From Candidatus Eiseniibacteriota bacterium (GTDB lineage Bacteria; Eisenbacteria; RBG-16-71-46; JABDJR01): a DNA stretch of 64,000 bases. A program made the position numbers and the translations under genes. Shown one piece after another: positions 1 to 64,000 of this stretch (position 1 is the first letter of the stretch; every line of letters starts with the position of its first letter). The stretch is taken from assembly GCA_963762255.1 (NCBI GenBank), contig CAVXKA010000002.1, positions 643,371 through 707,370 on the forward strand. Direction: 5' to 3'. The notes below the pieces were generated by a model. The model was given only the letters and a program-made list of their open reading frames with translations. It was not told where the DNA came from and made no database searches.

Positions 1-2091
1 AAGGTGCGCCACGTTGGAGACCGCGTGGCGGCGGTCGTGGCCGAGACGCCGGAGATCGCCGAGGAGGCGCTGCGGCGTATCAAGGTCGAGTATGAGGTGC
101 TCAAGCCCGTGCTCTCGATCGACGAAGCCGCCGCGCCGGGCGCGCCGCTCATACACAACAGCGTGCTCGAGTACGTGACGGGCGAGCCGGCCGGTCTCGA
201 CAACAGCAAGGCCGACCCGCGCGACGGGCGAATCATCTACCAGTTCCCGATTCACGCCGACCCCCGCCACAACATCGCGGCCAGCGTATCGGGCGGGATC
301 GGGGACGTCGCCCGCGGGTTGTCCGAGGCCGAGGTCGTGCTGGAGCGCGAGTATGAGACCTCGCAGGTCCAGTGCACTCCCCTCGAACCGCACGTCGTCT
401 ACACGCGGATGGACGGCGACCGACTCGTGATCCACGCTTCGACACAGGTCCCGTGGCACCTCCGTCGAATCGTCTCGCGGATCCTCAAGATCAGCGAGAA
501 TCAGGTCCGCGTGATCAAGGAACGCGTGGGCGGCGGTTTCGGCGCGAAGCAGGACATCGTCCTGGAGGAGCTGGCGGCCTACGCAACCTGGGTGACCGGA
601 CGGTCCGTCCTCTACCGCCTCACGCGCGAAGAGGAGTTCATCGCCTCGCGCACCCGCCACCCGATGAAGATCAAGGTCACTCTGGGCGCCAAGCGGGACG
701 GCAAGCTGACCGCGATCGAGATGGAGGTCCGGGCCAACACCGGTCCTTACGGGGCGCACGCCCTGACCGTGCCGATGAACGCGTGCTCGAAGAGCCTGCC
801 GCTTCTCCTCTGCGAGAACGTGCACTTCAACGTGACGACCTACTACTCGAACATCCCGCCGTGCGGGGCTTACCAGGGCTACGGCGCGCCGCAGGGATCG
901 TACGCGCTGCAACTGGCCTGCGCGGAGCTGGCCTCCGAGCTGGGCATGGATCACCTGGCGTTCATCGAGAAGAACCGCGTGCGCGAGGGGATGACCCTCG
1001 AGATCCTGCGTTGCCTGGGCGAGGGTCGCGAGGGCACCCCGCAGGCAGTCTCGAGCTGCGGCCTCGGGCCGGCGATCGAGCAGGGATCGGCGATGATCGA
1101 GTGGGGCAAGAAGGTGGAGACCACCGATCCGCACGTGCGAATCGGTAAGGGGCTGGCGATCATTCAACAGGCCTCGGGGCTCCCCGGAATCGACTCCGCC
1201 AACGCCACGGTGAACCTGCTCGGCGACGGCACCTTCATGCTGCTGAGCGGCGGCACGGACCTGGGCACCGGGCTGGACACGCTCATCGTCAAACTGGTGG
1301 CCGAGTGCCTTTGCACCGGAATGCAGGACGTCTCGCTGATCGTAGCCGACACCGACGTGACGCCTTACGACGATGGCGCCTATGCCTCGAGCGGCACGTT
1401 CTTCTCCGGCAACGCGGCTCTCAACGCCGCTCAAGGGATGAAGCAGCGGATCCTGGAGACGGCGGCCAAGATGCTGGGCGAACCGGAAGAGGATCTGTCG
1501 CTCGTCTTCCCGTCCACGGTTCAGGGGCGCAAGGGTTCGGTGACCTACGCCGAGGTGTCGCGCTTCACGGTGTCGGGCACCGGCAGCGGCCAACTCACGA
1601 GTTCCGCGTGCTTCACAACGGACAAGGCCGCGTTCCCCTACGGAGCGCACTTCTGCCAGGTCGCGGTTCACATGCTCACCGGCGAGATCACGGTCCAGAA
1701 GTACTACGCGCTCCAGGACTGCGGAACGCCCATCAACCCCAAGCTGGCGCTTGGACAGATGTACGGCGGCGTGCTCAAGACGATCGGCCATTCCCTCTTC
1801 GAGGAGATGATCCTGGATGCGAAGGGGCGCTGCCTCAACGCGAACCTGCGCGACTACAACGTGCCGATGATCAATGACGTACCGGAGGACTTCCAGGTGG
1901 TGCTGATCGAGACCACCGATCCCTTCGGCCCGTTCGGCGGGAAGTCGGTGTCGGAGATCACCTGTAACGGCGCGGCGCCCTCGATCGCGGCGGCCATCCA
2001 CGACGCCACCGGGGTATGGATACGGAGTTGGCCGTTCAGCGCGGAAAAGATCCTGGACGGATTGAGGCGCATGCGGGAGTCCTCCCGGTGA
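1..2091 (+). CDS. Xanthine dehydrogenase / aldehyde oxidase family molybdopterin-binding subunit (5-prime partial, runs off window start)
   Basis: 695-aa ORF with clear similarity to molybdopterin-binding large subunits of the XDH/CoxL family (start motif RHVGDRVAAVVAET...EEA, long conserved body). The window begins inside the gene. The stop TGA (2089-2091) overlaps the next start ATG (2091-2093). Confidence 0.85.
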   Translation, partial: KVRHVGDRVAAVVAETPEIAEEALRRIKVEYEVLKPVLSIDEAAAPGAPLIHNSVLEYVTGEPAGLDNSKADPRDGRIIYQFPIHADPRHNIAASVSGGIGDVARGLSEAEVVLEREYETSQVQCTPLEPHVVYTRMDGDRLVIHASTQVPWHLRRIVSRILKISENQVRVIKERVGGGFGAKQDIVLEELAAYATWVTGRSVLYRLTREEEFIASRTRHPMKIKVTLGAKRDGKLTAIEMEVRANTGPYGAHALTVPMNACSKSLPLLLCENVHFNVTTYYSNIPPCGAYQGYGAPQGSYALQLACAELASELGMDHLAFIEKNRVREGMTLEILRCLGEGREGTPQAVSSCGLGPAIEQGSAMIEWGKKVETTDPHVRIGKGLAIIQQASGLPGIDSANATVNLLGDGTFMLLSGGTDLGTGLDTLIVKLVAECLCTGMQDVSLIVADTDVTPYDDGAYASSGTFFSGNAALNAAQGMKQRILETAAKMLGEPEEDLSLVFPSTVQGRKGSVTYAEVSRFTVSGTGSGQLTSSACFTTDKAAFPYGAHFCQVAVHMLTGEITVQKYYALQDCGTPINPKLALGQMYGGVLKTIGHSLFEEMILDAKGRCLNANLRDYNVPMINDVPEDFQVVLIETTDPFGPFGGKSVSEITCNGAAPSIAAAIHDATGVWIRSWPFSAEKILDGLRRMRESSR

Positions 2092-3569
2092 TGAGTCCCC
2101 CGCGATTCGTCCTCTGCCGCGCGGATTTCCTGTTGCCGCTGGCGGCGCCGGATCGCACCGAGCGCATCGCCGACGGCTACGTCTTGAGCGAAGGCGAGAC
2201 GCTGCGCGAGGTCGGCCGCTACACGCCCGAAATCGGTCGTCGCATCCGCGCGGCGTGCGGATCTGAACTGCTCATCCTGGGCGACGCCGCACCGGGCGAC
2301 GACGTGCCGAGGATCAACGGCGTCCTCATGCCGTCGTTCGTCAAGGCGCACGGGCACGATCACGAACAACCGCTCATCGGCATCGCCAAGGACGAGCCGC
2401 TGACCGACTGGCTCGACCACGCGGTCAATCCCTTCACCGCGTTCATGAACACCCAGCACGAGCGCCTGTGCCGCGAGTTGGGCGACTCGCCGCACCTCAT
2501 CACCTACCGGCTGGCGCGGCTCTGCGACATCCACTACGGCATCACGACGAGCCTGGTCCACCACTGCAACTTCAACAAGCACCATGTCCGCGAGGTCGCG
2601 CAGGCCAACGAAGCCGCCGGCACGACCATGATCGTGGGGATCGGGAGCCAGGACCGCAACTACGTGGCCGAAGCGCTGGATCGGCCGGCGGAGGCGATCG
2701 AGCGCCTCGACGCCGCGCTCACGATCCCCGGTCTGACGCGCACCACCTTCTGCCCCGGGCCGGATCAGTTCTTCTCCAACGGTCGCGAGATGCTCGTTCC
2801 GCTCAAGGCGTGGGCGCGCGCTCACGGGACGCTCTTTCATATTCACAGCGCGGAGGAGCCGCTTACGACGCGCTGGTTCAGCGCGGAGGTCGAGCCGGGG
2901 CTGACCGAGGTCGAGTTCGCCGAATCGCTCGGGATCCTCGACGCCGATACGATGCTCGCGCACCAGGTGAACTGCGGGCCGCGAGACATCGAGATCCTGG
3001 CACGCACCGGCACCAGGATCGTGCACAACCCGCTGGCGAACACGATCCTCGGCTCGGGCATGCCACCGGTGATCGAAATGATGGCCGCCGGGGTCCTGGT
3101 GGCGATTTCGACGGACGGTTCAGGATCCGCGGACAACCAGAACATCCTCGCCGCCGCGCGACTCGCCGCGCAGTATCAGAAGGCGCTCCACCAGGACGCT
3201 ACGCTCCTCAAGTCCCAGCAGCTCCTGGAGATGATCACGAGTGTCCCCGCGAAGATACTGAGGCAGAATCAGGGCGAACTCGCTCCAGGCCGTCAGGCGG
3301 ACTGGATCGTGATCGGGCTCGATCGTCCCAACCTCACCCCCACCCGTCTCGACAACGTCGTCGAGAATCTGATCTGGGCGGCCGACGGGAGCGAGGTGGA
3401 CACGGTTGTGGCGCGCGGGCGGGTACTCAAGAGGGACGGTCGGATTCAGTCGTTTGCCGACGGGTCCGATCCCACCGGGATCCGTTCAGCGGCGCAGCGG
3501 CTTTCCGAACTCTACGCCGAGCACCGGCGCACCTCCCCGGAGCTGAGAGGCACGGGAGCCCACCGCTAG
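2091..3569 (+). CDS. ssnA: Amidohydrolase, SsnA-like (chlorohydrolase/aminohydrolase family) of selenium-dependent molybdenum hydroxylase clusters
   Basis: Amidohydrolase metal-binding signature (FVKAHGHDHEQ, HxH), about 490 aa, start overlapping the upstream stop. Followed by MocA, YqeB and YqeC, the typical SDMH cluster context. The listed ORF start at 2016 is probably an over-extension; ATG at 2091 is the preferred start. Confidence 0.75.
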   Translation: MSPPRFVLCRADFLLPLAAPDRTERIADGYVLSEGETLREVGRYTPEIGRRIRAACGSELLILGDAAPGDDVPRINGVLMPSFVKAHGHDHEQPLIGIAKDEPLTDWLDHAVNPFTAFMNTQHERLCRELGDSPHLITYRLARLCDIHYGITTSLVHHCNFNKHHVREVAQANEAAGTTMIVGIGSQDRNYVAEALDRPAEAIERLDAALTIPGLTRTTFCPGPDQFFSNGREMLVPLKAWARAHGTLFHIHSAEEPLTTRWFSAEVEPGLTEVEFAESLGILDADTMLAHQVNCGPRDIEILARTGTRIVHNPLANTILGSGMPPVIEMMAAGVLVAISTDGSGSADNQNILAAARLAAQYQKALHQDATLLKSQQLLEMITSVPAKILRQNQGELAPGRQADWIVIGLDRPNLTPTRLDNVVENLIWAADGSEVDTVVARGRVLKRDGRIQSFADGSDPTGIRSAAQRLSELYAEHRRTSPELRGTGAHR

Positions 3570-3573
3570 TCGG

Positions 3574-4146
3574 ATGAGCGTTACTGCAATCCTCCTGGCC
3601 GCCGGTTCCGCTCGTCGGTTCGGGAGCGAGAAGCTGCTTGCGCCCTATCGCGGACGACCGCTCTACGAGCATGCGCTCGAGGCGCTCAAGTCCTCGCCTG
3701 GCGTGGGCGAGATTCTGGTGGTCGTTCAGCTGGAGTTTCCGCTGCCACCCGAGCAGCCGCGCGTGAGATTCATCACCAACCCGGACCACAAAGAAGGCAT
3801 GGCGTCTTCGCTGCGTACCGGCGTGCGGGCGGCGTCGGCGGGTACGGCGGCGTATCTCATCGCGCTGGCGGACATGCCGGGGGTCAGCGCGAATCTCATC
3901 GCCGCGCTCTTCGAGTTCCGTCGCGCGACCGGCGCACGGATTGTTGTACCGCGATACGAGGGCCGCCGAGGCCATCCGGTGCTCATAGACGCCGACTTGC
4001 GCGATGCGCTGCTCGCGCTTTCCGGCGATGTCGGCGCGCGTGAGATCATCGCCGCCCACCCGGAATGGGTCGGCAACTTCGAGACAAGCGACGCAGGCGT
4101 CGTCTTCGATGTGGATGATCCCAATGACCTCGCGTCCGATGGCTGA
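3574..4146 (+). CDS. mocA: Molybdenum cofactor cytidylyltransferase, MocA/MobA-like nucleotidyltransferase
   Basis: 190 aa, N-terminal LLAAGSARRFG motif typical of MobA/MocA nucleotidyltransferases. Located in the molybdoenzyme cluster. Confidence 0.8.
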   Translation: MSVTAILLAAGSARRFGSEKLLAPYRGRPLYEHALEALKSSPGVGEILVVVQLEFPLPPEQPRVRFITNPDHKEGMASSLRTGVRAASAGTAAYLIALADMPGVSANLIAALFEFRRATGARIVVPRYEGRRGHPVLIDADLRDALLALSGDVGAREIIAAHPEWVGNFETSDAGVVFDVDDPNDLASDG

Positions 4147-4969
4147 GGGGGGTACCGTGCGGGAACGGATCGTGATCAAGGGAGCGGGAGAGCAGGCGTC
4201 TGCCACCGCCCACCGACTCTTCCGGTGCGGATACCGGGTTGTGATGACGGACCTAGATCAACCGACCGCGGTCCGCCGCACCGTGTCGTTCTGCTCCGCC
4301 ATCTACGAAGGCGAGATCGAGATCGAAGGGGTGCGCGGGGTGCGGCATCGTCTCGAAGACATCAACGCACTGTCGGACGCGGCATGGACTCACATCCCGG
4401 TGTTCGTCGATCCGGAGAGCACGCTCGTGCGGCGATGGCGACCCGAGGTGATCGTGGACGCGAGGCTCCTCAAACGGAACTTAGACAACCACCGTGATGA
4501 CGCGCCCCTCGTGATCGGCCTCGGGCCCGGGTTGGAAGCGGGGCGGGATGTGCACTTCGCGGTCGAGACGATGCGGGGGCATGATCTGGGCCGAATCATC
4601 GCGAGCGGGTTCACTTCGAACGACACGGGCGAGCCCGGCGAGATCGGCGGGTATGGCCGCGAGCGCGTGCTGCGGGCTCCGGTTCAGGGGCTTTTCGCGA
4701 GCCCGCACGTGATCGGAGACCACATCGCGGCCGGGGAGGTCGCAGGAACCGTCGCCGGCGCGGAAGTTCGCGCCGAGATCCCAGGTGTGATCCGCGGCCT
4801 CCTCCGGCCCGGACTCAAAGTGGAAGCGGGCACGAAGCTGGCCGATGTTGATCCGCGCGATGATCCCACCCTCTGCTACAGGATCTCCGACAAGGCACGC
4901 GCCACCAGCGGCAGCGTTCTCGAAATCGTGGTGGCTCATGCCGGCCGGAAATCGCACTCCGATTCTTGA
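4139..4969 (+). CDS. yqeB: Selenium-dependent molybdenum hydroxylase system protein, YqeB family (XdhC/CoxI-like Rossmann accessory protein)
   Basis: The listed ORF starts at 4004, but an in-frame ATG at 4139 (MAEGGTVRERIVIKGAGEQASATAHRLFRCGYRVVMTD, Rossmann GxGxxA) overlaps the mocA stop by 8 nt. Size and motif fit the YqeB/XdhC-type family. Confidence 0.65.
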   Translation: MAEGGTVRERIVIKGAGEQASATAHRLFRCGYRVVMTDLDQPTAVRRTVSFCSAIYEGEIEIEGVRGVRHRLEDINALSDAAWTHIPVFVDPESTLVRRWRPEVIVDARLLKRNLDNHRDDAPLVIGLGPGLEAGRDVHFAVETMRGHDLGRIIASGFTSNDTGEPGEIGGYGRERVLRAPVQGLFASPHVIGDHIAAGEVAGTVAGAEVRAEIPGVIRGLLRPGLKVEAGTKLADVDPRDDPTLCYRISDKARATSGSVLEIVVAHAGRKSHSDS

Positions 4970-5720
4970 GGCCTTCTCCGCAAACGAGTTCCGCTACGTC
5001 CACCTGATCGGGGGCGGCGGCAAGACCAGGCTCATGTTCGCGCTGGCACACGCGCTTGCGGACACAGGGGCTACCGTCCTCACCGCCACGACAACGAAGA
5101 TCTACGAGCCCGAGACGGAGGAATCGGATTGCGTCGTCTTCGAGTCCGATCGTGCGCGTCTCGTGAACCGCCTGCGCGCCGAGTTCGCCGTGCGCCGCCA
5201 CGTCACCGCGGTCGCGGGGCCGGACGCGACAGGGCGGAAACTCGAGGGGCTGGACGTCGCCGTGCTCGACGCCGTCGTGGACTCGCGCGTGGCCGATCAC
5301 GTGTTGGTGGAGGCCGACGGCGCGGCGGGGCGATCGCTCAAGGCGCATGCCGATCACGAGCCTGTCATCTCCGCACGCGCCGATCTCGTGATCGCCGTCA
5401 TCGGCGTGGACTGCCTCGGCTCGCCCATGGATGATGAGTACATCCATCGCGCTGCGCTCTTCCGCGAGCGGCTGGGCCGCCCGGCGGAGGCGATTGTCAC
5501 ACCCGAGGACGTGGCCGCCATCCTGCTCCATCGCCTTGGTTACCTGGCCCGCGTGAGTTCGAACACCCGCGTATTCGTCTTCATCAACAAGGCGGGGACG
5601 GCGCAGGCGCGCGAGCAGGCGCGGCAGATCAGCGCGCAATTGAAGCGGGACGATCGCGAGGGCCGCGTGAGCCGCATCGTCATCGGCGACGTGAGGGAGC
5701 GCGTGTTCGAGGAGACCTGA
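4938..5720 (+). CDS. yqeC: Selenium-dependent molybdenum hydroxylase system protein, YqeC family (P-loop-like GGGGKT)
   Basis: In-frame ATG at 4938 (MPAGNRTPILEAFSANEFRYVHLIGGGGKTRLMFALA) overlaps the yqeB end by 32 nt. The GGGGKT motif, about 260 aa length and co-location with yqeB/ssnA/XDH fit the YqeC family. Confidence 0.65.
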   Translation: MPAGNRTPILEAFSANEFRYVHLIGGGGKTRLMFALAHALADTGATVLTATTTKIYEPETEESDCVVFESDRARLVNRLRAEFAVRRHVTAVAGPDATGRKLEGLDVAVLDAVVDSRVADHVLVEADGAAGRSLKAHADHEPVISARADLVIAVIGVDCLGSPMDDEYIHRAALFRERLGRPAEAIVTPEDVAAILLHRLGYLARVSSNTRVFVFINKAGTAQAREQARQISAQLKRDDREGRVSRIVIGDVRERVFEET

Positions 5721-5765
5721 CCACCAGAACGGCCGACCGATTCCCGAAAGCTCTCTCCGGAAGAT

Positions 5766-6695
5766 CTACTCCTCGGACAGCACGCGAACCGAGTCCCCCT
5801 CGATCTGCAGAACCTGGAGCGCGCCACCGTAGGCGGCCGACATCCCCACGTCGATACACCACACCTTGCCGTCGCAGTAGCTCGTGATGCCTTCCTCCTG
5901 AATCGAATGGCCGACGACCATCCGCTTGGCCGAGAGCCGGGAGAGCACGGTGCTCAGCGTGTCGCACGCTCCTTCACTCACATCTACCGAGTAGAGGCGT
6001 GTCCAGGTGGGACTGCAACATCCCTTGTGGGCCCACTCCGGATTGGGGCCCTCCCCGAGCATCCAGGCGCGGATCTCGGCGTTCACCGCATCCAACCCCT
6101 TGTCGACATGCTCCGGCAAGACACCTCCATGGACGAAGACGTTGTCGCCGACCACGGTCACGGTGTTCCGCTCCGCGAGCACGCGGGCATAGGGCCCCCC
6201 GGGGCGAAACGCGGCGGCGCGGGGCCGCTGCGATTCGTCAAAGCGGAGCAGCACCGAATCTGCCTGCCCCACGGTCACCGCATCCCGGAAGTCCTCGAAG
6301 CCACCCGGCGTCGCGTAGCGCAGATCCAGGGCCACATTCATGAGCTCGTGGTTGCCGTTGAGAACGTGCACCGCTCCTCCGGCGGCGGCCGCCTCGCCGG
6401 CCAACCGGGTGAAGAGGTCGAGGATGGCTTGCTCATCGTCGCCGCGATCGAGCTGGTCCCCGGTCTGGACGACGACCAGATCGCCCCCGATCCACCGGTC
6501 CGTTTCATCGATGGCGCCCGCGAGTCGCAGCGCGCGCCGACACGCGTCGAGGTCACCGTGGAGATCGCCGATGGCGACGATCCGGGGCACTGCCGGGTAA
6601 CGCGTGGGAATCGCGTCGCCGGCGATCGCCGGAAGCGCGGTGATCGACCCTTCGATCAGCAAGACAAGTAGCGACACCAGCCATTTCACCCGCAC
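5766..6695 (-). CDS. Secreted calcineurin-like metallophosphoesterase
   Basis: Signal peptide plus GDLHGD...GDxxDRG...GNHE metallophosphoesterase motifs. Confidence 0.8.
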   Translation of the reverse strand: MRVKWLVSLLVLLIEGSITALPAIAGDAIPTRYPAVPRIVAIGDLHGDLDACRRALRLAGAIDETDRWIGGDLVVVQTGDQLDRGDDEQAILDLFTRLAGEAAAAGGAVHVLNGNHELMNVALDLRYATPGGFEDFRDAVTVGQADSVLLRFDESQRPRAAAFRPGGPYARVLAERNTVTVVGDNVFVHGGVLPEHVDKGLDAVNAEIRAWMLGEGPNPEWAHKGCCSPTWTRLYSVDVSEGACDTLSTVLSRLSAKRMVVGHSIQEEGITSYCDGKVWCIDVGMSAAYGGALQVLQIEGDSVRVLSEE

Positions 6696-6955
6696 CGTGC
6701 CCCCTAACTAAGAACTCATGAAAAGGTCTCCGCGCAGTTACCGCCGCCAATATAGCTGCAGGCAGGGCGCCCACCTCGCAGTAGCCCAGTGGGTCCGCAG
6801 AAGAGCATCATGATATGGTGCGGGCTCGTAGCCGACCCGTCTATGGAGGAATCCCATGCAAGAACTGGACATCCCTTCAGCTTCATACACCCGGCCACGC
6901 TGAGCGGGGCGTTGCGCCGACGCCGGCATCGAGATCCCCTATCCGTACCAGAACG

Positions 6956-7735
6956 TTATCGTGACGAGCCGGGCATGAGGGCGGCGGGATCCTGTTCATA
7001 GAACCGAGTCAGCTCGGCATACAGCTCCGGGTGCTCCCGCCGCATGGCGACCGGCCGCTCGAAGAACGCTTCCGTCACCACCGCGAAGAACTCGGCGGGG
7101 TTGGTAGCGCCATAGGCATCGATCACGGATTGGTGGCCCTGATGCAGTTCGGCGATCAGGCCTTCGTACTCCCCGCTCAGGACACGCGCCCATTCTCGGT
7201 AACGGGCCGGCGGCCCGAGCGCCGGCGCGCCTTCCATCGCGCCGGACTCACTGTCGATCTGATGGGCGAACTCGTGAAAGACGACGTTGTGCCCGTCCGC
7301 GGGATCGACCGCGCCGCTGAGCACGTCCGACCACGACAAGACCAACGCGCCTCGCTGCCAGGACTCACCGAGTCGCGCCTGCGGTCCTTCCTCGATGACG
7401 CCGCCCGGCTGAACGCGTTTCGACCGGGCTATGTAAGCGTGCGGATAAACCAAGATCGACGTGAGCGTCGGATAGAAGTCGGTCCTGCGATGAAGGAGCA
7501 GCACCGCCGCCTGCGCGGCGATAGTCACACGGATTTCGTCGGTGATCTCCAACCCCGCGCACCCTTCGAATCGCTTCTCGTCCAAGAGCACCTGAGCGAC
7601 TCCCGCAAGCTCTTTGCGGTCGGCACTGCCAAGCGACCGAACATAGGGCACGTTGCGGTCAATGATCCGCCACCATGCTTCGGGGAGCGGGCGATCACGG
7701 AGTTGGCGACGTCTTCGCGCACGAATTCCAAACAC
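6956..7735 (-). CDS. mtfA: MtfA-like zinc-dependent peptidase (M90 / Mlc titration factor A family)
   Basis: HEFAHQ zincin motif in a roughly 260-aa protein with overall similarity to the MtfA/DUF980 family. Confidence 0.7.
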   Translation of the reverse strand: MFGIRARRRRQLRDRPLPEAWWRIIDRNVPYVRSLGSADRKELAGVAQVLLDEKRFEGCAGLEITDEIRVTIAAQAAVLLLHRRTDFYPTLTSILVYPHAYIARSKRVQPGGVIEEGPQARLGESWQRGALVLSWSDVLSGAVDPADGHNVVFHEFAHQIDSESGAMEGAPALGPPARYREWARVLSGEYEGLIAELHQGHQSVIDAYGATNPAEFFAVVTEAFFERPVAMRREHPELYAELTRFYEQDPAALMPGSSR

Positions 7736-7776
7736 GGGTACACCCTTGCGTGAACGGGGTCACTCCCCCGCTGTTC

Positions 7777-10230
7777 CTATTCGGAAGCCGGCCTCCGGGA
7801 CGTAACGTTGACAACAAAATCAGCGCCCTCCCAGCGGTCTGCGTCAGGCCAGTAGAACGTGAACCTCACTTGCTTCCCTGCCGGTAGCGCCCGTGTCGGC
7901 AGATCGGCGACATGGATGGCCAGTCCGGTATCGTGCGAGTCAGTATCACGGACCGTATTCCAGCCGTCGTTACTCCAGTGGATGACCGCGGGGGCGCATG
8001 TCTCGATGCGCAGCGTCTTACCGGCCGACATGAAACGAATCTTGTGGTTGAAGCGCCACACCGCGTGCGCCGATTCGATCTTGTCCACGAGATACCGCTG
8101 CACCGTCTGCGGGGGCATGTCGAAGACCCGACCATCCCGTAGTGAACGAAGCAACTTCAGGTACTCGGCATGCGCCCATACCAGCGGCATGGCGGAGCCG
8201 GATGGCCGCCCGAAGTACAGCTCCCGTTCCGCAATGTCCGGAGCGTCCCAAACCTGCTCTGGAAGCAACCCCTCCGCCCCGGCGAAAGACTCTAGAGCCG
8301 CCTGAAGCCGCTGGGCCTCTCCGACCCGGCCAGCAGCCAGTTCGAAGTGGGCCCGCTCGCCGGTCAAGAGCGGCCACACCCGACCGATCCCTGTGCCGTC
8401 AAAAGGCTCGCCATCCCTATGCTCGCCATAGCCGTCGCCGTTGTACCGGTGCCAGATCGGGCCCTGTGCGGTCTCGACCTTGAGCAGCGCGTCGATGACT
8501 TTGACCGTGTCGACCATGCGCGGATCATCGGCTGCGCGCAGACCAAAACGAACCAGAGCGAGGGCATCGGGGCTCACCAAGTGACTGGCAAAACTGCTGG
8601 CTCGCTCGAAGGCGACGTTCTTTACCGGAACGCTCTTCTGGAAGCGGGACGCTCCCTCTTCCGTCTCCACCGGAGCGATGCGGACGTAGTACCCCGCGAC
8701 TTCAAACTCCCGGCACCAATCGGTGCCGGTCACGTACATCCACCGATCGATGGATGCGTTCCAGGCGTCGGCGGTCTCACGCAGGTAGGTCGCGATCGAC
8801 GGCTCGTGGTGCACCTCGGCCAGATCGGCTGCGGCCAGGAGCGCTGAGATTTCGGCCGCGACCGTGAACGGCGAGTATCCGGGATCCTCCTCCCATCGGT
8901 CCTGCGGGCTGACCGGCCCGTTGTGGATCAAGTAGACCGCGGCTTGCCGGACCATCGGCCAGAACCTGGCCACGTCGTCCGCGTCCAGTGCGTTCTCGCG
9001 CCGAGCCGCATCCACGAGGAGAATCGGCAGAGCTGTCTCGTCCATCTGAATGCCGTTCCAGTAGGGGGAGCCATCCAGCCACATGTTCTGAGCCCAGTGT
9101 CCGTCAGCTTCTTGGGTCGCCTGCAGGTAGCAGAGGACGCGACGAACCTCCTCGTGGGCACCGGCAGCCAAGAACCCCCCCGCCGACTCCACCAGATCGC
9201 GCGGCCAGGTGAGGTGATAGCCGCCCAGGTCGTTGTCACCCTTGCTGAATCCCCACGGAATGGAAAGGCTGGCGATGATTCCACCGGGGAAGGTGGCCGC
9301 CTCGTGAGTGCGTAAGACGGCCGTGCTGACTCGGTAGAAATTGTGCCCGCCGGCCGGCCATTGCGTATCGAGCGGCAGCAGCGTCTCCTGCCATTTGCTC
9401 CACTCCTCGACATATGCCGATTGCGCGGCGTCGAAACCGTCCTGAAGGGCCGCGCGGGCTCGGTTACCCGCCTCGGCTGCGTTGCGCCCGAACCCCAGCG
9501 CCAGCAGAAACTCTCCGCCCCCCGCATTCAGGTCGATCTCCGCCGTCAGGGCAATGTTGCCGTTTTCGGCCCGTGTGTACTCCCACGTCATCCGCTTGTG
9601 AGACGACAGATCCTGCCAGCCGTCCGAGAACCCGACGAACCCCACGGAACGTTTGAGCCAGGGGAAGGAACACGCCAGGGCCAACGCGTTCCCGTCCCGT
9701 TCGGCGAACAACATCGGAATGCCCTTGTACTCGTCGATCCATCCGGTGTTGCCGGCTCCGTGATTGCCCAAGTGAGGGGCGAGCACTACATGGAGCCGAT
9801 AGTCCGAAATCCGTCCCCGCTGGGCAACGAACCGGGTCTGCTGCAATACGGCCTCTCGCCGAGGATCGGCCACGATCTTCTTTTCGATGCGGTAGCGCCC
9901 CTGAAGGCACGTGTTGACCTGAGAGAAGGCCGGCACGCCGTCGGCCAGCCAGTGCACTTCGCTCCTGGCATCCCGTTTCTCCTCGGAGAAGAAGTCCGCG
10001 CCGTTGGTGACGATCAGCCCCATGTCGCGTATGCACGCTTCGTCAATCCGGGGATGGTAAATCTCGTTGAAGATCCCGTGGCTCAGCGTGAACCAGACGC
10101 GGCTCTTGCTGTGGAGGGAAGTCCCTACCCCCGACTTGGCACTGGAGGTCCAGCGCGCCGGAATCCCCGGCCACCCCGGTGGGTGGCGTTCCGGTGTATC
10201 CATACCGTCTCCTGTCGCTGCTTCCTGCAT
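7777..10230 (-). CDS. Glucoamylase / glucodextranase (glycoside hydrolase family 15)
   Basis: Bacterial GH15 N-terminal signature (PPGWPGIPARWTSSAKSGVGTS...) and a long (alpha/alpha)6 catalytic region. The Arg-rich 68-aa N-terminal extension of the 885-aa ORF is probably not translated. Preferred start is the ATG at 10230 (alternative 10203 with a GGAG RBS). Confidence 0.85.
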   Translation of the reverse strand: MQEAATGDGMDTPERHPPGWPGIPARWTSSAKSGVGTSLHSKSRVWFTLSHGIFNEIYHPRIDEACIRDMGLIVTNGADFFSEEKRDARSEVHWLADGVPAFSQVNTCLQGRYRIEKKIVADPRREAVLQQTRFVAQRGRISDYRLHVVLAPHLGNHGAGNTGWIDEYKGIPMLFAERDGNALALACSFPWLKRSVGFVGFSDGWQDLSSHKRMTWEYTRAENGNIALTAEIDLNAGGGEFLLALGFGRNAAEAGNRARAALQDGFDAAQSAYVEEWSKWQETLLPLDTQWPAGGHNFYRVSTAVLRTHEAATFPGGIIASLSIPWGFSKGDNDLGGYHLTWPRDLVESAGGFLAAGAHEEVRRVLCYLQATQEADGHWAQNMWLDGSPYWNGIQMDETALPILLVDAARRENALDADDVARFWPMVRQAAVYLIHNGPVSPQDRWEEDPGYSPFTVAAEISALLAAADLAEVHHEPSIATYLRETADAWNASIDRWMYVTGTDWCREFEVAGYYVRIAPVETEEGASRFQKSVPVKNVAFERASSFASHLVSPDALALVRFGLRAADDPRMVDTVKVIDALLKVETAQGPIWHRYNGDGYGEHRDGEPFDGTGIGRVWPLLTGERAHFELAAGRVGEAQRLQAALESFAGAEGLLPEQVWDAPDIAERELYFGRPSGSAMPLVWAHAEYLKLLRSLRDGRVFDMPPQTVQRYLVDKIESAHAVWRFNHKIRFMSAGKTLRIETCAPAVIHWSNDGWNTVRDTDSHDTGLAIHVADLPTRALPAGKQVRFTFYWPDADRWEGADFVVNVTSRRPASE

Positions 10231-10247
10231 CAGCCTCTGGCGGGTCT

Positions 10248-11030
10248 TCAACCGCCGTGTGAAAAGTCCGGGTAGTCGGTCATTCCCCCGTCGACGAATA
10301 TCGTCCGGCCGGTCACGTAGGAGCCGATGTCCGATGCCAGCACCGCCACGATGCGGGCGACTTCCTGGGGATCGCCGATCCGGTTGAGCGGGATCTTCTC
10401 CAGCAAATCCCGCAGATTCTCCGGATCGCTCCAAACCGCGCGGTTGATCGGGGTCCTGATTGCCCCCGGCGCAACCGCCAGCACGCGAACCCCATGCGGC
10501 GCCGCCTCCTGCGCCAGGGTCTTGGTCAGCATGCTGACGGCAGCCTTACTGGCCGTGTAGGCGCTGTAGCCAGACCAAGCGATCTCTTCATGCACCGAAC
10601 TGATGTTCACGATGACGCCATGTTTCTGCGGCACCATTCGCTTCAGAGCTTCACGAGCACAATAGAAAGCGCCCAGCAGGTTCACCTCGATTACCTTGGT
10701 CCAGACGGCAATCTCGGCCTCCCACCCGAATGCGCGGCCACCGTCGATGCCGGCATTGTTGACCAGGATGTCGATCCCCCCCCAAGTCGATTCGAGGGTT
10801 CCGAACATGGATGCTACGGCCCCGGGGTTGGATACATCAGCTTGAATGGCCATGGCGACGCCGCCCTGCTCCTTGATCCGCTGCACAAGCGACTCCGCCG
10901 TTTCAGGATGGGTGATGTAGTTGATCGCTACTCGTGCACCGGCTTCGGCCAGACACAGTACGATCGACTCACCGATGCCGGAATTGCCGCCGGTAACGAG
11001 GGCCCGTTTGCGGTCAAGCGAGACGTTCAC
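10248..11030 (-). CDS. SDR-family oxidoreductase (glucose-1-dehydrogenase-like)
   Basis: TGGNSGIG cofactor motif, NNAG, and the YxxxK catalytic motif (YTASK). GTG start at 11030 overlaps the aquaporin stop (GTGA). The upstream part of the 533-aa listed ORF is non-coding overlap with the aquaporin gene. Confidence 0.8.
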   Translation of the reverse strand: MNVSLDRKRALVTGGNSGIGESIVLCLAEAGARVAINYITHPETAESLVQRIKEQGGVAMAIQADVSNPGAVASMFGTLESTWGGIDILVNNAGIDGGRAFGWEAEIAVWTKVIEVNLLGAFYCAREALKRMVPQKHGVIVNISSVHEEIAWSGYSAYTASKAAVSMLTKTLAQEAAPHGVRVLAVAPGAIRTPINRAVWSDPENLRDLLEKIPLNRIGDPQEVARIVAVLASDIGSYVTGRTIFVDGGMTDYPDFSHGG

Positions 11031-11839
11031 GGTGTTCCCCCCAGTCTTTGAGCACCATCTCTGCCCCTCCACCGAAATACACCGTACCGGTCGTGTCCGA
11101 AGTGGTAGAGCTTCGCGACCTCGATCGTGAACCACCGAAGACCGGTGAACCGATGCACGGCCGCACCGGCCAGAGTGCCCACGATTGGGCCTACCCAGTA
11201 GATCCACCATGCATGCCAGGTCTGGGAGATCACCGCCGGCCCGAAGCTTCGCGCCGGATTGGTGCTGGTCCCGGAAACGGGGGCTTCGATGTAGACCATG
11301 GCCGCATACAAGATGGGAAAGAGGGCCGGTGTGAACCGGCGCAATCGACGATGCCCCAAGAAGAAGAACAACCCGACGATGAGGCAGAACGTTGTTGTCG
11401 CCTCTCCCAGCAGCGCCCAGCCAGTCCCGTAATCCGCACCGGGCAAGGTGGCCCCGAAATCCACGCTGCGTCCCATGCGCCCCCAGGCTAGCAACGGCAA
11501 CGACCCCAATGCTGCGCCCGCAAGCTGTGAAAGTACATACCCCAAGGCATGACCTGTTCTCAGCTTGCCCATGAGCCAGAACCCCATGGTAACCACGGGA
11601 TTGATGTGCGCCCCGCTCTCTTTGCCGAGCGGGGAGAGTGCAATCAGGGCGCCCGTGGTACCGAAGAGGAACCCGGTGACCAGCCGCCGCCAGCCGGGAC
11701 TGGGAATGACGTGAATGACCGGGCTGCCCTCGCCGAAGGCCAGGATCACGAAGGACAACCCAACCGCGACAAGCAAGACCGTACCCATCAACTCCGCGCC
11801 GAACACTAGCCACGGAACAGATCGCTGAGTTGGAATCAT
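11027..11839 (-). CDS. MIP-family channel (aquaporin / aquaglyceroporin)
   Basis: Two half-helix motifs, NPV (SGAHINPVV) and NPA (NPARSFGPA), with six TM segments. Start chosen at MIPTQRS (11839); the ORF extends to 11875. Confidence 0.85.
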   Translation of the reverse strand: MIPTQRSVPWLVFGAELMGTVLLVAVGLSFVILAFGEGSPVIHVIPSPGWRRLVTGFLFGTTGALIALSPLGKESGAHINPVVTMGFWLMGKLRTGHALGYVLSQLAGAALGSLPLLAWGRMGRSVDFGATLPGADYGTGWALLGEATTTFCLIVGLFFFLGHRRLRRFTPALFPILYAAMVYIEAPVSGTSTNPARSFGPAVISQTWHAWWIYWVGPIVGTLAGAAVHRFTGLRWFTIEVAKLYHFGHDRYGVFRWRGRDGAQRLGGTP

Positions 11840-11876
11840 CGGCCCCCAAGCGGGCCGTTCGACGCCGACTCCCACC

Positions 11877-12455
11877 TCAGTTCGCGGGCACGTAATCCGT
11901 CAGATCGTAGGAGACGCCGGAATGCTCCAGAATCCTGATCGCGCCGACTTCGGGAGCTACAACGTAGGTCATGTCTAGAACGGCGTCGTCTGATATGTCA
12001 AAGAAAAACGTGTAGCAGTCGGTGTATGTGCCCGCAGGAACGGTCACCACATCCGTCTTGCTGATGAGGGTGACGGTGGGAGCCGGCACATCCGTACCTA
12101 CTGCGTATTCCCAGGACTCTCCGGCGTCCGCAGTGAAGTCAAAGAGTACTGACTCAAGCGCGCTTGTCTCGGATTTCCGAACGAGTAGACGGCCGCTGTC
12201 CATGCGGACCAGTGAGTGCGGGAACAAGGTTCCGCTGATTTGCGTGTATTCCTTTCCGTCCAGCGTCACCCGTGCAGCAACTGAATCCGATCGCCCCGCG
12301 GTGTACTCCCACAGCGTTCCAATGCCCAACGGATACATAACATCCAACGAATTAGGTTGGGTCACTTTCTTGTTACAGCCCACAAACATGAAACATGTGA
12401 GGAGAATAATGAGAAGCGGTCTCCCGCCACTTCCTAATGGCCTCGATGCGATCAT
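11877..12455 (-). CDS. Hypothetical lipoprotein
   Basis: Signal peptide with lipobox (LLTCFMFVGC). No recognisable domain. Ends 1 nt before the aquaporin ORF. Confidence 0.5.
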   Translation of the reverse strand: MIASRPLGSGGRPLLIILLTCFMFVGCNKKVTQPNSLDVMYPLGIGTLWEYTAGRSDSVAARVTLDGKEYTQISGTLFPHSLVRMDSGRLLVRKSETSALESVLFDFTADAGESWEYAVGTDVPAPTVTLISKTDVVTVPAGTYTDCYTFFFDISDDAVLDMTYVVAPEVGAIRILEHSGVSYDLTDYVPAN

Positions 12456-12799
12456 CTGGCTCTCCTTTGGGTATGCGTGTATTGAGTCCGTGGCGTCCCC
12501 GAGCTTTGTCGCTCCGATATCCATTCTAAGTCCGCGGGTCAGCATATTCCAGAGTAGGGCGCAGACGGGGTCGGGACGGACGACTCGGGGGATTAAGGCC
12601 GCCGATCAGATGCCGAGATCAACCCCGTCGTCGCGGACTCGTTGGACCACGTCGAAGATCTCCCTGACGAGAATCGGGGCGAGGCACTGTCCCCCGCGCC
12701 CCGTCACGTTGTTGTAGATTATGGGCTCGTTGTGACGGAGCCGACGGCCTCCGGGGTTCTTGTCCGACTCGCCCCGAGCCACTCAGATGGAGGAAGACG

Positions 12800-15700
12800 A
12801 TGCCGGGATTCACCCCAGGACGACGTTTCCAGCCGGCCTACCTAAGCTTCATACGCCGGCCGGCTGCTGAGCGCCTGCTCGCGCTCTTGGAACGTCAGAC
12901 CAAGGGCACGCTGTTCGGCTGCCGCATGTGCGGCAACTGCCTGCTGCAAGAGACCGCTTTCATCTGCCCGATGGAGTGTCCCAAGGGGCTGCGCAACGGA
13001 CCTTGCGGCGGCTCCACTCCGGAGGGTTGCTATGTGGATCCCGGGCGCCCCTGCATCTGGCACCACATCTTCGAGCGCGCCGACCGGATGGGGCGCACCG
13101 ACCGCCTGATGGAGGTCCTGCCGCCGCTCGACTGGGCGCGGGTGGGCCGGGAGACGTGGGGCGAGGTCATCGACGAGGTTCGCCGCCGTGGATTCGGCAA
13201 GGCCTTGGCCAGCTTCCTCGCGGGCCGCGAGCAGCGAGCCGCCTTCTGGGATCCCCTATTTCTCGGTATCCGCCAGCCCGACTGGTGGCAGGGGGACGAC
13301 GCACCGCACCCTGCGCTGGCACACGCGCCGGTGTCGCGACTCGAGGAGAAACTGGCGGCCGGCCGCTTAGTCGTCACCTCGGAGGTGGCCCCCCCACTCT
13401 CGGTGGCGCCCGAGGAGCTGACCGGCACCCTGCGCCTCCTGCGTGACTGGATCGACGCGGCCAACTTCACCGACAACCCGTCGGCAACCCCCAGAATGTC
13501 TTCGCTGGCTTGCTCGGTGCTGGCCCTGGCCCAGGGTGTGGAACCGGTGATGCAGGTGGCTGCGCGTGATCGCACCCGTATGGGACTGCAGGCTGAGATT
13601 CTGGGCGCTGCGGCGTTGGGCATCCGCAACGTTCTCTGCCTGACCGGGGATCATCCCGTCCTGGGTCCCTCGCCGCAAGGACGCATGGACATCTGGGACA
13701 TCGACTCCATCCAGATGCTCTGGATTCTGCGCCGCATGCGCGATGCGCGGCAGTACATGGACGGCCGGGCGATCAAGAATCCGCCCGCGCTGTTCCTCGG
13801 CGCCGCGGCCTCGCCATTTTCATCCACGCCGCGGACACAGGCCCTGCGGGAACTCAAGAAGGTTCACGCCGGCGCTCAGTTCTTCCAGAGCAACCTCATC
13901 TACGATGTCGAGGGTTTCGAGAGCTACGCGGAAGCGCTGGACAAGGCGGGTGTGCTCGGAAAGACGCCGTTCCTGGCCGGGATCACGCCAGTGCGCAGCG
14001 CGCGCGCGGCGCACGCCATGTCGAAGGTGCCCGGCGTGAAGATCCCACCGGCCCTCATCGAGCGCCTCGAGAAATCGCGCAACCCCCAGGAGGAGGGGGT
14101 GCAGATCGCCCTCGAGATCATCGACCGGGTCAAGCGCCTGCCGGGGATCAGCGGTTTCCACATCATGGCCGTGGGCTGGGAACTGATCGTGCCGCGGCTC
14201 GTCCGCGAATCGGGATTGAAGGAGCCGCCGGCGCCGACGGGCGACCCCGGCATCTCGATCCGCACACCCACCCGGGCGCCGCGTGCGTCGCGGCCCGCCG
14301 AGCGCCCGCCGGCGGAGCACACCGACCGCCGCTACCTGGACGCGTTGACCTCAAAGGTCCTGGTCTTCGACGGCGCCATGGGCACCGCCATCCAGATGTG
14401 CAACCTGACGGCTGCCGACTTCGGCGGCGAAAAGACGGCCGGCTGCAACGACTACCTGGTCCTCCAGAAGCCCGACGTCATCGAGGGGATCCACGCCTCC
14501 TACCTGGAGGCCGGCTGCGACGTGATCGAGACCTGCACCTTCCGCGCGAACCGGCAAACCATGGCGGAGTACGGGCTCGAGAACCGCATTCCGGAGATGA
14601 ACCGCGCGGCGGCGGTGCTGGCGCGCCGAGCGGCCGACTCCTTCTCTACCGCGGAGCGACCCCGCTTTGTGGCCGGCTCCATCGGCCCCACCGGCATGCT
14701 CCCCTCTTCCTCGGATCCCGAGCTGTCAGCCATCGCGTTCGAGGAGCTGGCCGACATCTTCTCCGAGCAGGCCGAGGCCCTGGTGGAAGGGGGCTGCGAT
14801 CTCCTCCTCATCGAAACCTCCCAGGACATGTTGGAGGTCAAGGCCGCCATCATGGGTGTGCAGGACGCTTTCGCCCGGACCGGCAAGAGAATCCCGCTTC
14901 AGGTCCAGGTCACCTTGGACGCCACGGGCCGGATGCTCCTCGGCACCGATGCGGCCGCTGTGCTTGCCACGCTGGAGCGAATGCCGGTGGACGTGCTGGG
15001 CATCAACTGCTCCACCGGGCCCGAGCACATGCGCGCACCGCTGGCCTATCTGGGCGAGAACTCCTCGAAGCCCGTCTCCTGCCTGCCCAACGCGGGTCTG
15101 CCTGAGAACGTCGATGGAGAGGCGGTCTATCCGCTCCAGCCGGACGGCTTCGCCGAGGAGATGGCGGACTATGTGGAGCGCTTTGGACTGAACGCGGTGG
15201 GCGGCTGCTGCGGCACAACCCCGGAACACATCCGCATGCTCGTCGAGCGACTGCACGGCCGAGAGCCCCGGCCTCGGACGGCCCGCCCGCTCTCACTCGT
15301 GTCATCAGGAATCACCGTGGCCGACCTGGTCCAGAACCCGCGTCCGATGCTCATCGGCGAGCGGTTGAACGCCCAGGGGAGCAAGAAGATGAAGGAGCTG
15401 CTGCTGGCCGAGGACTACGGCGGCATCGCAGCCGTGGCCCGGGAGCAGATCGACGGCGGCGCGCACACGCTGGACATCTGTGTGGCGATGACCGAGCGGC
15501 GGGACGAGAGCTACCTCATGTCCCGGGTGGTCCGGACGCTGAGCCAGACGGTGGAGGCGCCGCTGGTCATCGACACCACCGAAGCCGAAGTGCTAGAAGC
15601 CGCGCTGCAAGCGGCCCCCGGTCGCATCATCGTCAACGCGGTGAACATGGAGAACGGCCGCCATCGTGTGGACACCATGCTGCCGCTGATCCGCGACTAC

Positions 15701-17827
15701 GGCGCCGCCACCATCGCGCTGACCATCGACGAGATCGGGATGGCCCGCACTGCCGAGCGCAAGCTGGAGGTGGCCCGGAAGATCCACGACATCGCCACGA
15801 AGGAGTACGGGATTCTGCCCGATGCGCTCATCTTCGACGCCCTGACATTCACGCTGGCCACCGGCGACCCTGAGAGCGCCAACACGGCCGTGGAGACGCT
15901 GGAGGGAATCCGGCGGATCAAGGCCGCACTTCCCGGCGTGATGACATCCCTCGGGGTGTCGAACGTCTCCTATGGATTCAAGCCGGCGGCGCGCCGGGTG
16001 CTGAACAGCGTCTTCCTCTACCACGCGGTGGAGGCCGGGCTGGACATGGCCATCGTGAATCCCAAGCAGGTGACGCCGTACGCCGAGATCCCGGCCGCAG
16101 AGCGCGAGCTCGCCGAGGACCTTCTTCTCAACCGGCGGCCGGATGCCACGGCCCGGTTCATCAGTTTCTACGAGGGGGCCAAGGCCAGGCAGGTGGAAAC
16201 GGTCGATCCCACCGCCGGGCTGCCGCCGGCGGAGCGGTTGCACGCGCGCATCCTGCACCGCAAGCCGGAAGGGCTCGAAGCCGACGTGGACGCCCTTGTC
16301 GTGGCCGGCGTGCGCGAGAAGACCGGGGTGACCGATTTCACGGCGGAGCCCGGCTATCACTTTCCCAATGCCGACACCTCGGCGGTGGCGGTGCAGGTTC
16401 TGAACCAGGTGATGCTGCCGGCTATGAAGGAGGTCGGCGACAAGTTCGGCTCCGGCGAGTTGATCCTCCCCTTCGTGCTCCAGTCGGCCGAAGTGATGAA
16501 GAAGGCGGTGGGACAGCTCGAGAAGTATCTGGAGAGGGCCGAGGGGGTCAGCAAGGGGAAGGTCGTCCTGGCCACGGTCTACGGTGACGTCCACGACATC
16601 GGCAAGAACCTGATCAAGACGATTCTGGCCAACAATGGCTACAGCGTGTACGACCTGGGCAAGCAAGTGCCGGTGAACGTGATCGTAGACCAGGCGGTGG
16701 AGCTCAAGGCCGACGCCATCGGGCTGTCGGCGCTGCTCGTGTCCACCTCGCGGCAGATGCCGCTCGTGGTCCGCGAGCTGGACCGGCGCGGATTGTCCAT
16801 GCCGGTGCTGGTGGGAGGTGCGGCCATCAACCGCCGCTTCGGCCGGGAGATCGCGCACGTGGAGGAGGATCGCCCCTACGCCGGCGGCGTGCTCTACTGC
16901 CGCGATGCGTTCGAGGGGCTGGAGACGATCGATCGGCTGGCCGATCCAGCCGCGCGCAAAGAGCTGCTGGCAGGCGAGCGTCGAGCGGCACAGGAGCAGC
17001 GGAAGCCGGCGGCGGCTGGGGGGGCCTCCGCGCAGGAAGACTCCGCCCGGTCGTTGGTGACGCCTCGACCCGAGGACGTCCCCACGCCGCCGTTCTGGGG
17101 GTCCCGCACGGTGGCCGAGCTGCCGATCGAGGAGGTCTTCTCCCGTCTCGACGAGAACAGGCTCTTCAAGATGTCCTGGGGGGCAAAGAGCAAGCTCGAT
17201 GCGGAGTCGGAAGGACTGCGCGGGGAATTCGGCGCGCGCTTGGTGCGGATGAAACGCGCGGCGATCGAGGAACGGTGGTTTGCGCCTCAAGCGGTCTACG
17301 GCTACTTCCCTGCCCAAGCTGACGGCAACGACCTGCTCATCCTCGACCCCGCCGACCATCACCAGGTGCTGGCCCGCTTCTCGTTCCCGCGGCAGAAGGG
17401 ACCGGAACGTTTCTGCCTGGCGGACTACTTCCTGCCGGTCGGCTCGGCGAGGGCTGACGTTGCGGCGCTGCAGGTGGTGACCGTCGGCTCCGCGGCCACT
17501 GCGCGGTTCGACGCAATGGATGGCAAGGACGAGTACAGCGAGGCCTATTACTTCCACGGGCTGGCCGTGCAGACCGCTCAGGCGGCCACGGACCTGCTAT
17601 TCGAACGGATCCGGAAGGAGCTGGGCCTGCCGGATGGGCGCGGACGATCGTACGCGTGGGGCTTCGGTGCGTTGCCCGACGTGGAAGAGCATCGCAAGGT
17701 ATTCCGCCTGCTCCCCGCGGAGCGGGACCTGGGGATGACCCTGACCTCGGCGGGGCAGATGGTGCCCGAGCAGTCCACGGCGATGCTGGTCGTGCATCAC
17801 CCGGAGGCGCGGTACTTCAACGTGTAG
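12800..17827 (+). CDS. metH: Fusion protein: MetV-like Cys-rich MTHFR C-terminal-type domain + methylenetetrahydrofolate reductase (MetF) + complete cobalamin-dependent methionine synthase (MetH: Hcy-binding, pterin-binding, B12-cap, B12-binding DxHxxG, AdoMet-activation domains)
   Basis: Single uninterrupted 1675-aa ORF with a strong RBS (GGAGGAAGACG-ATG). N-terminus has CxxCxxC / CPMECPKG / PCGG cysteine clusters, then an MTHFR-like body (LVVTSEVAPP...CLTGD). A Pro-rich linker follows. The MetH body starts with the Hcy-methyltransferase motif VLVFDGAMGTAIQ, the B12-binding motif DVHDIGKN is present, and the C-terminus is the reactivation domain. Confidence 0.85.
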   Translation: MPGFTPGRRFQPAYLSFIRRPAAERLLALLERQTKGTLFGCRMCGNCLLQETAFICPMECPKGLRNGPCGGSTPEGCYVDPGRPCIWHHIFERADRMGRTDRLMEVLPPLDWARVGRETWGEVIDEVRRRGFGKALASFLAGREQRAAFWDPLFLGIRQPDWWQGDDAPHPALAHAPVSRLEEKLAAGRLVVTSEVAPPLSVAPEELTGTLRLLRDWIDAANFTDNPSATPRMSSLACSVLALAQGVEPVMQVAARDRTRMGLQAEILGAAALGIRNVLCLTGDHPVLGPSPQGRMDIWDIDSIQMLWILRRMRDARQYMDGRAIKNPPALFLGAAASPFSSTPRTQALRELKKVHAGAQFFQSNLIYDVEGFESYAEALDKAGVLGKTPFLAGITPVRSARAAHAMSKVPGVKIPPALIERLEKSRNPQEEGVQIALEIIDRVKRLPGISGFHIMAVGWELIVPRLVRESGLKEPPAPTGDPGISIRTPTRAPRASRPAERPPAEHTDRRYLDALTSKVLVFDGAMGTAIQMCNLTAADFGGEKTAGCNDYLVLQKPDVIEGIHASYLEAGCDVIETCTFRANRQTMAEYGLENRIPEMNRAAAVLARRAADSFSTAERPRFVAGSIGPTGMLPSSSDPELSAIAFEELADIFSEQAEALVEGGCDLLLIETSQDMLEVKAAIMGVQDAFARTGKRIPLQVQVTLDATGRMLLGTDAAAVLATLERMPVDVLGINCSTGPEHMRAPLAYLGENSSKPVSCLPNAGLPENVDGEAVYPLQPDGFAEEMADYVERFGLNAVGGCCGTTPEHIRMLVERLHGREPRPRTARPLSLVSSGITVADLVQNPRPMLIGERLNAQGSKKMKELLLAEDYGGIAAVAREQIDGGAHTLDICVAMTERRDESYLMSRVVRTLSQTVEAPLVIDTTEAEVLEAALQAAPGRIIVNAVNMENGRHRVDTMLPLIRDYGAATIALTIDEIGMARTAERKLEVARKIHDIATKEYGILPDALIFDALTFTLATGDPESANTAVETLEGIRRIKAALPGVMTSLGVSNVSYGFKPAARRVLNSVFLYHAVEAGLDMAIVNPKQVTPYAEIPAAERELAEDLLLNRRPDATARFISFYEGAKARQVETVDPTAGLPPAERLHARILHRKPEGLEADVDALVVAGVREKTGVTDFTAEPGYHFPNADTSAVAVQVLNQVMLPAMKEVGDKFGSGELILPFVLQSAEVMKKAVGQLEKYLERAEGVSKGKVVLATVYGDVHDIGKNLIKTILANNGYSVYDLGKQVPVNVIVDQAVELKADAIGLSALLVSTSRQMPLVVRELDRRGLSMPVLVGGAAINRRFGREIAHVEEDRPYAGGVLYCRDAFEGLETIDRLADPAARKELLAGERRAAQEQRKPAAAGGASAQEDSARSLVTPRPEDVPTPPFWGSRTVAELPIEEVFSRLDENRLFKMSWGAKSKLDAESEGLRGEFGARLVRMKRAAIEERWFAPQAVYGYFPAQADGNDLLILDPADHHQVLARFSFPRQKGPERFCLADYFLPVGSARADVAALQVVTVGSAATARFDAMDGKDEYSEAYYFHGLAVQTAQAATDLLFERIRKELGLPDGRGRSYAWGFGALPDVEEHRKVFRLLPAERDLGMTLTSAGQMVPEQSTAMLVVHHPEARYFNV

Positions 17828-18158
17828 GTTTGCCACCCCGGTAGAATCGAATCTGCACCCGCTCCATAGTGGCGAGCCCTTCGTTGACGGCCTCATCCAC
17901 TAGCGGCAGGAATGCTTCGATCTTCTCGAGCGTGTCCACGATCTCCACGATGATCGGAAGATCCACCGAGAGTCTCAGGATCTTGGCTGTGTGAAGGCGG
18001 CTGTGGGCCCCGAAGCCCTCGGTGCCGCGCAGCACCGTCGCGCCGGCGAGACCGTGCTCGCGAGCCTTGAGCACCAGCCACTGATAGAGCGGTTTCCCAT
18101 CGTGCTTGTCGGACTCTCCGATGAAGATGCGCAGCAGGTGCCCCTCTTCAGGAAGCAT
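17817..18158 (-). CDS. DUF190 / COG1993 PII-like protein (commonly paired with CrcB fluoride channels)
   Basis: 113 aa with MLPEEGHLLRIFIGESDKHDGKPLY, typical of DUF190. Immediately downstream of crcB on the same strand. Confidence 0.75.
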   Translation of the reverse strand: MLPEEGHLLRIFIGESDKHDGKPLYQWLVLKAREHGLAGATVLRGTEGFGAHSRLHTAKILRLSVDLPIIVEIVDTLEKIEAFLPLVDEAVNEGLATMERVQIRFYRGGKPTR

Positions 18159-18162
18159 CGTC

Positions 18163-18549
18163 TCACCTCCCCGGCAGGAGTTGCGTCAACGCGGCCCCCG
18201 CCCACACGGCGCCGATCCCAAGAACCACCTGGAGTACGACCGAACTGGCGAGCGCCAGCATCTGACCGTCTCGAATCAGTTGGAAGGATTCATACCCGAA
18301 CGTGGAGAACGTGCTGAACCCTCCCAGGAAACCGATGAACAAGAATACCCGGGTTCCCCCACCGATGACACCCCGCGCCTCGGACAGGGTCGCCAGGAAC
18401 CCGATCGCAAGACACGCTGCGACGTTGATGACGAGCGTCTCGTATGGGAAACTGGCGCCCTGTTTCACTCGGTTGATGAGCCCACCGACGCCGAATCGCA
18501 GCATCGCGCCGAGGAACCCGCCGAGTCCGGCCAAGAGATAGAGTTCCAT
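18163..18549 (-). CDS. crcB: Fluoride ion channel CrcB/Fluc
   Basis: About 128 aa with four TM helices and the GFxGGxTTFSTF-like signature (GFLGGFSTFSTF). Start chosen at MELYLLAGLGG with a GGAGGG RBS. The ORF is listed longer (to 18639). Confidence 0.85.
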   Translation of the reverse strand: MELYLLAGLGGFLGAMLRFGVGGLINRVKQGASFPYETLVINVAACLAIGFLATLSEARGVIGGGTRVFLFIGFLGGFSTFSTFGYESFQLIRDGQMLALASSVVLQVVLGIGAVWAGAALTQLLPGR

Positions 18550-18899
18550 CCAGATCACCCTCCGAAACCGGCGTCGCCCGGCCGTTGCAGTCTCGGGTTG
18601 CGGGTCCGGTGCTTCGTCCGAGTCAACGATCATCTTCACGATACGGACCCCGTTCCTTGAATAACTAGCGGGTTCAGCAGGGTCGACTTGCCGCGCTTGG
18701 ATTGGCCGACGAGGGCAACATGGAAGAGCCCCGCAGTGAGGCGGTCGGCCAACGATCGGGCATCCTCTGCGAGGCGCAGGATCCGCAGTCTAGCATCCGG
18801 GGGGAGGCCGGACAACGCATGGAAAAGGGTACCTTGACCTCGCGGCCGACTTGGTCAGTAATAGGGTGATCTATCAGCCGCGTATCGACGGGAGACCGC

Positions 18900-20474
18900 A
18901 TGTCCAACGAGCCCAAGAAGAGTCCGCTGAAGGAGATCACCCAGCCGTTCGTGGACGTATGGCACGCTCCGCGGGCTCTGTGGGGCGTGAACCTCGGCTA
19001 CACGCTCGAGGGGTTGGCCTACTTCGGCGTGCTGGGCTACCTCACCATCTACTTCTCGCAGCAGGTCTTCGCCGGGGTGCCGAACCCCGATACCTATGCC
19101 CACAACATGGTGGCGGTGCTGACCGGCGGGATCACCATCTCCATGCTGTTCCTGGGCTTCGTGCCCGACAAAGTGGGCGTGCGCCGGACGCTCATCTGGT
19201 CGTTTGTCCTGCTGGTCATCGGACGGGTGCTGATCGCCGCCGCGCCGACGCTGCTCCACCTGCGCGCGGGTCTCTGGTCGCCACTCCACCTGACCACGAT
19301 GCTGGGCATCATCATCATCGTCATCGGTTACGGCGTCTACCAACCCGCGGCCTACGCAGCAGTGCGGCAGTTCACGAGCCCCAGGAATTCGGGCATGGCC
19401 TTCGCCATGCTGTATGCGCTCATGAACCTGGGCGGATGGTTCCCGACATTCGCCTTCCTTTTGCGCGACACCGCGGGAATGGGCATCACCGGGACCTTCT
19501 GGGTCTATGCCGCGATCACCGTGCTGGGACTGATCTCGACCGTGCTCCTGCTGACCTCCGACACGGTGCGGAAGGCCATCGCCGGAGCCAAGGCCGACAC
19601 CGCCCGCGAGCAGGCGGCGGAGTCCAAACCGGCGGATGAGAAGAAGCCGGAGGCGCCGGCGAAGGGCGTCACGGGGCGCTATCCCCCGGTGCAGATGTGG
19701 CTCCTCATGGCCATGTGCGCTGCCGCGCTCTGGTGGAAGGTGCCCGCCGGCCCCCCGCTGGCCGGCCTGCCGCTCAACATCGCGATCGCGCTGCTCGCGG
19801 CCGTGGTCTGGGTCGCTCTCGCGCTGGTGCCGGCGACCGGCCGCTACCTGGCGCGGCACCCGTTGGCCGACCGCAAGTTCTTCTTCTTCATCTTCGCCCT
19901 GATCCCGGTACAAACGCTGTTCACCTACAACTGGCTCGTGCTGCCGGAGTACATCAATCGTGCCTACACCGGCTGGGTCGGCCGGTACTTCGAGGTCGCC
20001 TCCAACTTCAATCCTATCCTGATCTTCGTCCTCACGCCGATCATCGCCGCGCTGACGATGAGGAAGAAGGTCTACAACGTGATGATCTGGGGCACCTTCA
20101 TCATGGCGGCTCCGGCTTTCCTGCTGGCCATCGGGACCTACTGGTGGACCCTGTACCTCTACCTCATCGTCATGACGGTCGGCGAGGCCATGTGGTCGCC
20201 GCGCTTTCTGCAGTATGCGGCGGAGATCGCGCCTGAAGGGCGGACCGGGGAGTACATGGGCGTGGCTCAGCTACCCTGGTTCCTGACCAAGGTGCTGGTG
20301 CCGCTGCTCTACTCCGGGTACATGATGGACCGTTACTGCCCGGCGCCCGAGACGGGCAGGGCCGCCAACACCCAGCCCATGTGGCTCATCTTCGGGATCA
20401 TCGCGATGGGCTCGACCGTCTTGCTGCTGCTGGCGAAGAACTGGGCGGGGAAGGACTTCAAGGCGCAGGCGTAG
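18900..20474 (+). CDS. MFS-family transporter
   Basis: 524 aa with about 12-14 predicted TM helices, a hydrophilic Lys/Glu-rich central loop, and general MFS architecture. Confidence 0.7.
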   Translation: MSNEPKKSPLKEITQPFVDVWHAPRALWGVNLGYTLEGLAYFGVLGYLTIYFSQQVFAGVPNPDTYAHNMVAVLTGGITISMLFLGFVPDKVGVRRTLIWSFVLLVIGRVLIAAAPTLLHLRAGLWSPLHLTTMLGIIIIVIGYGVYQPAAYAAVRQFTSPRNSGMAFAMLYALMNLGGWFPTFAFLLRDTAGMGITGTFWVYAAITVLGLISTVLLLTSDTVRKAIAGAKADTAREQAAESKPADEKKPEAPAKGVTGRYPPVQMWLLMAMCAAALWWKVPAGPPLAGLPLNIAIALLAAVVWVALALVPATGRYLARHPLADRKFFFFIFALIPVQTLFTYNWLVLPEYINRAYTGWVGRYFEVASNFNPILIFVLTPIIAALTMRKKVYNVMIWGTFIMAAPAFLLAIGTYWWTLYLYLIVMTVGEAMWSPRFLQYAAEIAPEGRTGEYMGVAQLPWFLTKVLVPLLYSGYMMDRYCPAPETGRAANTQPMWLIFGIIAMGSTVLLLLAKNWAGKDFKAQA

Positions 20475-20528
20475 CGAGGGACCCACCGCCTCTCGTGCTT
20501 CCCCTCGTCACGCCCCTCTCCCGCTTCC

Positions 20529-22464
20529 TCAGCGGAAGAACTGGATGTAGAGGTACGGATAACCGCTGTCCCAGTTCGTCGAGACATAGTCGTAATCGTA
20601 ACTTGTACCGTAATCCGGGTGATGCGAGATACTGCGGGTCATGCTGACGAACACGTTTCTCGCGTTGCTGCCTTGCATGCCGAAATCAAATCCGTCGTAT
20701 GGGACCAGGTTGTAGTCCTCGTCGTGCGGGAGGTTCTTGAGCTTCAACTGCGTGGTCTCTATGTGCCAGCCGCCCTGGAAGGACCTCATGACGTAGGTAT
20801 CTACCGCCGTCACCATGCGGCCGTCCGCGCTGACACTGCCGGTGATCGTGAAGATGTGGTGGTCGTCCTGCTCATTGGTCGAGTCGAGCGTGAAGGAGAA
20901 GTTTCTCCCGCTCCACGACAGCGGCGCGAGCCCGATGCTCGGTTCCGGATTGTAGTAGCCGGCATCGATCAACTCGTCCCGCGTCGCGCCGGTGTAAACA
21001 TTGGTCGCCGAGAACCAGACGACCACCGCCCGCGTTGCGAGCAACTGCTGCAGGAAGCTGGTGTCAGCTACCGTGTACTCCTCCGACCGTACGAACATCC
21101 CGCCGATACGGTACTCCGCGACGACGATGTCCCCGTTCTTGAGCGTAAGCCCTTCGACGGTGAACCCCCCGTCGCTGCGCAGCGTCCCCTGTCCGACCGC
21201 CTTGTTGGCCACGTAGATGAACACCCGGCCCGCCACCGTCGACACCAGAGGAATACTCCGCATCGGCGTTCAGGGACACCGAGCCTTCCACCTTCCCATC
21301 CTCCTTGGCGGAGGAGATGGATACCTCGAGCTTTGGAATGAAGAGCCGGATGACGTTCGCCCCGGCCTCGATGATGTTGGGGATCAGCACCGCGCTCTGC
21401 GACTCGACGCACTCCGCGTCCATGTAAGGATAGGTGCGCTGCAGGAAAAACCCCTCGTCCTTGCACATCACCACGGTCTGCCCCCCCGGGAAGGCCTTCG
21501 TGAACTTGTACGTGCCGGGGTTGTAGGTCAGCTGCTCCAGTTTCGGAGACGCGTAGGGCGAGGACGGCCGGATGATCTGCTGGTACGTGGACGCCCCGGT
21601 GCCGCTGATGGTCTGGGCCGTGAAGAAGTTGCTGTTGGTGAAGCGCGCGAGTTCTTCAAAGATCACGTCCGCCCGGTCCGCCGCGCGCACCGCGGTTTTG
21701 AGCGCCGGGTCCGCCGCTCCCGCTGCGTACTCTGTGACGTAGGACGGCTTGACCAGTTCCTCGTACGGATCGGGGTCGCCGAGCGCGATGCGGTACGTCC
21801 AGCCGACCGGGGCGGCATGACTGTCGTTGCGCACGTGCGGAGGACACCCCATGTCGGCCACGAGATGCAGCGTCTCGCCAAGACAGCGCCACGCCCGCGC
21901 CATGTGCTGGTCGCGCTTCGTCTCGTCCGCCTCCGCCAGCGCCTTGCGCATCCACTCCTTCCCCTTGTCCCACGTCCATGTGTTCCCGCTGTTATGCAGC
22001 GCCCAATCCTTCGCGTCGATATGTGGGTTGAGGAGGTTGTTGTTGATGATGAACTCCCAGTACGTGCCGCGATCGGAGAGGTACTTCTTCCCGCCGTCGA
22101 TGCCCAGCGGATCGTAGAAATGCCGCAGCGCGGCGGGAACCTCCGGCTCGTCGGCCGAATAGCCGCCGTGCGAGATCCACTGCTTCGGCGTCTTCGTCAC
22201 CATCGATTCGCCCGTCGTGGAGGCGAAGTACCCGGGATTCGTCACCGCGGGTCCCTCGAACACCGAACTGCCGTCGAAGACGAAGACGTAGTGCTTGAAG
22301 GTATCCGGACTGCCGAGCCCGGTGACGAAACGGTCGACGAAGGCGTCGACGATCGGTTCGTTGATGGCGGGATGCATGTCCTTGTTGCCGTAGCCCGAGA
22401 CCATCAACGAGAGGGCGAGGCAACTGAGGGCGCCGGCGAGCCAGGAGAGGATTCTGCGTATCAT
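20529..22464 (-). CDS. Secreted zinc-dependent phospholipase C / S1-P1 nuclease superfamily protein, interrupted by an apparent frameshift near 21235-21260 (pseudogene or sequencing indel)
   Basis: Signal peptide (MIRRILSWLAGALSCLALSLMVSG). PLC-type zinc motif LGETLHLVADMGCPPHVRND. The 466-aa ORF degenerates into Arg/Gly-rich garbage after ...SLNADAEYSSG. A 244-aa ORF in another frame (21263 down to 20529) carries a plausible beta-rich C-terminal domain. Confidence 0.5.
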
Positions 22465-22474
22465 GGCGTCCTCC

Positions 22475-22870
22475 TCAGAACCGCACGAGCTTCCACACGC
22501 CGTCGTCCTGCGCGGCGAGTGCGAAGCTCATGGTGCGGCCGCCCGCGGTATAGCGGTACTCGGCGTAGCATTCGGTATAGACGTCGAGTTGCCGCGTGTC
22601 GATCGCGTCGGCGAATTCCGGCATCCGGGCGGTCAGGGACTCGAGGTCGGCGTCGCAGATGCCCAGCGCTTCCTCGGTCATCACCGCGCGGACGGCCGCG
22701 GGATCGCCACCGCGGAACGCGTCTTCCACCGCCTGCGCGGCCTCGTGGATCTTCTCGACGTCGACCGTCGGATCCGGATCGGCGATTCGATCCCTCTCCC
22801 CGCAGTTGACGAGAAGCAGCACCCCCGCGACCGTAATAAATCCTGCGATGAACGCTCTGAGCGCTGGCAT
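22475..22870 (-). CDS. Hypothetical lipoprotein
   Basis: Start at MPALRAFIAGFITVAGVLLLVNC (lipobox LVNC) with a very strong RBS (AAGAAGGAGGAGAGC-ATG). Ends 10 nt before the PLC-like gene start. Confidence 0.6.
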   Translation of the reverse strand: MPALRAFIAGFITVAGVLLLVNCGERDRIADPDPTVDVEKIHEAAQAVEDAFRGGDPAAVRAVMTEEALGICDADLESLTARMPEFADAIDTRQLDVYTECYAEYRYTAGGRTMSFALAAQDDGVWKLVRF

Positions 22871-23097
22871 GCTCTCCTCCTTCTTGGTGGGAGAGAAGGA
22901 AACGGCCTGGGAGCATGGGGATACTCCTGCCGGCGAAAGTACCACCGCCGGGCCGCATAATCAACGGCTAGGTCGGCGGCCTTCGAGGGCGTGGGCCTCA
23001 CCTTGAACCCCACCGGACGGGGCTCGTCGGACCGAGGCGAGGGGTGATATCGTGCGGGACACGCTTCCGTCACGGTGGAAACCATAGCGAGGTGAAT

Positions 23098-24111
23098 ATG
23101 CGCCGCTCGGCGCTCCTGCTTCTGGTGATCTTGCTTCTCGTCGCGTCCCCCTCGATGCCGGCGAGCCCACCGAATTCCTCCGACCGCCCCTTCCCGCTCC
23201 TGGCCGGAGATCCCGCGCCAGCGCTCGCGGTGAGCGCCTGGATAAAGGGCGATCCCGTGCCGCGCTTCGAGCCCGGTCGCGTCTACCTATTGGACTTCTG
23301 GGCCACCTGGTGCGGGCCCTGCGTAGCCGGCTTTCCGCACCTATCGGAGATCCAGGCTCGGCACCGTGACCGGGTGACCGTGATCGCGGTGAACGTGCTC
23401 GAGATGCAGCCGCAGTTGGTACCGGCCTTCGTGGAGAAGCAGGGGGAGAGGATGGCGTTTGCGGTGGCCACCGACTCCATTCCGGCGGGGAAGGAGGCGA
23501 TGGCGGGGCTCGCGTTCACGGGATGGCTCTACGACTCGGGGACCGATGCCATCCCCGCCGAGTTCATCGTGGACGGAGGCGGAAGGGTGGCGTGGATCGG
23601 GTTCTCGTCCGAGGCGGACAGCGTGCTGGAGGCGGTCATCGTCGGCACCTGGGACACCGACGCCTTCGCGGCGGCGTACCGGGAGAGAAAGGTGAAGGAG
23701 GCGCCCGGCTTCCGCTTCCGCCGGGAGCTCGATGCCGCCCAGGAAGACCAGGAGTGGCCCCGAATCTGGAGCCTCTCGGAAGGGTACTCGGCCGCGGACT
23801 CCGTAAGCGAGCGGAGGGAGAATCTCCACGCGGTCTGGAGCGCGCTCGGAGTCGCCGCGGCAACGATCCTCGAAGGAAACGAGACCGTCCCCGTTGACCT
23901 GGAGTGGGCGCGCCGGTTCGCGGAGCGGGCCGACAGCCTGCGCGCCGGAAATCCCTGGGCACTGTCTGTTCGGGCCCGGGTGGAGGCGCGGGCGGGACAC
24001 GCGGAGATCGCCGCCGCCCTCCTCAGGCGCGCGATCGAGCTTTCCCCCGAGGCATGGAAGCCGCGCTACCAGAAGCTGCTCGAGCGGGTGGAGGCGGGCG
24101 AGCGGCCGTGA
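23098..24111 (+). CDS. TlpA/ResA-like thiol-disulfide oxidoreductase (thioredoxin fold, WCGPC) with signal peptide and C-terminal helical/TPR-like extension
   Basis: Signal peptide MRRSALLLLVILLLVASP, redoxin active site FWATWCGPC. Confidence 0.75.
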   Translation: MRRSALLLLVILLLVASPSMPASPPNSSDRPFPLLAGDPAPALAVSAWIKGDPVPRFEPGRVYLLDFWATWCGPCVAGFPHLSEIQARHRDRVTVIAVNVLEMQPQLVPAFVEKQGERMAFAVATDSIPAGKEAMAGLAFTGWLYDSGTDAIPAEFIVDGGGRVAWIGFSSEADSVLEAVIVGTWDTDAFAAAYRERKVKEAPGFRFRRELDAAQEDQEWPRIWSLSEGYSAADSVSERRENLHAVWSALGVAAATILEGNETVPVDLEWARRFAERADSLRAGNPWALSVRARVEARAGHAEIAAALLRRAIELSPEAWKPRYQKLLERVEAGERP

Positions 24112-24423
24112 GCGCTGATCGGCTGCGTACGATGGAAGCACGAGTGTTGCCGCCCCGCAGATTCCCGGTGCGCGCCGGGGTCGCGCGCAGAAGACTCGGC
24201 CCATTTCGCCCGCGCCGCGCGGGCCAACGATCTCGAAGCGGCCGAGGCTGGTTCAGGGGGTGCGGCGTATCGGGCACATATACACGATCGCGCCACATCC
24301 TCGGAATGGCGTCTATCTCGATGTAGGATGCATACTATGATCGTCGTCGTCGGGCCAAGCTGCCTCGCTGCGAAGCTCATCATTCCCAGCACGGTGGTCG
24401 GGATCCACCCACGGAGGTGAGAC

Positions 24424-27400
24424 ATGCACAGGCTCCCTACTCTCCTCACAGGTCCCAGACGCCCTTTCACATGCCAGGCAGCAAGGGGCATGTTGGCTCT
24501 CTCCTTGGTTCTTTCCAGCCTGCTTTCAGCTCCGGCCGCTGCCGTCGAGACCAGGCTGCTCAGGCTGCACAGCGACCCGGGGGACTGGATCGGCAAGGGA
24601 GCGGATCTCCACTTCACTGGCGCTGACGGGGCGTTCTCGCTGACAGGTACTCCCAGTGCCATCGTCGTCATCGTCAATACCCTGGAGGCGCACTGGCGCC
24701 TGGAGTTCGGCGCGCCCGCCGGAACGACGCTCGCTCCCGGACTCTATGAGAAAGCCAGGCGATGGCCATTCAATGATGGGGCCCCCGGGATCTCGATCGA
24801 TGGCAATGAGGGGGGCTGCAACGAAATCCTCGGACGGTTCACGATCAAGGAGATTGAGTTCAGCGGCGCTCGGCCAACCAGGTTTTGGGCTGTGTTCGAG
24901 CAACATTGCGAGAACGGCACCGACGCTCTTTGGGGCGAGATTCGATTTGACGCAAGAGTCCTCGTGGACATAGACGTCCCGGTTCGCGCATTTGCTCCAA
25001 CGTTGAAATCGTTGACCATTCCCGTCTCAGCAGAAGCGCTCGAAGGCGGTGATGTCGCATTGAGCGCCACTGGCTTGCCCGGTGGCTCCACATTCACCGA
25101 TCATGGTGACGGATCAGGGACTTTTACTTGGACTCCGGATCGCAAGCAGGTTGGTCGCCACATTGTGACGTTCTCAGGGCGGTCGGGCCCTTACCAAGGC
25201 AGCGCAACGACCACGCTTCTGGCCACGGGCGACTACCTGCTCTCCATCAACAGCGACCCCGACCACGCAGTAGGACAGGGAGACACTCTCCTCTTCACCC
25301 CTGATGACGGCTGGTTCCTGGACAGGTACTCAACGAGCGCGTGGGTCCAAACAGAATTCCAGCTTCCGGATCACAGCAGCTGGAGATTCGGGTTCCATAC
25401 TGATGGCACCCCGATCACCCCCCGGTTCTACACCGACATCCGTGGAACAGACGAGGCCGGACCCGGTCTGATATTGGACGTGAGTGGCAACAGCATGGTG
25501 TGTGGAGGTGTCCGAGGGTGGCTCCAAATCAAGAAGCTGTCATTTGACTTGGACGGTCGCTTGGAGAGCCTCTGGGCAACACTGGAGCATCACTGCGCGC
25601 GTTATACCGATCCGGGGCCCGCTCTTTTCGCCGAAGTCCGGTTCAACTCCCCCACCGCGGTGGCCGTGAATCCCATCCCCACACAGACCGCGGTGATCGG
25701 ACACAGACTGGAATTCCCGGTCGTCGCTAGTGATGTCCAGGGACGGTCGGTCACGCTCGCAGTGGTTGACCCGCCTCCGGGATCGTCCCTGGTCCCCGCC
25801 GGAGCGGGAATGGGTAGCTTCCAATGGACGCCGGAGTTTGACCAGGCGGGAGATCATGTTGTCTTCTTCCAGGGCAGCAACCAGGCCGGTGACCGGGACT
25901 CTTCGGGCGCACTGATTCACGTCCGCGGCGAGACCTCGCTAACCCTGAGAGAGGAAGGGGAGGACGGAATCGAGGTCTACAGGCGCCTTCCCGCGGACGG
26001 GGAGTTCGAGGTGTTGGCCAGCAATCGGGCTCGCCTACGGGTGACCTACAAGACACCCAACTACTCGGAGCATTTCTTGGTGGAACTGACCACGCCATCC
26101 GGCGTGGAAGCCTTTACTCCGGGATTCTACGAAACCGGACCTGGATTGGCTGGGCTCAGCATGATGGGAAGGCTCAATGATCAGTCGGTGCTCTGCGAGG
26201 ACTCGGGTGGAATGTCACCACAGGGCGCTTTTGAGATAAGGAGGCTGATCTGGGGTGGCGACAATCAGCCGGAACAACTTTATGTGGCGTTTTCTGCCCC
26301 CTGCAAGGAAGGGAAGTCAGTAGTCCGGGGAGAACTGCGAATCGACGCGCGGGTCCTCACGGATCTCCAAACCCCGGTCTGGAGTCGCGCCGAGGCAGGG
26401 AAACCCGTCTCCATTGAGGTGAAGGGGATAGACGCGAGAGGCCGCAGCTTGGCGCTCTCAGGCGTTCACCTACCGGAAGGAGCATGGTTCGATGACCGCG
26501 GGGACAATTCGGGGGTCGTTACGTGGGTGCCGGACCCCAGTCACATCGGGGGCAGTCAGCTTGTCTTCGGGGCACGCGCTGGAAGCGAGGATGTGACAAC
26601 GAGTTCAAGCTGGGTCGAGGTTACCGGGGAGACTTGGCTCAACGTGCACAGCGAAGCCGGCGATCCCGTTGGTGAGGGCCTGGATCGCCGTATTGAGCCC
26701 CCCTCGGCGGAGTTCGACTCCTACATTCTTGCTGACAACTCGGTCCATGTTCGGGCTTTCGAAGGTGGACGCCGGTGGACTCTGCACTTCGCTGCGGGCT
26801 TTGATTCCATTCTGACGGCAGGGGAATACGAGAACGTCACACGCTGGACGGCTACCGGACCTCATGAGACTCCAGGAATCCTCATCGAGCGGACCGGGGA
26901 GACGTGTGGCGCCATCACGGGACGTTTCACCGTTCACTCCATCAGCTATGGGTTGAATCGCACGTTGAAATCGCTGCACGCATCGTTCAGACAAACCTGT
27001 GAGGGCGCTCCCGGGGCCTTGGCCGGCGAGCTGCTGGTCAACTCATCGCCGGAGCTGATCCCGGTCCGAGTACTGAACTTCAATGCCTGCCCTGTGCATG
27101 GACAGGTCCGTCTGCAGTGGGTGACTGGCGAAGAGACAAGCGCTGTGGGATTTGATATCTGGCGGCATGTGGAGGCAGGCGACTGGGAGCAGTTGAATGT
27201 CAGTCCGATTACCGGCGGCCCCACATATGACTATCTGGATCCCCATCCTCCGGTTGGGCAACCCATCTTCTACTTCATCGACTCCATCGACCTGTCGGGG
27301 CACCGGGAGCGACACGGGCCCGTGAACGCGTACGTTGAGTCAGCAAGGAACCCTGCTCTCGCGGTCGCCAACAATCCCACTCGGTCACCCACGCGAATCC

Positions 27401-27621
27401 GGATGGCGTTGCCGCTCCCCGGTCGTCTGCAATTGTCGGTCTTCGACGTGGCCGGCCGCCGGGTTCGGCTTCTCATGGATGAGCAAGTTCCGGCAGGGTG
27501 GCACGAGATCGAATGGGACTTGCGCAACGACCGCGGACAGACTGTGCCTGCCGGAGTCTATTCCCTCCGCCTCGCGACTCCCCTGGGCCTCCGGAAGGAA
27601 AGACTGGTCGTTCTACGGTGA
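24424..27621 (+). CDS. Large secreted repeat protein (four roughly 230-aa internal modules, He_PIG-like Ig segments) with C-terminal T9SS/FlgD-Ig-like sorting domain
   Basis: Strong RBS GGAGGTGAGAC-ATG. Signal peptide present. Repeated module motifs (C..G.F.I..L.F....L.A.FEQHC...G.IRFDARVL; FTWTPD/FQWTPE/VTWVPDP). C-terminal approximately 80 aa (LQLSVFDVAGRRVRLL...GVYSLRL...LVVLR) is shared with two other proteins in the window. Confidence 0.7.
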   Translation: MHRLPTLLTGPRRPFTCQAARGMLALSLVLSSLLSAPAAAVETRLLRLHSDPGDWIGKGADLHFTGADGAFSLTGTPSAIVVIVNTLEAHWRLEFGAPAGTTLAPGLYEKARRWPFNDGAPGISIDGNEGGCNEILGRFTIKEIEFSGARPTRFWAVFEQHCENGTDALWGEIRFDARVLVDIDVPVRAFAPTLKSLTIPVSAEALEGGDVALSATGLPGGSTFTDHGDGSGTFTWTPDRKQVGRHIVTFSGRSGPYQGSATTTLLATGDYLLSINSDPDHAVGQGDTLLFTPDDGWFLDRYSTSAWVQTEFQLPDHSSWRFGFHTDGTPITPRFYTDIRGTDEAGPGLILDVSGNSMVCGGVRGWLQIKKLSFDLDGRLESLWATLEHHCARYTDPGPALFAEVRFNSPTAVAVNPIPTQTAVIGHRLEFPVVASDVQGRSVTLAVVDPPPGSSLVPAGAGMGSFQWTPEFDQAGDHVVFFQGSNQAGDRDSSGALIHVRGETSLTLREEGEDGIEVYRRLPADGEFEVLASNRARLRVTYKTPNYSEHFLVELTTPSGVEAFTPGFYETGPGLAGLSMMGRLNDQSVLCEDSGGMSPQGAFEIRRLIWGGDNQPEQLYVAFSAPCKEGKSVVRGELRIDARVLTDLQTPVWSRAEAGKPVSIEVKGIDARGRSLALSGVHLPEGAWFDDRGDNSGVVTWVPDPSHIGGSQLVFGARAGSEDVTTSSSWVEVTGETWLNVHSEAGDPVGEGLDRRIEPPSAEFDSYILADNSVHVRAFEGGRRWTLHFAAGFDSILTAGEYENVTRWTATGPHETPGILIERTGETCGAITGRFTVHSISYGLNRTLKSLHASFRQTCEGAPGALAGELLVNSSPELIPVRVLNFNACPVHGQVRLQWVTGEETSAVGFDIWRHVEAGDWEQLNVSPITGGPTYDYLDPHPPVGQPIFYFIDSIDLSGHRERHGPVNAYVESARNPALAVANNPTRSPTRIRMALPLPGRLQLSVFDVAGRRVRLLMDEQVPAGWHEIEWDLRNDRGQTVPAGVYSLRLATPLGLRKERLVVLR

Positions 27622-27768
27622 GGCGGTCCGCCCCGCTGCGGCGATTCTGCGGCGCCGGCTCACCCGTCTGGCGCTTCGAGTCTGGTGCCGGGGGCCGGAG
27701 CCGAGTTCCCGAAGGGAACGAGACCCCGGCCGCCTTGGAATCGTAGTGCTGCGCATGCAGCACGCAGC

Positions 27769-27857
27769 TGGTGCCGGGGGCCGGAATCGAACCGGCACGG
27801 ACGTTGCCGCCCTGCGGATTTTAAGTCCGCTGCGTCTCCCAGTTTCGCCACCCCGGC
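27769..27857 (-). tRNA. tRNA-Leu (anticodon TAA), type II with long variable arm, CCA encoded
   Basis: Reverse complement reads GCCGGGGTGGCGAAACTGGGAGACGCAGCGGACTTAAAATCCGCAGGGCGGCAACGTCCGTGCCGGTTCGATTCCGGCCCCCGGCACCA. It has a 7-bp acceptor stem (GCCGGGG/CCCCGGC), anticodon loop CUUAAAA, T-arm GGTTCGATTCC, and a long variable arm. Confidence 0.9.
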
Positions 27858-27900
27858 ATCGGGACGAGCACGTTAGGGTAGCGGCTTTCCGGTCCGGCTG

Positions 27901-30900
27901 TCACCGGATGAGAAGCACCTTCCCCGCCAGCGTCCGGTCTCCCGCGGATAAGCGGAGAAAGTAGATCCCGGTCGCCATCGGCACCCCCATGTCGCTCCTA
28001 CCATCCCACGCCACTTGATGACGGCCCGCCGGATGGGCGTCCGCGCTCACCAGCGTCCGCGCGAGCCGTCCGGTCACGTCGTAAACGGCGAGCCGGACCG
28101 GGAGCACCTGCGGCAGGTCGAAGCGGATCACCGGGCTCGAACCTGCGGGTGCGGTTGGATGAAGCGCGAGCGCGCTCGGTAGGTCTTCCCGGCCGTCCTC
28201 CCCCGGCACCCCGGTGACTTCCTCATGAATCGTATGGAGCTGGTTTACCTGCACCGGTGAGAGGAACTGCATCGTGCCGTCCGGCCAGCGAATCTGAAGG
28301 AGATCCACCTGAGCCGCGCTGCCGAGACCGAAGTGGGTGATATAGGAGCAGTTTCCCGACTCCCCCACCACCTCCCGCATCTGGGTCTTTCCTCCCGCGG
28401 TGACCCATATCCGGGCGCCCACTCCGAAGCGGTTGAAGTGGACACCGTCGAGTCGGATCTTGATCCAGTTGTTCCCACCACAACCGGGATCCGCATGAAG
28501 GTTGTAGAGGTACCGATTCTCCGTGCTTCCTCCGAACCCTGAGATCACGAACTCGATGTCCCCGTCAGGATCGATATCGCCGGCCGTCACGCCCCAGTGA
28601 GAGCCGCTCCCCGCGGCGGTGGAACCGAGTGCGTTCTCGAACACACCGCCGCCACGGTTGCGAAGCAGGCGATTGGGACCCGCTCCATAATCGGGCAGGA
28701 AGATGTCGATGTCGCCGTCGTTGTCGTAGTCCGCGCAGGCCATCCCCATGCTCTGGGTCGAATCGGCGAAGGCCAGCGGTGTCGCGTCGGTGAAGTTCCC
28801 TCCACCGTCGTTGCGCAGGAGATAATCGTCCCCCTCGGCGACGATCAGAAGGTCCAGGTCCAGATCGTTGTCGTAGTCGATCCATGTCGCCGCCGCGTAG
28901 CCGTCATAGGTGGTGCCGAGCGGGCCGGTCGTCACGTCCACGAAGGTGCCCGCGTCGTTGCGCAAGAGTTGGCTGACGGACCCTCCCCCCGGCGATTTGG
29001 CCACGTAGAGATCGGGGTCACCATCGTCGTCGAAGTCCCCCCATGCCCCAGCCCGCCCTTCTCCAAACTGTAGGGCGGCAGGGGTCCTGTCGGTGAAGTA
29101 CCCGTCGCGCGAGTTGTGGAAGAGCTTGTCGCCGCCCCCGTTCGCAAGGAAGAGATCCAGGAATCCGTCCCGGTCGTAGTCGGCCCACGAGGCCCTCTGG
29201 CCGCTCACAGGGTCGTTCAGCGGCGGGAGCGTCGCATCGACGAAGGTTCCGTTGTCGTTCCGATAGAGCGCGTTGGTCCCGATGTTGACGACCGCGTAGA
29301 TGTCGAGATCCCCGTCGTTGTCGTAGTCCCCCCAGACCGCATCGAGATCGTACCCGGGGTGGTCGAACGGCGACGGCACCACCTCCACGAGCGTGACCCC
29401 ATTGTTGTGGAAGAGCTTGTCGGGACCGCCCGGGACCACGGCGTACAGGTCGAGGTTGCCGTCCCCGTCGTAATCCGCGATCGCGACGCCGGTGGCGCTG
29501 AACGGACCCGCCAGCGCCGGCGGGGTTTGATTAACGAACTGCTCGAACACCGCGAGTTGGTAGCTTCCGCTCTGCCCGTCGTCGTTGGCGGCGACAAGAC
29601 CGTGATAGGCGCTCGCCGTGGGAATGAAGTGGGTGCATCCCCCATCGGAGTCGACGAGCGCGTCGAGGCGCGATTGCCAGAGACCGGCATCCGGACTCAG
29701 AACGACCGCCTTCACGTCCGCGCCGTACCGCTGCAAGTGGACCTGATAGTCGACGTTGGCCTTCGGGAGGAAATCCCAGATCTCGAGCACGTCGTCCGAG
29801 CTGGTGCTGCGCGACACCCACGAGGCGAGGGGCAGTACATTCCCCCCGTCATCCCATTCCGTCCTGGCGTCCCCCGGTCCGGACTCCCTGGAAACCGCGG
29901 CGTAGTACGTGCCCAACGGGCCATACCCCCGATTGAAGTTCCCGGCCGCGAAATCCACGAATCCGGCCGGATGAGAAGTCTGCGCCAGAAGCTCACCGAA
30001 ACAGACCGGCCACCAGGATCCAGTCGGGGTCCCGTAGCTCGCAACGTTCCAGTTCGTCTCGGGCCCGTCGGCGCGGACCCCCACCGCAGACCAGTATTCC
30101 TCGGTCTGCTGCATGCTGTAGTGCGCGTTCACAGCCGGCGTCACGACGCTCGTCCCGCTCACGAGAGGTGTCGCGGAGGGACAGGCGCCTACTTCCACCG
30201 TGTACGTCCCGGACTCCCCATTGTCATTGACCACAACCAGGCCGTACCAGTCCGAGACGCCTGGCATATAACTCACGCCGAAGTTGGACGTCGCATAGCA
30301 CACCGCGCTCGCTCTGGCCGCGTAGTACTCACCCGAGCCCGGACTCTTGAAGACGAGGATCTGCAGTTGGGCGGCCCCGATCGACTTCAGCAGGACGTGG
30401 TAGTCCTTACTTGCTTCCAGGTACACGTCCCAGATCTCGAGGATGTCCTCGGGTCCGGTCGTCCGCTCCAGAGGTGGGGCGTTCACCGTGATCGTTTCCG
30501 CGCCCGAGTCCCACTCGATGAGTCCGTTCTCCGTGCCGTAGTAGTGGGAGTAGGCGACGATGTCCTCACCGAGCGCATTGTGATTGAAGTCGCCAACTAC
30601 GAAATCCACGCCTGAGGATCGATTGGAATAGGTCAGTAAGGTCTCGACACAGGGGGGAGGGAGCGCCCCCTCATCCGCGTAGAGCTGGATATCCCAGTCC
30701 TCCCCCGGCGCCGATCGAATGCCCACCGCCGACCAGAAGCCGACCGACTGCTGATAGGAATGGTAGTACTCGTCCGGGGGGCTCGACGGATACGCGGTGG
30801 CGCTCACTCCGGAAGCGAGAGGCGTGAACCAGCAGTTGATGAGGTCGAGCGGGCCCGCCGAAGAAGTGGTGGCGGTCCGAGTCCCCGCGTCGGCTGGCTT

Positions 30901-30978
30901 GGACGCCTCCGGAGAAGAGACGGTGAGGCTGGCGAGGGCAAGACCTATCAATCCGACGCCGATCAGGCAAGAGCGCAT
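27901..30978 (-). CDS. Secreted CRTAC1/ASPIC-UnbV family protein with FG-GAP/VCBS repeats, two N-terminal duplicated domains and C-terminal T9SS/FlgD-Ig-like sorting domain
   Basis: Signal peptide (MRSCLIGVGLIGLALASL). Multiple DYDxDGxxD(L/I) FG-GAP motifs. An UnbV_ASPIC-like segment (GGNNWIKIRLDG...GARIWVTAGG). C-terminal sorting-type domain ending KVLLIR. Confidence 0.8.
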   Translation of the reverse strand: MRSCLIGVGLIGLALASLTVSSPEASKPADAGTRTATTSSAGPLDLINCWFTPLASGVSATAYPSSPPDEYYHSYQQSVGFWSAVGIRSAPGEDWDIQLYADEGALPPPCVETLLTYSNRSSGVDFVVGDFNHNALGEDIVAYSHYYGTENGLIEWDSGAETITVNAPPLERTTGPEDILEIWDVYLEASKDYHVLLKSIGAAQLQILVFKSPGSGEYYAARASAVCYATSNFGVSYMPGVSDWYGLVVVNDNGESGTYTVEVGACPSATPLVSGTSVVTPAVNAHYSMQQTEEYWSAVGVRADGPETNWNVASYGTPTGSWWPVCFGELLAQTSHPAGFVDFAAGNFNRGYGPLGTYYAAVSRESGPGDARTEWDDGGNVLPLASWVSRSTSSDDVLEIWDFLPKANVDYQVHLQRYGADVKAVVLSPDAGLWQSRLDALVDSDGGCTHFIPTASAYHGLVAANDDGQSGSYQLAVFEQFVNQTPPALAGPFSATGVAIADYDGDGNLDLYAVVPGGPDKLFHNNGVTLVEVVPSPFDHPGYDLDAVWGDYDNDGDLDIYAVVNIGTNALYRNDNGTFVDATLPPLNDPVSGQRASWADYDRDGFLDLFLANGGGDKLFHNSRDGYFTDRTPAALQFGEGRAGAWGDFDDDGDPDLYVAKSPGGGSVSQLLRNDAGTFVDVTTGPLGTTYDGYAAATWIDYDNDLDLDLLIVAEGDDYLLRNDGGGNFTDATPLAFADSTQSMGMACADYDNDGDIDIFLPDYGAGPNRLLRNRGGGVFENALGSTAAGSGSHWGVTAGDIDPDGDIEFVISGFGGSTENRYLYNLHADPGCGGNNWIKIRLDGVHFNRFGVGARIWVTAGGKTQMREVVGESGNCSYITHFGLGSAAQVDLLQIRWPDGTMQFLSPVQVNQLHTIHEEVTGVPGEDGREDLPSALALHPTAPAGSSPVIRFDLPQVLPVRLAVYDVTGRLARTLVSADAHPAGRHQVAWDGRSDMGVPMATGIYFLRLSAGDRTLAGKVLLIR

Positions 30979-31093
30979 GTTCACCTCCGAGGACGTGACA
31001 ACGCCGGTACTCGATAATGATGACAATTCTTATTCTATTTGCTGGTCGAATTATTGTAGCAGAATCCAGGAAGCCGCGTCGGATCAGGCGAAG

Positions 31094-31879
31094 CTAGGCC
31101 CCGCCCTCGGTCCGCCACGCTTCCGGCAGCAGCGCCGCCGCCGAGCGATCGAGCAGCCAGAGCGTGGACTTGAGCGACACCATGCGCGCGGGATGGTGCG
31201 GCGAGGCCTCGGGGGCCTGGAGCGCATCCCGCACTGCCTCGGCCTTGTCGGCGCCGGAAACCAGAAACATCGTGCACCGCGTGGAGCACAGCGCGGCGGG
31301 AGTCAAGGACACGCGCGGCTGACCGCTCGGGTGCGCGGTGGCCACCGCAAGCCGGACACCGAAGTCGGGCCACTCGTCCGCGGGGAAGAGCGAGGCGACG
31401 TGCCCGTCGCTGCCCAAGCCCAACACGACGAGATCGAAGAGCGGCACGCGCTGCGCCCACACGAGAAGCATCTTGTGCGTCTTCTCCGCCGCTTTCTCGG
31501 GGGAATACTCGCCGGGGATGCGGATCAGGCGGTCGGTGGGCACGCCGAGCGGCGCGAACAGCGCCTCGTTGGCCATACGAAAATTGGATTCCTCGTCGGT
31601 CACCGGAACACAGCGTTCATCGGTAAGCACGAAGCGCACGCGCCGCCACGGCACGCGACTGCGCAGCGTGGGCGCCGAGAGGCGTTCATATACGGGGAAC
31701 GGCGTGCGTCCACCTGCCAGGGCCACACGGGGACCGCTCGGCGACTCCCCCAACCGCGCGGTGAAGTAATCGGCCGCGGCGTCCATGAGCCCCGTCTTGT
31801 CGTCGTAGATTCTCAGGCGATGCCCCTCGGGCAGCGTGTCGCTCACCGCATCATCCCCCGCTCCGAGCCGTGCCGTCAT
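31094..31879 (-). CDS. pgl: 6-phosphogluconolactonase
   Basis: 261 aa, glucosamine-6-P isomerase/6PGL fold motifs (LAGGRTP, GLGSDGHVASLFP). ATG start overlaps the opcA stop (ATGA). Confidence 0.85.
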   Translation of the reverse strand: MTARLGAGDDAVSDTLPEGHRLRIYDDKTGLMDAAADYFTARLGESPSGPRVALAGGRTPFPVYERLSAPTLRSRVPWRRVRFVLTDERCVPVTDEESNFRMANEALFAPLGVPTDRLIRIPGEYSPEKAAEKTHKMLLVWAQRVPLFDLVVLGLGSDGHVASLFPADEWPDFGVRLAVATAHPSGQPRVSLTPAALCSTRCTMFLVSGADKAEAVRDALQAPEASPHHPARMVSLKSTLWLLDRSAAALLPEAWRTEGGA

Positions 31880-33022
31880 CACGGCCTTTCCAGTGCGCCC
31901 AGGCGCCGGGCCAGATCCATGGCCTCGCGTGCCGCGCGCGACATCTCGCGCCGGCGTATCTCCTCCACCACCGCGCTTGCCCGGCTCGTCTTGGTCTGGT
32001 TGAGCCGGGCGGCCGGTGCACCTCCCTCCTCGATGAGGATGGCTCCCTCGGCAGGGAGGCGCCTCCAGCATACAGAAACCGAAGGCTCCGCGAAGTCCAT
32101 CGTGACGGCAAGGAGCGTGGACCCCCCTGCCGGGACGGACGCCGCGACAATGCGGACGGCGATCGGGCCGGCCAGACCGACGAACGAAGCGCCTGTTTCG
32201 GCGGCGCGCGCCCTGTCGAGGACGCGCCAGCCAAGACGCGAGGCAAGCCAACCGAGGAAGAGCCATGCCTTGAGCCGGCCTCCCGAGCCCTCGGCGACTG
32301 TCACGCTCACCGCGCGGATTGCGTCCAGATTCTGCGCGCGCACCCCGTCGAAGCGGGAAGCCACCGCGCGCCGCCAATCGCCGAGTTCCGTCCAGAGAAG
32401 ATCCCGGCAGGGCGGCGTCACGGTGTCCGGCGCCAGGCAGCGATCCCACAGCGCGAGCCCCTCGGCGATCCCGAGGTGGGACGCGTTGCCCAATAGAAGG
32501 TCGAGGTCGGACGAGAGCTCGCGCACCCATCCCAGTGCCAGCGGCGACGTGCGTTCCGAGAGCGCGACCAACGGCACCCCGCCCACCGCGAGCGCACGCA
32601 CTCCAGCCGCGATCACGCGATCCGCTCCGGTCGGCGCTTCCAGGTGAACGCTTTCGCAGCACACGAGCGACGCGCCGCTGGCGTAGCGCGAGCAGGTCGC
32701 GCTCACCCACGCCTGCGACCGTGTGTGCGCTGCGTCTGTCTCGACAAGCGATCACCCGCGAGGGATGTAGGCGCGCGATGTCGTCGACGAGATCCTGCAT
32801 CCCGTCGTCTCCTGCGGCGGGTGCGACCAGCGTTGCCCGGCAGGCGCGCGCCACCGAGCGCCCCGTCTCACCCTCGCCGACCGCCGCTTCCGACTCCCAG
32901 AGCGCGGCGAGATCGCGCTCCACCGCGGCCGCGTCGAATCCGACCGGCGCGCTGCGGCCTAGCTGGACGACGTCTTCGTGTCCGGCCCGTGGCGCCGACG
33001 GCGCAGCGTCCGGCGCGTTCAT
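31879..33022 (-). CDS. opcA: Glucose-6-phosphate dehydrogenase assembly protein OpcA, apparently frameshifted near 32640-32710
   Basis: Position between zwf and pgl with ATGA overlaps at both ends. The N-terminal part (MNAPDAAPS...) is in the pgl frame, while the C-terminal 275 aa (31879..32706) is in another frame. It is assigned as OpcA by synteny (zwf-opcA-pgl is the standard arrangement); the OpcA family was not verified at motif level. Confidence 0.5.
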
Positions 33023-34530
33023 CAGAGCCGCAACCACCGGCGGCCATCCGCTTCGAGCAGACGGTCCGCCTCGGCGGGACCCCACGTCCCCGCCTCGTAG
33101 AACGCGGGTTCCGGAGCGTTGCGTTCAGCGCCCCACGCTTCCGCGATCGGATCGACGAGGGACCACGCGAGCTCGACTTCGTCGCGGCGCGCGAACAGCG
33201 TCGAGTCGCCGGTGATCGCGTCCAGAAGAAGGCGCTCGTACGCCTCGGGGGGTTCCTTGCCGAACGAAGTGGAGTAGTTGAAGTCCATCCGCACTTCGTC
33301 GATGCGCATCGCTTGCGCCGGAGCCTTCGACTCGAAGGAGAGCGAGATCCCCTCGTCGGGCTGGATGCGCAGGCGCAGCACGTTGGACCTCGGCCGCTCG
33401 GCGCCGCTCCCACGAAAGAGTTCGTAGGGCGGCTTCTTGAAGACGATGCCGATCTCTGTGGCGCGCTTGGGGAGCCGCTTGCCGGAACGCAGGTAGAACG
33501 GCGTTCCCGCCCACCGCCAGTTCGCCGCTTCGAGCTTGAGCGCGAGGTAGGTGTCCGTCCGCGAGCCGGTCGCCACGCCCGGTTCCTCGCGATAGCCGGG
33601 CACGCTCTCGCCGCCGGCGAGCCCCGCTCCGTACTGCCCGCGCACCACGCGGCGCGCGATCTCGTCCGGCGCGAAGGGCACGATGGAACGGAGCACCTTG
33701 GCCTTCTCGTCGCGCACCGACTTGGCGTCGAAGCGGACCGGCGGCTCCATGCAGACGAGCATCATGAGCTGGAGCAGGTGGTTCTGCAGCATGTCGCGCA
33801 GCACGCCCGCCTCCTCGTAGTAGCCCGCGCGCCCCTCCAATCCCACCGACTCGGCCACCGCGATCTGAACGTGATCGACGTAGCGACTGTTCCATAGCGG
33901 TTCGAAGATGCCGTTGTCGAGGCGGAACACCAGGATGTTCTGCACCGTCTCCTTGCCCAGGTAATGATCAATACGAAACACCTGATCCTCATCGAACACG
34001 CCGAGCAACGTGTCGTTGAGGGCGCGCGCAGAAGCGAGATCCCGCCCAAACGGCTTCTCGACGACGATGCGCGACGCGCCCGCCTGGCCGGGGGCCCGCA
34101 CGAGCCCGGCCCGGCCCAGATTCTGGATGATCGTGGGATACGCGCTGGGCGGAGTGGCGAGATAGAAGAGATGCACGCCGGGATGGCCGCGCTCGGCGTC
34201 GATCGCGCGCAGCCGCTCTCCCAGCTTGCGGTAGGTCGCCTCGTCCTGGAACTCGCCGCAGACGTAGCTCAGGTCCCCGCAGAGCTGCGTCCACACTGCG
34301 TTGTCCACCGGACGACGGCGCGAGAAGCGGTCCACTCCCTCTCGCATTTCGGTGTGGAACTTCTCATCGGTCCAGTCACGCCGCGCCACGCCCACCACGC
34401 TGGTGTCTGGATGGAGAAGGCCCTCCCAAGCCAGGTTGTAAATCGCGGGGAGGAGCTTGCGGTGGGTGAGATCGCCGGTGGCGCCGAACATGACGAGCGT
34501 GCACGGGACCGGCTCGCGCTGCGACTCCAT
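33022..34530 (-). CDS. zwf: Glucose-6-phosphate dehydrogenase
   Basis: 502 aa with the NAD(P) site VMFGATGDLTHRKLLPAIY and the catalytic motif RIDHYLGKE. The upstream 111-codon Arg/Ala-rich extension of the ORF was rejected. Confidence 0.9.
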   Translation of the reverse strand: MESQREPVPCTLVMFGATGDLTHRKLLPAIYNLAWEGLLHPDTSVVGVARRDWTDEKFHTEMREGVDRFSRRRPVDNAVWTQLCGDLSYVCGEFQDEATYRKLGERLRAIDAERGHPGVHLFYLATPPSAYPTIIQNLGRAGLVRAPGQAGASRIVVEKPFGRDLASARALNDTLLGVFDEDQVFRIDHYLGKETVQNILVFRLDNGIFEPLWNSRYVDHVQIAVAESVGLEGRAGYYEEAGVLRDMLQNHLLQLMMLVCMEPPVRFDAKSVRDEKAKVLRSIVPFAPDEIARRVVRGQYGAGLAGGESVPGYREEPGVATGSRTDTYLALKLEAANWRWAGTPFYLRSGKRLPKRATEIGIVFKKPPYELFRGSGAERPRSNVLRLRIQPDEGISLSFESKAPAQAMRIDEVRMDFNYSTSFGKEPPEAYERLLLDAITGDSTLFARRDEVELAWSLVDPIAEAWGAERNAPEPAFYEAGTWGPAEADRLLEADGRRWLRL

Positions 34531-34607
34531 CCCCACGCGAAGCGGGTTCGCACTCGCTGCGGCGGACGGCGGAGCGGCGGGATCCCCGGCGCCTCGGTCG
34601 GCCCCGC

Positions 34608-35516
34608 TCAAGACGACGCCTTCTTCACCGCGTGCCCTCCGAACTGCTGCCGGAGCGCGGCCAGCACCTTGGCCTGAAAGGAGTCTTCCTGCCGCGAGCG
34701 GAACCGCGTCATGAGCGCCGCGTAGAGCACCGGCGCGGGAACGTCGTGGTCGACGGACTCCTGAAGCGTCCAGCGTCCCTCGCCGGAGTCGGACACGTAG
34801 CCGCTGAGCGATGCCAGCGACGGATCCTCGGCGAAGGCCCGCCCCGCCAGCTCCAGAAGCCACGATCGCACCACGCTCCCCTGCATCCAGACCGAGCAGA
34901 GCTGCTCGAGGTCGAACCCGTAGTCGGAGGCGTTGAGGATCTCGAAGCCTTCCGCGTAGGCCTGCATGAGGCCGTACTCGATCCCGTTGTGGACCATCTT
35001 CGCGTAGTGCCCCGCCCCCGACGGACCCACGCGGGCCCAGCCCTGATCGCGCGCGGGAGCCAGGGTCTCGAAGATCGGTCGCACGCGATCCACGACCGAC
35101 GTCTCGCCGCCGATCATGAGCGAGTAGCCGTTATCGAGCCCCCACACGCCGCCGCTCACACCTGCGTCGATGAAGTGAAGGCTGCGCTCCCGCAGCGCCT
35201 GCCCGCGGCGCACCGAGTCCTTGAAGTAGCTGTTGCCGCCGTCGATGACGACGTCGCCGGGAGCGAGCACATCGGCCAGGCTCCAGATCGTCGTCTCTGT
35301 CGGGTCCCCCGCCGGAACCATGACCCACGCGGTGCGCGGCGGCCGCAGCTTCCCCGCGGCCTCGGCGAGCGTCGACGCACCTTCCGCTCCCTCCGCGACC
35401 ATGGCCGCCACGGCCTCGCGATCGAGGTCGAAGACCACCACGCGATGCCCGCCGCGCAGGAGCCGCCGCGTCATGTTGGCGCCCATCTTGCCGAGTCCGA
35501 TCATCACGATATCCAT
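34608..35516 (-). CDS. gnd: 6-phosphogluconate dehydrogenase (decarboxylating), short NAD-type form
   Basis: 302 aa, Rossmann MIGLGKMGANM, 6PGDH signature around GAGHYAKMVHNGIEYG. ATG overlaps the upstream SDR stop (ATGA). Confidence 0.85.
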   Translation of the reverse strand: MDIVMIGLGKMGANMTRRLLRGGHRVVVFDLDREAVAAMVAEGAEGASTLAEAAGKLRPPRTAWVMVPAGDPTETTIWSLADVLAPGDVVIDGGNSYFKDSVRRGQALRERSLHFIDAGVSGGVWGLDNGYSLMIGGETSVVDRVRPIFETLAPARDQGWARVGPSGAGHYAKMVHNGIEYGLMQAYAEGFEILNASDYGFDLEQLCSVWMQGSVVRSWLLELAGRAFAEDPSLASLSGYVSDSGEGRWTLQESVDHDVPAPVLYAALMTRFRSRQEDSFQAKVLAALRQQFGGHAVKKASS

Positions 35517-36232
35517 CACAGATCTCCTCCGTCGGGTCGAAGCACGATCTCCTCCGGCACCGAGCGCGGGTCCGTGGACAACGCCCAGATCACCGCGTCC
35601 GCCACCGAGCCCGGCGACATGAGTCGATCCGCGGGCGGGGCCTTTGCGTGCTCCCACATCGCGGTCGCGGTCGCGCCGGGAATGACCGCGGTGACGCGCA
35701 CGCCGGTTCCGAGCGTCTCTTCCCGTAGCACGCGCGTGAACCCGAGCAACCCGAACTTCGACGCGCCGTAGGCGCCGCAGCCGCGATACGCCTTCACACC
35801 CGCCACCGAGACGTTCATCACGACGTGCCCCTCGCGCGCGGCCAGCATCTCCGGGAGCACCTCGCGGGTGAAGAAGAACGGTCCACGCAGGTTGGTCTCC
35901 ATAGCGCGATTCCAGACTTCCGTGGTGAGCTTCGCCACCGAAGCGTATTCCGCCACCCCCGCGTTGTTGATGAGGATGGACACGCGGCCGAAGCGCTCGC
36001 GCGCCGCATCCACCGCCCGGCGCACATTGTCCTCGCGGCGCACATCGCACACGATCGGCTCGAACGCGACCTCGTGCCCCGCGGCGTCGGCATCCCGCCC
36101 CAGCGCCTGGAGCGGCTCCTCGCGGCGGCCGACGCCGGCTACGTTCACGCCCAGCGCCAGCAACCGGAGCGCGATCTCGCGCCCTATGCCTGTCCCCGCG
36201 CCAGTCACGATCGCGGTACGGCCGGAGAGCAT
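35516..36232 (-). CDS. SDR-family oxidoreductase (candidate sepiapterin/pteridine reductase by context)
   Basis: TGAGTGIGREIA cofactor motif, NNAG, and a YGASK catalytic dyad. Sits between gnd and folE with ATGA overlaps on both sides. Confidence 0.75.
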   Translation of the reverse strand: MLSGRTAIVTGAGTGIGREIALRLLALGVNVAGVGRREEPLQALGRDADAAGHEVAFEPIVCDVRREDNVRRAVDAARERFGRVSILINNAGVAEYASVAKLTTEVWNRAMETNLRGPFFFTREVLPEMLAAREGHVVMNVSVAGVKAYRGCGAYGASKFGLLGFTRVLREETLGTGVRVTAVIPGATATAMWEHAKAPPADRLMSPGSVADAVIWALSTDPRSVPEEIVLRPDGGDL

Positions 36233-36816
36233 CAGATCTCCGTCCTGTGCTTGAGCAAGTCCAGGAATTCGTTGCGTGTCCCGCGGTCCTCGCGGAACAC
36301 GCCCAGCATGGCGCTGGTGATCGCCACCGAGTGCTGCTTCTGCACGCCGCGCATGGTCATGCACATGTGCGTCGCCTCGATCACCACCCCCACCCCCTGC
36401 GGCTGCAAGAGCTTTTGGATGGTCTGGGCGATCTGGTTGGTCAAGCGCTCCTGCACCTGGAGTCGCCGCGCGCACACATCCACCAGGCGCGGGATCTTTG
36501 AGAACCCGACGATCTTGCCGTTGGGGATGTAGGCCACATGGGCCTTTCCCACGAACGGGAGGAGATGGTGCTCGCACATCGAATAGAGTTCGATGTCCCG
36601 GATGCAGATCATCTCGTCGGTGTCCTCGCTGAACAGGGCCTTGTTGAGCACGTCTTCCGGATCCTGCTTGTAGCCCTGCAAGAGGAAGCGATAGGCCTGG
36701 GCCACGCGGTGGGGTGTGCGCAGGAGCCCTTCGCGCTCGGGATCCTCGCCCAGCTCGACCAGCATCTCGCGCACCAGCGCTTCCAGTCGCGCGTTGTCCA
36801 ATGGTTTCATCATCAA
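36232..36816 (-). CDS. folE: GTP cyclohydrolase I
   Basis: 194 aa with the conserved FolE core ([10 protein letters not shown], zinc-binding CEHH) and C-terminal ...MCMTMRGV... Confidence 0.9.
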
Positions 36817-37244
36817 CCTCTTTCGGGTCCGTAGAAATCCACGACGTTTCGATCGGTCTCATAGAGTCGGATGCGATACAGGATCCCCGCGGGAAGCGCC
36901 GGCTCCAGCACCTCCCAGGCCGCCACGGCGATGTTCTCCGCGGTCGGGATGCGACCCCGCATGAAGTCCACGTCGCGGTTGAAATCGCGGTGGTCGCAAC
37001 GCTCCCAGAACTCGCGCACGATGACCGCCTTGAGATGCTTGAGATCGACAACCATGCCGGTCTCAGGATCGGGCTTCCCGCGCACCGTCACCTCGAGCAC
37101 GTAGTTGTGGCCGTGCCCGCCCTCGGTGGCGCACTTGCCGAAGACGGCGGCGTTCCGCGCATCGTCCCAGGCCGGATTGTGGAGCCGGTGCGCCGCGCAG
37201 AAGGCGATGCGCTTGGTGAGGTAGAGAGAACCGTCCCGCATCAT
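36813..37244 (-). CDS. 6-pyruvoyl-tetrahydropterin synthase / QueD-family 6-carboxytetrahydropterin synthase
   Basis: 143 aa with the CxxxH...HGHNY zinc-site pattern (FCAAHRL...[11 protein letters not shown]) of the PTPS/QueD fold. Whether it is PTPS or QueD is not resolvable by eye. Confidence 0.8.
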
Positions 37245-38455
37245 CGCGCATCTCCTTCGCTCTCAGCGCCCGGCGCGCCTCCGCCACGCCGCCACGCATC
37301 CGCAAGCTCGCTCAGTCGTCCGGCGGGGAGTTTGCCCGTTCCAAGCCGATCGTTGCCCCCTCCGCGTCCTTCGCACGCGGCCAGCAGACCGCGCAGCACA
37401 GTACCGGCATGCGCGGGCCACCCCGAGGGCACGGCGAGCGCCGCCCGCCCCTCGGCGCCGTTCGCGCTGGTGAGCAGCACCGGCGCGCCCCGCCGATCCG
37501 CCAGCGCCGACGCCATCGGCACCAGCCACTCGGCGCGGCCCGGCCCGACGTCCCGCACGAACGCGCCATCCACCGGCTCGGCAGCCCAGCGCTCGATCCG
37601 GTCCTCGCGCAGCTCGGTCTCGGCCTTCTCCGCCCGCGCGCGCTCGGCCCGCGCCTCCTCCTGAATCGCGGCGGCCCGCTCCGGCACGTCGAACTCATCG
37701 ACGGTCAGCGCCAGGGCCAGACCCCGTAGCGCGCGATGCCGCCGCGCGTAGTCCCCCAGCGCGCGCGCCCCGCAGACGAACTCGATCCGGAGTCCCCCCT
37801 TCTTCCGCTCCCAGCGCAGGATCTTGATCGGTCCCACCTGGCCCGCCCGGTCGCAATGGGTGCCGCAGCAGGGAGTCGCGTCGAAAGTGCCCACGGCCAC
37901 GACGCGGACGGGTCCTTCCGCCGGCGCTTCCTTGCGGAGGTGCCGAGGCGCGGAGGCGGCGTCGGGGTACCATGCGGCCACCACAGGGAGATCGGACATG
38001 ACCACAACGTTCGCGGCGCGCTCGGCGCGGTCCATCGCATCCTCATCCAGGTTATCGCGGTCGAGATCGATCGTGCAGCGGTCCGCCCCCAGATGGAAGC
38101 CGACCGTGCCCGCCGCGGCCAGGTCGAGGAACGCCCGACTCAAGATGTGCTGCCCGGTGTGCTGCTGGCGGTGATCGAGCCGGCGCTCCCAGTCCACCTC
38201 GCCGCTCACCGGACCCTCGGCGAGCACGCCCAAGATACGGTGGACAACGGTCTCGCCCTCTTCGAACACGTCCACGACGCGGCAGCCCCCGAGCACGCCG
38301 AGATCGTGCGGCTGGCCTCCTCCGGTGGGATAGAGCGCCGTGCGATCGAGCACGACGTCGCAGAGCCCCTCTCCCGCGGCGCGGGCAGAGAGCACGACGG
38401 CGTCGAAGGCGCGCAGCGCGGAATCCTCGTAGTAGAGTCGTTGGGTGGCCGGCAT
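37241..38455 (-). CDS. alaX: Alanyl-tRNA-synthetase-related editing protein (AlaX-L-like; Thr/Ala-RS second additional domain)
   Basis: HxxxH (HTGQHIL) and CxxxH (CCGTHC) zinc motifs of the AlaRS editing domain. N-terminal MPATQRLYYED is typical of AlaX. Confidence 0.75.
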   Translation of the reverse strand: MPATQRLYYEDSALRAFDAVVLSARAAGEGLCDVVLDRTALYPTGGGQPHDLGVLGGCRVVDVFEEGETVVHRILGVLAEGPVSGEVDWERRLDHRQQHTGQHILSRAFLDLAAAGTVGFHLGADRCTIDLDRDNLDEDAMDRAERAANVVVMSDLPVVAAWYPDAASAPRHLRKEAPAEGPVRVVAVGTFDATPCCGTHCDRAGQVGPIKILRWERKKGGLRIEFVCGARALGDYARRHRALRGLALALTVDEFDVPERAAAIQEEARAERARAEKAETELREDRIERWAAEPVDGAFVRDVGPGRAEWLVPMASALADRRGAPVLLTSANGAEGRAALAVPSGWPAHAGTVLRGLLAACEGRGGGNDRLGTGKLPAGRLSELADAWRRGGGAPGAESEGDAR

Positions 38456-38576
38456 CGGTCGAATACCCCGCAGGTGACGTTCCAGTATACGCGAAGGCGA
38501 CTTCTGCTATACTGCTTCACGAGCGTGATCGGCGGCCTTCCCTGCATGGTCTTGCCGGATCGGGTTCAGGAGTCAG

Positions 38577-38987
38577 ATGCGCAAGCTCATTTCACTCGTC
38601 CTGGGATTCTCTTGCTGCGCGGCGGTCGCGACCGCCGGCCCGCGTCAGTCCGGGTCTCCTCTGGACTCGACACCGTTCCGCAGCGATCGCGCCAACTTCA
38701 GTCTCTCCGCCGTCGGGGGCCAATCTCAACTTTTTGACCGCGCCGCTCCGGCCTCCAAGGAGGCCACGGAAGCCCGAGAGCTCGCCGAGGTCCAGGCGAT
38801 CGCCTACCGCATCTCCTACGCCGGGGTTCTGCTGCTGACCGCAGACCGGCTCTTCCGCTCGTTCGACTCCGTTCTCGAGAGCATGCAATTGAACGCCGAG
38901 GACGGGACCAACTTCCACTTCGTGATGGAGCCGAAAAGCCGAGGTTTCGAGATCGGGCTCCGCCTCTCCCGACCGATCGGCTTCTGA
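38577..38987 (+). CDS. Small secreted hypothetical protein
   Basis: 136 aa with signal peptide (MRKLISLVLGFSCCAAVATAG). Divergent from the alaX operon. The antisense 257-aa ORF is considered spurious. Confidence 0.45.
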   Translation: MRKLISLVLGFSCCAAVATAGPRQSGSPLDSTPFRSDRANFSLSAVGGQSQLFDRAAPASKEATEARELAEVQAIAYRISYAGVLLLTADRLFRSFDSVLESMQLNAEDGTNFHFVMEPKSRGFEIGLRLSRPIGF

Positions 38988-39011
38988 TCCGCTCCTCGAG
39001 TTGAGGGGGTT

Positions 39012-39359
39012 ATGAGCGATACCTGTCTCTTCTGCAAGATCGCTCGCCGCGAACTGGACGCCGCCGTCGTGTACGAGGACGACGACGTGCTCGCCTTCAA
39101 GGACATCCAACCGCAGGCGCCCGTTCATGTGCTGATCATCCCCAAGCGCCACCTCGCCACCCTCAACGATTTCCGACCGGACCACGGCGACCTGATCGTC
39201 AAGCTCGTCCTCGCCGCGACCAAAATCGCGCGCGACCAGGGGGTGGCGGACGACGGCTACCGCCTGGTGTGGAACTGCCAGGAAGGGGCTGGGCAGTCGG
39301 TCTTTCACGTCCACCTGCACCTCCTCGGCGGGCGGCGCCTGAACTGGCCTCCCGGCTAG
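39012..39359 (+). CDS. HIT-family (histidine triad) nucleotide hydrolase
   Basis: 115 aa with a histidine triad (HVHLHLLGG) and an N-terminal CLFCKI zinc-ribbon-like motif. Confidence 0.9.
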   Translation: MSDTCLFCKIARRELDAAVVYEDDDVLAFKDIQPQAPVHVLIIPKRHLATLNDFRPDHGDLIVKLVLAATKIARDQGVADDGYRLVWNCQEGAGQSVFHVHLHLLGGRRLNWPPG

Positions 39360-39399
39360 CCTCAAAACCCCGCGAAGGTTCGGCCGATAACTCCCTGAG

Positions 39400-41061
39400 A
39401 TGCAATCTGTTCCTCTCCGGACCGCCCCGACCGGCGGTCCTCGACCTCTTTCAGTTGTGGAGGGGCGCCGCGCCTATCTCGGGTGGGCGGTGGGCGTCGG
39501 CGCGTGCATGCTGCTTGTGCTCGGCGTCGCGATCGGCCGCCACGGCGCATCGGTCACGCCCGATTCCGTCCAGTACCTGAGCGCGGCCCATCATGTCGCT
39601 CGTGGGGACGGGGTCGTGACCTCGGTCACCGAACTCTCCGTTCTCCCCAAGATGGTCCCGCTCGGACCATGGCCTCCCCTCTACCCCGCCCTGGTCGGAG
39701 TCCTCATGCGGGCGGGGCTCGATGTCTTCGCGGTGGTGCGATGGCTGAACGTGATCCTTCTCCCGCTCGCGCTCTGGCCGCTGGCCGCGGTGGCGCGGCG
39801 CATCGCGGGGCCCCGCGTGGCCGCGATCACGGTGCTCGCGCACACGCTTCTCTTCTATCCGGTCATGCTGTCCGCGTTCGTCTGGTCGGAGCCGGCGTAC
39901 ATCGTCTTCTCGCTGGCCAGCCTGGCGCTCCTCGGGCGCGGGATGGCGCGCACCGACGGGCGCCCGTGGGAACTGGCCCTGGCCGGGCTCTTCGCCGCCG
40001 CCGCGATGCTCACCCGCTACATCGGCTTCACGCTGATCGGCGCCTCGCTCGGCGGTCTCTGGCTTCTCTCGCTGCATCGCCCGCCGAGGCGCTTCTGGCG
40101 CGACATGGCTTTCTACGCGGTTCCCGCGATTCTCCCCAACGTGCTCTGGCTCTGGCGCAATCATCGAGCGACGGGATTCTTCTTCGGCGAGGCGCGCCCC
40201 GAGGCGTGGTTCCCGTGGGATCGCATCCTGGCCGATACGGGAAAGACGCTCGCCCTCGATGGAATGGCGCCGATCCTTCGACTCGACGCCCCCTGGGCGC
40301 CGGGACTGGGCATCGTGGGATTCGCCGGGGCCGTCCTCCTGGCGGGACTTCTGGTTCGCCGTCTTCGCCTCGTGCGCGTGACGAGCGCGGACGAGCGGGG
40401 CGGGCTCTCGTTCATCCTGTGGCTCTATGCGGCGGGCTTCATCCTCGGCATGATCCTGCTCTCGCGCCGGGTGGGGTTCGATCCGATCAACACGCGCTAT
40501 CTCTCGCCCGCGTATCCGCCGCTGCTCGTCCTCATCGCCGCGTTCGTCGCGAAGGTGCTGGCCGGAGAGCGGCGTCGCCGGCCGCGGCACGCCGAGCGCA
40601 ACCTGCTCATCACCGCGCTCGTGTTGCTGGCCGTTCCACAGGCAGCGAGCACCGTGCATCTCATCGCCCGCGCGGGGCACGAGGAGCGTGGGCTCACCGG
40701 TCCCTATTGGACGAGCAGCGCCTGGGACGACGCGTCGTGGGACGCCGATCCGGGCCTGCGGCGGGCACAGATGCTGGCAGGCGACGGCGCACTGATCATC
40801 TCGAACGTCTGGGATCTGATCGGCATCCGCACCGGGTTCGCCACCAAGGCGCTTCCCGAACTCACGTGGCCCGGCTTCCCGGAACGGCTCTGGGAGCATC
40901 CGGGCGCGGTGGTGGCGGTGCACCGCGATATGCGGCGCTACCGGACCACCGATGAGGACCTGCGGGCGCTCGCCGAGGCCTCGGGACGCCTCATCTCGCT
41001 TGGTGAAACAGGCACGTGGTCCTTCTATCGAATCGTCGAACCCGAGGAGCGTGGGCAATGA
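39400..41061 (+). CDS. GT-C fold membrane glycosyltransferase (ArnT / PMT, GT39/GT83-like) with C-terminal soluble domain
   Basis: About 11 TM helices over the first 400 aa, consistent with the PMT/ArnT family. The first loop (GDGVVTSVTE) corresponds to the DE/DD catalytic loop position. Confidence 0.6.
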   Translation: MQSVPLRTAPTGGPRPLSVVEGRRAYLGWAVGVGACMLLVLGVAIGRHGASVTPDSVQYLSAAHHVARGDGVVTSVTELSVLPKMVPLGPWPPLYPALVGVLMRAGLDVFAVVRWLNVILLPLALWPLAAVARRIAGPRVAAITVLAHTLLFYPVMLSAFVWSEPAYIVFSLASLALLGRGMARTDGRPWELALAGLFAAAAMLTRYIGFTLIGASLGGLWLLSLHRPPRRFWRDMAFYAVPAILPNVLWLWRNHRATGFFFGEARPEAWFPWDRILADTGKTLALDGMAPILRLDAPWAPGLGIVGFAGAVLLAGLLVRRLRLVRVTSADERGGLSFILWLYAAGFILGMILLSRRVGFDPINTRYLSPAYPPLLVLIAAFVAKVLAGERRRRPRHAERNLLITALVLLAVPQAASTVHLIARAGHEERGLTGPYWTSSAWDDASWDADPGLRRAQMLAGDGALIISNVWDLIGIRTGFATKALPELTWPGFPERLWEHPGAVVAVHRDMRRYRTTDEDLRALAEASGRLISLGETGTWSFYRIVEPEERGQ

Positions 41062-42533
41062 ACCGCACCGTATGGCGGAGCGTCCTGTCGCTCGGGCTTC
41101 TCGTGCTGCTCGTCGCCAACGCGGCCTACGCGTTCGACGCGCCGTCGTGGCGGGAGCGCATCCGTGCGAACCACGCGAACGCGGACTCCCTCATCGCTCT
41201 TGGCGCGGAGGCCGCGCGCAACGGTCATCCCCGCGAGGCGGTTCGCGCCTATGAGCAGGCGGTTGCAGTCGCCCCCGCGCGAAGGACCGAGATCGGTGGG
41301 AGACTCGCCTACCAGTACGCATGGGCCGGTGACCTCGGCCGCGCCCGGCGCGAGTTCGCCCGCGCTCGCGCGGCGCACCCGGAGGATAGAGATCTGCGGC
41401 GCGGCGAACTCCTGGTCATGAACTGGATGGGCGATCATCTGGCCGCATGGAAGGGATACGAAGTCCTGGTTGCGGAGAACGGAGAGCTGGACGACCGCGC
41501 GGAAGCTTGGGTGGAATTGGCCACGGCTCAGAACTGGGCGGGTCGGCGCGATCTCGCGTTGCGCTCCACCGAGTGGGCTCTCCACCTCGACCGCGGCAGT
41601 CGTGGGGCGCGCGATCTCGAGTCGACGATCCGCGCGGGACTGCGCCCCCGCGCAGGACTCTTCTATGACGGGGCCGAGGACTCGGACGACTACCGGGTGA
41701 ACGGCGTGTGGGCGGAGGCAAGCGTCTCCCCGCACCCGCAACTCACCCTCTCTCCGTTCGCGAACGTGCAGGGCATCCGCCGGCCGGACATGCCGCACAT
41801 CGACGAGACATGGGCCGGGATCACGGTCTCCGCGCAGCCGTTCACGCGCGCGGGCCTGTGGGCGCGGGCGGCCTGGCTCACCGACGTGCCGTCCGCGGCC
41901 GACTACGCCCCTCTGACCGGCGCGGCGACGATCGACTATCGCCCGCACGACCGCACGCGCCTCGGCGTCTCCGTCGAGCGCTTCGCGGTGGTCTCCTATC
42001 GCGCGTACCCCGAGAAGATCACCGGCGAAACGTACGGGCTCTTCGTCGAGACGCGTCCCGACTGGTTGAGCCGGGTGCGCCTCAGCGCCGACCGAGCGTT
42101 CTACCGCGGAGTGGCTCTCGCGGACGGAACCCGCGCGCCCGCGAACCGGCGATGGAACATGGCGGTCGCGGCATCGCGACAGGTGTGGGCTCCCGCGCGC
42201 CTGCGCGCCGGCGCGATGGCGCGCCGTCTCACCTTCGACCGCGGGGTGGACTACGGGATCTGGACCCCGCGCCGGTTCCACGCCGCCGCGGGTACCCTCG
42301 AGTGGGACTGGGGCACCCGCGACCGCTGGTCCTTGAACGGCGGCCTCGAAGGCGGGGCGGCTCGCGAGAACGGCGGCAAGACGGTCCTCTATGCCGGGTA
42401 CCGGCTCGGGGCGTACCGAGCGCTCGGCTCGTTCACGCTCGAGTTCTCGGCGGGCCACACCGAGGGAAACGCGGAAACCGGCACCGGCTACGACCGCTCG
42501 TACGCCCACCTCGGCCTGCGCCGGCGCTTCTGA
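41058..42533 (+). CDS. TPR-repeat outer-membrane beta-barrel protein (PgaA/BcsC-like exopolysaccharide or glycan export porin)
   Basis: Signal peptide (MNRTVWRSVLSLGLLVLLVANAAYA), N-terminal TPR-like helices, and a C-terminal beta-rich region ending in the aromatic OMP signature (...YAHLGLRRRF). ATG overlaps the upstream stop (ATGA). Confidence 0.55.
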   Translation: MNRTVWRSVLSLGLLVLLVANAAYAFDAPSWRERIRANHANADSLIALGAEAARNGHPREAVRAYEQAVAVAPARRTEIGGRLAYQYAWAGDLGRARREFARARAAHPEDRDLRRGELLVMNWMGDHLAAWKGYEVLVAENGELDDRAEAWVELATAQNWAGRRDLALRSTEWALHLDRGSRGARDLESTIRAGLRPRAGLFYDGAEDSDDYRVNGVWAEASVSPHPQLTLSPFANVQGIRRPDMPHIDETWAGITVSAQPFTRAGLWARAAWLTDVPSAADYAPLTGAATIDYRPHDRTRLGVSVERFAVVSYRAYPEKITGETYGLFVETRPDWLSRVRLSADRAFYRGVALADGTRAPANRRWNMAVAASRQVWAPARLRAGAMARRLTFDRGVDYGIWTPRRFHAAAGTLEWDWGTRDRWSLNGGLEGGAARENGGKTVLYAGYRLGAYRALGSFTLEFSAGHTEGNAETGTGYDRSYAHLGLRRRF

Positions 42534-42661
42534 AGCCCGGAATCCACGGGGCCCGCCCGCCTCTGGCATCCCCGCATCGCCTCCGGTAGACTCGATCCGT
42601 TTTCACCGCCCATGCGCTGTCATCGTGCCGTTCGCGGGACGTGGTCAGGAGGAGGAGGACG

Positions 42662-44214
<1,553 letters not shown>

Positions 44215-44218
<4 letters not shown>

Positions 44219-45648
44219 GAAGCGCACGCTCGGGGCCGGCGGCTGCGCTGGCCGGCCTCTTCGGACTGATGGCGGTGGCGGGGGCGGCACGGGCTGCCGC
44301 CCCTCTCGCCAGCACCGCAGACGTCCCTCCCGCCGGCGATCCGGTCGGACAGGCGGTCCAGGCGGTCTCCGCGGCGCGGATCGAAGCCGACATCCGCCGT
44401 CTGGCGGCGTTCGGCACCCGTCACACGCTCTCCGAGACCACGCCGGCTGAGCGCGGTATCGGCGCCGCGGCGCGTTGGGTGCAGGCGCAGTTCGACAGCA
44501 TCTCCGCCGCCAACGGCGGACGTCTGCAGGTGGTGTGGGACGCGTGGGATCAAGAGCCCGAGGAACGCGTCCCCACTCGCGCGCGTCTCGCCAACGTGGT
44601 CGCGATACTCCCGGGGACGGCATCCGGCGCCGTGCCCGTGGGGGACGCCGGCACAGCCGTCCCTGCCGGTGGAGACGTCTGTTTTGTGGTGGGTGGCCAC
44701 CTTGACTCCCGCGCCGCCGACATCATGGATGCGGTCTCGGACGCACCCGGCGCCGACGACGACGGGAGCGGGATCGCGGTCGTGCTCGAATGCGCGCGGG
44801 TCATGGCCCGCTTGCAGTGGGACCATACGCTCGTCTTCATCGCGTTCACCGGCGAGGAGCAGAACCTTCTCGGCAGCACCCATTGGGCGCAGCTCGCCGC
44901 GGCGGATTCGCTACGACTCGGCGGCGCCGTCGCCGTCGACATGGCCGGTAATACGCGCGCCGCGGACGGAGCCCTGGTCGACGACTACGTGCGTGTATTC
45001 AGCGAGGGCGTCCCGGCGGTCGAGGACGAGGCGGCGGCGCGGCTGCGCGCGGCCACCGGGGGCGAGAACGATTCTCCCTCACGGCAGTGGGCACGCTACG
45101 TGCGCGAAGCCGCCGAGAAGTACGTCCCCGAGTTCGAAGCCCGGCTGGTCTTCCGCCGCGACCGATTCCTGCGGGGCGGCGACCACATTCCGTTCAACCG
45201 CGCCGGGTTCACGGCGGTGCGCCTGACCGAAGCCGTCGAGAACTACGATCACCAACATCAGAACCCGCGCACCGAGAACGGCGTCCGCTACGGCGACCTT
45301 CCCGAGTTCGTCGACTTCGCCTATGCCGCCCGCATCGCCGGCGTCGCCGTGGCCGCTCTCGGCCACGCCGCGTCGGCCCCCGAGGCGCCGCGCGGAGTCA
45401 CGATCGACGTGAGCGGCCTCGCTGTCGACACCACGCTGCGCTGGGAGCCGAGCCCCGAGGAGGATCTCGACGGCTACGAAGTTGTGTGGCGCGCCACCAC
45501 CGAGCCGGTGTGGACTCACTTCCTCGACGTCGGCCCGGTGACCGAGGCCACGCTCCCCCTTTCCAAGGATGACACCCTGTTCGGCGTCAGGGTCCGTGAC
45601 CGCGCCGGCCACCTGAGCCCGGCGGTCGTCCCGGTGCCGAAGCGATGA
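44215..45648 (+). CDS. Secreted M28-family metallopeptidase (aminopeptidase) with C-terminal FN3-like domain
   Basis: M28 zinc-ligand region (HLDS...DDDGSG...FTGEE). The start is uncertain: TTG at 44215 overlapping the pruA stop (TTGA), or ATG at 44269. Confidence 0.65.
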
Positions 45649-46325
45649 AGCTCACCGTCATCATCCCTGTGTTCAACGAGGAGCGGACGATCGAGCAGGT
45701 CGTGCGCGCGGTGGCGGCGGTCCCCATCGACACGGACATCGTCGCTGTCGACGACGCTTCCGTCGACCGTACCCCGGAGATCCTGCGCGCGTTAGAGAGC
45801 GAGGGCCTGGTCCGCGTCTTTCGCCAGACTCGGAACCTTGGCAAGGGCGCCGCGGTACGCCGGGGCATCGACGAGGCCCGGGGGGAGATCTGCGTCATCC
45901 AGGACGCCGACCTCGAGTATCAGCCGAGCGACTTCCCGGCACTCATCCGGCCCATCGTCGAGTACGGCGCCGACGCGGTCTACGGCAGCCGCTTTCTGGG
46001 ACCGCACCGCGTCTTCCTTCACTGGCACTACGCCGCCAACCGCTTCCTCACCGGGGCGGCCAACCTGCTCTTCGACACGATGCTTACCGACATGGAAACG
46101 GGGTACAAGGCGGTACGCACCGAGGTTCTGCGGGGAATGAACCTGCGGTCGAGCACCTTCGATATCGAGCCCGAGATCACGGCCAAGCTCTTCAAACGCA
46201 GGTGCAAGGTGTTCGAGATCCCGATTACGTACAACGGCCGGACCTACGCCGAGGGGAAGAAGATCCGGGCCAAGGACGGCCTGCTGGCGGTGATCGCGCT
46301 CCTTCGCTTCCGTTTCGTCGACTGA
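45645..46325 (+). CDS. Family 2 glycosyltransferase (polyprenyl-phosphate sugar transferase type, DPM1/ArnC-like)
   Basis: 226 aa, IIPVFNEE...VDDAS(V)D...QDADLE GT2 motifs. ATGA overlap with the M28 stop. Confidence 0.85.
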   Translation: MKLTVIIPVFNEERTIEQVVRAVAAVPIDTDIVAVDDASVDRTPEILRALESEGLVRVFRQTRNLGKGAAVRRGIDEARGEICVIQDADLEYQPSDFPALIRPIVEYGADAVYGSRFLGPHRVFLHWHYAANRFLTGAANLLFDTMLTDMETGYKAVRTEVLRGMNLRSSTFDIEPEITAKLFKRRCKVFEIPITYNGRTYAEGKKIRAKDGLLAVIALLRFRFVD

Positions 46326-46391
46326 TCGGGCCCGTGATAGACTGCGCGCCCGGAAGAGAATCCGGGTGCATTTCACTGTGGTGAGGGACCA

Positions 46392-46955
46392 TTGAAGATC
46401 GCGTTCATCGGCACGCATGGGGTGGGAAAGACGACCCTGTGTTTCGATCTCGCCGCCAATCTCAAGCGCCTCGACTTCACCGTGGACCTCGTGAAAGAGG
46501 TGGCGCGGGATTGTCCCCTGCCCATCAACCGCGACACCACCTACGACGCGCAATCGTGGATCTTTCACACCCAGATCGCGCGCGAGCTGGCCTCGGCGGG
46601 ACGCCACGAGGTCGTCATCTGCGACCGCTCGGTGCTCGACAACTACGCGTATCTGGTCAACAAGATCGGGCGGCGCAAGGAAATGGACCCCCTCATCACC
46701 CACTGGCTCACCACGTACGGCGCGCTGGTCAAGGTGCCGATCTGGAAGGCCCCGAGTTTCGACGGCGTACGCGACGTGGGGCTCGAGTTCCAGCGCGAGA
46801 TCGACCGCACGCTGGAAGCCCTCATCGCCGATTTCGGCGTCTCCGTGCTGCGGCTGGAGCCGAGCGAGATGGAGATGTGGACCCAGCGTGTGCTCGACTA
46901 CCTCGACCTCCCCACGCGGGCCGAACAAGTGCAGCTCTTCCCGGAGGATGCATGA
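46392..46955 (+). CDS. P-loop NTPase (AAA_28 / NadR-kinase-like ATP-binding protein)
   Basis: Walker A motif [15 protein letters not shown] start with RBS GGTGAGGGACCA-TTG. 187 aa. Confidence 0.6.
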
Positions 46956-48100
46956 CCCGTCACGATTCCAAGCACCATTACCTTGCCGGGCCCCGCATCC
47001 AACCGCAAGCCATCCGCGGCGGCATGACGGTGGACACGCTCATCGACGAGACGTTCCTGGCCTACAACGCGGGGCGCATCCAGACCGCGGCGCGGCTCCT
47101 GGTCGAGAAGGGACTGCACGCGGACACGACGATGGGGCTCTCGCTGGCCGGAGCCATGAGCCCGGCGGGGGTGACGCTTTCGACCATCATCCCGCTCGTG
47201 CAGGCGGGGTTCATCGACTGGATCGTCTCCACGGGGGCGAATCTCTACCACGATGCGCATTTCGGGCTGGGGCTGGCGCTTCACCGAGGCAGCCACACCC
47301 TCGACGACCGTCAGCTCTTCGAGGCGGGGGTGATTCGCATCTACGACGTCCTCTTCGACTACGAGGTCCTGCTCAAGACCGACGCCTTCATCCGCGAGGT
47401 GATGAAGAACCCCGAGTTCAAACGCACGATGGGCACCGCGGAGTTCCACCACTTGCTCGGCAAGCACCTCGCCGCGCGTGAGGAAGCGCTGGGGCTCAAG
47501 GACACGTGCCTCCTGACCGTCGCCTACCGCTGCGGCGTGCCGTGCTACGTCTCGTCGCCCGGGGATTCCTCGATCGGCATGAACGTGGCCGAGATGGCGA
47601 TCCGCGGCGAGGGCCCGGTGATCGACGTGAGTCGCGACGTCAACGAGACGGCGGCCATCGTCTACGATGCCAAGAAGCACGGGAAGAGCGCGGTGCTGCT
47701 CCTGGGCGGCGGCTCACCCAAGAACTTCGTACTGCAGACCGAGCCGCAGATCCAGGAAGTGCTGGGATTGCCGGAGAAGGGGCACGACTACTTCATTCAG
47801 GTGACGGACGCGCGGCCCGACACAGGCGGGCTTTCGGGGGCGACGCCCTCCGAGGCGGTCTCGTGGGGCAAGATCGATCCGTCCCAACTCCCCGACACGG
47901 TCGTCATCTACTCCGACACCACGATCGCGGCGCCGCTCCTGGCCGCCTACATGCTGAGTCGGCACGAGCCGCGCCCCTTGAAGCGGCTCTACGACCGCCG
48001 CGATGCGATCTACGGGCGATTGCGCGAGGACTTCCTGTCAGCTCGGCGCGAGCCGGAGGACATTCGCGGCACACGCGACGAGGTGCGCCCGGGCGGTTAG
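46952..48100 (+). CDS. Deoxyhypusine synthase family protein (DHS-like; candidate homospermidine-synthase-type NAD-dependent aminobutyl transferase)
   Basis: 382 aa starting [18 protein letters not shown], with a DHS-like NAD-binding core (...STGANLYHD...GGGSPKNF...). ATGA overlap with the ATPase stop. Confidence 0.65.
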
Positions 48101-48133
48101 CCGCTCGGTCTGGACGACGCCGAGACGAGTCTT

Positions 48134-50791
48134 CTACTTCGCCTCGAAACGACCCTGGAAGAAACGCAGCTTGTCCGGCTCGTACACGAACGTGAGTCCC
48201 TTGAGACTCTCCCGCCGGGCGTAGACCCGCTGAATCCCCTCGGCGATCCCCCGCATGTGGTCGTTGGTGTAGACCCGGCGAGGAATCGTGAGGCGAACCA
48301 ATTCCAGGGCGGGGCGGTAGTTTTGGCCCGTCTGCGGGTTCCGGCCCTTGGAGACGTTGCCGCGCTCCATGGCCCGCACCCCGGTCTCGACGTAGATCTC
48401 GGCCGCAAGTCGCTGAGCCGGGTACTCGTCCTGATCGATATGGGGCAGAAATCTCTTGGCATCGATGAAAATCGCATGCGTTCCCGCGGGGACGACGATC
48501 GGAACCCCGGCCTCTTGCAGGAGCTGCCCCAGATAGTGGGTTTGCTGCACGCGGGACCGGATGTACCGATCGTCCAGCATCTCCTCGATTCCGCGGTTGA
48601 TGGCTGCGAGGTCCGCGGTGGCCAGCCCCCCGTCGGTGACGTTCCCCTCATAGATCCGCAGCAACTCCAACGCCTTGTCCGCCCATGCCTGATTGTCCCG
48701 GAAGGCGAGGAGGCCGCCGATGTTGATGAGGAAGTCCTTCTTCCCGCTCACCGTGCAGCCGTCTCCGTAGAGCATCATCTCCCGCACGATGTCTCGGATC
48801 TTCACCCCGCGGTAGCGAGGATCCCGATTCTGGATCATGTACGCATTCTCGACGAACCGGGTGGCATCGAAGAAGATCGGGATGCCGAGCGCGCTGCAGT
48901 ACTCGTACACCTCCTTCATGTTGTCCATGCTGACCGGCTGGCCGCCGGCCATGTTCACCGAGTGCTCGAAGGAGATATAGGAGACCTTCTCCGCCCCGTG
49001 CTCGTCGACCACTGCGCGGAGCTTCTGCAGATCGATGTTCCCCTTCCAGGGGAATTCGCTCTGGGTGTCATGGGCCTCGTCCACGATGATGTCGACGAAG
49101 ACGCCCCCCGCCAGTTCCTGATGAAGCTTGGTCGTGGTGAAGTACATGTTTCCCGGCACCCATTGCCGATCCTTGATCATGACCTGGCTCAGGATGTGTT
49201 CGGCCGCCCGCCCCTGGTGGGTGGGAATGATGAACTGGTACCCGAGAACATCCTGAAGCGTCGCGGTCAGGCGGTGGTACTCGTCGCTGGACGTGGCGCT
49301 CGCTCGCGCGCCGTCGTAGGCCGCCCACTGATCGGTGCTCATGGCCGTGGTCCCGGAGTCGGTCAGGAGATCGATGGAGACGTCTCCGGAGCGAAGCAGG
49401 AACGTGTTGTACCCCGCCTCTCGAATCGCCCGCTCGCGCTGGTCCCGGGCGAGAACTCCGACCCTCTCCATGGTGTGGATCTGGTAGGGCAGGGTATCGA
49501 ATTCGAAGGACCGGAGGTTCGGGAAGACCCAGTGGTAGTGCATCTGGTCCCGCCAGGCTCCACCCGCGATCTCCTGAAGACCCGCCACCTGGTCGCACTG
49601 CCCCTGCAAGGCAACGATCGCATCGGCCACCTGATCGAGCTGCGCGTTGGTCATGGCCAACCGAGGAATCTGAACCGGCACCAGCCGGTCCTTGCCGACC
49701 AGACCGGTGGCCACCGCGCGAACTCCGGAGAGCAGATAGAGCGCGGCCGAGAACGTGTCCTGCTGGTGCTCGGTGATGTGCGGCAGGAATTCATCGGCCC
49801 GGATGTAGGCCCCGTCGCACCCCCGCTCCAGAGGGACGCCCGCATCCCGGAGCCTCTGTGTGAAGCGTTCCGTCTGGTGCATGACCCAGTGAACTTCACC
49901 CTCGTCGCACATCTCCTGGATCCCGCGGGCGAGAACTTCCATGGTCCGGCCGGCCATCCCCCCGTAGGTGTGCAGGCCCTCGTAGACCACGACCTCGTTC
50001 ATGAACTTCTCGTGCACGTCGGGGTCGTCGGTCGTGAGAATGCCCCCGGTGTTGCACTTGGGATCCTGGGCTCCGTCCATCTGGAAGACATCGGTGGTCT
50101 TTACGATCTGCTTCACGATCTCGGCGACAGGCCTGTCGGCCTGGCCCGGCTCGTGGTGCTGGATGTACCAAGCGTTCTCGATCACCCGGGAACCGTCGCA
50201 GATGACGAGCTTCCCGTGCTTGGCCGCGGCTGCCTTCACCGCCCGCAGGTTGGCGAGGCTGAAGGGGTGCCGCCCGTCGGCGAACGCCTGAAGCCCGACG
50301 AAGGCCACGTTCCCCTGCTTGAGAACTCCCTCCAGTCGTCCCAGGTCGACGTTCCCGGTGAACACCGGCTCCTCGGTGTCCCGCACGTCCGGGTACTGAA
50401 CGTTCAGCGGTCTGAACACGTCCAGCCGCGAGCGCGCGTTGCTTGGCACGGCGGACCCGGCCGGCACCAGGGTCGACACCACCAGCTTCACGCAGCCCAG
50501 CACGTTGTGAGTGGGACAGACGTACCCGTGCCCGAGAACGTCCTTCACCGCCCTCTCGAGCGATTCGAAATTGCGGGAGCCCGCGTAAGCCTCGTCGCCG
50601 ATCAACTGACCGGAGAGCTGCTCCTGACTGAACGCGCTGGTTCCCAGCGAGCACATGTCGAAGTTGACCTGGGTCGGGGTCAGATGCCAGACGTTGAATC
50701 GGGCCCGGGAGAGATACTTCTTGCGCTCTTCCAGCGTGGGGAAGGAGAGAAGCCGGACCGTCTTGATCTTGTGGGGCTCGTGCGTGACCAT
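48134..50791 (-). CDS. Tandem fusion of two beta-eliminating lyase (tryptophanase / tyrosine phenol-lyase) domains. The C-terminal copy is canonical with the PLP lysine (SGKKD). The N-terminal copy is divergent and lacks the KK motif.
   Basis: Single 885-aa ORF from MVTHEPHKIK (RBS AAAGGAACGAGC-ATG). The C-terminal half shows tryptophanase hallmarks (NTFLLRSGDVSIDLLTDSGT, VSGKKDFLINIGG, ...RFFQGRFE). The N-terminal half aligns to the same fold (MNEVVVYEGLHTYGGMAGRT vs LELLRIYEGNVTDGGLATAD) but has DGAQDPKCNTGG in place of SGKKD. Confidence 0.75.
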   Translation of the reverse strand: MVTHEPHKIKTVRLLSFPTLEERKKYLSRARFNVWHLTPTQVNFDMCSLGTSAFSQEQLSGQLIGDEAYAGSRNFESLERAVKDVLGHGYVCPTHNVLGCVKLVVSTLVPAGSAVPSNARSRLDVFRPLNVQYPDVRDTEEPVFTGNVDLGRLEGVLKQGNVAFVGLQAFADGRHPFSLANLRAVKAAAAKHGKLVICDGSRVIENAWYIQHHEPGQADRPVAEIVKQIVKTTDVFQMDGAQDPKCNTGGILTTDDPDVHEKFMNEVVVYEGLHTYGGMAGRTMEVLARGIQEMCDEGEVHWVMHQTERFTQRLRDAGVPLERGCDGAYIRADEFLPHITEHQQDTFSAALYLLSGVRAVATGLVGKDRLVPVQIPRLAMTNAQLDQVADAIVALQGQCDQVAGLQEIAGGAWRDQMHYHWVFPNLRSFEFDTLPYQIHTMERVGVLARDQRERAIREAGYNTFLLRSGDVSIDLLTDSGTTAMSTDQWAAYDGARASATSSDEYHRLTATLQDVLGYQFIIPTHQGRAAEHILSQVMIKDRQWVPGNMYFTTTKLHQELAGGVFVDIIVDEAHDTQSEFPWKGNIDLQKLRAVVDEHGAEKVSYISFEHSVNMAGGQPVSMDNMKEVYEYCSALGIPIFFDATRFVENAYMIQNRDPRYRGVKIRDIVREMMLYGDGCTVSGKKDFLINIGGLLAFRDNQAWADKALELLRIYEGNVTDGGLATADLAAINRGIEEMLDDRYIRSRVQQTHYLGQLLQEAGVPIVVPAGTHAIFIDAKRFLPHIDQDEYPAQRLAAEIYVETGVRAMERGNVSKGRNPQTGQNYRPALELVRLTIPRRVYTNDHMRGIAEGIQRVYARRESLKGLTFVYEPDKLRFFQGRFEAK

Positions 50792-50958
50792 GCTCGTTCC
50801 TTTGGAGAGATCCGATTCCGAGCGCGACCCGTCGATTAGAGCGGAAGGGGGCTCCGCCGGGCAAGAGGGTAAGAGATCATTCCCAAAATGTATCGCCGCG
50901 GACTTCCGGTATTTCGGGTTACTTGCCCAACCGGCGAGCCCGGACGCGATCGACATCG

Positions 50959-50991
50959 CGAGGGGGGGTCGGATTCCCCGATCCCCCCTCG
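50959..50991 (-). terminator. GC-rich hairpin (9-bp stem CGAGGGGGG/CCCCCCTCG, 14-nt loop) between the T9SS protein gene and the tandem lyase gene. Candidate terminator or attenuator, with no U-tract.
   Basis: A perfect inverted repeat is read directly from the sequence. It is located 27-59 nt downstream of the stop of the 51018..52475 gene and about 170 nt upstream of the lyase start. Confidence 0.3.
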
Positions 50992-51017
50992 AACGGACAG
51001 TTCCCCGATAGGCTCGA

Positions 51018-52475
51018 TCAGCGCATGAGTAGGAGCTTCCGGGTGAGCTTCTCCCCCGCCACCTCCAGGCGGTAGAAATAGATCCCCGACGGCATGGAGT
51101 CCGGCGACGTCGCATCGAGCGTCACCCGCTGCAAGCCGGGTTCCATCGGCGCGTTCACGATGACCCTCACCAACCGGCCCTGCACGTCGAAGAGGCTCAG
51201 GCGGACGGGCACTGTAGCTGCCCCGTCCTTCGCCGCGGGAACCTGGAACGAAATCTCCGTGCTCCGGGTGAACGGGTTCGGCGAGTTCTGGAGAAGTCTC
51301 GGAGTCGGCGAGAGGTCGCCGTCATCCAGACCGCCCTGGCCGGTCGGGAAGATCTTGAATCCCTCGGGGGCGCGCGTCTGCAGTGTCGCCATCACGATGC
51401 CCCTGCTGGGGATGTTCCAAGTGAGGTTGGCCCCCGAGAAATAGGGCTCGTTCACCACCGGATTGATCGAGAGCAGCGGGTCGATGGGCACGCCGAGGGG
51501 AATCACATTCCCGTAGTCACTTATCGCCCATGCGTCCCCGGTGAAGACGTCGATGACGGCGAAATCCAGCAGGACCCCCGCAGGCACACAGGTCGAGTAC
51601 ACGCCGGGAGCGGGATCTAGACCATCCGAGAAATCCCATGCGCCCTCGTCGGTCATGAAGCCAAGCCTCAGCACTTCGGGCGCGGCCATCAGCTCGACGG
51701 TAATTGTCACCCAGGTGCAATCTGGCTTGAACTCCTCCGGCCAGCCGGTGCCGCCAAAGACCGGCATGACATTGAAGTTCTGCTTCTCATCCTTGGCCCT
51801 GTAGGGCTTGTACGAATGGCCGTTCGTGATGTTCCTGATCTTCTGCTGCTTGTCGGCCTCGGTGAACGACCGATTGTCCTGAGCTCTCTGGCTTGCAGGC
51901 ACGAGGGTTCCGTCACAGTTGACGTCCCCGGGATTCCTCGAATGGCCGGCTCCGCGAAGGATGTGATCGAGTTCGTGCGCGGCATTCTCCCCGATCGCAT
52001 TGGAGCGGGCGGTCGAGTTGCTGAACCACGTCGAGACGTTCGGATCCGCGGTGAACTCTCCACCGTAGATGTTGGCCGTAGTGCTCCAGGCCTCCCCCCA
52101 CACCAATCCATCCCCGGTCACGGTATCCCGATCCGGAGTGATATTGAGCTGGTGATAGGACCCCGTCGTCGGCTTGACCGTCGTGAAGTTGATGAGCGTG
52201 GAGGCGAAGCCGTACTTGCTCTTCAGCGTCTCCATGACCATGCCTCGCTCGGTCGCGTTCAGCCAGTTGGACTGCATGCTCACATAGACGGTGATGACCG
52301 CACCGGTGCCCGGCTGGAGCATCATCCGGTCGGAGCGGGAGAGAGGAACAGGCGGCGAGAACCCGGGGGCGGGGCCGGACCACGCGGGGTCACGTCGACC
52401 CAGGTCGGCCGTCGCCGGAGCCGCGAGAAGGACGAGGGCGAGAGGGATCAGCAGGGCGATCGCGAACCAACGCAT
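51018..52475 (-). CDS. Secreted zincin-like metalloprotease-domain protein with T9SS-type C-terminal sorting domain
   Basis: Signal peptide (MRWFAIALLIPLALVLLAAPATA), HExxH-containing segment (AAHELDHILRGAGH), and a C-terminal approximately 80 aa segment matching the Por/T9SS sorting domain (LLQNSPNPFTRSTEISFQVP...LSLFDVQGRLVRV...SGIYFYRLEVAGEKLTRKLLLMR). Confidence 0.7.
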   Translation of the reverse strand: MRWFAIALLIPLALVLLAAPATADLGRRDPAWSGPAPGFSPPVPLSRSDRMMLQPGTGAVITVYVSMQSNWLNATERGMVMETLKSKYGFASTLINFTTVKPTTGSYHQLNITPDRDTVTGDGLVWGEAWSTTANIYGGEFTADPNVSTWFSNSTARSNAIGENAAHELDHILRGAGHSRNPGDVNCDGTLVPASQRAQDNRSFTEADKQQKIRNITNGHSYKPYRAKDEKQNFNVMPVFGGTGWPEEFKPDCTWVTITVELMAAPEVLRLGFMTDEGAWDFSDGLDPAPGVYSTCVPAGVLLDFAVIDVFTGDAWAISDYGNVIPLGVPIDPLLSINPVVNEPYFSGANLTWNIPSRGIVMATLQTRAPEGFKIFPTGQGGLDDGDLSPTPRLLQNSPNPFTRSTEISFQVPAAKDGAATVPVRLSLFDVQGRLVRVIVNAPMEPGLQRVTLDATSPDSMPSGIYFYRLEVAGEKLTRKLLLMR

Positions 52476-52545
52476 GCGCTACCCCCTATATTGGGGCACC
52501 CCGTGGGGGCCAAACCATGGCTCCGTACAGATGCGATACATATAT

Positions 52546-52574
52546 ATAGTATTTCGGTTCTTGCCGCAGGTCAA
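52546..52574 (-). promoter_or_regulatory. Putative sigma70-type promoter (TTGACC-17nt-TACTAT) for the T9SS metalloprotease-like gene
   Basis: On the minus strand, TTGACC (52569-52574) and TACTAT (52546-52551) are separated by 17 nt, inside a local AT-rich island (gatacatatatatagtatttcgg). It lies about 70 nt upstream of the ATG at 52475. Confidence 0.35.
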
Positions 52575-52644
52575 CGCATATGGCGGGGTCGTGCCGAGGA
52601 TTCCCGCCGCCCGATGGACTCAATACAAGACTAATTGCATCGTG

Positions 52645-54432
52645 TTAGTCGGTTTTGACGGTACGGACGCCATCCCCCGATCCTCGGCGCCGCACCCCCT
52701 CCAGGGCGCGCTTCAGCCCCTGTGCGTATGGAGCATCCGGCTCGCCCGCGAGAACTGTCGCCAGTTCCTCCTCGGCACGGTCGAGATCTCCACGCCGATC
52801 GGCGTCCTCGAGATATAGCTCGAAGTGGCAGCGGGCCAGTACGTACCTCGTGAAAAGCAGATCGGGAAAGCTGGCCAGCACCCGATCGAGGGGGTCGATG
52901 CACTCCTCGTAGCGGGCCGCCTCGTAGTCCGCCTTCACCTGATTGAGCATTCGGCTCGCCTCCCCGAAGGGAACCGTGCGATCGATCCGTGGATCCTGCT
53001 GCTCGGCGAGACGTCGATACGATTCCAGGTCTCGGAGGAAGGAGCGCGATTGCATGACTGAAGGAGCCCAGGACGGGTCCCGAGCGGTGAGAACGAGCGT
53101 CGCCCCCATCACTCCCATGGCGCCGAGAGCACGCCACCGGCGCCCGGAGCGGAGCGTCGCCGCCAGCCAACACAACCCGGCAGCGGCGAAGATCGCCAGG
53201 TAGGGCACGATGAGAAGCCGGAAGCGGGCAAGAACGATGAACGCGATCGTCTGCAGGAAGATGAGCGCCATGAACACGTACAGGGGCAACAATTCCCTGC
53301 GGCGTCTCGCCGTCACGATCATTCCCAGGATCGCGAAGGGCAGAAGAAAAGCGTACGAGGTGAACGGAAGCCGCAGCCCGGCGACCACGTTTCGGGCGTG
53401 GTAGAAGTTCACGTTGTTGGGAACCTCGTAGTCCCTCCAGAAGGCGCGCGTCTTCCTCCACCAGAGATTCGCGAGTCCTTCCGGCGCACCGGCATGGGCT
53501 TTGAAGACCTCGATGACGGTGGCCGGGAACTGGTTCTTCGTCTTCCACACCGTCTCCTTGGTGGAAGGAGGAAGGTGAAATCCTACCGACCCCTCCACCG
53601 CAGTGTCCGGCGCGTTCCCGGAGATGAACGTCACCGGTCCCCGCGTGTCAATCTGGAGCAGCGGTTGACCCACCTCGGCGTTCCTCGCCGCGAGCAACCC
53701 CAGAGGAACGGCGAAGAGAAGCGCGTAGACGGCGATGAACCTCAGGCGCTCGCGCCACACCTTCGTGGCGACGAGGACAAGGATCACCGCGCCCAGCCAG
53801 TACGCCGACGGTTTGGCCAGCAGGTCGATTCCGGCCACGAAACCGGCCGCCGCCCAGAGAGCCGCCCGCTTGCGGCTCATCGCGGCCAGGAGGGTGAGGA
53901 GCGCTGCGAGGTTGAGGAGGGTGAGGAGTGTCTCGCGGAGCAGGGTCATCTCGAAGAAGATGAAGGGACCGTAGACGGCGGTGATCAAGGCGGCAAGCAG
54001 AGGGATCCAGCCCGGGAAGAACCGGCGCGCGACGAGATAGACGAGCAGCACGCGCACCACCCCGAGAAGGAGCTGCGCGGCGTACGCGCGGTCCGGGTTC
54101 ACCCCGGCGACTGCATAGATGGCCCCCACGAAATAGCCGTAGAGAGGGGCCTGATAGAAGGCGCTCGGCCCGCCGTACCACGCCACCCACTGCTCGGCGG
54201 GCGCGATGACGCGGGCCCAGGAGTGGCAGGGCAGAAACGCGTTCCGGTACAGGATGTCCCCGCCGGCAATACGAACACCGAATTGATGCCACGTGAAGTT
54301 GTCGAGTTCCGTGAAGTGCGTGTAGTCGAGCGGCATCTTGGACGTGAACTCGGCGAATATCGCGGCCCTCAGCAGCGCCGCCAACAGGAGGATCGCGCCG
54401 AGGAGAGTCCAGTCACGGCGACTTGGGTTCAC
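52645..54432 (-). CDS. GT-C fold membrane glycosyltransferase (PMT_2 / GT39-like) with C-terminal TPR-like soluble domain
   Basis: Multi-TM N-terminal 430 aa with a PMT_2-like arrangement. C-terminal Glu/Arg-rich helical repeats. Start overlaps the upstream gene stop (ATGA). Confidence 0.6.
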   Translation of the reverse strand: MNPSRRDWTLLGAILLLAALLRAAIFAEFTSKMPLDYTHFTELDNFTWHQFGVRIAGGDILYRNAFLPCHSWARVIAPAEQWVAWYGGPSAFYQAPLYGYFVGAIYAVAGVNPDRAYAAQLLLGVVRVLLVYLVARRFFPGWIPLLAALITAVYGPFIFFEMTLLRETLLTLLNLAALLTLLAAMSRKRAALWAAAGFVAGIDLLAKPSAYWLGAVILVLVATKVWRERLRFIAVYALLFAVPLGLLAARNAEVGQPLLQIDTRGPVTFISGNAPDTAVEGSVGFHLPPSTKETVWKTKNQFPATVIEVFKAHAGAPEGLANLWWRKTRAFWRDYEVPNNVNFYHARNVVAGLRLPFTSYAFLLPFAILGMIVTARRRRELLPLYVFMALIFLQTIAFIVLARFRLLIVPYLAIFAAAGLCWLAATLRSGRRWRALGAMGVMGATLVLTARDPSWAPSVMQSRSFLRDLESYRRLAEQQDPRIDRTVPFGEASRMLNQVKADYEAARYEECIDPLDRVLASFPDLLFTRYVLARCHFELYLEDADRRGDLDRAEEELATVLAGEPDAPYAQGLKRALEGVRRRGSGDGVRTVKTD

Positions 54433-57320
54433 GGCTTGCCCCGCTCGGCGACGTGCGCGGCGTACGCCGCGCTGGCAGGGTCGAGACGCGCTGCCATTTC
54501 CCAGGCGCGGGCCGCCTCGTCGCGGCGACCCAACCGATCCAGAGCCCGGGCGCGCGTATCGTGGTACGAAGCGCGCGTGCTGTCCACGCCGACGGCCGCG
54601 TCCGCCCAGCGCAGCGCCTCTTCGGAAGCGCCGCCCGACCCGTCGATCCGCCGCAGCAGCAGCCAGGCCAGAGCGTTCATCCCGTCACCGTGCTTCTCGT
54701 AGAGTCCGAGCAGGTTTCGCAACGTCCTCTCCGCTTCATCGAGCCGGTCGCGTTCGAGCAGGAAGCGTCCGTAGCGAAAGAGGTACTCCGCGTGCTTGGG
54801 TTGCGCAGCGAGAGCGGCGGTCATGGCCTGATCGGTCTCCGTCATCCGCCCGAGAGATTCGTAGAGGAGCGCCGCGCGGAATCGATGCGCGGCCGACACG
54901 TCCGATCGCTCCGAAAGTACCGCCAGCGCGCGCAGCGCGGGCTCGGTCCGTCCCTCGTCGACGTCCAACTGAATCAGGTCCAGGTCCAGCGTGACCGGAT
55001 CGAATCGGGACTTTCGCGCTTCGCTCAGAAGCGAGCGGGCAAGCCCTCGGTTGCCCCGCGCGCGCTCGAGTTCCGCTCGAGCGGCGAGAACCTCTCCCGA
55101 TGCCGGACGGACGGTCCATGCGCGACGTAGCTCACGCTCTGCCCTTGCGAGATCGCCCGCCGCGATGTGGACCCGGGCCAGATGAAGAGCGGTCACGGGA
55201 TCCGTCGCCCTCAGCGCACGCGCCTCGACCAGGGCCGATTCCGCCTTCGCGACGTGGCCCAGGGCGAGCTCGGCTAGACCCAGAACCTGCAGGACGTCCA
55301 CCGCGTATCGGTTCCGCTCGAGTGCCTGACGCGCCTCGTCGGCCGCCTCGCGGTGGGCCCCCCGGCGCAGGAGGTGCTGGGCCAAGGCTCCGCGCGCGAA
55401 AGCGCTGAGGGGGTTCAAGCTCGCCGCCGCCGCGAAGTTCGTGTACGCCTGATCGGTCCGCCCGATCTCGTCGCAGATGAGGCCGAGATAGACATGGCTC
55501 TCGATGTCCCACGGGCGTGCGGACGCGGCCACGCGTTCGTACCGGCGGCGCGCATCACCGGCGCTCCCACGATCCCTTTCCAGGAGTCCCAGGAAGTACT
55601 CCGCGGAAAGAGCCGTGGGGTCGAGGTTCAGCACGGACTCGAAAGCCGCCGCGGCCCTGTCGACGTTGGCCGCCGCATAGTGGGCGACCCCGGTCTGCAC
55701 GCGTGCGTCGAGATGAAGCGGTGCGATGTCCGCGCAGCGTCGAAACGCGTCGATCGCCTCGACGTATCTCCCCTCCTGCTGGCAGAGCCGGCCCAGTCCA
55801 TAATGTGCGCCTGCATCGTCGGGATCGAGCCGGACCGCCTCGCGGAAGCGCCGTTCCGCATCCACGAAATCGCCCCGGCCCATGTGGGCGTAGCCCAGCT
55901 CGCCGATCGCCTCCGGGTTTCCGGGGAGGATCTCGAGGGATTCCTCCAGGCGTTCGATGGCTTCGTCATGGCGGCCGATCTGGCTCAGGTACCGGCCATA
56001 GTAGAGATGCATCCGCGAGCTGCGCGGGACCACGTCCAGGGCCGCGGCAAAGAGCGTGGCGTCGTCCCGCCAGTCCCGGCTCCGCTCCGCGGTTCGCGCA
56101 CCGTAGAGTGCGAGCAGGACTCCAAGCGCCCCCCATCCGAGTGCGCGTCGTCGCGGCCGCGCGAGCCATTCGAAACCGAGCGCCAGGATCACCGCAAATC
56201 CCAGGGTCGGGAGGTAGAGGAGACGCTCGGCGAGGATCGTCCCGATGGGAACGATCAGGTTGGAGACAGGCAGGAGCGGCCCCAGGAGCAGCACCGCTCC
56301 CACGAGAAGCGCGTGATGGCGCCCGAAGGACCGCAAGAGGAGCCAGGCGCCGGCGAATCCTACCGCGAGGGCCGCCAGCACTCTGACATTGAGGAGACTG
56401 ACCAGAGGCGGGATCTGACTGTAGGAGTAGTCGGCGCTCAAGCGCAGCGGAAACGCGAGAAGCGCCGCATAGCGACCCAGGACATAGAGCGCACTGCCGA
56501 TCCGCTGCGCGGCGGGCAGATCGTAAAGCGGATTGTCCATGATGCTCACCGCGGCCGGGCCGCCTGTCTGCTGCGGACCGAGTACAAGAAGGCGCAGGAG
56601 GCCGACCGCCAGCAGGGCCACCCCGTAGCCCGCGTAGACCGGCCAGGCGAATCGGCGGGCCGGCGGCCCCGACGCCGCACGCGGCGCGGCTCGCGCCGAC
56701 GCTTCGATCACGACGGCCAGAAGCGGGAGCACGACGGCGGATTCCTTGGTGAGGAGTGCGAGCAGGTAGGCGACGGAAGCACCGATCAGACGGCGACGTC
56801 CGCCGGACTCGATGTATCCGAAGTGGAAGAGCAGGGCAACAAGCGTGAAACCCGCGCTCAAGATGTCGGCGCGCCCGACGATCCCGGATACCGCCTCGAC
56901 GTGGACGGGGTGCACGGCAAAGATGAACGCGCCGACGGCGGCGGCCGCTCGGCGCTTGATGAGCGCGAGCAGGAGAGCATAGGCGAGCAAAGACACGACG
57001 GCGTGCAGCGCGATATTGACCGCGTGGAAGCACGCGGGTCGGTAGCCCCAGAGCGCATGGTCGAACGCATAGGTCGCGATGACTACCGGCCGGTAGAGGC
57101 CGGCGTCGGCATTCTCCGCGCCCCAGTAACCGGTGCTGAAGATGCGCGGGAGATTCTCGATGCTTCGGATGAGGGGGTTGCCGGCCACGATGGCGTTGTC
57201 GTCGTAGACGAACCCGTTTCGAAGCGTGTTCGCGTAGGCGGCGGCGCAGAGCAACAGGATGATGGCGGCCACCAGAAGGTGCCGCCTGGCGCCTGGTCTG
57301 ATTTCCGGCTCCGCCATCAT
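54429..57320 (-). CDS. TMTC-like protein: N-terminal multi-TM DUF1736/PMT-like glycosyltransferase domain fused to a long TPR array
   Basis: 963 aa. N-terminus (LLCAAAYANTLRNGFVYDDNAIVAGNPLIRS) matches the TMTC/DUF1736 family start. About 10 TM helices are followed by approximately 550 aa of TPR repeats. Confidence 0.65.
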   Translation of the reverse strand: MMAEPEIRPGARRHLLVAAIILLLCAAAYANTLRNGFVYDDNAIVAGNPLIRSIENLPRIFSTGYWGAENADAGLYRPVVIATYAFDHALWGYRPACFHAVNIALHAVVSLLAYALLLALIKRRAAAAVGAFIFAVHPVHVEAVSGIVGRADILSAGFTLVALLFHFGYIESGGRRRLIGASVAYLLALLTKESAVVLPLLAVVIEASARAAPRAASGPPARRFAWPVYAGYGVALLAVGLLRLLVLGPQQTGGPAAVSIMDNPLYDLPAAQRIGSALYVLGRYAALLAFPLRLSADYSYSQIPPLVSLLNVRVLAALAVGFAGAWLLLRSFGRHHALLVGAVLLLGPLLPVSNLIVPIGTILAERLLYLPTLGFAVILALGFEWLARPRRRALGWGALGVLLALYGARTAERSRDWRDDATLFAAALDVVPRSSRMHLYYGRYLSQIGRHDEAIERLEESLEILPGNPEAIGELGYAHMGRGDFVDAERRFREAVRLDPDDAGAHYGLGRLCQQEGRYVEAIDAFRRCADIAPLHLDARVQTGVAHYAAANVDRAAAAFESVLNLDPTALSAEYFLGLLERDRGSAGDARRRYERVAASARPWDIESHVYLGLICDEIGRTDQAYTNFAAAASLNPLSAFARGALAQHLLRRGAHREAADEARQALERNRYAVDVLQVLGLAELALGHVAKAESALVEARALRATDPVTALHLARVHIAAGDLARAERELRRAWTVRPASGEVLAARAELERARGNRGLARSLLSEARKSRFDPVTLDLDLIQLDVDEGRTEPALRALAVLSERSDVSAAHRFRAALLYESLGRMTETDQAMTAALAAQPKHAEYLFRYGRFLLERDRLDEAERTLRNLLGLYEKHGDGMNALAWLLLRRIDGSGGASEEALRWADAAVGVDSTRASYHDTRARALDRLGRRDEAARAWEMAARLDPASAAYAAHVAERGKP

Positions 57321-57496
57321 CGTCTTCCCGGGGAAGGACTCATCGGCCTCGTCTCGGCGGCTCGGGGTGAACCCGCCTGGGACATTCTAGTACGGCACGG
57401 GGGCCGAGTTCTTCATGAGAAGCGATATGCACTATCAGTCCGTCTCGCCTCCATTCCCGTAGCTTTCGGCGGGTGGCGTCCCGTACGATTGTGCCC

Positions 57497-58390
57497 ATGA
57501 AATCTCGGATACCCGTCTACCTGCTCGTCCTCCTGTCTCTGCTGCCGTCGACGGCCGGGGCCTGGGGCGGTGACGTTCACCGTCTCATCAACCGGTCGGC
57601 CGTGGGGTGCCTGCCCGCGGACTTCCAGGCCTTCAGCCAATGGGCGGGGACTCTCGAGCAGCTCTCCACCGCTCCCGACGAGCGCAAGGACTATGTGAGC
57701 ACGGAGGGGCAGCGCCACTACATCGACATCGACGATTACCCCGAGTTCTTCGCCGGCACCCTACCCCATGACTACCAGACCATGGTCGCCAGCTACGGCG
57801 CCTACAGGGTGATCGGCAATGGGACCCTCCCCTGGGCCATCGACGAGACGTACCGCAACATGGTGGCCGCGTTTCAGGCGCAGAACTGGACGGAGGCGGT
57901 GAGGCTCGCCGCCGACATCGGCCACTATGTGGGGGACCTGCACAATCCGCTCCACGATACGACCAATTACGACGGAGATGAGACCGGGCAGAGCGGCATC
58001 CACTCCCGCTTCGAATCCAACATGACGCGTACCTACATGAGCTTTCTCACCCCGAGGCCGGAGCAGGCGCCCGTGGTGCACAACGTGCTCGACACCTCCT
58101 TCGACTGGATCGACGAGATCTATCCCGGGGTGAAGGTGATCCTCGACGCGGATTTAGAGGCCAAAGTGGAGTCCGGGGGAAGCACTAGGAGCACCGTGTA
58201 CTACCAGACACTCTGGTCGGAGGTCGGCCAGTACACGGCCCTCTGGATAGAGAGCGCCACCGTCCGTGTCGCCTCGCTCTGGTACTCCGCGTGGATCGAG
58301 GCCGGCTCGCCCCTGCTCCCGGGGACGAGCCCCGTGCAGTCCGTGACCATCGGCCGGCTCAAGACAATGTTCCTGGTTCCCCGCCGTTGA
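57497..58390 (+). CDS. Secreted S1-P1 nuclease / zinc-dependent phospholipase C superfamily protein
   Basis: The signal peptide is followed directly by the mature N-terminal Trp (AGAWGGDVHRLI), and the zinc motif HYVGDLHNPLHDT is present. Start chosen at MKSRIPVYLLVLL (57497); the ORF is listed from 57473. Confidence 0.65.
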   Translation: MKSRIPVYLLVLLSLLPSTAGAWGGDVHRLINRSAVGCLPADFQAFSQWAGTLEQLSTAPDERKDYVSTEGQRHYIDIDDYPEFFAGTLPHDYQTMVASYGAYRVIGNGTLPWAIDETYRNMVAAFQAQNWTEAVRLAADIGHYVGDLHNPLHDTTNYDGDETGQSGIHSRFESNMTRTYMSFLTPRPEQAPVVHNVLDTSFDWIDEIYPGVKVILDADLEAKVESGGSTRSTVYYQTLWSEVGQYTALWIESATVRVASLWYSAWIEAGSPLLPGTSPVQSVTIGRLKTMFLVPRR

Positions 58391-58510
58391 CCTTTTGTGG
58401 TACAAGCGCCGGACGCAGATGATCGGCGATCCCCCGCATGGGGGCGGCGAGGCCTAGGCCGGAGCCGTCGCGGGGGCCGCCCCGGCTCCAACGCAGGACA
58501 AGAGGCCGCC

Positions 58511-60034
58511 ATGACGACACCCTCCCACGAAGCCGCCAACCAACGCGAGGGGCTCTGGTTCTTCGGATTCCCCCTCGGCTATTGGATGCTCAACGTCATC
58601 GAGATGTGGGAGCGCATGGCCTTCTTTCTCGTCCGCAGCGTGGTGGCGATCTACATCATGCAGGCGGACGAGGTCAACGGCCTCCACTTCACCGCCATGC
58701 AAAAGGGGACCATCTACGCCTGGTGGGGAGTCTTCCAATCCATCCTGCCGATGATCACCGGCGGGTACGCCGACCGCTACGGCTACAAGAAGACGCTGGT
58801 GTTCTCGGTGACCGTCAACATCCTGGGCTACGTCCTCATGGCCTACACCCGCAGCTTCTGGGGATTCTTCGCGGCGATCATGGTGCTGGCCACCGGCACC
58901 GCGTTCTTCAAGCCGAGCTTGCAGGGATCCCTCGCGCAGAACCTGACCAAGGCGAATTCCTCGGTGGGCTGGGGCATCTTCTACTGGATCGTAAACGTCG
59001 GAGCCGCCGCCGCGCCGCTCCTCGCCGCGTTCATCCGCCACGAGTACTCTTGGCGCATCCTCTTCCTCACCGCGGCCGGCATCACCTGCCTCAACTACGG
59101 GATGCTCTTCACCTTCAAGGACTTTCAATCCGGCGCCGACAAGACCCGCAATCCGCTTCAGGTCTTCTGGTACACGCTCAAGAACATCTTTCAGCTCCGC
59201 CTGATCGTCTGGCTTCTCATCATGTCCTGCTTCTGGCTGATGATGTATCAGCTCTGGGACCTCCACCCCAACTTCATCACCGACTGGATCGACAGCTCGC
59301 CGCTGGCCGCGACGCTTCAGGGATGGAGCTTCGTCCCGCAGAGCTGGATCACGATGACCGCGCGCGGGCCGCAGGTGCCGCAGGAACTTCTCCTGAACCT
59401 CAACGCCGCCCTCATCGTGATCCTCATGATTCCCGTCTCCTGGGCGGTCCGTAAGATGCGCACGCTCTCGGCGATGGTCATCGGCATGTGCGTGGCGACG
59501 GTCGGCATCCTGGTTTCGGGGCTCACCGTCAGCGGCTATGTGTTCCTCCTCGGCGTTGTCTTCTTCTCACTGGGCGAGATGCTGACCGGCCCCAAGAAGA
59601 ACGAGTACCTCGGCCTCATCGCCCCTCCCGGGAAGAAGGGGCTCTACCTCGGCTACGTGAACATCCCGGTGGGCATCGGCCTGTACGTGGGATCCAGCCT
59701 CGCCGGCTACCTCTACGGCAACTTCGGCGACAAGTCGGTTCTCGCCCAGAAGTACCTCATCGAGCACACGCCGTTCGGCGCGGACAAGCTCCCGTTCTGG
59801 AAGGGGGGCGTGGGGCAGCTCGAGGGCGTGCTCGGGGTGCCGCGCACCGAGGCCATGGCCAAGCTCCAGGAGGTCCTGGCCATCGATAACGTCGCGGCCA
59901 CACGGCTGCTCTGGGATACATACAGCCCGCAGTACCATGTTTGGCTGCCGTTCGCGGCGATCGGGGTTGTGGCGATCATCGCCCTCATCATCTTCAACCA
60001 GATGGCCAGGCGCTGGTCGGACATGAACGCCTGA
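58511..60034 (+). CDS. POT/PTR2-family proton-dependent oligopeptide transporter (MFS)
   Basis: ExxERFxYYG-type motif ([16 protein letters not shown]) and about 14 TM helices. Start chosen at MTTPSHEA; the listed ORF begins at 58397. Confidence 0.7.
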
Positions 60035-60043
60035 TCGGGTCGG

Positions 60044-63000
60044 CTACTTCTTCCCGAACCAGCGACGCAGGCGGGTTTGGAACCCGTCCATGTAGATGTA
60101 GAAGACCGGCGTGACGAAGAGGGTGAGGAACTGCGAGAAGAGCAGTCCGCCCACGACGGCCAGACCGAGGGGGCGCCGGGACTCGGAGCCCGCGCCCAGC
60201 CCCGACCGCGATCGGCAGCGTCCCCATGAGCGCGGCCATCGTCGTCATCATGATCGGCCGGAAGCGGACCATGCACGCCTCGTAGATGGCCTCGCTCGGC
60301 GTCTTTCCCCCGCCCCGCTGCGCGTCGAGGGCGAAGTCGATCATCATGATGCCGTTCTTCTTCACCAGCCCGATCAGCATGATGATGCCCGACGAAGGCG
60401 TAGACGCCCAGATCGATCTTGAAGATGAGCAGCGTGACCAGGGCGCCGAACCCGGCGAAGGGCAGGGCGGAGAGAATCGTGAGCGGGTGGATGAAGCTCT
60501 CGTAGAGGATGCCCAGCACGAGGTAGATGACGAGAATGGCCAGCCACAGGAGGAGCCCCAGTCCCCGGCAAGGAGGACTGGAACGCCTGGGCCGTCCCCT
60601 GAAAGCTCGTGCTGATGGTGGCAGGGAGTTCGGTGCGCGCCAGGGCCTGCACCTGGGTCACCGCGTCCCCCAGCGCCACGCCGGGCTTCAGGTTGAAGGA
60701 GAGCGTCACCGAGGGAAGTTGCCCGAGGTGGTTGATCGAGGCCGGCCCGAGCCCTTCGCGCAGGCTGGCGATCGTGCTCAGCGGCACCAGCGCGCCCGCC
60801 GACGACCGCACGTAGAGCAGGGAGAGCGCGGCCGGGCTCATGCGGTACTCGGGCAGCAGCTCCAGGATCACCGAGTACTCGTTGTTGGGCGCGTAGATCG
60901 TGCTCACCTGACCGGAAGCGAACGCGTCGGCAAGGCTCGACTCCACCTGCTGCACCGAGATCCCCAGCGCCGAAGCCCGATCCCGGTTGATGTCCACGTT
61001 GACCTCGGGGGTGCGGATTTGGAGGTCGCTGGTCACGTCCTGCAGGCCGGGCAGGTCCTTCATCTTGTCCAGCATGGCCTGCGCGCGCGTCGTAGAGCTC
61101 GTCGGTGTCCGTCCCCTGCAGGGTGAACTGGTAGGCGCTGCGACTGCTCTGGCCGCCGATGCTGATGGGGGGAGGGTTTTGCAGATAGACGCGCACGCCG
61201 GGTATGCGGGCAAGCTTGGGGCGAAGCTCCTCGATGACCTGGTCGGCGCTGAGCTTCGCGCTCTTCCCGGGGCTTGAGCCGGATGAAGAGGTTTCCCTGG
61301 TTGGAGGCGCCGGACCCTCGGCCCCCCGCCGAGGACATGAACGCGTCCACGTTCGGATCCGCGGCGACCACCTCCGCCACCGCCTTCTGGTGCTCCACCA
61401 TGGAATCGAAGGAGGTCCCCTCCGCCGCCTCGGTGGAGCCGGAGATCCGACTCGTGTCCTCGCTTGCCAGAAACCCCTTCGGGATGCGCTGCGAACAGGA
61501 CCACCGTCAAGGCCAGGATCACCGCCGAGTAGAGCATGGTGATGCGCCTGTGGCGGATCGACCACGACAGTCCCTTCTCGTAGACGTGGAGCATCCGGCC
61601 GAAGAAACGCTCCGAGAACGCGTAGACACGCCCATGGTGGGCTTGGGCCGAGGGCCGAAGGAAGCGGCTGGAGAGCATCGGGGTCAGCGAGAGCGAGACG
61701 AAGCCGGAGATGAGGATCGCGGCCGAGATGGTGATGGCGAACTCGTGGAAGAGCCGGCCGAGGATTCCCCCCATGAACAGGATCGGGATGAAGACCGCGG
61801 TCAGAGCCAGGGTCATCGAGAGGATCGTGAAGCCGATCTCGCGCGATCCGTTGAGGGCGGCCTCGTGGGGCGACTCCCCCATCTCCATGTGCCGGACGAT
61901 GTTCTCGAGCATGACGATGGCGTCGTCCACCACGAACCCGACCGAGAGGGTCAGCGCCATCAGCGAGAGGTTGTCCAGGCTGAACCCCATGAGAAAGAGA
62001 ACGACGAAGGTGCCCACGATCGACATGGGGAGGGCCAGCGACGGGATCACCGTCGCCGAGATGTTGCGCAGGAAGAGGAAGATCACGAGCACGACCAGGA
62101 TCAGCGTGAGGAGCAGGGTGCCTTTCACGTCCGCCACCGACGCGCGGATCGACTCCGAGCGGTCGAAGAGGATGTTCATCGTCACCGAGGCCGGGAGCTG
62201 CTCCTGGAAGGAGGGCAGCAGGGCCTTCACCGCACTCGGCCACCGCCACCGTGTTGGTGCCGGGCTGCCGCTGGATGGCCAGGACGACCGCCCGCTGATC
62301 GATATACCAGGCCGCATTCTTGTCGTTCTGCACACTGTCGACGACCCGACCCAGTTCCTCGAGACGCACCGGCTGCCCGTCGCGATAGGCCACGATGATC
62401 GGCTTGTAGGCGTCGGCCTCCAGCAATTGTCCGTTGGCCTGGATGGTGAAGCTCTCATGCGGGCCGTCCAGAACTCCGGTGGGGAGGTTCACGTTGGCGG
62501 CGCTGATGGCGTCGGCCACCTCGTCGACGCCGATCCCTCGGCTGGCCAGCGCCTTGGGATCGAGCTGCACGCGCACCGCGTACTTCTGCGACCCGAACAC
62601 CAGGACCTGAGCCACCCCGCTCACCATCGAGATCCGCTGCGCCAGCATCGTTTCGCCGTACTCGTCGAGGGTGTAGAGCGGGAGCGTGGGCGAGGTCAGG
62701 GCGATGAAGAGGATCGGCGAGTCGGCCGGGTTCACCTTGCGATACGAAGGGGGGCTCGGCATATCCGGGGGAAGCTGGCGCAGCGTGGCGGCGATCGCCG
62801 ACTGCACGTCCTGGGCGGCGGCGTCGATATCCCGGCTCAGGCTGAACTGCAGGGTGATCTGGGTCGAGCCCAGCGAGTTGGTGGAGGTCATCGACTCGAG
62901 ACCGGCGATGGTCGAGAACTGGCGCTCGAGGGGGGTCGCCACCGAGGAGGCCATCGTCTCCGGGTTGGCGCCGGGGAGACTGGCCGAGACCTGCAGGGTC

Positions 63001-63129
63001 GGATAGTCGACATTCGGGCAGGTCGCTCACCGGAAGCAGCCGGTAGCCCATGATGCCGAAGAGAAGAATGGCCAGCATGATCAGGGTGGTCATGACCGGC
63101 CGCCGGATGAAGATCTCGGCGATGTTCAT
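60044..63129 (-). pseudogene. RND (HAE1/AcrB-type) efflux transporter disrupted by at least 7 frameshifts (pseudogene or heavily indel-affected sequence)
   Basis: AcrB-like segments appear successively in different frames: MNIAEIFIRRPVMTTLIMLAILLFG... (start about 63129), MASSVATPLERQFST... (59994..62954 ORF), VKALLPSFQEQLPASVTMNILFDRSESIRAS... (60374..62458 ORF, with an internal out-of-frame stretch about 61060-61540 flanked by compensating shifts), [25 protein letters not shown]... (59713..60519 ORF), and the C-terminus ...[20 protein letters not shown]... A 1-nt insertion is visible at about 63015 (LPECRLS instead of LPNVDYP). Confidence 0.7.
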
Positions 63130-64000
63130 GATCCGGTGGCCTCCGCGGGAGCCGCCCCTGCCTTGATATCGACCTTGGCTCCCGGCACGAGACGAAGCTG
63201 GCCGTCGGTGACCACACGGTCGCCGGCCTGCACGCCGCGCTCCACCACCACGTCGCCGTCGGTCTCCATCCCCACCGTGACCGGCTGCACGGCCACGGTC
63301 AGATCGGGCTTGATCACGTAGACGAAGCTCCCCTGCTGGCTCTTCTGCACCGCCGCGCGCCGGAACCACCACCGCGCCTTTGCGTACGGTGAGGACCAGG
63401 GAGACGTCGACGAACTGCCCCGGCCAGAGGCTCTCGTCCGCATTGGGGAAGGTAGCCTTGAGCAGGATCATCCCGGTCGTCTCGTCCACCCGTTGTCGAT
63501 GAAGGTCAGATCTCCGGCGACCACCTGCGCCGTGTCCCCCGAAGCGGAAGCCTCGACCCGCAGCGTCCCCGCGCGAGCGCGCGCGCGGATCTCGGGCAGC
63601 GAGCGGCTCGGGCACGCAGAAGCTGACGTACACCGGCACGATTTGCTGGATCACCACCAGCGGGTTGGCGTCGTTGGCGCTCGACCAGATTCCCCGGGTG
63701 GACGAGGAGGTTCCCGGTGCGCCCGGAGATGGGGGCGCGGATCGAGCAGAAGCTCAGGTTGAGCCGCGCGTTGCGGCACGCGGCGGCGTCGGCGTCGAGG
63801 GTGGCATGCAAGGCCGCGGCGTCGGACTTCACCTGATCGAACTGGTCCTTGGTGACGTAGTCCTTGTCCACCAGCTCGGCGTAGCGCTGTTGCTGGGCGT
63901 CGGCACCGGCGGAGAGGGCGCTGTCCCTGGCGGAGTCGGCCAGCGCCGACTGCAGCGCGATCTCGTAGGGGCGGCGGTCGATCGTAACGAGCAGCTCACC
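63126..64000 (-). pseudogene. RND adaptor / membrane-fusion protein (AcrA-like), 5-prime partial (runs off window) and frameshifted
   Basis: C-terminal MFP segment (63126..63443: ...SFVYVIKPDLTVAVQPVTVGMETDGDVVVERGVQAGDRVVTDGQLRLVPGAKV...) and the middle lipoyl/beta-barrel segment (63506..63871 and beyond: ...RAPISGRTGNLLVHPGNLV...) lie in different frames. Its stop overlaps the RND start (ATGA). Confidence 0.6.

Follow-up and report, generated by a model that had tools for sequence, protein, structure and literature searches.

Can the reductase that makes 5-methyl-THF and the B12-dependent methionine synthase that consumes it reside on one polypeptide? MetH is the sole consumer of 5-methyl-THF, the compound behind the 'methyl-folate trap'. 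The question is raised by an open reading frame (ORF) in the 64-kb window, the whole stretch of DNA analyzed here, which the sequence-only reading took for a triple fusion of a MetV-like part, MetF (MTHFR) and a complete MetH. The region 12800..17827 is confirmed to be a real joining of a MetV-MetF-type reductase with a complete B12 methionine synthase, which places on one protein the final two steps in the supply of the methyl group of methionine.

Module composition of the open reading frame

The frame is uninterrupted, with no internal stop on reading of the translation, and the Shine-Dalgarno-like GGAGG bears out the strong ribosome-binding site claimed for it (Table 1). Relatives have the same N-terminus, MPG(F/L)TPGRRFQPAY, which supports the choice of start codon. 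Because the upstream candidate ORF lies on the opposite strand and the downstream DUF190 gene is convergent, the fusion gene stands alone. Its neighborhood is not kept, as flanking genes vary from relative to relative, and no ferredoxin, flavodoxin or reductase gene adjoins the fusion at the window locus or at the relatives' loci. RNA family searches returned no match at E ≤ 1 in the region upstream of the fusion (12400-12900), and no riboswitch or other RNA apart from one tRNA at gathering thresholds in the whole window. Seven Pfam domains were detected in the protein, each above its gathering cutoff.

Table 1. Positions of the fusion ORF, its start signal and its modules in the window
Feature	Position	Strand	Remarks
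MetV-MetF-MetH fusion ORF, complete, 1675 aa	12800..17827	+	ATG start, stop codon included
GGAGG, Shine-Dalgarno-like	12789..12793	+	6 nt 5' of fusion ATG, read from sequence
MetV-like module, aa 1-180	12800..13339	+	PF12225 core aa 21-112, 95.1 bits (cutoff 23)
MetF (MTHFR) barrel, aa 181-468	13340..14203	+	Pfam MTHFR (PF02219), 100.3 bits (cutoff 24)
Ala/Arg/Pro-rich tether, aa 469-508	14204..14323	+	MetF end (VPRLV) to native MetH start (DRRYLDAL)
MetH homocysteine-binding module, aa 521-817	14360..15250	+	S-methyl_trans PF02574, 286 bits
MetH methyl-tetrahydrofolate (pterin) module, aa 853-1087	15356..16060	+	Pterin_bind PF00809, 142 bits
MetH cap, aa 1194-1241, and cobalamin-binding Rossmann module, aa 1253-1342	16379..16825	+	PF02607, PF02310
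MetH AdoMet-dependent reactivation module, aa 1484-1675	17249..17824	+	Met_synt_B12 PF02965, 92 bits

The Cys motifs for which the N-terminus had been likened to MetV are present, and the match of the first ~180 residues to PF12225 disposes of the concern that this domain might not be MetV-like. Eight cysteines (C41, C44, C47, C56, C60, C69, C77 and C85) show no variation among 27 sequences of two phyla (Acidobacteriota and Chloroflexota) or in a 70-sequence alignment, and are predicted to be able to bind two [4Fe-4S] clusters; an RQPxWWxGD..H motif (aa 158-170) is also conserved. PF12225 is included in the domain key for the Moorella hdrABC-mvhD-metVF operon (mBio 2017, Chloroflexi; PMC5736913), from which we take it to be the domain of the Moorella MetV gene product. 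Neither phmmer nor a profile built from 27 sequences (E ≤ 1) found a solved structure for the MetV part, and the 50 best Foldseek matches contained none.

That the next segment is MTHFR-like, as first proposed, is agreed on by Pfam match and predicted fold. An alignment-based AF2 model of aa 1-480, used instead of a single-sequence AlphaFold model of aa 1-512 (pLDDT 39), gave a pLDDT of 81.8 and a pTM of 0.86, and MetV and MetF are therefore predicted to form one compact body. The best fold match to the model in Foldseek was MTHFR, with a target TM-score of ~0.8 to the Thermus and E. coli enzymes. Alignment with E. coli K-12 MetF equates E195 with Glu28 and D284 with Asp120, and both columns are invariant. 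In the same alignment Gln183 is replaced by Asn (N365) and Phe223 is not conserved; substrate and donor handling should therefore be unlike that of the NADH-dependent E. coli enzyme.

The claim of a full MetH with all its modules is sustained by the complete Pfam set, in the canonical order Hcy, pterin, cap, B12 and activation, with PF02965 matched over profile positions 47-257 of 273. The metH equivalog model TIGR02082 scored 1048.4 bits, above its cutoff of 1010.85, aligning aa 517-1675 with profile positions 2-1182 of 1182, and the match to the methionine synthase chains 8ssc and 8g3h is full length (818 bits). Three cysteines (C737, C803 and C804) are invariant in 15 members of the fusion family, as are D1263-x-H1265-x-x-G1268, S1310-x-L1312 and G1339-G1340 (41 members were motif-scanned); from knowledge of E. 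coli MetH, we take the former to be the Zn ligands and the latter DxHxxG/SxL/GG set to be the cobalamin motif. Methyl transfer from 5-methyl-THF to homocysteine via bound cobalamin is thus the predicted activity of this part. Judged by its sequence, the MetH part was likely not remodelled on fusion: it begins at the native MetH N-terminus, and comparison with 12 stand-alone relatives revealed just 5 fixed substitutions and no fusion-specific insertions that might be docking adaptations.

The junction and the fusion family

The Pro/Arg-rich linker into MetH is present as described. Among 34 family members it varies from 35 to 43 aa and is divergent in sequence around a semi-conserved pattern, LKELPAR..xVR(T/S)R..RPPAExT, with the frame kept in all; stand-alone MetH proteins start 5-10 aa ahead of RYLDAL. 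About 40 protein clusters (P0001-P0040), drawn from independent assemblies (JGI, ENA, NCBI and Logan), are 71-93% identical to the fusion at ~100% coverage and have the same architecture, and at the DNA level at least 10 loci (L001-L010) carry MetH in the same open frame. At 74 or more Chloroflexota loci, the ORF stops after about 480-530 aa, without MetH in frame. Carrier species counts from this genome scan are lower bounds. Family members with names belong to the Vicinamibacterales, and the fusion is conserved in one Acidobacteriota group known from metagenomes only. Carriers include the 2.7-Mb contig CAWEJS010000001.1 and the assembly GCA_964473865.1; an exact look-up of the window's protein gave no record.

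The same fusion, looked for in related genomes as the sequence-only reading had proposed, was thus found, and these relatives bear directly on whether an indel in the linker, or a stop overlooked there, has made adjacent metVF and metH genes look like one. Split calls do exist publicly, as a few members of 90% clusters are truncated, among them P0207 (543 aa), which ends inside the linker. However, P0208 crosses the linker in frame, and the truncated members end at four different places, three of them at 1-nt indels: because the tails of these three are alternative-frame translations of contiguous MetH-coding DNA, they reflect indels rather than stop-plus-start boundaries. The linker of the window copy contains no long homopolymer run. 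Over the ~40 independent clusters and at least 10 loci, the junction has diverged in DNA and protein, indels included, yet all intact relatives read through it in frame, and no stop or frameshift that would make two genes of it appeared there. A sequencing or assembly artefact is therefore effectively refuted as the source of the fusion.

The architecture was justly called unusual: of the 150 best among 5678 matches in 1.84 billion representatives, only one long protein joined a MetV-type N-terminus to MetH. No description of a MetV-MetF-MetH fusion was found in the literature searched (including Vicinamibacter and PF12225). One match on 'fused' was ruled out, its subject being glycine methyltransferases. 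The fusion is a new variant, undescribed in the literature searched and built of known parts.

Stand-alone relatives and related enzymes

The MetV Cys-rich part and the MetF flavin barrel are both shared with the acetogen MetVF (type II) MTHFRs of Clostridium ljungdahlii, C. formicoaceticum, Eubacterium callanderi and Thermoanaerobacter kivui, in which the metV-metF gene order equals the domain order of the fusion. Two [4Fe-4S] clusters were measured in the C. ljungdahlii enzyme (PMC8760232), and the eight conserved cysteines of the fusion fit this number. Unlike these enzymes, the fusion has MetV and MetF in one chain, adds MetH and has no Wood-Ljungdahl genes nearby.

The closest stand-alone relatives of both halves are from Anaerolineae (Chloroflexota). 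Two-domain MetV-MetF proteins, such as those of Leptolinea tardivitalis YMTK-2 and Chloroflexi bacterium CFX6, are 59-68% identical over aa 1-475 and have the same N-terminus, invariant cysteines and catalytic residues, but they end after about 477-530 aa and have no MetH within 7 kb. At the two loci examined in full (L075 and L086), their genes lie inside acsD-acsC-RACo-acsE or CODH/ACS clusters, and at least ~20 further loci have an upstream pterin-binding homologue. Over all stand-alone reductases compared, identity to the MetV-MetF module is 59-74%. Since the closest of them (P0227, 74%) has no MetH within 6.4 kb, its gene being followed by a peptidase gene, the fusion is not required for MetVF function. 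P0225 and P0228 belong with P0227 to a stand-alone group that may predate the fusion or stem from a later fission. Anaerolineales MetH proteins are 59-65% identical to the MetH part of the fusion, which differs from them by its 510-aa N-terminal MetV-MetF extension and scores 783 bits against the E. coli-type MetH model NF007024, below the cutoff of 1497. Directly downstream of the closest stand-alone metH at L088 and L089 is a YitJ-type MTHFR gene, while unrelated genes follow the others; separate metVF and metH genes side by side, as a pre-fusion arrangement, were not found around the closest stand-alone relatives. The reductase module is of Wood-Ljungdahl-type ancestry, and a reductase of this type was recruited to methionine synthesis and then fused to an unmodified MetH. 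By sequence likeness, both parent genes, a metH and an already fused two-domain metVF, are closest to those of Anaerolineae, and the fusion likely arose when they were joined end to end in a Vicinamibacterales lineage; both halves may have come from Chloroflexota by transfer.

Two other kinds of fusion invite comparison. YitJ-type bifunctional enzymes likewise join MTHFR to a homocysteine-methyltransferase domain, but in reverse order, with the Hcy domain first and no MetV, pterin, B12 or activation modules. The contrast initially drawn with them was right: the YitJ model NF006396 matched the fusion as two separate stretches at 421.8 bits, below its cutoff of 453. In MTHFR-CdhD fusions (P0046-P0054; for example, Dissulfurirhabdus thermomarina 'acetyl-CoA decarbonylase/synthase complex subunit delta'), there is likewise an MTHFR barrel, with 43-48% identity to that of the fusion, attached to a component of corrinoid-dependent methyl transfer. 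In place of MetH they carry the acetyl-CoA-pathway subunit of the corrinoid Fe-S protein, and PF12225 is absent.

Proposed function and competing readings

Most likely, the protein is a genuine, selectively maintained fusion acting as a four-cofactor enzyme in the methyl branch of methionine synthesis. In the proposed mechanism, ferredoxin or flavodoxin, acting as a low-potential donor of single electrons, would reduce the pair of [4Fe-4S] clusters predicted in the MetV-like module (aa 1-180). From there the electrons would reach the flavin in the MetF barrel (aa 181-468), which would reduce 5,10-methylene-THF to 5-methyl-THF. The MetH part, on its flexible tether of ~40 aa, would then transfer the methyl group to cob(I)alamin and on to zinc-activated homocysteine, yielding methionine and THF, and the C-terminal module would rescue oxidised cob(II)alamin with AdoMet and one electron. 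Characterised MetVF enzymes contain FMN and two [4Fe-4S] clusters, accept reduced ferredoxin and do not use NAD(P)H (PMC8760232), and by analogy the donor of the fusion enzyme may be reduced ferredoxin rather than NAD(P)H. Its cofactors, electron donor and oligomeric state are inferred, as are the direct passing on of 5-methyl-THF and substrate channelling.

An extended version of this mechanism, in which the MetV-MetF module makes 5-methyl-THF and also feeds the electron to AdoMet-dependent cob(II)alamin reactivation, with true channelling of methyl-THF, is unlikely. If true, a single donor-docking site would serve both redox needs in a self-contained methylene-THF-to-methionine machine. We consider it improbable that MetV-MetF is mainly a built-in electron supply reactivating the cob(II)alamin of MetH, in the manner of flavodoxin, methionine synthase reductase or RACo, and not the cell's MTHFR. 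Low-potential electrons are required by both MetVF and MetH reactivation, two [4Fe-4S] clusters are predicted in MetV, and RACo, a dedicated corrinoid activator, is encoded beside a homologous methyltransferase and MetVF in related acs clusters. The Glu and Asp of folate chemistry are nevertheless invariant, the module is 59-74% identical to stand-alone reductases, and MetH retains a full activation domain of its own and is otherwise unmodified.

The ORF might also give rise to two working proteins, if a protease cut the tether or translation of MetH began internally. In favor of this, the tether is of considerable length and probably flexible, its semi-conserved basic xVR(T/S)RxR could be a processing site, and a close stand-alone MetVF exists. 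Little credence can be given to this, however, as the tether has no in-frame ATG with an obvious ribosome-binding site, the MetH part has no Met before M527, which is within the conserved fold, and selection has kept the frame through many indels, which would be needless if translation restarted. A role in Wood-Ljungdahl or methylotrophic C1 catabolism, instead of methionine biosynthesis, is recommended by the acetogen-type reductase module and by the acs clusters that hold its nearest stand-alone relatives. It is nonetheless highly improbable: neither the 64-kb window nor the surroundings of the fusion relatives contain acs, CODH or corrinoid Fe-S protein genes, and the MetH part passes the equivalog model and retains both the Zn site for homocysteine and the domain for AdoMet-dependent reactivation.

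Taken as an enzyme of methionine synthesis, the fusion is 'Rosetta-stone' evidence, as fused parts imply joint work, and it indicates that MetVF-type reductases serve methionine biosynthesis too, where the sequenced loci show no acetyl-CoA-pathway genes. To our knowledge, nearly all study of such reductases has concerned the Wood-Ljungdahl pathway in strict anaerobes. A soluble, single-chain MetVF tied to an anabolic reaction offers a simpler system for the question of their physiological electron donor, which is open in acetogen bioenergetics (PMC8760232). With Fe-S clusters, flavin, zinc and cobalamin all predicted on one chain, the protein is also a natural test case for the channelling of 5-methyl-THF. 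Public records call the fusion proteins 'methionine synthase' only, and metabolic reconstructions may therefore wrongly score MTHFR as missing in these Acidobacteriota.

Architecture and integrity of the fusion gene

An uninterrupted frame with a ribosome-binding site, running from a MetV-like segment through a methylenetetrahydrofolate reductase (MTHFR) into a complete B12-dependent methionine synthase (MetH), had been proposed by the sequence-only reading, and a domain search bore this out. All seven Pfam domains exceeded their gathering cutoffs (7/7) and occurred in the proposed order, with PF12225 covering the N-terminal part, and the NCBIfam metH equivalog TIGR02082 matched end to end (aa 517-1675, 1048 bits; cutoff 1011). 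With a third-position GC of 0.87, the ORF resembles real genes of the window. The 5' neighbor, a candidate opposite-strand ORF, has low third-position GC and no Pfam match, and on the 3' side an opposite-strand DUF190 gene overlaps the fusion stop codon by 11 nt; the fusion gene therefore stands alone. At L001, the locus of a 93%-identical relative, the DUF190/CrcB pair and an MFS gene lie upstream of the fusion instead, so the neighborhood has been rearranged. Directly 5' of the gene (11877-12799), GC is 0.55 at 12000-12499 versus ~0.63-0.70 around it; the only two long ORFs there lack a Pfam match or have low third-position GC, and no Rfam family matched at 12400-12900.

Features of the fusion, the window and compared loci
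Feature	Position	Strand	Details
Fusion ORF	12800..17827	+	1675 aa, ATG start, uninterrupted
GGAGG	12789-12793	+	6 nt 5' of fusion ATG
PF12225 (DUF5981, 'MTHFR C-terminal')	aa 21-112		95 bits
PF02219 MTHFR	aa 181-468		100 bits
PF02574 S-methyl_trans	aa 521-817		286 bits
PF00809 Pterin_bind	aa 853-1087		142 bits
PF02607 B12-binding_2	aa 1194-1241		52 bits
PF02310 B12-binding	aa 1253-1342		71 bits
PF02965 Met_synt_B12	aa 1484-1675		92 bits
DUF190 + CrcB (fluoride channel) gene pair	17817-18639	-	convergent with fusion gene
Long ORF 5' of fusion	11877-12545	-	
Long ORF 5' of fusion	12022-12717	+	
tRNA gene	27772-27857	-	Rfam RF00005, 58 bits
Glucose-6-phosphate dehydrogenase ORF	33022-34863	-	613 aa, Pfam domains from aa 124
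FolE (GTP cyclohydrolase I) adjoining PTPS/QueD (6-pyruvoyl-tetrahydropterin synthase)	36232-37244	-	about 19 kb from fusion
Deoxyhypusine-synthase-like protein	46439-48100	+	553 aa, PF01916 at aa 208-504
ORF with Beta_elim_lyase domain	48134-51115	-	993 aa, domain at aa 582-957 only
Chloroflexota metVF with flanking genes	L075:9381-11765		
Chloroflexota metVF with flanking genes	L086:7590-9943		
Stand-alone MetH gene with downstream YitJ-type gene	L088:6001-11492		
Stand-alone MetH gene with downstream YitJ-type gene	L089:2529-10502		

The same fusion was found in related genomes. Among 5.8 billion proteins searched, P0001-P0040 (from JGI, ENA, NCBI and Logan assemblies) share the seven domains at 1649-1830 aa, with 71-93% identity and ~100% query coverage. 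No region of the protein varies more than the junction (aa ~469-508), yet the frame is kept across it in 15/15 members of an alignment, in which P0039 has a longer tether than the others. From VPRLV at the MetF end to DRxYL at the MetH start, 35-43 aa intervene in the 34 members in which both anchor motifs could be located; these tethers are Ala/Arg/Pro-rich with a semi-conserved LKELPAR..xVR(T/S)R..RPPAExT pattern. Junction DNA from seven loci diverges strongly and carries several indels with 0 frame breaks, and the window's own junction contains no long homopolymer run. In a locus scan using one genome per GTDB species and ORF analysis, MetH occupied the same open frame in 10/10 Acidobacteriota-type loci (L001-L010) among the matches listed; the 74 Chloroflexota loci among them stop after about 477-530 aa, apart from two with longer frames extended upstream only.

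Four members of 90% clusters (P0207, P0208, P0209 and P0214) are shorter, and each terminates at a different position in a tail rich in Arg and Gly. In three, the tail is an alternative-frame translation of DNA that continues directly from the in-frame body of an intact member of the cluster. These three are therefore variants with a 1-nt indel, whether through assembly error or as pseudogenes, and do not mark a stop codon followed by a new gene start. The tail of P0208 is too short for this comparison, but that protein reads through the linker in frame. Given the frame-kept junctions and the indel nature of the short members, neither weakness flagged by the sequence-only reading (a linker stop or frameshift dividing two adjacent genes, or an N-terminal domain foreign to MetV) materialized. 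The MetV-MetF-MetH fusion is real and not an artefact.

Reductase and methionine synthase modules

Residues 1-180 correspond to an entire MetV, with PF12225 taken as the MetV domain. A 2017 mBio paper (PMC5736913) lists PF12225 in its domain-composition key for the Moorella hdrABC-mvhD-metVF operon and describes metV and metF as consecutive genes in homoacetogens, a gene order colinear with the domain order of the fusion. Eight cysteines (C41, C44, C47, C56, C60, C69, C77 and C85) show no variation among 27 sequences of acidobacteriotal and Chloroflexota origin or across an alignment of 70, and an RQPxWWxGD..H motif (aa 158-170) is almost fully conserved. The C. ljungdahlii enzyme was measured to contain two [4Fe-4S] clusters per MetV; it also has FMN, and it takes electrons from reduced ferredoxin but not from NAD(P)H (PMC8760232). 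The eight cysteines of the fusion fit two predicted clusters of this kind. In the MetF barrel, Glu28 and Asp120 of E. coli K-12 MetF align with E195 and D284 in invariant columns, a conserved Asn (N365) occupies the Gln183 position, and Phe223 has no conserved counterpart (M407). An AlphaFold2 model of aa 1-480 built from an alignment (pLDDT 81.8, pTM 0.86) indicates that MetV and MetF would pack as one body. In the PDB, Foldseek matched MTHFR barrels including Thermus 8eac and E. coli 1b5t; target-normalised TM-scores were 0.74-0.86, over alignments spanning only about 300 columns. For the MetV part, phmmer, a profile search and the 50 best Foldseek matches yielded no solved structure.

The closest PDB chains to the MetH part are full-length methionine synthases (8ssc and 8g3h, 818 bits). 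The Zn Cys triad (C737, C803 and C804) and the cobalamin motif (D1263-x-H1265-x-x-G1268, S1310-x-L1312 and G1339-G1340) are kept. Compared with 12 of its closest stand-alone relatives, the MetH part starts exactly at the native start, 5-10 aa ahead of RYLDAL, carries no insertion peculiar to the fusion, differs by five fixed substitutions and lacks only short segments; the modules are therefore plainly joined end to end through the tether. The protein has every sequence-testable defining feature of both a MetVF-type MTHFR and a MetH.

Predicted reaction sequence and electron supply

A genuine, maintained fusion encoding methylene-THF reductase and methionine synthase in one chain is the probable explanation. 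A low-potential donor would reduce the MetV clusters, which would pass electrons to the MetF flavin; methylene-THF would become methyl-THF at the conserved Glu/Asp site, and the tethered MetH would move the methyl group via cobalamin to homocysteine. To our knowledge, MetH is the only consumer of methyl-THF. The fusion guarantees 1:1 expression of producer and consumer and may permit local hand-over of methyl-THF. The physiological donor of MetVF-type reductases is debated, and no candidate electron-donor gene was found near the fusion. In two Chloroflexota acs clusters with stand-alone metVF, malic enzyme and Pyr_redox_2 (thioredoxin-reductase-like, about 300 aa) genes flank metVF, which hints, only as a lead, at a route from NAD(P)H through a flavoprotein and (ferredoxin) to MetV.

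Other readings fare poorly. With the frame kept across the family, an assembly or sequencing artefact has a negligible probability. A catabolic C1 role is extremely improbable: no acs or CODH genes occur in the 64-kb window, which looks like an ordinary heterotroph genome, with genes for a xanthine-dehydrogenase-family protein, GH15 glucodextranase, G6PD, FolE with PTPS and aldehyde dehydrogenase. Processing of the chain into two proteins is very unlikely, and it is slightly less doubtful, though still very unlikely, that the MetV-MetF module serves mainly as a cobalamin reactivator.

Origin, distribution and genomic setting

Among the matches listed, the reductase module has its nearest stand-alone relatives in two-domain MetV-MetF fusions, mostly from Anaerolineae at 59-68% identity, including cultured Leptolinea tardivitalis YMTK-2. 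In Chloroflexi bacterium CFX6, metVF ends an acsD-acsC-RACo-acsE cluster; a second contig has CODH/ACS, two CdhD genes, RACo and acsE ahead of it, and in about 20 further loci a pterin-binding homologue sits immediately upstream. These neighborhoods identify the module as Wood-Ljungdahl type. The nearest stand-alone MetH proteins share 59-65% identity, and all named ones are labelled Anaerolineales. A neighbor-joining tree without support values placed the fusion modules as one clade beside Anaerolineae enzymes, with three stand-alone proteins of 72-74% identity (P0225, P0227 and P0228) inside or beside it. P0227 is a genuine stand-alone gene (contig GC 71.6%) whose stop codon, TAG, is separated by 63 nt from a peptidase gene, and the 6.4 kb downstream contain no MetH; it may represent a pre-fusion state or a later fission. 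L088 and L089 carry two of the nearest stand-alone MetH genes (64-65% identical to the MetH of the fusion), and in each a gene of YitJ type (S-methyl_trans + MTHFR, 606-630 aa) follows metH after 90 nt or about 2.5 kb. MetH and MTHFR have therefore been linked repeatedly, with differing reductase types.

The fusion itself failed the YitJ model (422 bits versus a cutoff of 453), and the reversed domain order of YitJ-type enzymes was as previously suggested. MTHFR-CdhD fusions (P0046-P0054 and P0077-P0078, for example from Dissulfurirhabdus thermomarina; 845-1057 aa) provide another MTHFR joined to a protein of a corrinoid-dependent methyl-transfer system; the barrels of these MTHFR-CdhD/AcsD proteins are 43-48% identical to that of the fusion, and several carry TPR repeats. 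No description of a MetV-MetF-MetH or MTHFR-MetH fusion was found in the literature searched, and a 2026 MTHFR review mentioning MetV contains neither 'fusion' nor 'fused'. We rate the architecture as undescribed and assembled from well-known parts. It is less surprising because consecutive enzymes often become fused in evolution; what is unusual is that a Wood-Ljungdahl-type Fe-S reductase was recruited for methionine synthesis and that a single chain is predicted to carry four cofactors.

An exhaustive HMMER search with aa 1-510 found 5678 matches in 1.84 billion 50%-identity representatives. Of the 150 best, only P0028 (1681 aa) is long enough for the triple fusion, which is therefore one tight family; the other full-length matches are mainly MetV-MetF (about 450-500 aa) or plain MetF, alongside a few MTHFR-CdhD fusions of 845-1038 aa, and several further hits are contig-truncated fragments. 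The fusion occurs in at least six GTDB species representatives. P0011 and P0037 are labelled 'Vicinamibacterales bacterium', and L005, L007 and L009 'Acidobacteria bacterium' or 'uncultured Acidobacteriota bacterium'; the 'Candidatus Eisenbacteria' label of L006 is probably wrong. Identity of the window protein is 73-78% with the labelled members and reaches 93% with a JGI metagenome protein that has no label; these values point to a Vicinamibacterales-like acidobacterium as the source. Public records name the fusion proteins just 'methionine synthase'.

Elsewhere in the window, FolE and PTPS/QueD belong to pterin, folate or queuosine precursor synthesis. The glucose-6-phosphate dehydrogenase ORF suggests a ~120-aa N-terminal extension or a mis-set start. 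The deoxyhypusine-synthase-like protein, of a family uncommon in bacteria, has an N-terminal extension of about 200 aa without a Pfam match that may reflect a mechanically called start codon, and the N-terminal ~580 aa of the Beta_elim_lyase ORF likewise match no Pfam family. The single tRNA gene is the window's only RNA-family match.

Follow-up and report, generated by a model that had tools for sequence, protein, structure and literature searches.

Pathways built from a PTPS-II enzyme, FolE and sepiapterin reductase have been studied biochemically in Chlorobium tepidum and Synechococcus, and Phillips et al. reportedly described the PTPS-II subfamily of COG0720 in 2012. Zallot et al. (2016; PMC5041015) described the same subfamily, and this paper gives its signature as CxxxxxHGH, describes the ExxHGH motif of PTPS-III and hybrid enzymes, and cites Rhodothermus marinus for PTPS genes in different conserved contexts. 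Operons containing zwf-opcA-pgl are found in cyanobacteria, actinobacteria and Eisenbacteria-labelled MAGs, such as tal-gnd-zwf-opcA-pgl-glk in L172. AlaX-L proteins are free-standing editing proteins with homologues in many phyla.

We analyzed a 64,000-nucleotide stretch of DNA (the window) from an uncultured high-GC bacterium. Its minus strand carries eight co-directional genes between positions 31094 and 38455, in the order alaX-L, PTPS, folE, SDR, gnd, zwf, opcA, pgl. Open reading frames, Pfam and NCBIfam bear out the gene content, order and outer coordinates of the original prediction. The parts are all of known kinds, and only their joining is unusual and lineage-specific. The pterin cassette has the three enzymes of other bacterial PTPS-II clusters, in the PTPS-folE-SDR order of Rhodothermus marinus (L007) and many metagenome loci, but here an overlapping alaX-L comes before it and gnd-zwf-opcA-pgl follows with no intervening gap. 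That second module shares its gene order, overlapping gnd/zwf junction, N-terminal NPLR motif of Zwf and two-domain OpcA with zwf-opcA-pgl operons elsewhere, but it lacks tal, pgi, rpiB and glk, has the pterin cassette upstream instead, and contains a frameshifted opcA. We think it likely that the string is genuine, tightly packed and very probably one transcript, that it arose from three independently existing units (AlaX-L, a tetrahydrobiopterin-type pterin cassette, and the gnd-zwf-opcA-pgl module), and that the linkage was inherited within the lineage. All genes tested (pgl was left out) are under purifying selection, with dN/dS of 0.025 to 0.22; the values for alaX, PTPS and opcA were calculated against relative L088.

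Table 1. Features of the eight-gene string and its upstream flank, in window coordinates.
Feature	Coordinates	Strand	Evidence
AlaX-L-type alanyl-tRNA trans-editing protein, 404 aa, first gene	37241..38455	-	Pfam, NCBIfam, Zn motifs
PTPS-II-type 6-pyruvoyl-tetrahydropterin synthase, 143 aa	36813..37244	-	Pfam, CxxxxxHGH, PDB matches
folE, GTP cyclohydrolase I type IA, 193 aa	36232..36813	-	Pfam, NCBIfam
SDR, Chlorobium-type sepiapterin reductase candidate, 238 aa	35516..36232	-	Pfam, PDB 2bd0
gnd, short-chain (tetrameric-type) 6-phosphogluconate dehydrogenase, 302 aa, probably NAD+-preferring	34608..35516	-	NCBIfam, PDB
zwf, glucose-6-phosphate dehydrogenase, 529 aa from TTG 34611	33022..34611	-	TIGR00871, NPLR motif
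opcA 5' part, codons 1-91, up to the frameshift	32750..33022	-	Three-frame translation, L088 alignment
Single inserted base breaking the opcA frame	32749..32749	-	L088 alignment
opcA 3' part, OpcA_G6PD_C domain, +1 frame	31879..32748	-	Pfam PF20171, TIGR00534
pgl, 6-phosphogluconolactonase, 261 aa, last gene	31094..31879	-	Pfam, TIGR01198
Divergent intergenic region, 121 nt, upstream of alaX	38456..38576	.	Sequence, aligned with L088
HIT-family gene, divergent neighbor (context only)	38988..39359	+	Pfam HIT E=7e-27

At every one of the string's seven junctions, the stop codon overlaps the next start. With starts as called, alaX/PTPS is the sole 4-nt ATGA overlap, where six in a row had been predicted. 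The PTPS/folE, folE/SDR, SDR/gnd, zwf/opcA and opcA/pgl junctions are 1-nt TGATG overlaps, at which alternative TTG or GTG starts would yield 4-nt overlaps. The 77-nt gap formerly placed between gnd and zwf is probably not real. Since an NPLR(E/V)G motif shared by Zwf orthologues as little as 59% identical lies upstream of ATG 34530, we place the zwf start at TTG 34611, the only in-frame start between the gnd stop and the motif, where it forms a TTGA overlap with that stop. ATG 34530 is almost certainly internal and the "gap" coding. The zwf product in the public gene call (P0134) is also 529 aa, and the gnd/zwf junction reads TTGA in L088 and L174 and ATGA in L172.

Because all seven junctions overlap and Shine-Dalgarno-like purine runs stand ahead of most internal starts, translation is likely to be coupled along the string. 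The same geometry suggests that the eight genes are very probably one transcript, for which the divergent intergenic region is the only non-coding stretch that could hold a promoter. A search of positions 30700 to 39100 found no sigma-70-like or terminator-like sites, internal ones included, using only the sigma-70 consensus, which may not fit this phylum. A riboswitch search found none.

A survey of relatives found the pterin/pentose-phosphate link kept in the close lineage, where PTPS is 65-94% identical to that of the window and the intervening genes vary. The layout in L088-L090 is identical to that of the window (L088/L089 are 87% nucleotide-identical to it), and the L088 junctions overlap too, apart from a 19-nt opcA/pgl gap in its gene call. 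Relatives other than L088 have 37-230 nt between the blocks. PTPS-folE-SDR-zwf-opcA-pgl are directly joined in L171. Three relatives have a GH15 and a HAD gene between the blocks; in L001 and L005, GH15-HAD stands in place of gnd, with gaps of 105-230 nt. In L003 and L174 the SDR is missing, and its expected place between the blocks is taken by a gene on the opposite strand. No such link was seen in 80 more distant PTPS-II loci, in Rhodothermus marinus, in L006 or in the Eisenbacteria zwf loci that were examined.

Each block also exists without the other. The PTPS-folE(-SDR) cassette is widespread: of 37 metagenome loci whose flanks were long enough, 27 have folE just downstream of PTPS and 17 have a similar SDR. 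In Eisenbacteria-labelled contigs, gnd-zwf-opcA-pgl is free-standing as tal-gnd-zwf-opcA-pgl-glk, with the same gnd/zwf overlap. The divergent HIT gene beside the pterin cassette is conserved: one also diverges from PTPS in L001, L003, L005, L088, L171, L174 and Rhodothermus marinus (L007). We suggest that the position of the pterin cassette beside zwf-opcA-pgl was inherited within one uncultured lineage, and that full compaction occurred in the window's genus, where gnd would have come to follow the SDR directly.

The original prediction related the linkage to the NADPH that pterin reduction consumes. On this reading, NADPH from Zwf would feed sepiapterin reductase or keep the pterin reduced, and the whole string, AlaX included, would form one redox/NADPH regulon whose linkage is selected. 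The one-strand order of pterin cassette then zwf-opcA-pgl is kept in five structural variants, at 65-94% PTPS and 65-92% Zwf identity to the window proteins, while genes outside the HIT-to-pgl block differ. This order outlasts about 35% protein divergence and several flanking rearrangements, more than one would casually expect from pure drift, and selection could have acted on the linkage. The overlapping junctions in the window and L088 also fit a regulon, as does an Arg-rich segment after β-strand 2 of the SDR, which would be typical of NADPH-using SDRs. However, the blocks are separable, as shown by the opposite-strand gene and missing SDR of L003 and L174, by the gaps and unrelated sugar genes of L001 and L005, and by a link in none of the 80 other PTPS-II loci. 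NADPH use by cofactor synthesis is also negligible relative to Zwf flux.

Gnd counts against this explanation as well. Two NCBIfam models, NF007161 (452 bits) and TIGR00872 (398 bits), match it above their cut-offs, and its C-terminal RQQFGGH fits the RX2FGXH motif. Its best PDB match, 8ihe, is M. tuberculosis Gnd2, labelled NAD(+)-dependent. VVVFDLD of the window protein aligns with VVYDHD of 8ihe, with Asp at the NAD-discriminating position. The short-chain Gnd probably makes NADH rather than NADPH, and this resemblance to NAD+-dependent enzymes weakens the NADPH rationale for the linkage. We consider the proposed coupling through a selected NADPH regulon rather doubtful. A physiological link between the two blocks is possible, but the data do not require one.

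The pentose-phosphate module would consist of an OpcA-dependent Zwf (TIGR00871, 632 bits), a lactonase (Pgl; Pfam Glucosamine_iso E=1e-52; TIGR01198 156 bits, over the 124-bit cut-off) and the short-chain Gnd. As sequenced, opcA contains an extra G in the minus-strand reading (GTGATCGCTTGTC versus GTGATC-CTCGTC in L088), which shifts the frame after codon 91. The start frame stays open through pgl as a 663-aa ORF (31094-33085). Deleting the extra base gives a 380-aa OpcA, 76.5% identical to that of L088. The 3' part matches Pfam PF20171 (E=2e-16) and TIGR00534 OpcA (E=5e-7), and intact OpcA proteins of relatives are 313-385 aa with PF10128 and PF20171. An 87%-identical relative lacks the insertion, which probably arose recently or reflects an assembly error.

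If the frameshift is real, opcA would be a pseudogene or would be read through as OpcA(1-91)-nonsense-Pgl, with the pentose-phosphate half of the string decaying. The insertion lies outside any homopolymer, the shifted frame is open into pgl, and no protein of the set is less conserved than OpcA. However, the region past the shift has a dN/dS of 0.19, in the regime of intact genes, and OpcA is intact in every relative examined except L173, in which a run of Ns interrupts the opcA-pgl region. The window's AcrB-like gene shows a split between frames as well, pointing to indel errors in a long-read assembly, and the 1.44-Mb source contig would be typical of long-read MAGs. A genuine frameshift with decay therefore seems unlikely to us, but OpcA, the Zwf activator, may be non-functional in this organism if the extra base does not come from faulty assembly.

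The predicted activities of the pterin cassette agree with the BH4-type three-enzyme route (GTP cyclohydrolase I, PTPS and SDR) that had been proposed. FolE (Pfam E=2e-79; NCBIfam FolE 281 bits, over the 174-bit cut-off) would convert GTP to dihydroneopterin triphosphate, and the PTPS-II enzyme would convert this to 6-pyruvoyl-tetrahydropterin. The side chain would then be reduced with NADPH by a Chlorobium-type sepiapterin reductase. Assignment of this last role to the SDR (Pfam adh_short E=4e-55) is supported by its best single-domain PDB match, the characterized sepiapterin reductase of Chlorobium tepidum (2bd0, E=1.5e-33), in an end-to-end alignment that extends through the C-terminal EEIVLRPDGGDL. 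The catalytic triad is S142/Y155/K159, and Y96 and W193 are the equivalents of the substrate-binding aromatics Phe99 and Trp196 of 2bd0. No BH4-using enzymes (phenylalanine hydroxylase, pterin carbinolamine dehydratase) were seen in the window.

Several lines of sequence evidence support PTPS-II (BH4 type), not QueD, as the identity of the PTPS homologue (Pfam PTPS E=8e-32; dN/dS 0.025). It fits CxxxxxHGH and has the full catalytic set, with H19, C38, H44, H46, D84, H85 and E129 invariant across 27 homologues. Its best PDB matches are human (3i2b) and rat (1b66) PTPS, with E of about 5e-35 and 124 bits, versus about 1e-9 and 41 bits for E. coli QueD. A PTPS-III role, bypassing FolB in folate synthesis alone or beside PTPS-II activity, is very improbable. 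The window loop C-A-T-E-G-G-H-G-H also fits ExxHGH, with the Glu three residues before HGH shared by the 94%-identical P0001, but nearly all other homologues have Pro there, as in mammalian PTPS. Neither folK nor folP is nearby, and the cassette partners and overall similarity favor PTPS-II.

A QueD identity, with the cluster devoted to queuosine (preQ0) synthesis, has almost no probability, and was already disfavored: NCBI names many homologues 6-carboxytetrahydropterin synthase, TIGR03367 QueD matches at 62 bits and FolE is common to the queuosine pathway, but that match misses the 89-bit cut-off, a sepiapterin-reductase-like SDR lies two genes downstream, past folE, and queF, like queC, queE, folB and folK, is absent from the 64-kb window and from the relatives' flanks (10 kb for the last four). 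E. coli QueD (PTPS-I) shares the fold family PF01242 with the window protein, but its Cx3HGH spacing, different product and queC/queE clustering do not apply here.

The AlaX-like protein at the head of the string, called unexplained in the original prediction, is a conserved operon member (dN/dS 0.16) overlapping PTPS, in this lineage only. In Pfam its strongest match is tRNA_SAD (E=6e-12), ahead of tRNA-synt_2c and DHHA1; it also matches NCBIfam AlaXM (142 bits, under the 300-bit cut-off) and the NCBIfam model for the C-terminal half of archaeal AlaRS (172 bits). Like other AlaX-L proteins, it has about 400 aa, HxxxH and CxxxH zinc motifs (here HTGQH and CGTH) and a C-terminal DHHA1-like region, and it would deacylate Ser- or Gly-tRNA(Ala). 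Homologues elsewhere are 40-50% identical to it, but in 80 other genomes the homologue adjoins no PTPS, folE or zwf, and the 4-nt alaX/PTPS overlap is particular to this lineage.

The eight genes listed in the original prediction, alaX-like through pgl, do lie consecutively on the minus strand in that order between 38455 and 31094, as ORF listing, translation, Pfam and NCBIfam all bear out. The window has a high GC content of about 66%. The genes for which dN/dS was calculated, a set that does not include pgl, are under purifying selection, with values ranging from 0.025 (PTPS) up to 0.22 (opcA).

Coordinates and assignments of the gene string and of other features in the window and in related loci
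Feature	Position	Strand	Assignment or remark
AlaX-like protein	first gene of string	(-)	tRNA_SAD domain; match to C-terminal half of AlaRS
PTPS-family protein	second gene	(-)	PF01242
FolE	third gene	(-)	281 bits
Classical SDR	fourth gene	(-)	Pfam/NCBIfam
Phosphogluconate dehydrogenase (Gnd), 302 aa	fifth gene	(-)	NF007161 452 bits; TIGR00872 398 bits
Zwf	sixth gene	(-)	TIGR00871 631.7 bits (cut-off 400.6)
OpcA	seventh gene	(-)	C-terminal domain PF20171 only, as sequenced
Pgl	last gene	(-)	TIGR01198 156 bits (cut-off 124.45)
PTPS codons 39-41	37120-37128	(-)	loop CATEGGHGH
663-codon ORF	31094-33085	(-)	opcA start frame continuing into pgl
HIT-family gene, window	38988-39359	(+)	Hint/DcpS_C-like
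HIT-family gene, L007 (Rhodothermus marinus)	9494-9841		
HIT-family gene, L171	225-590		
HIT-family gene, L088	7885-8232		
GH15 + HAD region, L001	12013-14738		
GH15 + HAD region, L003	12436-15176		
GH15 + HAD region, L005	12137-14871		
Larger GH15 gene, window	7777-10545	(-)	glucodextranase-like; ~21 kb away
Fused 'gene', L173	7720-9648		642 aa, in place of opcA + pgl
AcrB-like ORF pair	59713-62488	(-)	ACR_tran model positions 298-550 and 866-921
Multidomain ORF, 1,719 codons	12668-17827	(+)	DUF5981 (MetV-like), MTHFR, S-methyl_trans, Pterin_bind, B12-binding, Met_synt_B12
Large secreted-type protein	27901-31026	(-)	downstream side of operon
Large secreted-type protein	24421-27621	(+)	downstream side of operon
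tRNA-Leu(TAA)	27769-27857		

The junctions differ in form from those predicted. Six ATGA overlaps had been proposed, and only alaX/PTPS has one; the other five (PTPS/folE, folE/SDR, SDR/gnd, zwf/opcA and opcA/pgl) are one-base TGATG overlaps. A 77-nt gap had been placed before zwf. Zwf orthologues as little as 59% identical share the motif NPLR(E/V)G close to their N-terminus, and in the window its codons precede the ATG at 34530. Between the gnd stop and these codons there is a single in-frame start, a TTG at 34611 that shares bases with the gnd stop (TTGA). The same TTGA is found in L088 (a relative 87% identical in nucleotide sequence with the same eight-gene layout) and in the same-lineage locus L174, and L172, an Eisenbacteria-type locus, has ATGA; the public gene call for the window Zwf is 529 aa. 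With zwf starting at this TTG, there are therefore overlaps at all seven junctions, with all genes on one strand and zero intergenic space. Shine-Dalgarno-like purine-rich runs precede most internal starts (GAAGGAGA, AAGAGG, GGACGGAG, GGAGGAG, GAAGAAGG, GGAAAGG).

Transcription from a single promoter in the 121 nt that separate alaX from its divergent upstream neighbour would yield one polycistronic mRNA, along which the stop/start overlaps would couple translation. Its products would be a Ser/Gly-tRNA(Ala) deacylase, a pterin route running from GTP via dihydroneopterin triphosphate and 6-pyruvoyl-tetrahydropterin to a tetrahydrobiopterin-type product, and a route from glucose-6-phosphate to ribulose-5-phosphate; these activities, like the stereochemistry of the pterin, are predicted ones. 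Scanning 30700-39100 gave no terminator-like sites, against 3.0 expected from shuffles, and no sigma-70 promoters or intrinsic terminators, a result that is uninformative for this phylum. No riboswitch or other RNA control element was found with Rfam at gathering thresholds, which returned only one tRNA in the whole window.

Members of COG0720 are distinguished by motif: CxxxxxHGH in PTPS-II, CxxxHGH in QueD (PTPS-I) and ExxHGH in PTPS-III (PMC5041015). The window PTPS reads C38-ATEGG-H44-G-H46, which is the PTPS-II spacing of five residues rather than three, and C38, H44 and H46 are invariant in 27 homologues. Active-site inspection, one of the checks proposed in the original prediction, revealed the full catalytic set together with this pattern. 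The zinc ligands H19/H44/H46, the catalytic residues Cys38-Asp84-His85 and the pterin-anchoring Glu129 are invariant in the 27-homologue alignment and align with rat and human residues; we take the rat equivalents to be His23/48/50, Cys42, Asp88, His89 and Glu133. The best matches among all PDB sequences are human (3i2b, 123.8 bits) and rat (1b66, 123.1 bits) PTPS, both full length with E values near 5e-35. Directly downstream lie folE and a sepiapterin-reductase-like SDR, an arrangement that recurs in relatives.

A queuosine role, with the protein acting as QueD, is rejected on four grounds. The motif spacing is wrong for it; the score against the QueD equivalog TIGR03367 (62.3 bits) is under the cut-off of 89.25; similarity to solved structures is low, with QueD-type proteins of E. 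coli (4ntm, 41 bits) and Pseudomonas scoring 41-45 bits; and no queC, queE or queF was found among the approximately 45 window ORFs or within 10 kb in the relatives' loci. The same window ORFs include no folB, folK, folP, phenylalanine hydroxylase or carbinolamine dehydratase. The loop around Cys38 carries Glu at position 41, where nearly all homologues and the mammalian enzymes have Pro, so that the PTPS-III motif is formally present as E41-G-G-HGH alongside the PTPS-II motif. This occurs only in the window protein and one homologue (P0001), and we treat it as a curiosity because Glu41 is not conserved among homologues.

The best single-domain PDB match of the SDR is the sepiapterin reductase of Chlorobium tepidum (2bd0; 119.5 bits, E = 1.5e-33, about 35% identity), with an alignment that begins at residue 7 and reaches the C-terminal end. 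The two have the C-terminal motif EEI(V/I)LRP..GD(L/I) in common, and the catalytic triad S142, Y155, K159 is present. Tyr96 and Trp193 of the window protein align with Phe99 and Trp196 of 2bd0, which are reported to be indispensable for substrate binding (PMC7520308). Six further loci (L001, L005, L006a, L007, L088 and L171) have a cassette SDR with the Trp193 equivalent. Separation from other SDRs is narrow, with 2ehd at 117.5 bits, FabG-like enzymes close behind and NCBIfam cut-offs unreached.

We thus found no queC or queE in the window or the relatives' flanks, no firm QueD classification and an SDR that is not unrelated to pteridine reductases. The tetrahydrobiopterin (BH4)-type reading of PTPS, folE and SDR therefore stands, and the window PTPS is predicted to be a BH4-type PTPS-II, although public records name its family '6-carboxytetrahydropterin synthase' (QueD). 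This would add an uncultured lineage, with PTPS-II and a Chlorobium-like sepiapterin reductase, to the few bacteria for which biopterin-type pterins are predicted.

The tRNA_SAD domain (PF07973, E = 6e-12) of the first gene product and the zinc motifs HTGQH (HxxxH) and CGTH (CxxxH) in its translation mark it as an AlaX trans-editing protein, here called AlaX-L. A general partnership of AlaX with pterin genes is rejected: at 80 GTDB loci that encode AlaX homologues (31-49% identity), PTPS, folE, zwf and other pentose-phosphate genes are missing from the neighbourhood. The 4-nt alaX/PTPS overlap is kept in the window, L088, L001, L003 and L174, and this conservation argues for real co-expression of AlaX-L and PTPS. 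No mechanistic link between AlaX-L and pterins emerged.

Relatives were surveyed at three depths: same genus, same lineage and outside the lineage. The predicted operon does recur in the same genus, but its filling varies within the lineage and it is absent outside it. In the three same-genus loci (L088-L090; 87% nucleotide identity, PTPS 98.6% identical in amino acids) the eight genes are identical, the junctions overlap and opcA is intact. The same-lineage relatives (PTPS 65-76% identical) are more varied. L001 and L005 read alaX-PTPS-folE-SDR-GH15-HAD-zwf-opcA-pgl, with SDR-GH15 gaps of 105-230 nt, and L003 has this layout with the SDR replaced by an opposite-strand 339-aa gene. L174 has alaX-PTPS-folE, an opposite-strand 208-aa gene and then gnd-zwf-opcA-pgl; L171 has PTPS-folE-SDR-zwf-opcA-pgl and lacks alaX. 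Beyond the lineage, PTPS-folE-SDR stands by itself in Rhodothermus marinus and L006, and in 80 metagenome loci with a PTPS-II homologue (46-58% identity) the reachable flanks contain no zwf, opcA, pgl, gnd or alaX. Where those loci offer at least 2.5 kb downstream (n = 37), folE is adjacent in 27 and a similar SDR is present in 17.

It follows from this survey that the pterin/pentose-phosphate adjacency has been passed down within one lineage with fair stability, though genes outside the block from the HIT-family gene to pgl differ among its members. The adjacency is also interruptible, with varying filling, and does not recur elsewhere among the loci surveyed; full compaction to one overlapping string is confined to the window's genus. 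All examined members of the window's lineage, and Rhodothermus marinus as well, have the HIT-family gene divergent to the pterin cassette, a pairing that predates the link to the pentose-phosphate genes. The stretch from the pterin cassette to zwf, which holds gnd in the window, holds genes for a GH15 glycoside hydrolase and a HAD hydrolase in relatives; a larger GH15 gene lies elsewhere in the window. Of the 37 loci with sufficient flanking sequence, 16 have two tandem PTPS-II paralogues upstream of folE (among them L104, L108, L109, L117, L121-L123, L126-L128, L133, L137, L148, L162 and L163). They are about 40-50% identical to the window PTPS, with Cx5HGH in both.

As sequenced, the window has no intact two-domain OpcA ORF: the coding sequence moves to the +1 frame after codon 91. 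Alignment with L088 traces the split to a 1-nt insertion at 32749, where the window has GTGATCGCTTGTC and L088 has GTGATC-CTCGTC. A programmed frameshift is rejected, as there is no slippery sequence and the extra base is absent from L088. Without the inserted base the gene encodes an OpcA of 380 aa, 76.5% identical to the intact protein of L088 (375 aa), and dN/dS 3' of the shift is 0.19; because of these two values, the insertion would be either a very recent change or an assembly indel. An AcrB-like gene toward the window end is also divided, into two overlapping ORFs in different frames that match successive parts of one AcrB/ACR_tran model, and is probably a frameshifted efflux-pump gene or the product of assembly indels. 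This split is relevant to a possible artefactual origin of the opcA frameshift, and together with the 1.44 Mb source contig it is compatible with a long-read assembly containing residual indels. The opcA start frame stays open past the shift and is the frame of pgl, giving a 663-codon ORF that would join OpcA residues 1-91, about 290 out-of-frame residues and Pgl. The fused 'gene' of L173, which has no Pfam match and lies on an Eisenbacteria-type contig, is an artefact: the scaffold gap there contains a run of N that shifts the frame.

The gnd-zwf-opcA-pgl genes are a standard module. Eisenbacteria-labelled contigs carry rpiB-pgi ... tal-gnd-zwf-opcA-pgl-glk-deoC with the same overlapping gnd/zwf junction but without pterin genes, and the closest named relatives of the window Zwf (about 59-63% identical) are from Candidatus Eisenbacteria MAGs. 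Gnd is of the short-chain tetrameric type and ends in RQQFGGH, matching the C-terminal motif RX2FGXH of short-chain 6-phosphogluconate dehydrogenases (PMC12871650). Its two NCBIfam names disagree on the cofactor, NADP in one case and NAD+ in the other. The closest structure, M. tuberculosis Gnd2 (8ihe), was deposited as NAD(+)-dependent, and VVVFDLD of the window protein aligns with its VVYDHD. An acidic residue ending beta-strand 2 of a Rossmann fold generally favours NAD+. The sequence therefore points to NAD+ as the cofactor of Gnd, and since Gnd is probably of this type, only Zwf is confidently an NADPH source.

These results do not demonstrate the functional coupling originally proposed, in which zwf-opcA-pgl-gnd would supply NADPH for pterin reduction: the linkage is interruptible and Gnd resembles NAD+-dependent enzymes. 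On stoichiometry, NADPH supply is a weak rationale, and NAD+ use by Gnd would weaken it further. We also considered whether the block from HIT to pgl (HIT, AlaX-L, the BH4-type cassette and zwf-opcA-pgl) might be a selected oxidative-stress unit whose products are made in fixed ratio from one coupled mRNA. Speculatively, it would combine NADPH from Zwf/OpcA, a reduced pterin serving as antioxidant or cofactor, and back-up tRNA(Ala) proofreading. We think this improbable; if true, it would be an undescribed link of pterin metabolism, central redox metabolism and translational quality control.

All components belong to known families (PTPS-II/FolE/SR clusters, zwf-opcA-pgl operons, short-chain 6PGDH and AlaX-L). 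A literature search for PTPS linked to zwf or opcA found no description, so the composite arrangement appears to be undescribed; it is a variant of known gene clusters, not a new system. It offers a clean case of independent modules welded into one overlapping string, and co-regulation of pterin synthesis and Zwf is a testable hypothesis from the gene order. Since the weld is lineage-specific and interruptible, it reveals by itself no new pathway or mechanism.

Elsewhere in the window, the 1,719-codon stop-free ORF looks like a methylenetetrahydrofolate reductase fused to a cobalamin-dependent methionine synthase. Of the two very large secreted-type proteins flanking the operon, one is about 1,040 aa and has an L088 counterpart with FG-GAP, UnbV_ASPIC and C-terminal FlgD_ig domains, and the other has Ig repeats with FlgD_ig at its C-terminus.

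Follow-up and report, generated by a model that had tools for sequence, protein, structure and literature searches.

A single gene in the window (the whole 64,000-nucleotide stretch of Candidatus Eiseniibacteriota DNA that was analysed) encodes two tyrosine phenol-lyase (TPL)-like units fused in tandem. Judging from the residues that each unit has kept and lost, the product is quite probably a single-chain asymmetric TPL 'catalytic dimer', i.e., a pseudo-dimer of its N-terminal (N) and C-terminal (C) units in which each chain builds a single composite active site of the TPL type. In ordinary TPL or tryptophanase, two identical subunits form two sites, each with a few residues from the partner; in TPL these include Tyr291, which contacts the phosphate, and the general acid Tyr71, whose change to Phe (Y71F) abolishes tyrosine cleavage. 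Here, an old tandem duplication would have been followed by reciprocal loss: the C unit would have retained the PLP lysine, the residues that bind the phosphate, the ring and the carboxylate, and Thr124, Arg381 and Phe448 (TPL numbering), which are specific to TPL, but would have lost the donated residues; the N unit would have retained those donated residues, as well as the dimer interface, and lost the PLP site of its own. It would then pack on the C unit as a partner subunit would, completing the composite site, and each 885-aa chain would hold one PLP and one K+ site, with the mirror-image site dead. Because the C unit has lost the trans residues that the N unit keeps invariantly, the only active site most likely cannot do without the N unit. 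What the enzyme catalyses is most likely the conversion of tyrosine to phenol, pyruvate and NH4+, or a close beta-elimination; in classical TPL, K+ or NH4+ activates the reaction.

The initial annotation had described this gene as a head-to-tail fusion of two homologous lyase copies, and the two halves indeed align by BLASTP at 27% identity over 433 columns (E 3e-44). Two matches to the Pfam Beta_elim_lyase model (PF01212, gathering score 27 bits) were expected there, and two are found when the halves are scored separately: 88.1 bits (E 8.6e-25) for the N half alone and 240.8 bits (E 2.5e-71) for the C half alone. The reading frame is uninterrupted from start to stop (Table 1). A longer reading of 993 aa, starting at 51115, was rejected on the basis of homologue lengths and the gene calls of relatives, which begin at MVTHEPHKIK. 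An antisense ORF of 860 aa (48257-50839, + strand) was also rejected, as a shadow ORF of this 64% G+C gene. A consensus scan of 47900-51300 found no sigma-70-like promoter or terminator.

Table 1. Features of the fused gene, with positions in the window and residue numbers of the 885-aa protein
Feature	Position	Strand	Remarks
Whole gene	48134..50791	-	885 codons plus stop; two TPL-like units fused in tandem
RBS-like AAAGGAA	50797..50803	-	Contains AGGA; 7 nt before the start codon (ATG at 50791); direct reading
N unit (residues 1-424)	49520..50791	-	PLP-lysine-less 'donor' half; entire TPL fold to an altered C-terminal tail, WRDQMHYHWVFP (413-424)
GDEAYAGS (65-72), N unit	50576..50599	-	Glu67 = TPL Glu69, Tyr69 = TPL Tyr71; invariant, 121/121
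THNVLGCV (94-101), N unit	50489..50512	-	Relic of the THQGRGAE phosphate-binding motif
DGAQDPKCNTGG (239-250), N unit	50042..50077	-	Relic of the SGKKD..N.GG PLP-lysine motif
EGLHTYGGMAGR (271-282), N unit	49946..49981	-	Leu273 = Met288, Tyr276 = TPL Tyr291; invariant
Junction NLRSFEF (425-431)	49499..49519	-	From three-way alignment; leads directly into the C-unit N-terminal arm
C unit (residues 432-885)	48137..49498	-	PLP-binding, TPL-type 'acceptor' half; matches E. herbicola TPL 1c7g
DLLTDSGT (474-481), C unit	49349..49372	-	Thr49, Ser51 and Gly52 equivalents; invariant
YDGARASATSS (492-502), C unit	49286..49318	-	Degenerate GDEAYAGS loop; without a Glu69/Tyr71 equivalent
NMYFTTT, C unit	49130-49150	-	Phe123, Thr124; completes the TPL specificity set with MERGN, VRLTIPRR and LRFFQGRF
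SGKKD (682-686), C unit, in VSGKKDFLINIGG	48734..48748	-	Ser254, Lys256, Schiff-base Lys257 (Lys685); invariant
YEGNVTDGGLATAD (714-727), C unit	48611..48652	-	Degenerate remnant of YEGMPSYGGLAGRD
Substrate-pocket elements, C unit	48146..48370	-	MERGN (Met379, Arg381), VRLTIPRR (Arg404), LRFFQGRF (Phe448, Phe449)

The C unit closely resembles TPL. It matches E. herbicola TPL (1c7g) with an E-value of 8.6e-163 across residues 432-883, Foldseek aligns it to TPL with a TMt of 0.94 and 54% identity, and its best PDB matches are TPLs (53-54% identity, versus 37-44% to tryptophanases). The PLP-lysine motif VSGKKDFLINIGG that the initial annotation had recognised in this copy is present. The whole cofactor set (Gln98, Gly99, Arg100, Phe123, Asn185, Asp214, Arg217, Ser254, Lys256 and Lys257) is identical to that of TPL and invariant in 121/121 sequences, and invariant too are the TPL specificity and carboxylate residues Thr552, Arg810, Phe877/Phe878 and Arg833, which are equivalent to Thr124, Arg381, Phe448/449 and Arg404. 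The roles of Arg381, Thr124 and Tyr71 in TPL have been described (PMC10170061). The parts of the C unit corresponding to donated residues are degenerate: Ala, Pro, Thr or Ser occupies the Tyr71 position and Asp the Tyr291 position, YEGNVTDGGLATAD has Met288 replaced by Asn and Tyr291 by Asp, and just upstream Val283 is replaced by Arg712.

The TPL equivalog model TIGR02618 (EC 4.1.99.2, curated cut-off 720.7 bits) gives 879.1 bits for the whole protein, which exceeds the cut-off only through the summing of two stretches, as the C unit alone reaches 633.8 bits and the N unit alone 250.8 bits. With the C unit short of this cut-off, tyrosine cannot be taken for granted as the substrate. The tryptophanase equivalogs TIGR02617 and NF053783 score the whole protein below their cut-offs (627.9 vs 825.8 and 672.9 vs 750, respectively), and only the broad 'subfamily' model PRK13238 is passed (840 vs 285). 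NCBI names this protein 'tryptophanase', the labels of the fused proteins in sequence databases read plain 'tryptophanase' or 'tyrosine phenol-lyase', and a correction is called for where the label is 'tryptophanase' or where the TPL equivalog is passed only by summing two sub-threshold halves. The initial annotation had considered the architecture undescribed. This holds only for the searchable full-text literature, a body outside which most subscription journals lie, where nothing relevant on a fused or tandem TPL or tryptophanase was found; however, the architecture is common in sequence databases under those plain enzyme names.

The N unit is also TPL-like, matching TPL 9j3u with an E-value of 2.9e-60 across residues 3-406, and its own cofactor site is largely gone. 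The initial annotation had pointed to DGAQDPKCNTGG at the lysine position and to the lack of DLLTDSGT, and both observations were borne out: DGAQDPKCNTGG carries Ser254 to Asp, Lys256 to Ala and Lys257 to Gln substitutions, and FDMCSLGTSA stands where the C unit has DLLTDSGT. In a 51-sequence alignment, 7 of the 12 positions of DGAQDPKCNTGG are invariant and the remaining 5 are at least 90% conserved, and position 257 is Gln in the N unit of 121/121 sequences. With Gln at this position, the N unit cannot bind PLP covalently. In THNVLGCV, the phosphate binders Gln98, Gly99 and Arg100 are replaced by Asn, Val and Leu, respectively, and the N unit also lacks the stacking Phe123, Asn185, the carboxylate-binding Arg404 and the Phe448/449 tail. 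Equivalents of Asp214 and Arg217 (Asp199 and Arg202) are retained, and EGLHTYGG is invariant in the N unit of all 121 sequences.

The complementarity of the two units was scored in 121 sequences at 20 cis positions, which serve a subunit's own PLP and substrate, and at five trans positions (Glu69, Tyr71, Val283, Met288 and Tyr291), which are donated to the partner subunit's site in TPL and tryptophanase. Glu69 (a K+ ligand), Val283 and Met288 we take to be trans residues from the structural literature on TPL and aminotransferases. In the C unit, all 20 cis residues are identical to TPL and invariant and none of the five trans residues is kept (Fisher p = 1.9e-5). In the N unit, Glu69, Tyr71, Val283 and Tyr291 are each kept in 121/121 sequences, Met288 is Leu in 121/121, and only 4 of the 20 cis residues are retained (p = 0.023). 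Tyr-72* of tryptophanase, the homologue of TPL Tyr71, acts in trans (PMC11301627), and Tyr74 and Tyr307 of E. coli tryptophanase hydrogen-bond the PLP phosphate of the neighbouring subunit (PMC2770544); by motif equivalence, Tyr74 corresponds to TPL Tyr71 and Tyr307 to TPL Tyr291. Mean identity within the family is 76% for the N unit and 80% for the C unit, and dN/dS against a 95%-identical relative is 0.077 and 0.047, respectively. Purifying selection acts on both halves, and the N unit shows no decay; conservation is lowest in the linker region (56% identity, dN/dS 0.116).

An AlphaFold2 model of the full chain has a pTM of 0.80 and a pLDDT of 82, with the uncertainty confined to the N-terminal arms (residues 1-14 and 433-446, the latter with pLDDT < 50) and the active-site loops. 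This confidence pattern fits a predicted fixed packing of N on C, with the arms awaiting a second chain. From conservation and pTM we infer that the N and C units would contact each other, either within one chain or between chains. Two chains probably pair via the two retained N-terminal arms, mimicking the TPL tetramer with two active sites, not four. Oligomeric state, substrate, physiological role and the intramolecular nature of the pairing are likewise what we infer. Foldseek against the PDB returned only single TPL or tryptophanase chains, each covering half of the model (TMq 0.49), with no solved double-unit structure among them.

Other readings of the fused chain have to be weighed against the composite site. 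The initial annotation had regarded the N copy as a possible regulatory or scaffold pseudo-enzyme domain, and this is right as far as the loss of the PLP lysine goes, which is typical of such domains; but the initial annotation took the C copy for a full enzyme and missed the reciprocal loss there, and the N unit, which keeps the trans residues that the C half lost, is most likely more than a scaffold. Were it non-catalytic, with the C units forming ordinary C:C catalytic dimers, both sites of such a dimer would be without Tyr71, Glu69 and Tyr291, and a Tyr to Phe change at the homologous residue of E. coli tryptophanase (Y74F) leaves negligible activity (PMC2770544). Tyr492, which is invariant in the C unit and lies six residues before the place where Tyr71 was lost, could in principle be a migrated catalytic residue and could conceivably substitute; yet the C:C arrangement, which we find quite improbable, gives no reason why GDEAYAGS and EGLHTYGG should be kept invariant in all 121 sequences and in each of the deep fused lineages. 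The other option in the initial annotation, an altered second active site in the N copy, would make both halves catalytic, with the N unit carrying out a different reaction on non-covalent PLP or some other cofactor. Asp199 and Arg202 are kept, and the relic pocket (Asn96, Asp172, Asp239 and Gln242, together with DGAQDPKCNTGG) is nearly invariant in the ~885-aa family. However, the chances of such a site are very remote given the absence of the Schiff-base lysine, Lys256, Ser254, the phosphate binders Gln98/Gly99/Arg100, Phe123, Asn185, Arg404 and the Phe448/449 tail, given that the C unit would supply no Tyr71 or Tyr291 to this pocket, and given that the relic residues differ between deep lineages, with Q, D, E or K at position 257.

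It is also conceivable, but rather unlikely, that the composite site is accompanied by a dead mirror site rebuilt with invariant charged residues, which would serve as a ligand-sensing or allosteric pocket controlling the catalytic site, or would be plugged by a salt-bridge network stabilising the pseudo-dimer. The C-unit residues Arg712 (for Val283) and Asp720 (for Tyr291) are invariant and charge-complementary and would face N-unit Asp172, Asp239 and Gln242, and the N unit is highly conserved overall; against this, no ligand is indicated, the pattern varies between deep lineages, and conservation within a 75%-identity family is weak evidence. If true, nature would have hard-wired 'half-of-the-sites' behaviour into a PLP enzyme, and the less degenerate fused lineages in metagenomes would record the steps by which a symmetric dimer became an enzyme-plus-regulator chain. 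A merger of two neighbouring genes, or of a gene with a pseudogene, through a frameshift or mis-assembly is hardly credible: the frame is unbroken, an 885-aa gene is called in three independent contigs of the 95%-identical relative, both halves are under purifying selection, and the ~885-aa protein occurs in at least 120 same-length clusters from independent assemblies and in 157 species-representative genomes, which excludes the sequencing error that the initial annotation had named as a possible refutation.

The asymmetric catalytic dimer favoured here is best appreciated by comparison with known systems. The TPLs of Citrobacter freundii and Erwinia herbicola (2ez1, 1c7g) are 53-54% identical to the C unit over its full length, and all their cofactor-, carboxylate- and phenol-binding residues are identical in it. 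In classical TPL, identical 51-kDa subunits make up a homotetramer with four PLP sites (PMC10170061), whereas here the units are fused, one is without a PLP site and the other without Tyr71, Glu69 and Tyr291, so that each pair of units should hold one site. The general-acid Tyr71 is present on every subunit of TPL but only on the lysine-less N unit here, a departure from a symmetric homo-oligomer. Tryptophanase (EC 4.1.99.1; 1ax4, 2oqx) shares the family and the fold, and its Tyr-72*/Tyr74 and Tyr307 reach into the neighbour's site. Its indole-specific residues are Asp133 and His458 (P. vulgaris numbering; PMC11301627), and where tryptophanase-type sequences have this Asp and His, the C unit has Thr and Phe, the Thr124 and Phe448 equivalents of TPL. 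The closest analogy is serine palmitoyltransferase (SPT; LCB1/LCB2, SPTLC1/SPTLC2), also a fold-type I PLP enzyme, for which a single active site per heterodimer is the working hypothesis (PMC3794620). On sequence, the fused protein shares with it a lysine-less paralogous unit that keeps the residues completing its partner's site, which is not a claim of homology. SPT belongs to the alpha-oxoamine synthase subfamily and catalyses another reaction, its eukaryotic subunits are separate and membrane-bound, and there is no homology to the fused TPL past the fold-type level; the resemblance is thus one of mechanism, not membership. In a coccolithovirus, both SPT halves lie in one fused chain.

As obligate dimers, PLP enzymes of fold-type I share their active sites between subunits, and many of these enzymes show unexplained asymmetry or half-of-the-sites behaviour, and TPL crystals often contain one closed and one open subunit. 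The fused TPL family would be a natural experiment in which such asymmetry is fixed in one chain, with the cofactor site on one side and the trans catalytic tyrosines on the other. Single mutations could here tell apart what the cis and the trans residues contribute to TPL catalysis, something that no homo-oligomer allows. TPL is an industrial catalyst (L-DOPA, tyrosine analogues), so a catalytic dimer whose covalently joined units do not come apart may have practical value.

The fused relatives in these clusters share 74-95% identity and have lengths of 866-925 aa, mostly 883-889. They come from independent JGI, NCBI, ENA and Logan assemblies, on contigs of up to 4.7 Mb. Carriers include Gemmatimonadota, Acidobacteriota, Myxococcota, Eisenbacteria, Planctomycetota and others, and every carrier found is a metagenome-assembled genome. 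The double-unit design is common among soil bacteria that have not been cultured, and it marks a potential route from tyrosine to phenol in abundant uncultured phyla of soil and sediment. Synteny was seen only with the 95%-identical relative: when 10 neighbours from the window were searched for by tblastn at 80 related loci, each turned up in 0-1 of the 80, and de novo clustering of flanking ORFs at the 80 loci gave no family in more than 10. With no conserved gene neighbourhood, there is no operon-based functional inference and no pathway pointer. Among the relatives found, there was no convincing case of a naturally split pair, i.e., lysine-less and tyrosine-less units as separate genes; five lysine-less sequences of ~450-640 aa (P0121, P0122, P0129, P0140 and P0146) were rejected as split units, as they look like contig-end fragments or frameshifted fused genes.

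Deeper fused lineages (P0124-P0139; 847-928 aa) have 31-36% identity to the window's N unit. Glu69, Tyr71 and Tyr291 are kept in 11/11 of their N units, and in 11/11 of their C units QGR...SKK is kept and Tyr291 is absent; unit order and polarity are those of the window protein. The relic residues are not conserved between these lineages. A rough NJ tree places the TPL-type group's C units beside true TPLs and the N units outside the single-domain enzymes, mostly as a loose grouping near the root; these positions suggest one old duplication behind the fused lineages. The family offers an example of complementary degeneration (subfunctionalisation) within one gene, with intermediate stages extant. 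In a second fused group (P0133, P0134 and P0137), the N unit still has Lys256/Lys257 and Gln-Gly-Arg and the C unit has non-TPL pocket residues, and from these motifs its members look like less advanced or different stages.

The N unit (residues 1-424) and the C unit (residues 432-885) of the fused lyase are joined almost directly, with only about 7 residues between the tail of the first and the arm of the second. As predicted by the initial annotation, the Pfam family Beta_elim_lyase (cut-off 27 bits) was matched twice when each half was scanned separately, with 88.1 bits (E = 8.6e-25) for the N half and 240.8 bits (E = 2.5e-71) for the C half, so that both halves alike belong to the beta-eliminating lyases. 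The proposed homology of the two copies was borne out by pairwise alignment (27% identity over 433 columns, E = 3e-44), and the motifs quoted for them were found in place. When solved structures were searched, residues 432-883 matched the tyrosine phenol-lyase (TPL) of Erwinia herbicola at E = 8.6e-163, and residues 3-406 matched TPLs at about E = 1e-60.

We mapped both halves to TPL numbering via the E. herbicola sequence (numbering checked) and tallied the residues in 121 family members. The 20 cis positions, which act on the subunit's own PLP or substrate, were Thr49, Ser51, Gly52, Gln98, Gly99, Arg100, Phe123, Thr124, Asn185, Asp214, Arg217, Ser254, Lys256, Lys257, Asn262, Met379, Arg381, Arg404, Phe448 and Phe449, and the five trans positions, on segments reaching the partner's site, were Glu69, Tyr71, Val283, Met288 and Tyr291. 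All 20 cis residues of the C unit are the same as in TPL and invariant in 121 of 121 members. The N unit retains only Gly52, Asp214, Arg217 and Asn262; its lysines have become Ala-Gln, Gln-Gly-Arg has become Asn-Val-Leu, Ser254 Asp and Arg404 Pro, Phe123 is deleted, and the Phe448/449 tail is rebuilt. At the trans positions the C unit has Ala for Glu69, Ala, Pro, Thr or Ser for Tyr71, Arg for Val283, Asn for Met288 and Asp for Tyr291, and the N unit carries Glu67, Tyr69, Val268, Leu273 and Tyr276, each in 121 of 121. Residue class was associated with retention in both the C unit (Fisher p = 1.9e-5) and the N unit (p = 0.023); the degeneration of the two units is reciprocal. Glu69 is a K+ ligand supplied across the subunit interface, and we take Val283 and Met288 to be the counterpart of the aminotransferase Arg292* segment. 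By motif matching, with Lys270 as control, Tyr71 and Tyr291 correspond to Tyr74 (GDEAY) and Tyr307 (PTYGG) of E. coli tryptophanase.

The general acid of TPL is Tyr71 (PMC10170061). A C:C dimer would lack this tyrosine and an N:N dimer would lack the cofactor, whereas an N:C pair would combine the cis residues of the C unit with Tyr69, Glu67 and Tyr276 of the N unit; its mirror site would be dead on both sides. Since the N:C pair alone would give a complete site, the fused lyase is best seen as an asymmetric catalytic dimer within a single chain, whose 885 residues would hold one PLP and one active site, and the N unit as an obligate catalytic partner, not an accessory. The interpretation in the initial annotation, which saw the degenerate N copy as consistent with a regulatory or scaffold pseudo-enzyme domain or an altered second active site, was partly right but missed the reciprocal loss that would make the "pseudo-enzyme" half a catalytic partner. 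The lining of the dead pocket is invariant and charge-complementary within the family of this protein, and differs between lineages.

An AlphaFold2 model of the whole chain, built on a 51-sequence alignment, reached pLDDT 82 and pTM 0.80, values that would be hard to reach unless the two units had a defined mutual arrangement, and we infer that they pair intramolecularly. No solved structure was found to extend beyond a single unit of the model (TMq 0.49). Residues 1-14 and 433-446, the N-terminal arms of both units, are confidently disordered. Because the TPL tetramer has its two catalytic dimers locked together through such arms (PMC10170061), it is plausible that two chains dimerise, mimicking that tetramer. 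Conservation of the N unit nearly equals that of the C unit: mean identity across the family is 76% for the N unit, 80% for the C unit and 56% for the linker, and dN/dS against a 95%-identical relative is 0.077, 0.047 and 0.116, respectively.

The pocket of the C unit is TPL-specific (Thr124, Arg381, Phe448) and not of the tryptophanase type, which has Asp and His at two of these positions, and the unit is 53-54% identical to TPLs versus 37-44% to tryptophanases. On these grounds the most likely reaction is the conversion of tyrosine to phenol, pyruvate and ammonia. Unlike TPL, where every subunit by definition supplies Tyr71 symmetrically, the fused lyase does not do so, and it falls outside the tryptophanase equivalogs too. 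The whole protein passes the TPL equivalog TIGR02618 (879.1 bits, cut-off 720.7) solely because the scores of two stretches add up; taken singly, the C unit reaches 633.8 and the N unit 250.8 bits. The JGI label "tyrosine phenol-lyase" matches such an addition of two sub-threshold halves, and whole-protein cut-offs are in general a pitfall for tandem-duplicated proteins. The closest functional analogue is serine palmitoyltransferase, a likeness in principle and not of family. The architecture is directly testable.

A frameshift or assembly artefact is excluded by the recurrence of a protein of about the same length in at least 120 clusters from independent assemblies, and of a relative in 157 species genomes. 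The best 120 clusters in a collection of 5.8 billion proteins showed 74-95% identity and lengths of 866-925 aa (883-889 aa in most), and came from JGI, NCBI, ENA and Logan assemblies with contigs up to 4.7 Mb. When one genome per species was scanned, a relative turned up in 157, the best 80 of which were all metagenome-assembled. Gemmatimonadota dominate among the carriers, together with Acidobacteriota, Myxococcota, Eisenbacteria, Planctomycetota, Desulfobacterota and one Anaerolineaceae genome; the protein occurs commonly among uncultured bacteria of soils and sediments. Source labels read plainly "tryptophanase" or "tyrosine phenol-lyase", and a full-text literature search turned up no account of TPL or tryptophanase in fused form, so this is apparently an undescribed architectural variant of a familiar enzyme.

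An exhaustive search that used only the N unit as query yielded further fused proteins (847-928 aa, 31-36% identity). In 11 of 11 examined, the N unit retains Glu69, Tyr71 and Tyr291, and the C unit, which has no Tyr291, retains Gln-Gly-Arg, Ser-Lys-Lys and Asp214. Seven of these matches (P0124, P0125, P0126, P0130, P0132, P0135 and P0139, the N unit of the last aligning in fragments only) form a TPL-type group with the present family, having Arg381, Arg404 and Phe-Phe in the C unit and no Lys257 in the N unit. The second group (P0133, P0134, P0136 and P0137) still has the lysine, and mostly Gln-Gly-Arg, in the N unit, and possibly represents less advanced stages. P0133, P0134 and P0137 (870-909 aa) carry Lys-Lys and Gln-Gly-Arg in both halves, with a C half lacking Tyr291 and having non-TPL pocket residues; they are perhaps enzymes with two sites, or else evolutionary intermediates. 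In a rough neighbour-joining tree without support values, C units of the TPL-type group adjoin genuine TPLs, and N units fall outside the group of single-domain enzymes, most of them loosely clustered near the root and never with the C unit of their own protein. This pattern points to a single ancient duplication with later divergence. The same search matched complete tryptophanase-type lyase domains inside two very long proteins, P0168 (3002 aa) and P0185 (1552 aa); these domains are reminiscent of the thiocysteine-lyase (SH) domain in a polyketide synthase (PDB match 9cen).

The lyase frame remains open 5' as far as 51115, but a start there was rejected, as homologues and independent gene calls begin at MVTHEPHKIK and AGGA lies 7 nt 5' of that ATG. 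The gene ends a run of minus-strand genes, and the 226 bp separating it from the preceding gene contain a strong hairpin. The position of this hairpin soon after the upstream stop codon suggests that the lyase gene is transcribed from a promoter of its own. No terminator-like site was found in the 33-nt gap to the convergent deoxyhypusine-synthase-like gene. No family matched the antisense ORF itself, and the best explanation for it is a shadow ORF opposite a coding region of 64% G+C.

Features of the lyase locus
Feature	Position	Strand	Remarks
Lyase gene, 885 codons + stop	48134-50791	-	single unbroken reading frame
Modified C-terminal tail of N unit, WRDQMHYHWVFP	residues 413-424		
Antisense ORF, 860 aa	48257-50839	+	opposite nearly whole lyase gene
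Hairpin upstream of lyase	50960-50990		GC-rich; -28.9 kcal/mol, z = -2.5; no U-run; 28 nt past stop of 485-aa gene
Secreted-looking protein, 485 aa	51018-52475	-	upstream of lyase; weak Por_Secre_tail (T9SS-type C-terminal sorting domain) match, 21.3 bits, below cut-off
Deoxyhypusine-synthase-family gene	46439-48100	+	convergent on lyase; Pfam DS, 233 bits; real start probably near 46952
PMT_2 glycosyltransferase (595 aa) adjoining TMTC-like DUF1736 + TPR gene (963 aa)	52645-57320	-	

No conserved neighbourhood was found at 80 loci of the lyase family; the present context is syntenic with the closest relative only. In the 95%-identical relative, the gene call for the deoxyhypusine-synthase-like protein gives 382 aa, and AAA_28, GT2, M28-peptidase and aldehyde-dehydrogenase genes precede it. 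The product of this predicted bacterial enzyme may be homospermidine or a polyamine related to it. The PMT_2 and TMTC-like genes constitute a eukaryote-like protein O-mannosyltransferase pair, beyond which the 95%-identical relative has a further PMT_2-like gene.
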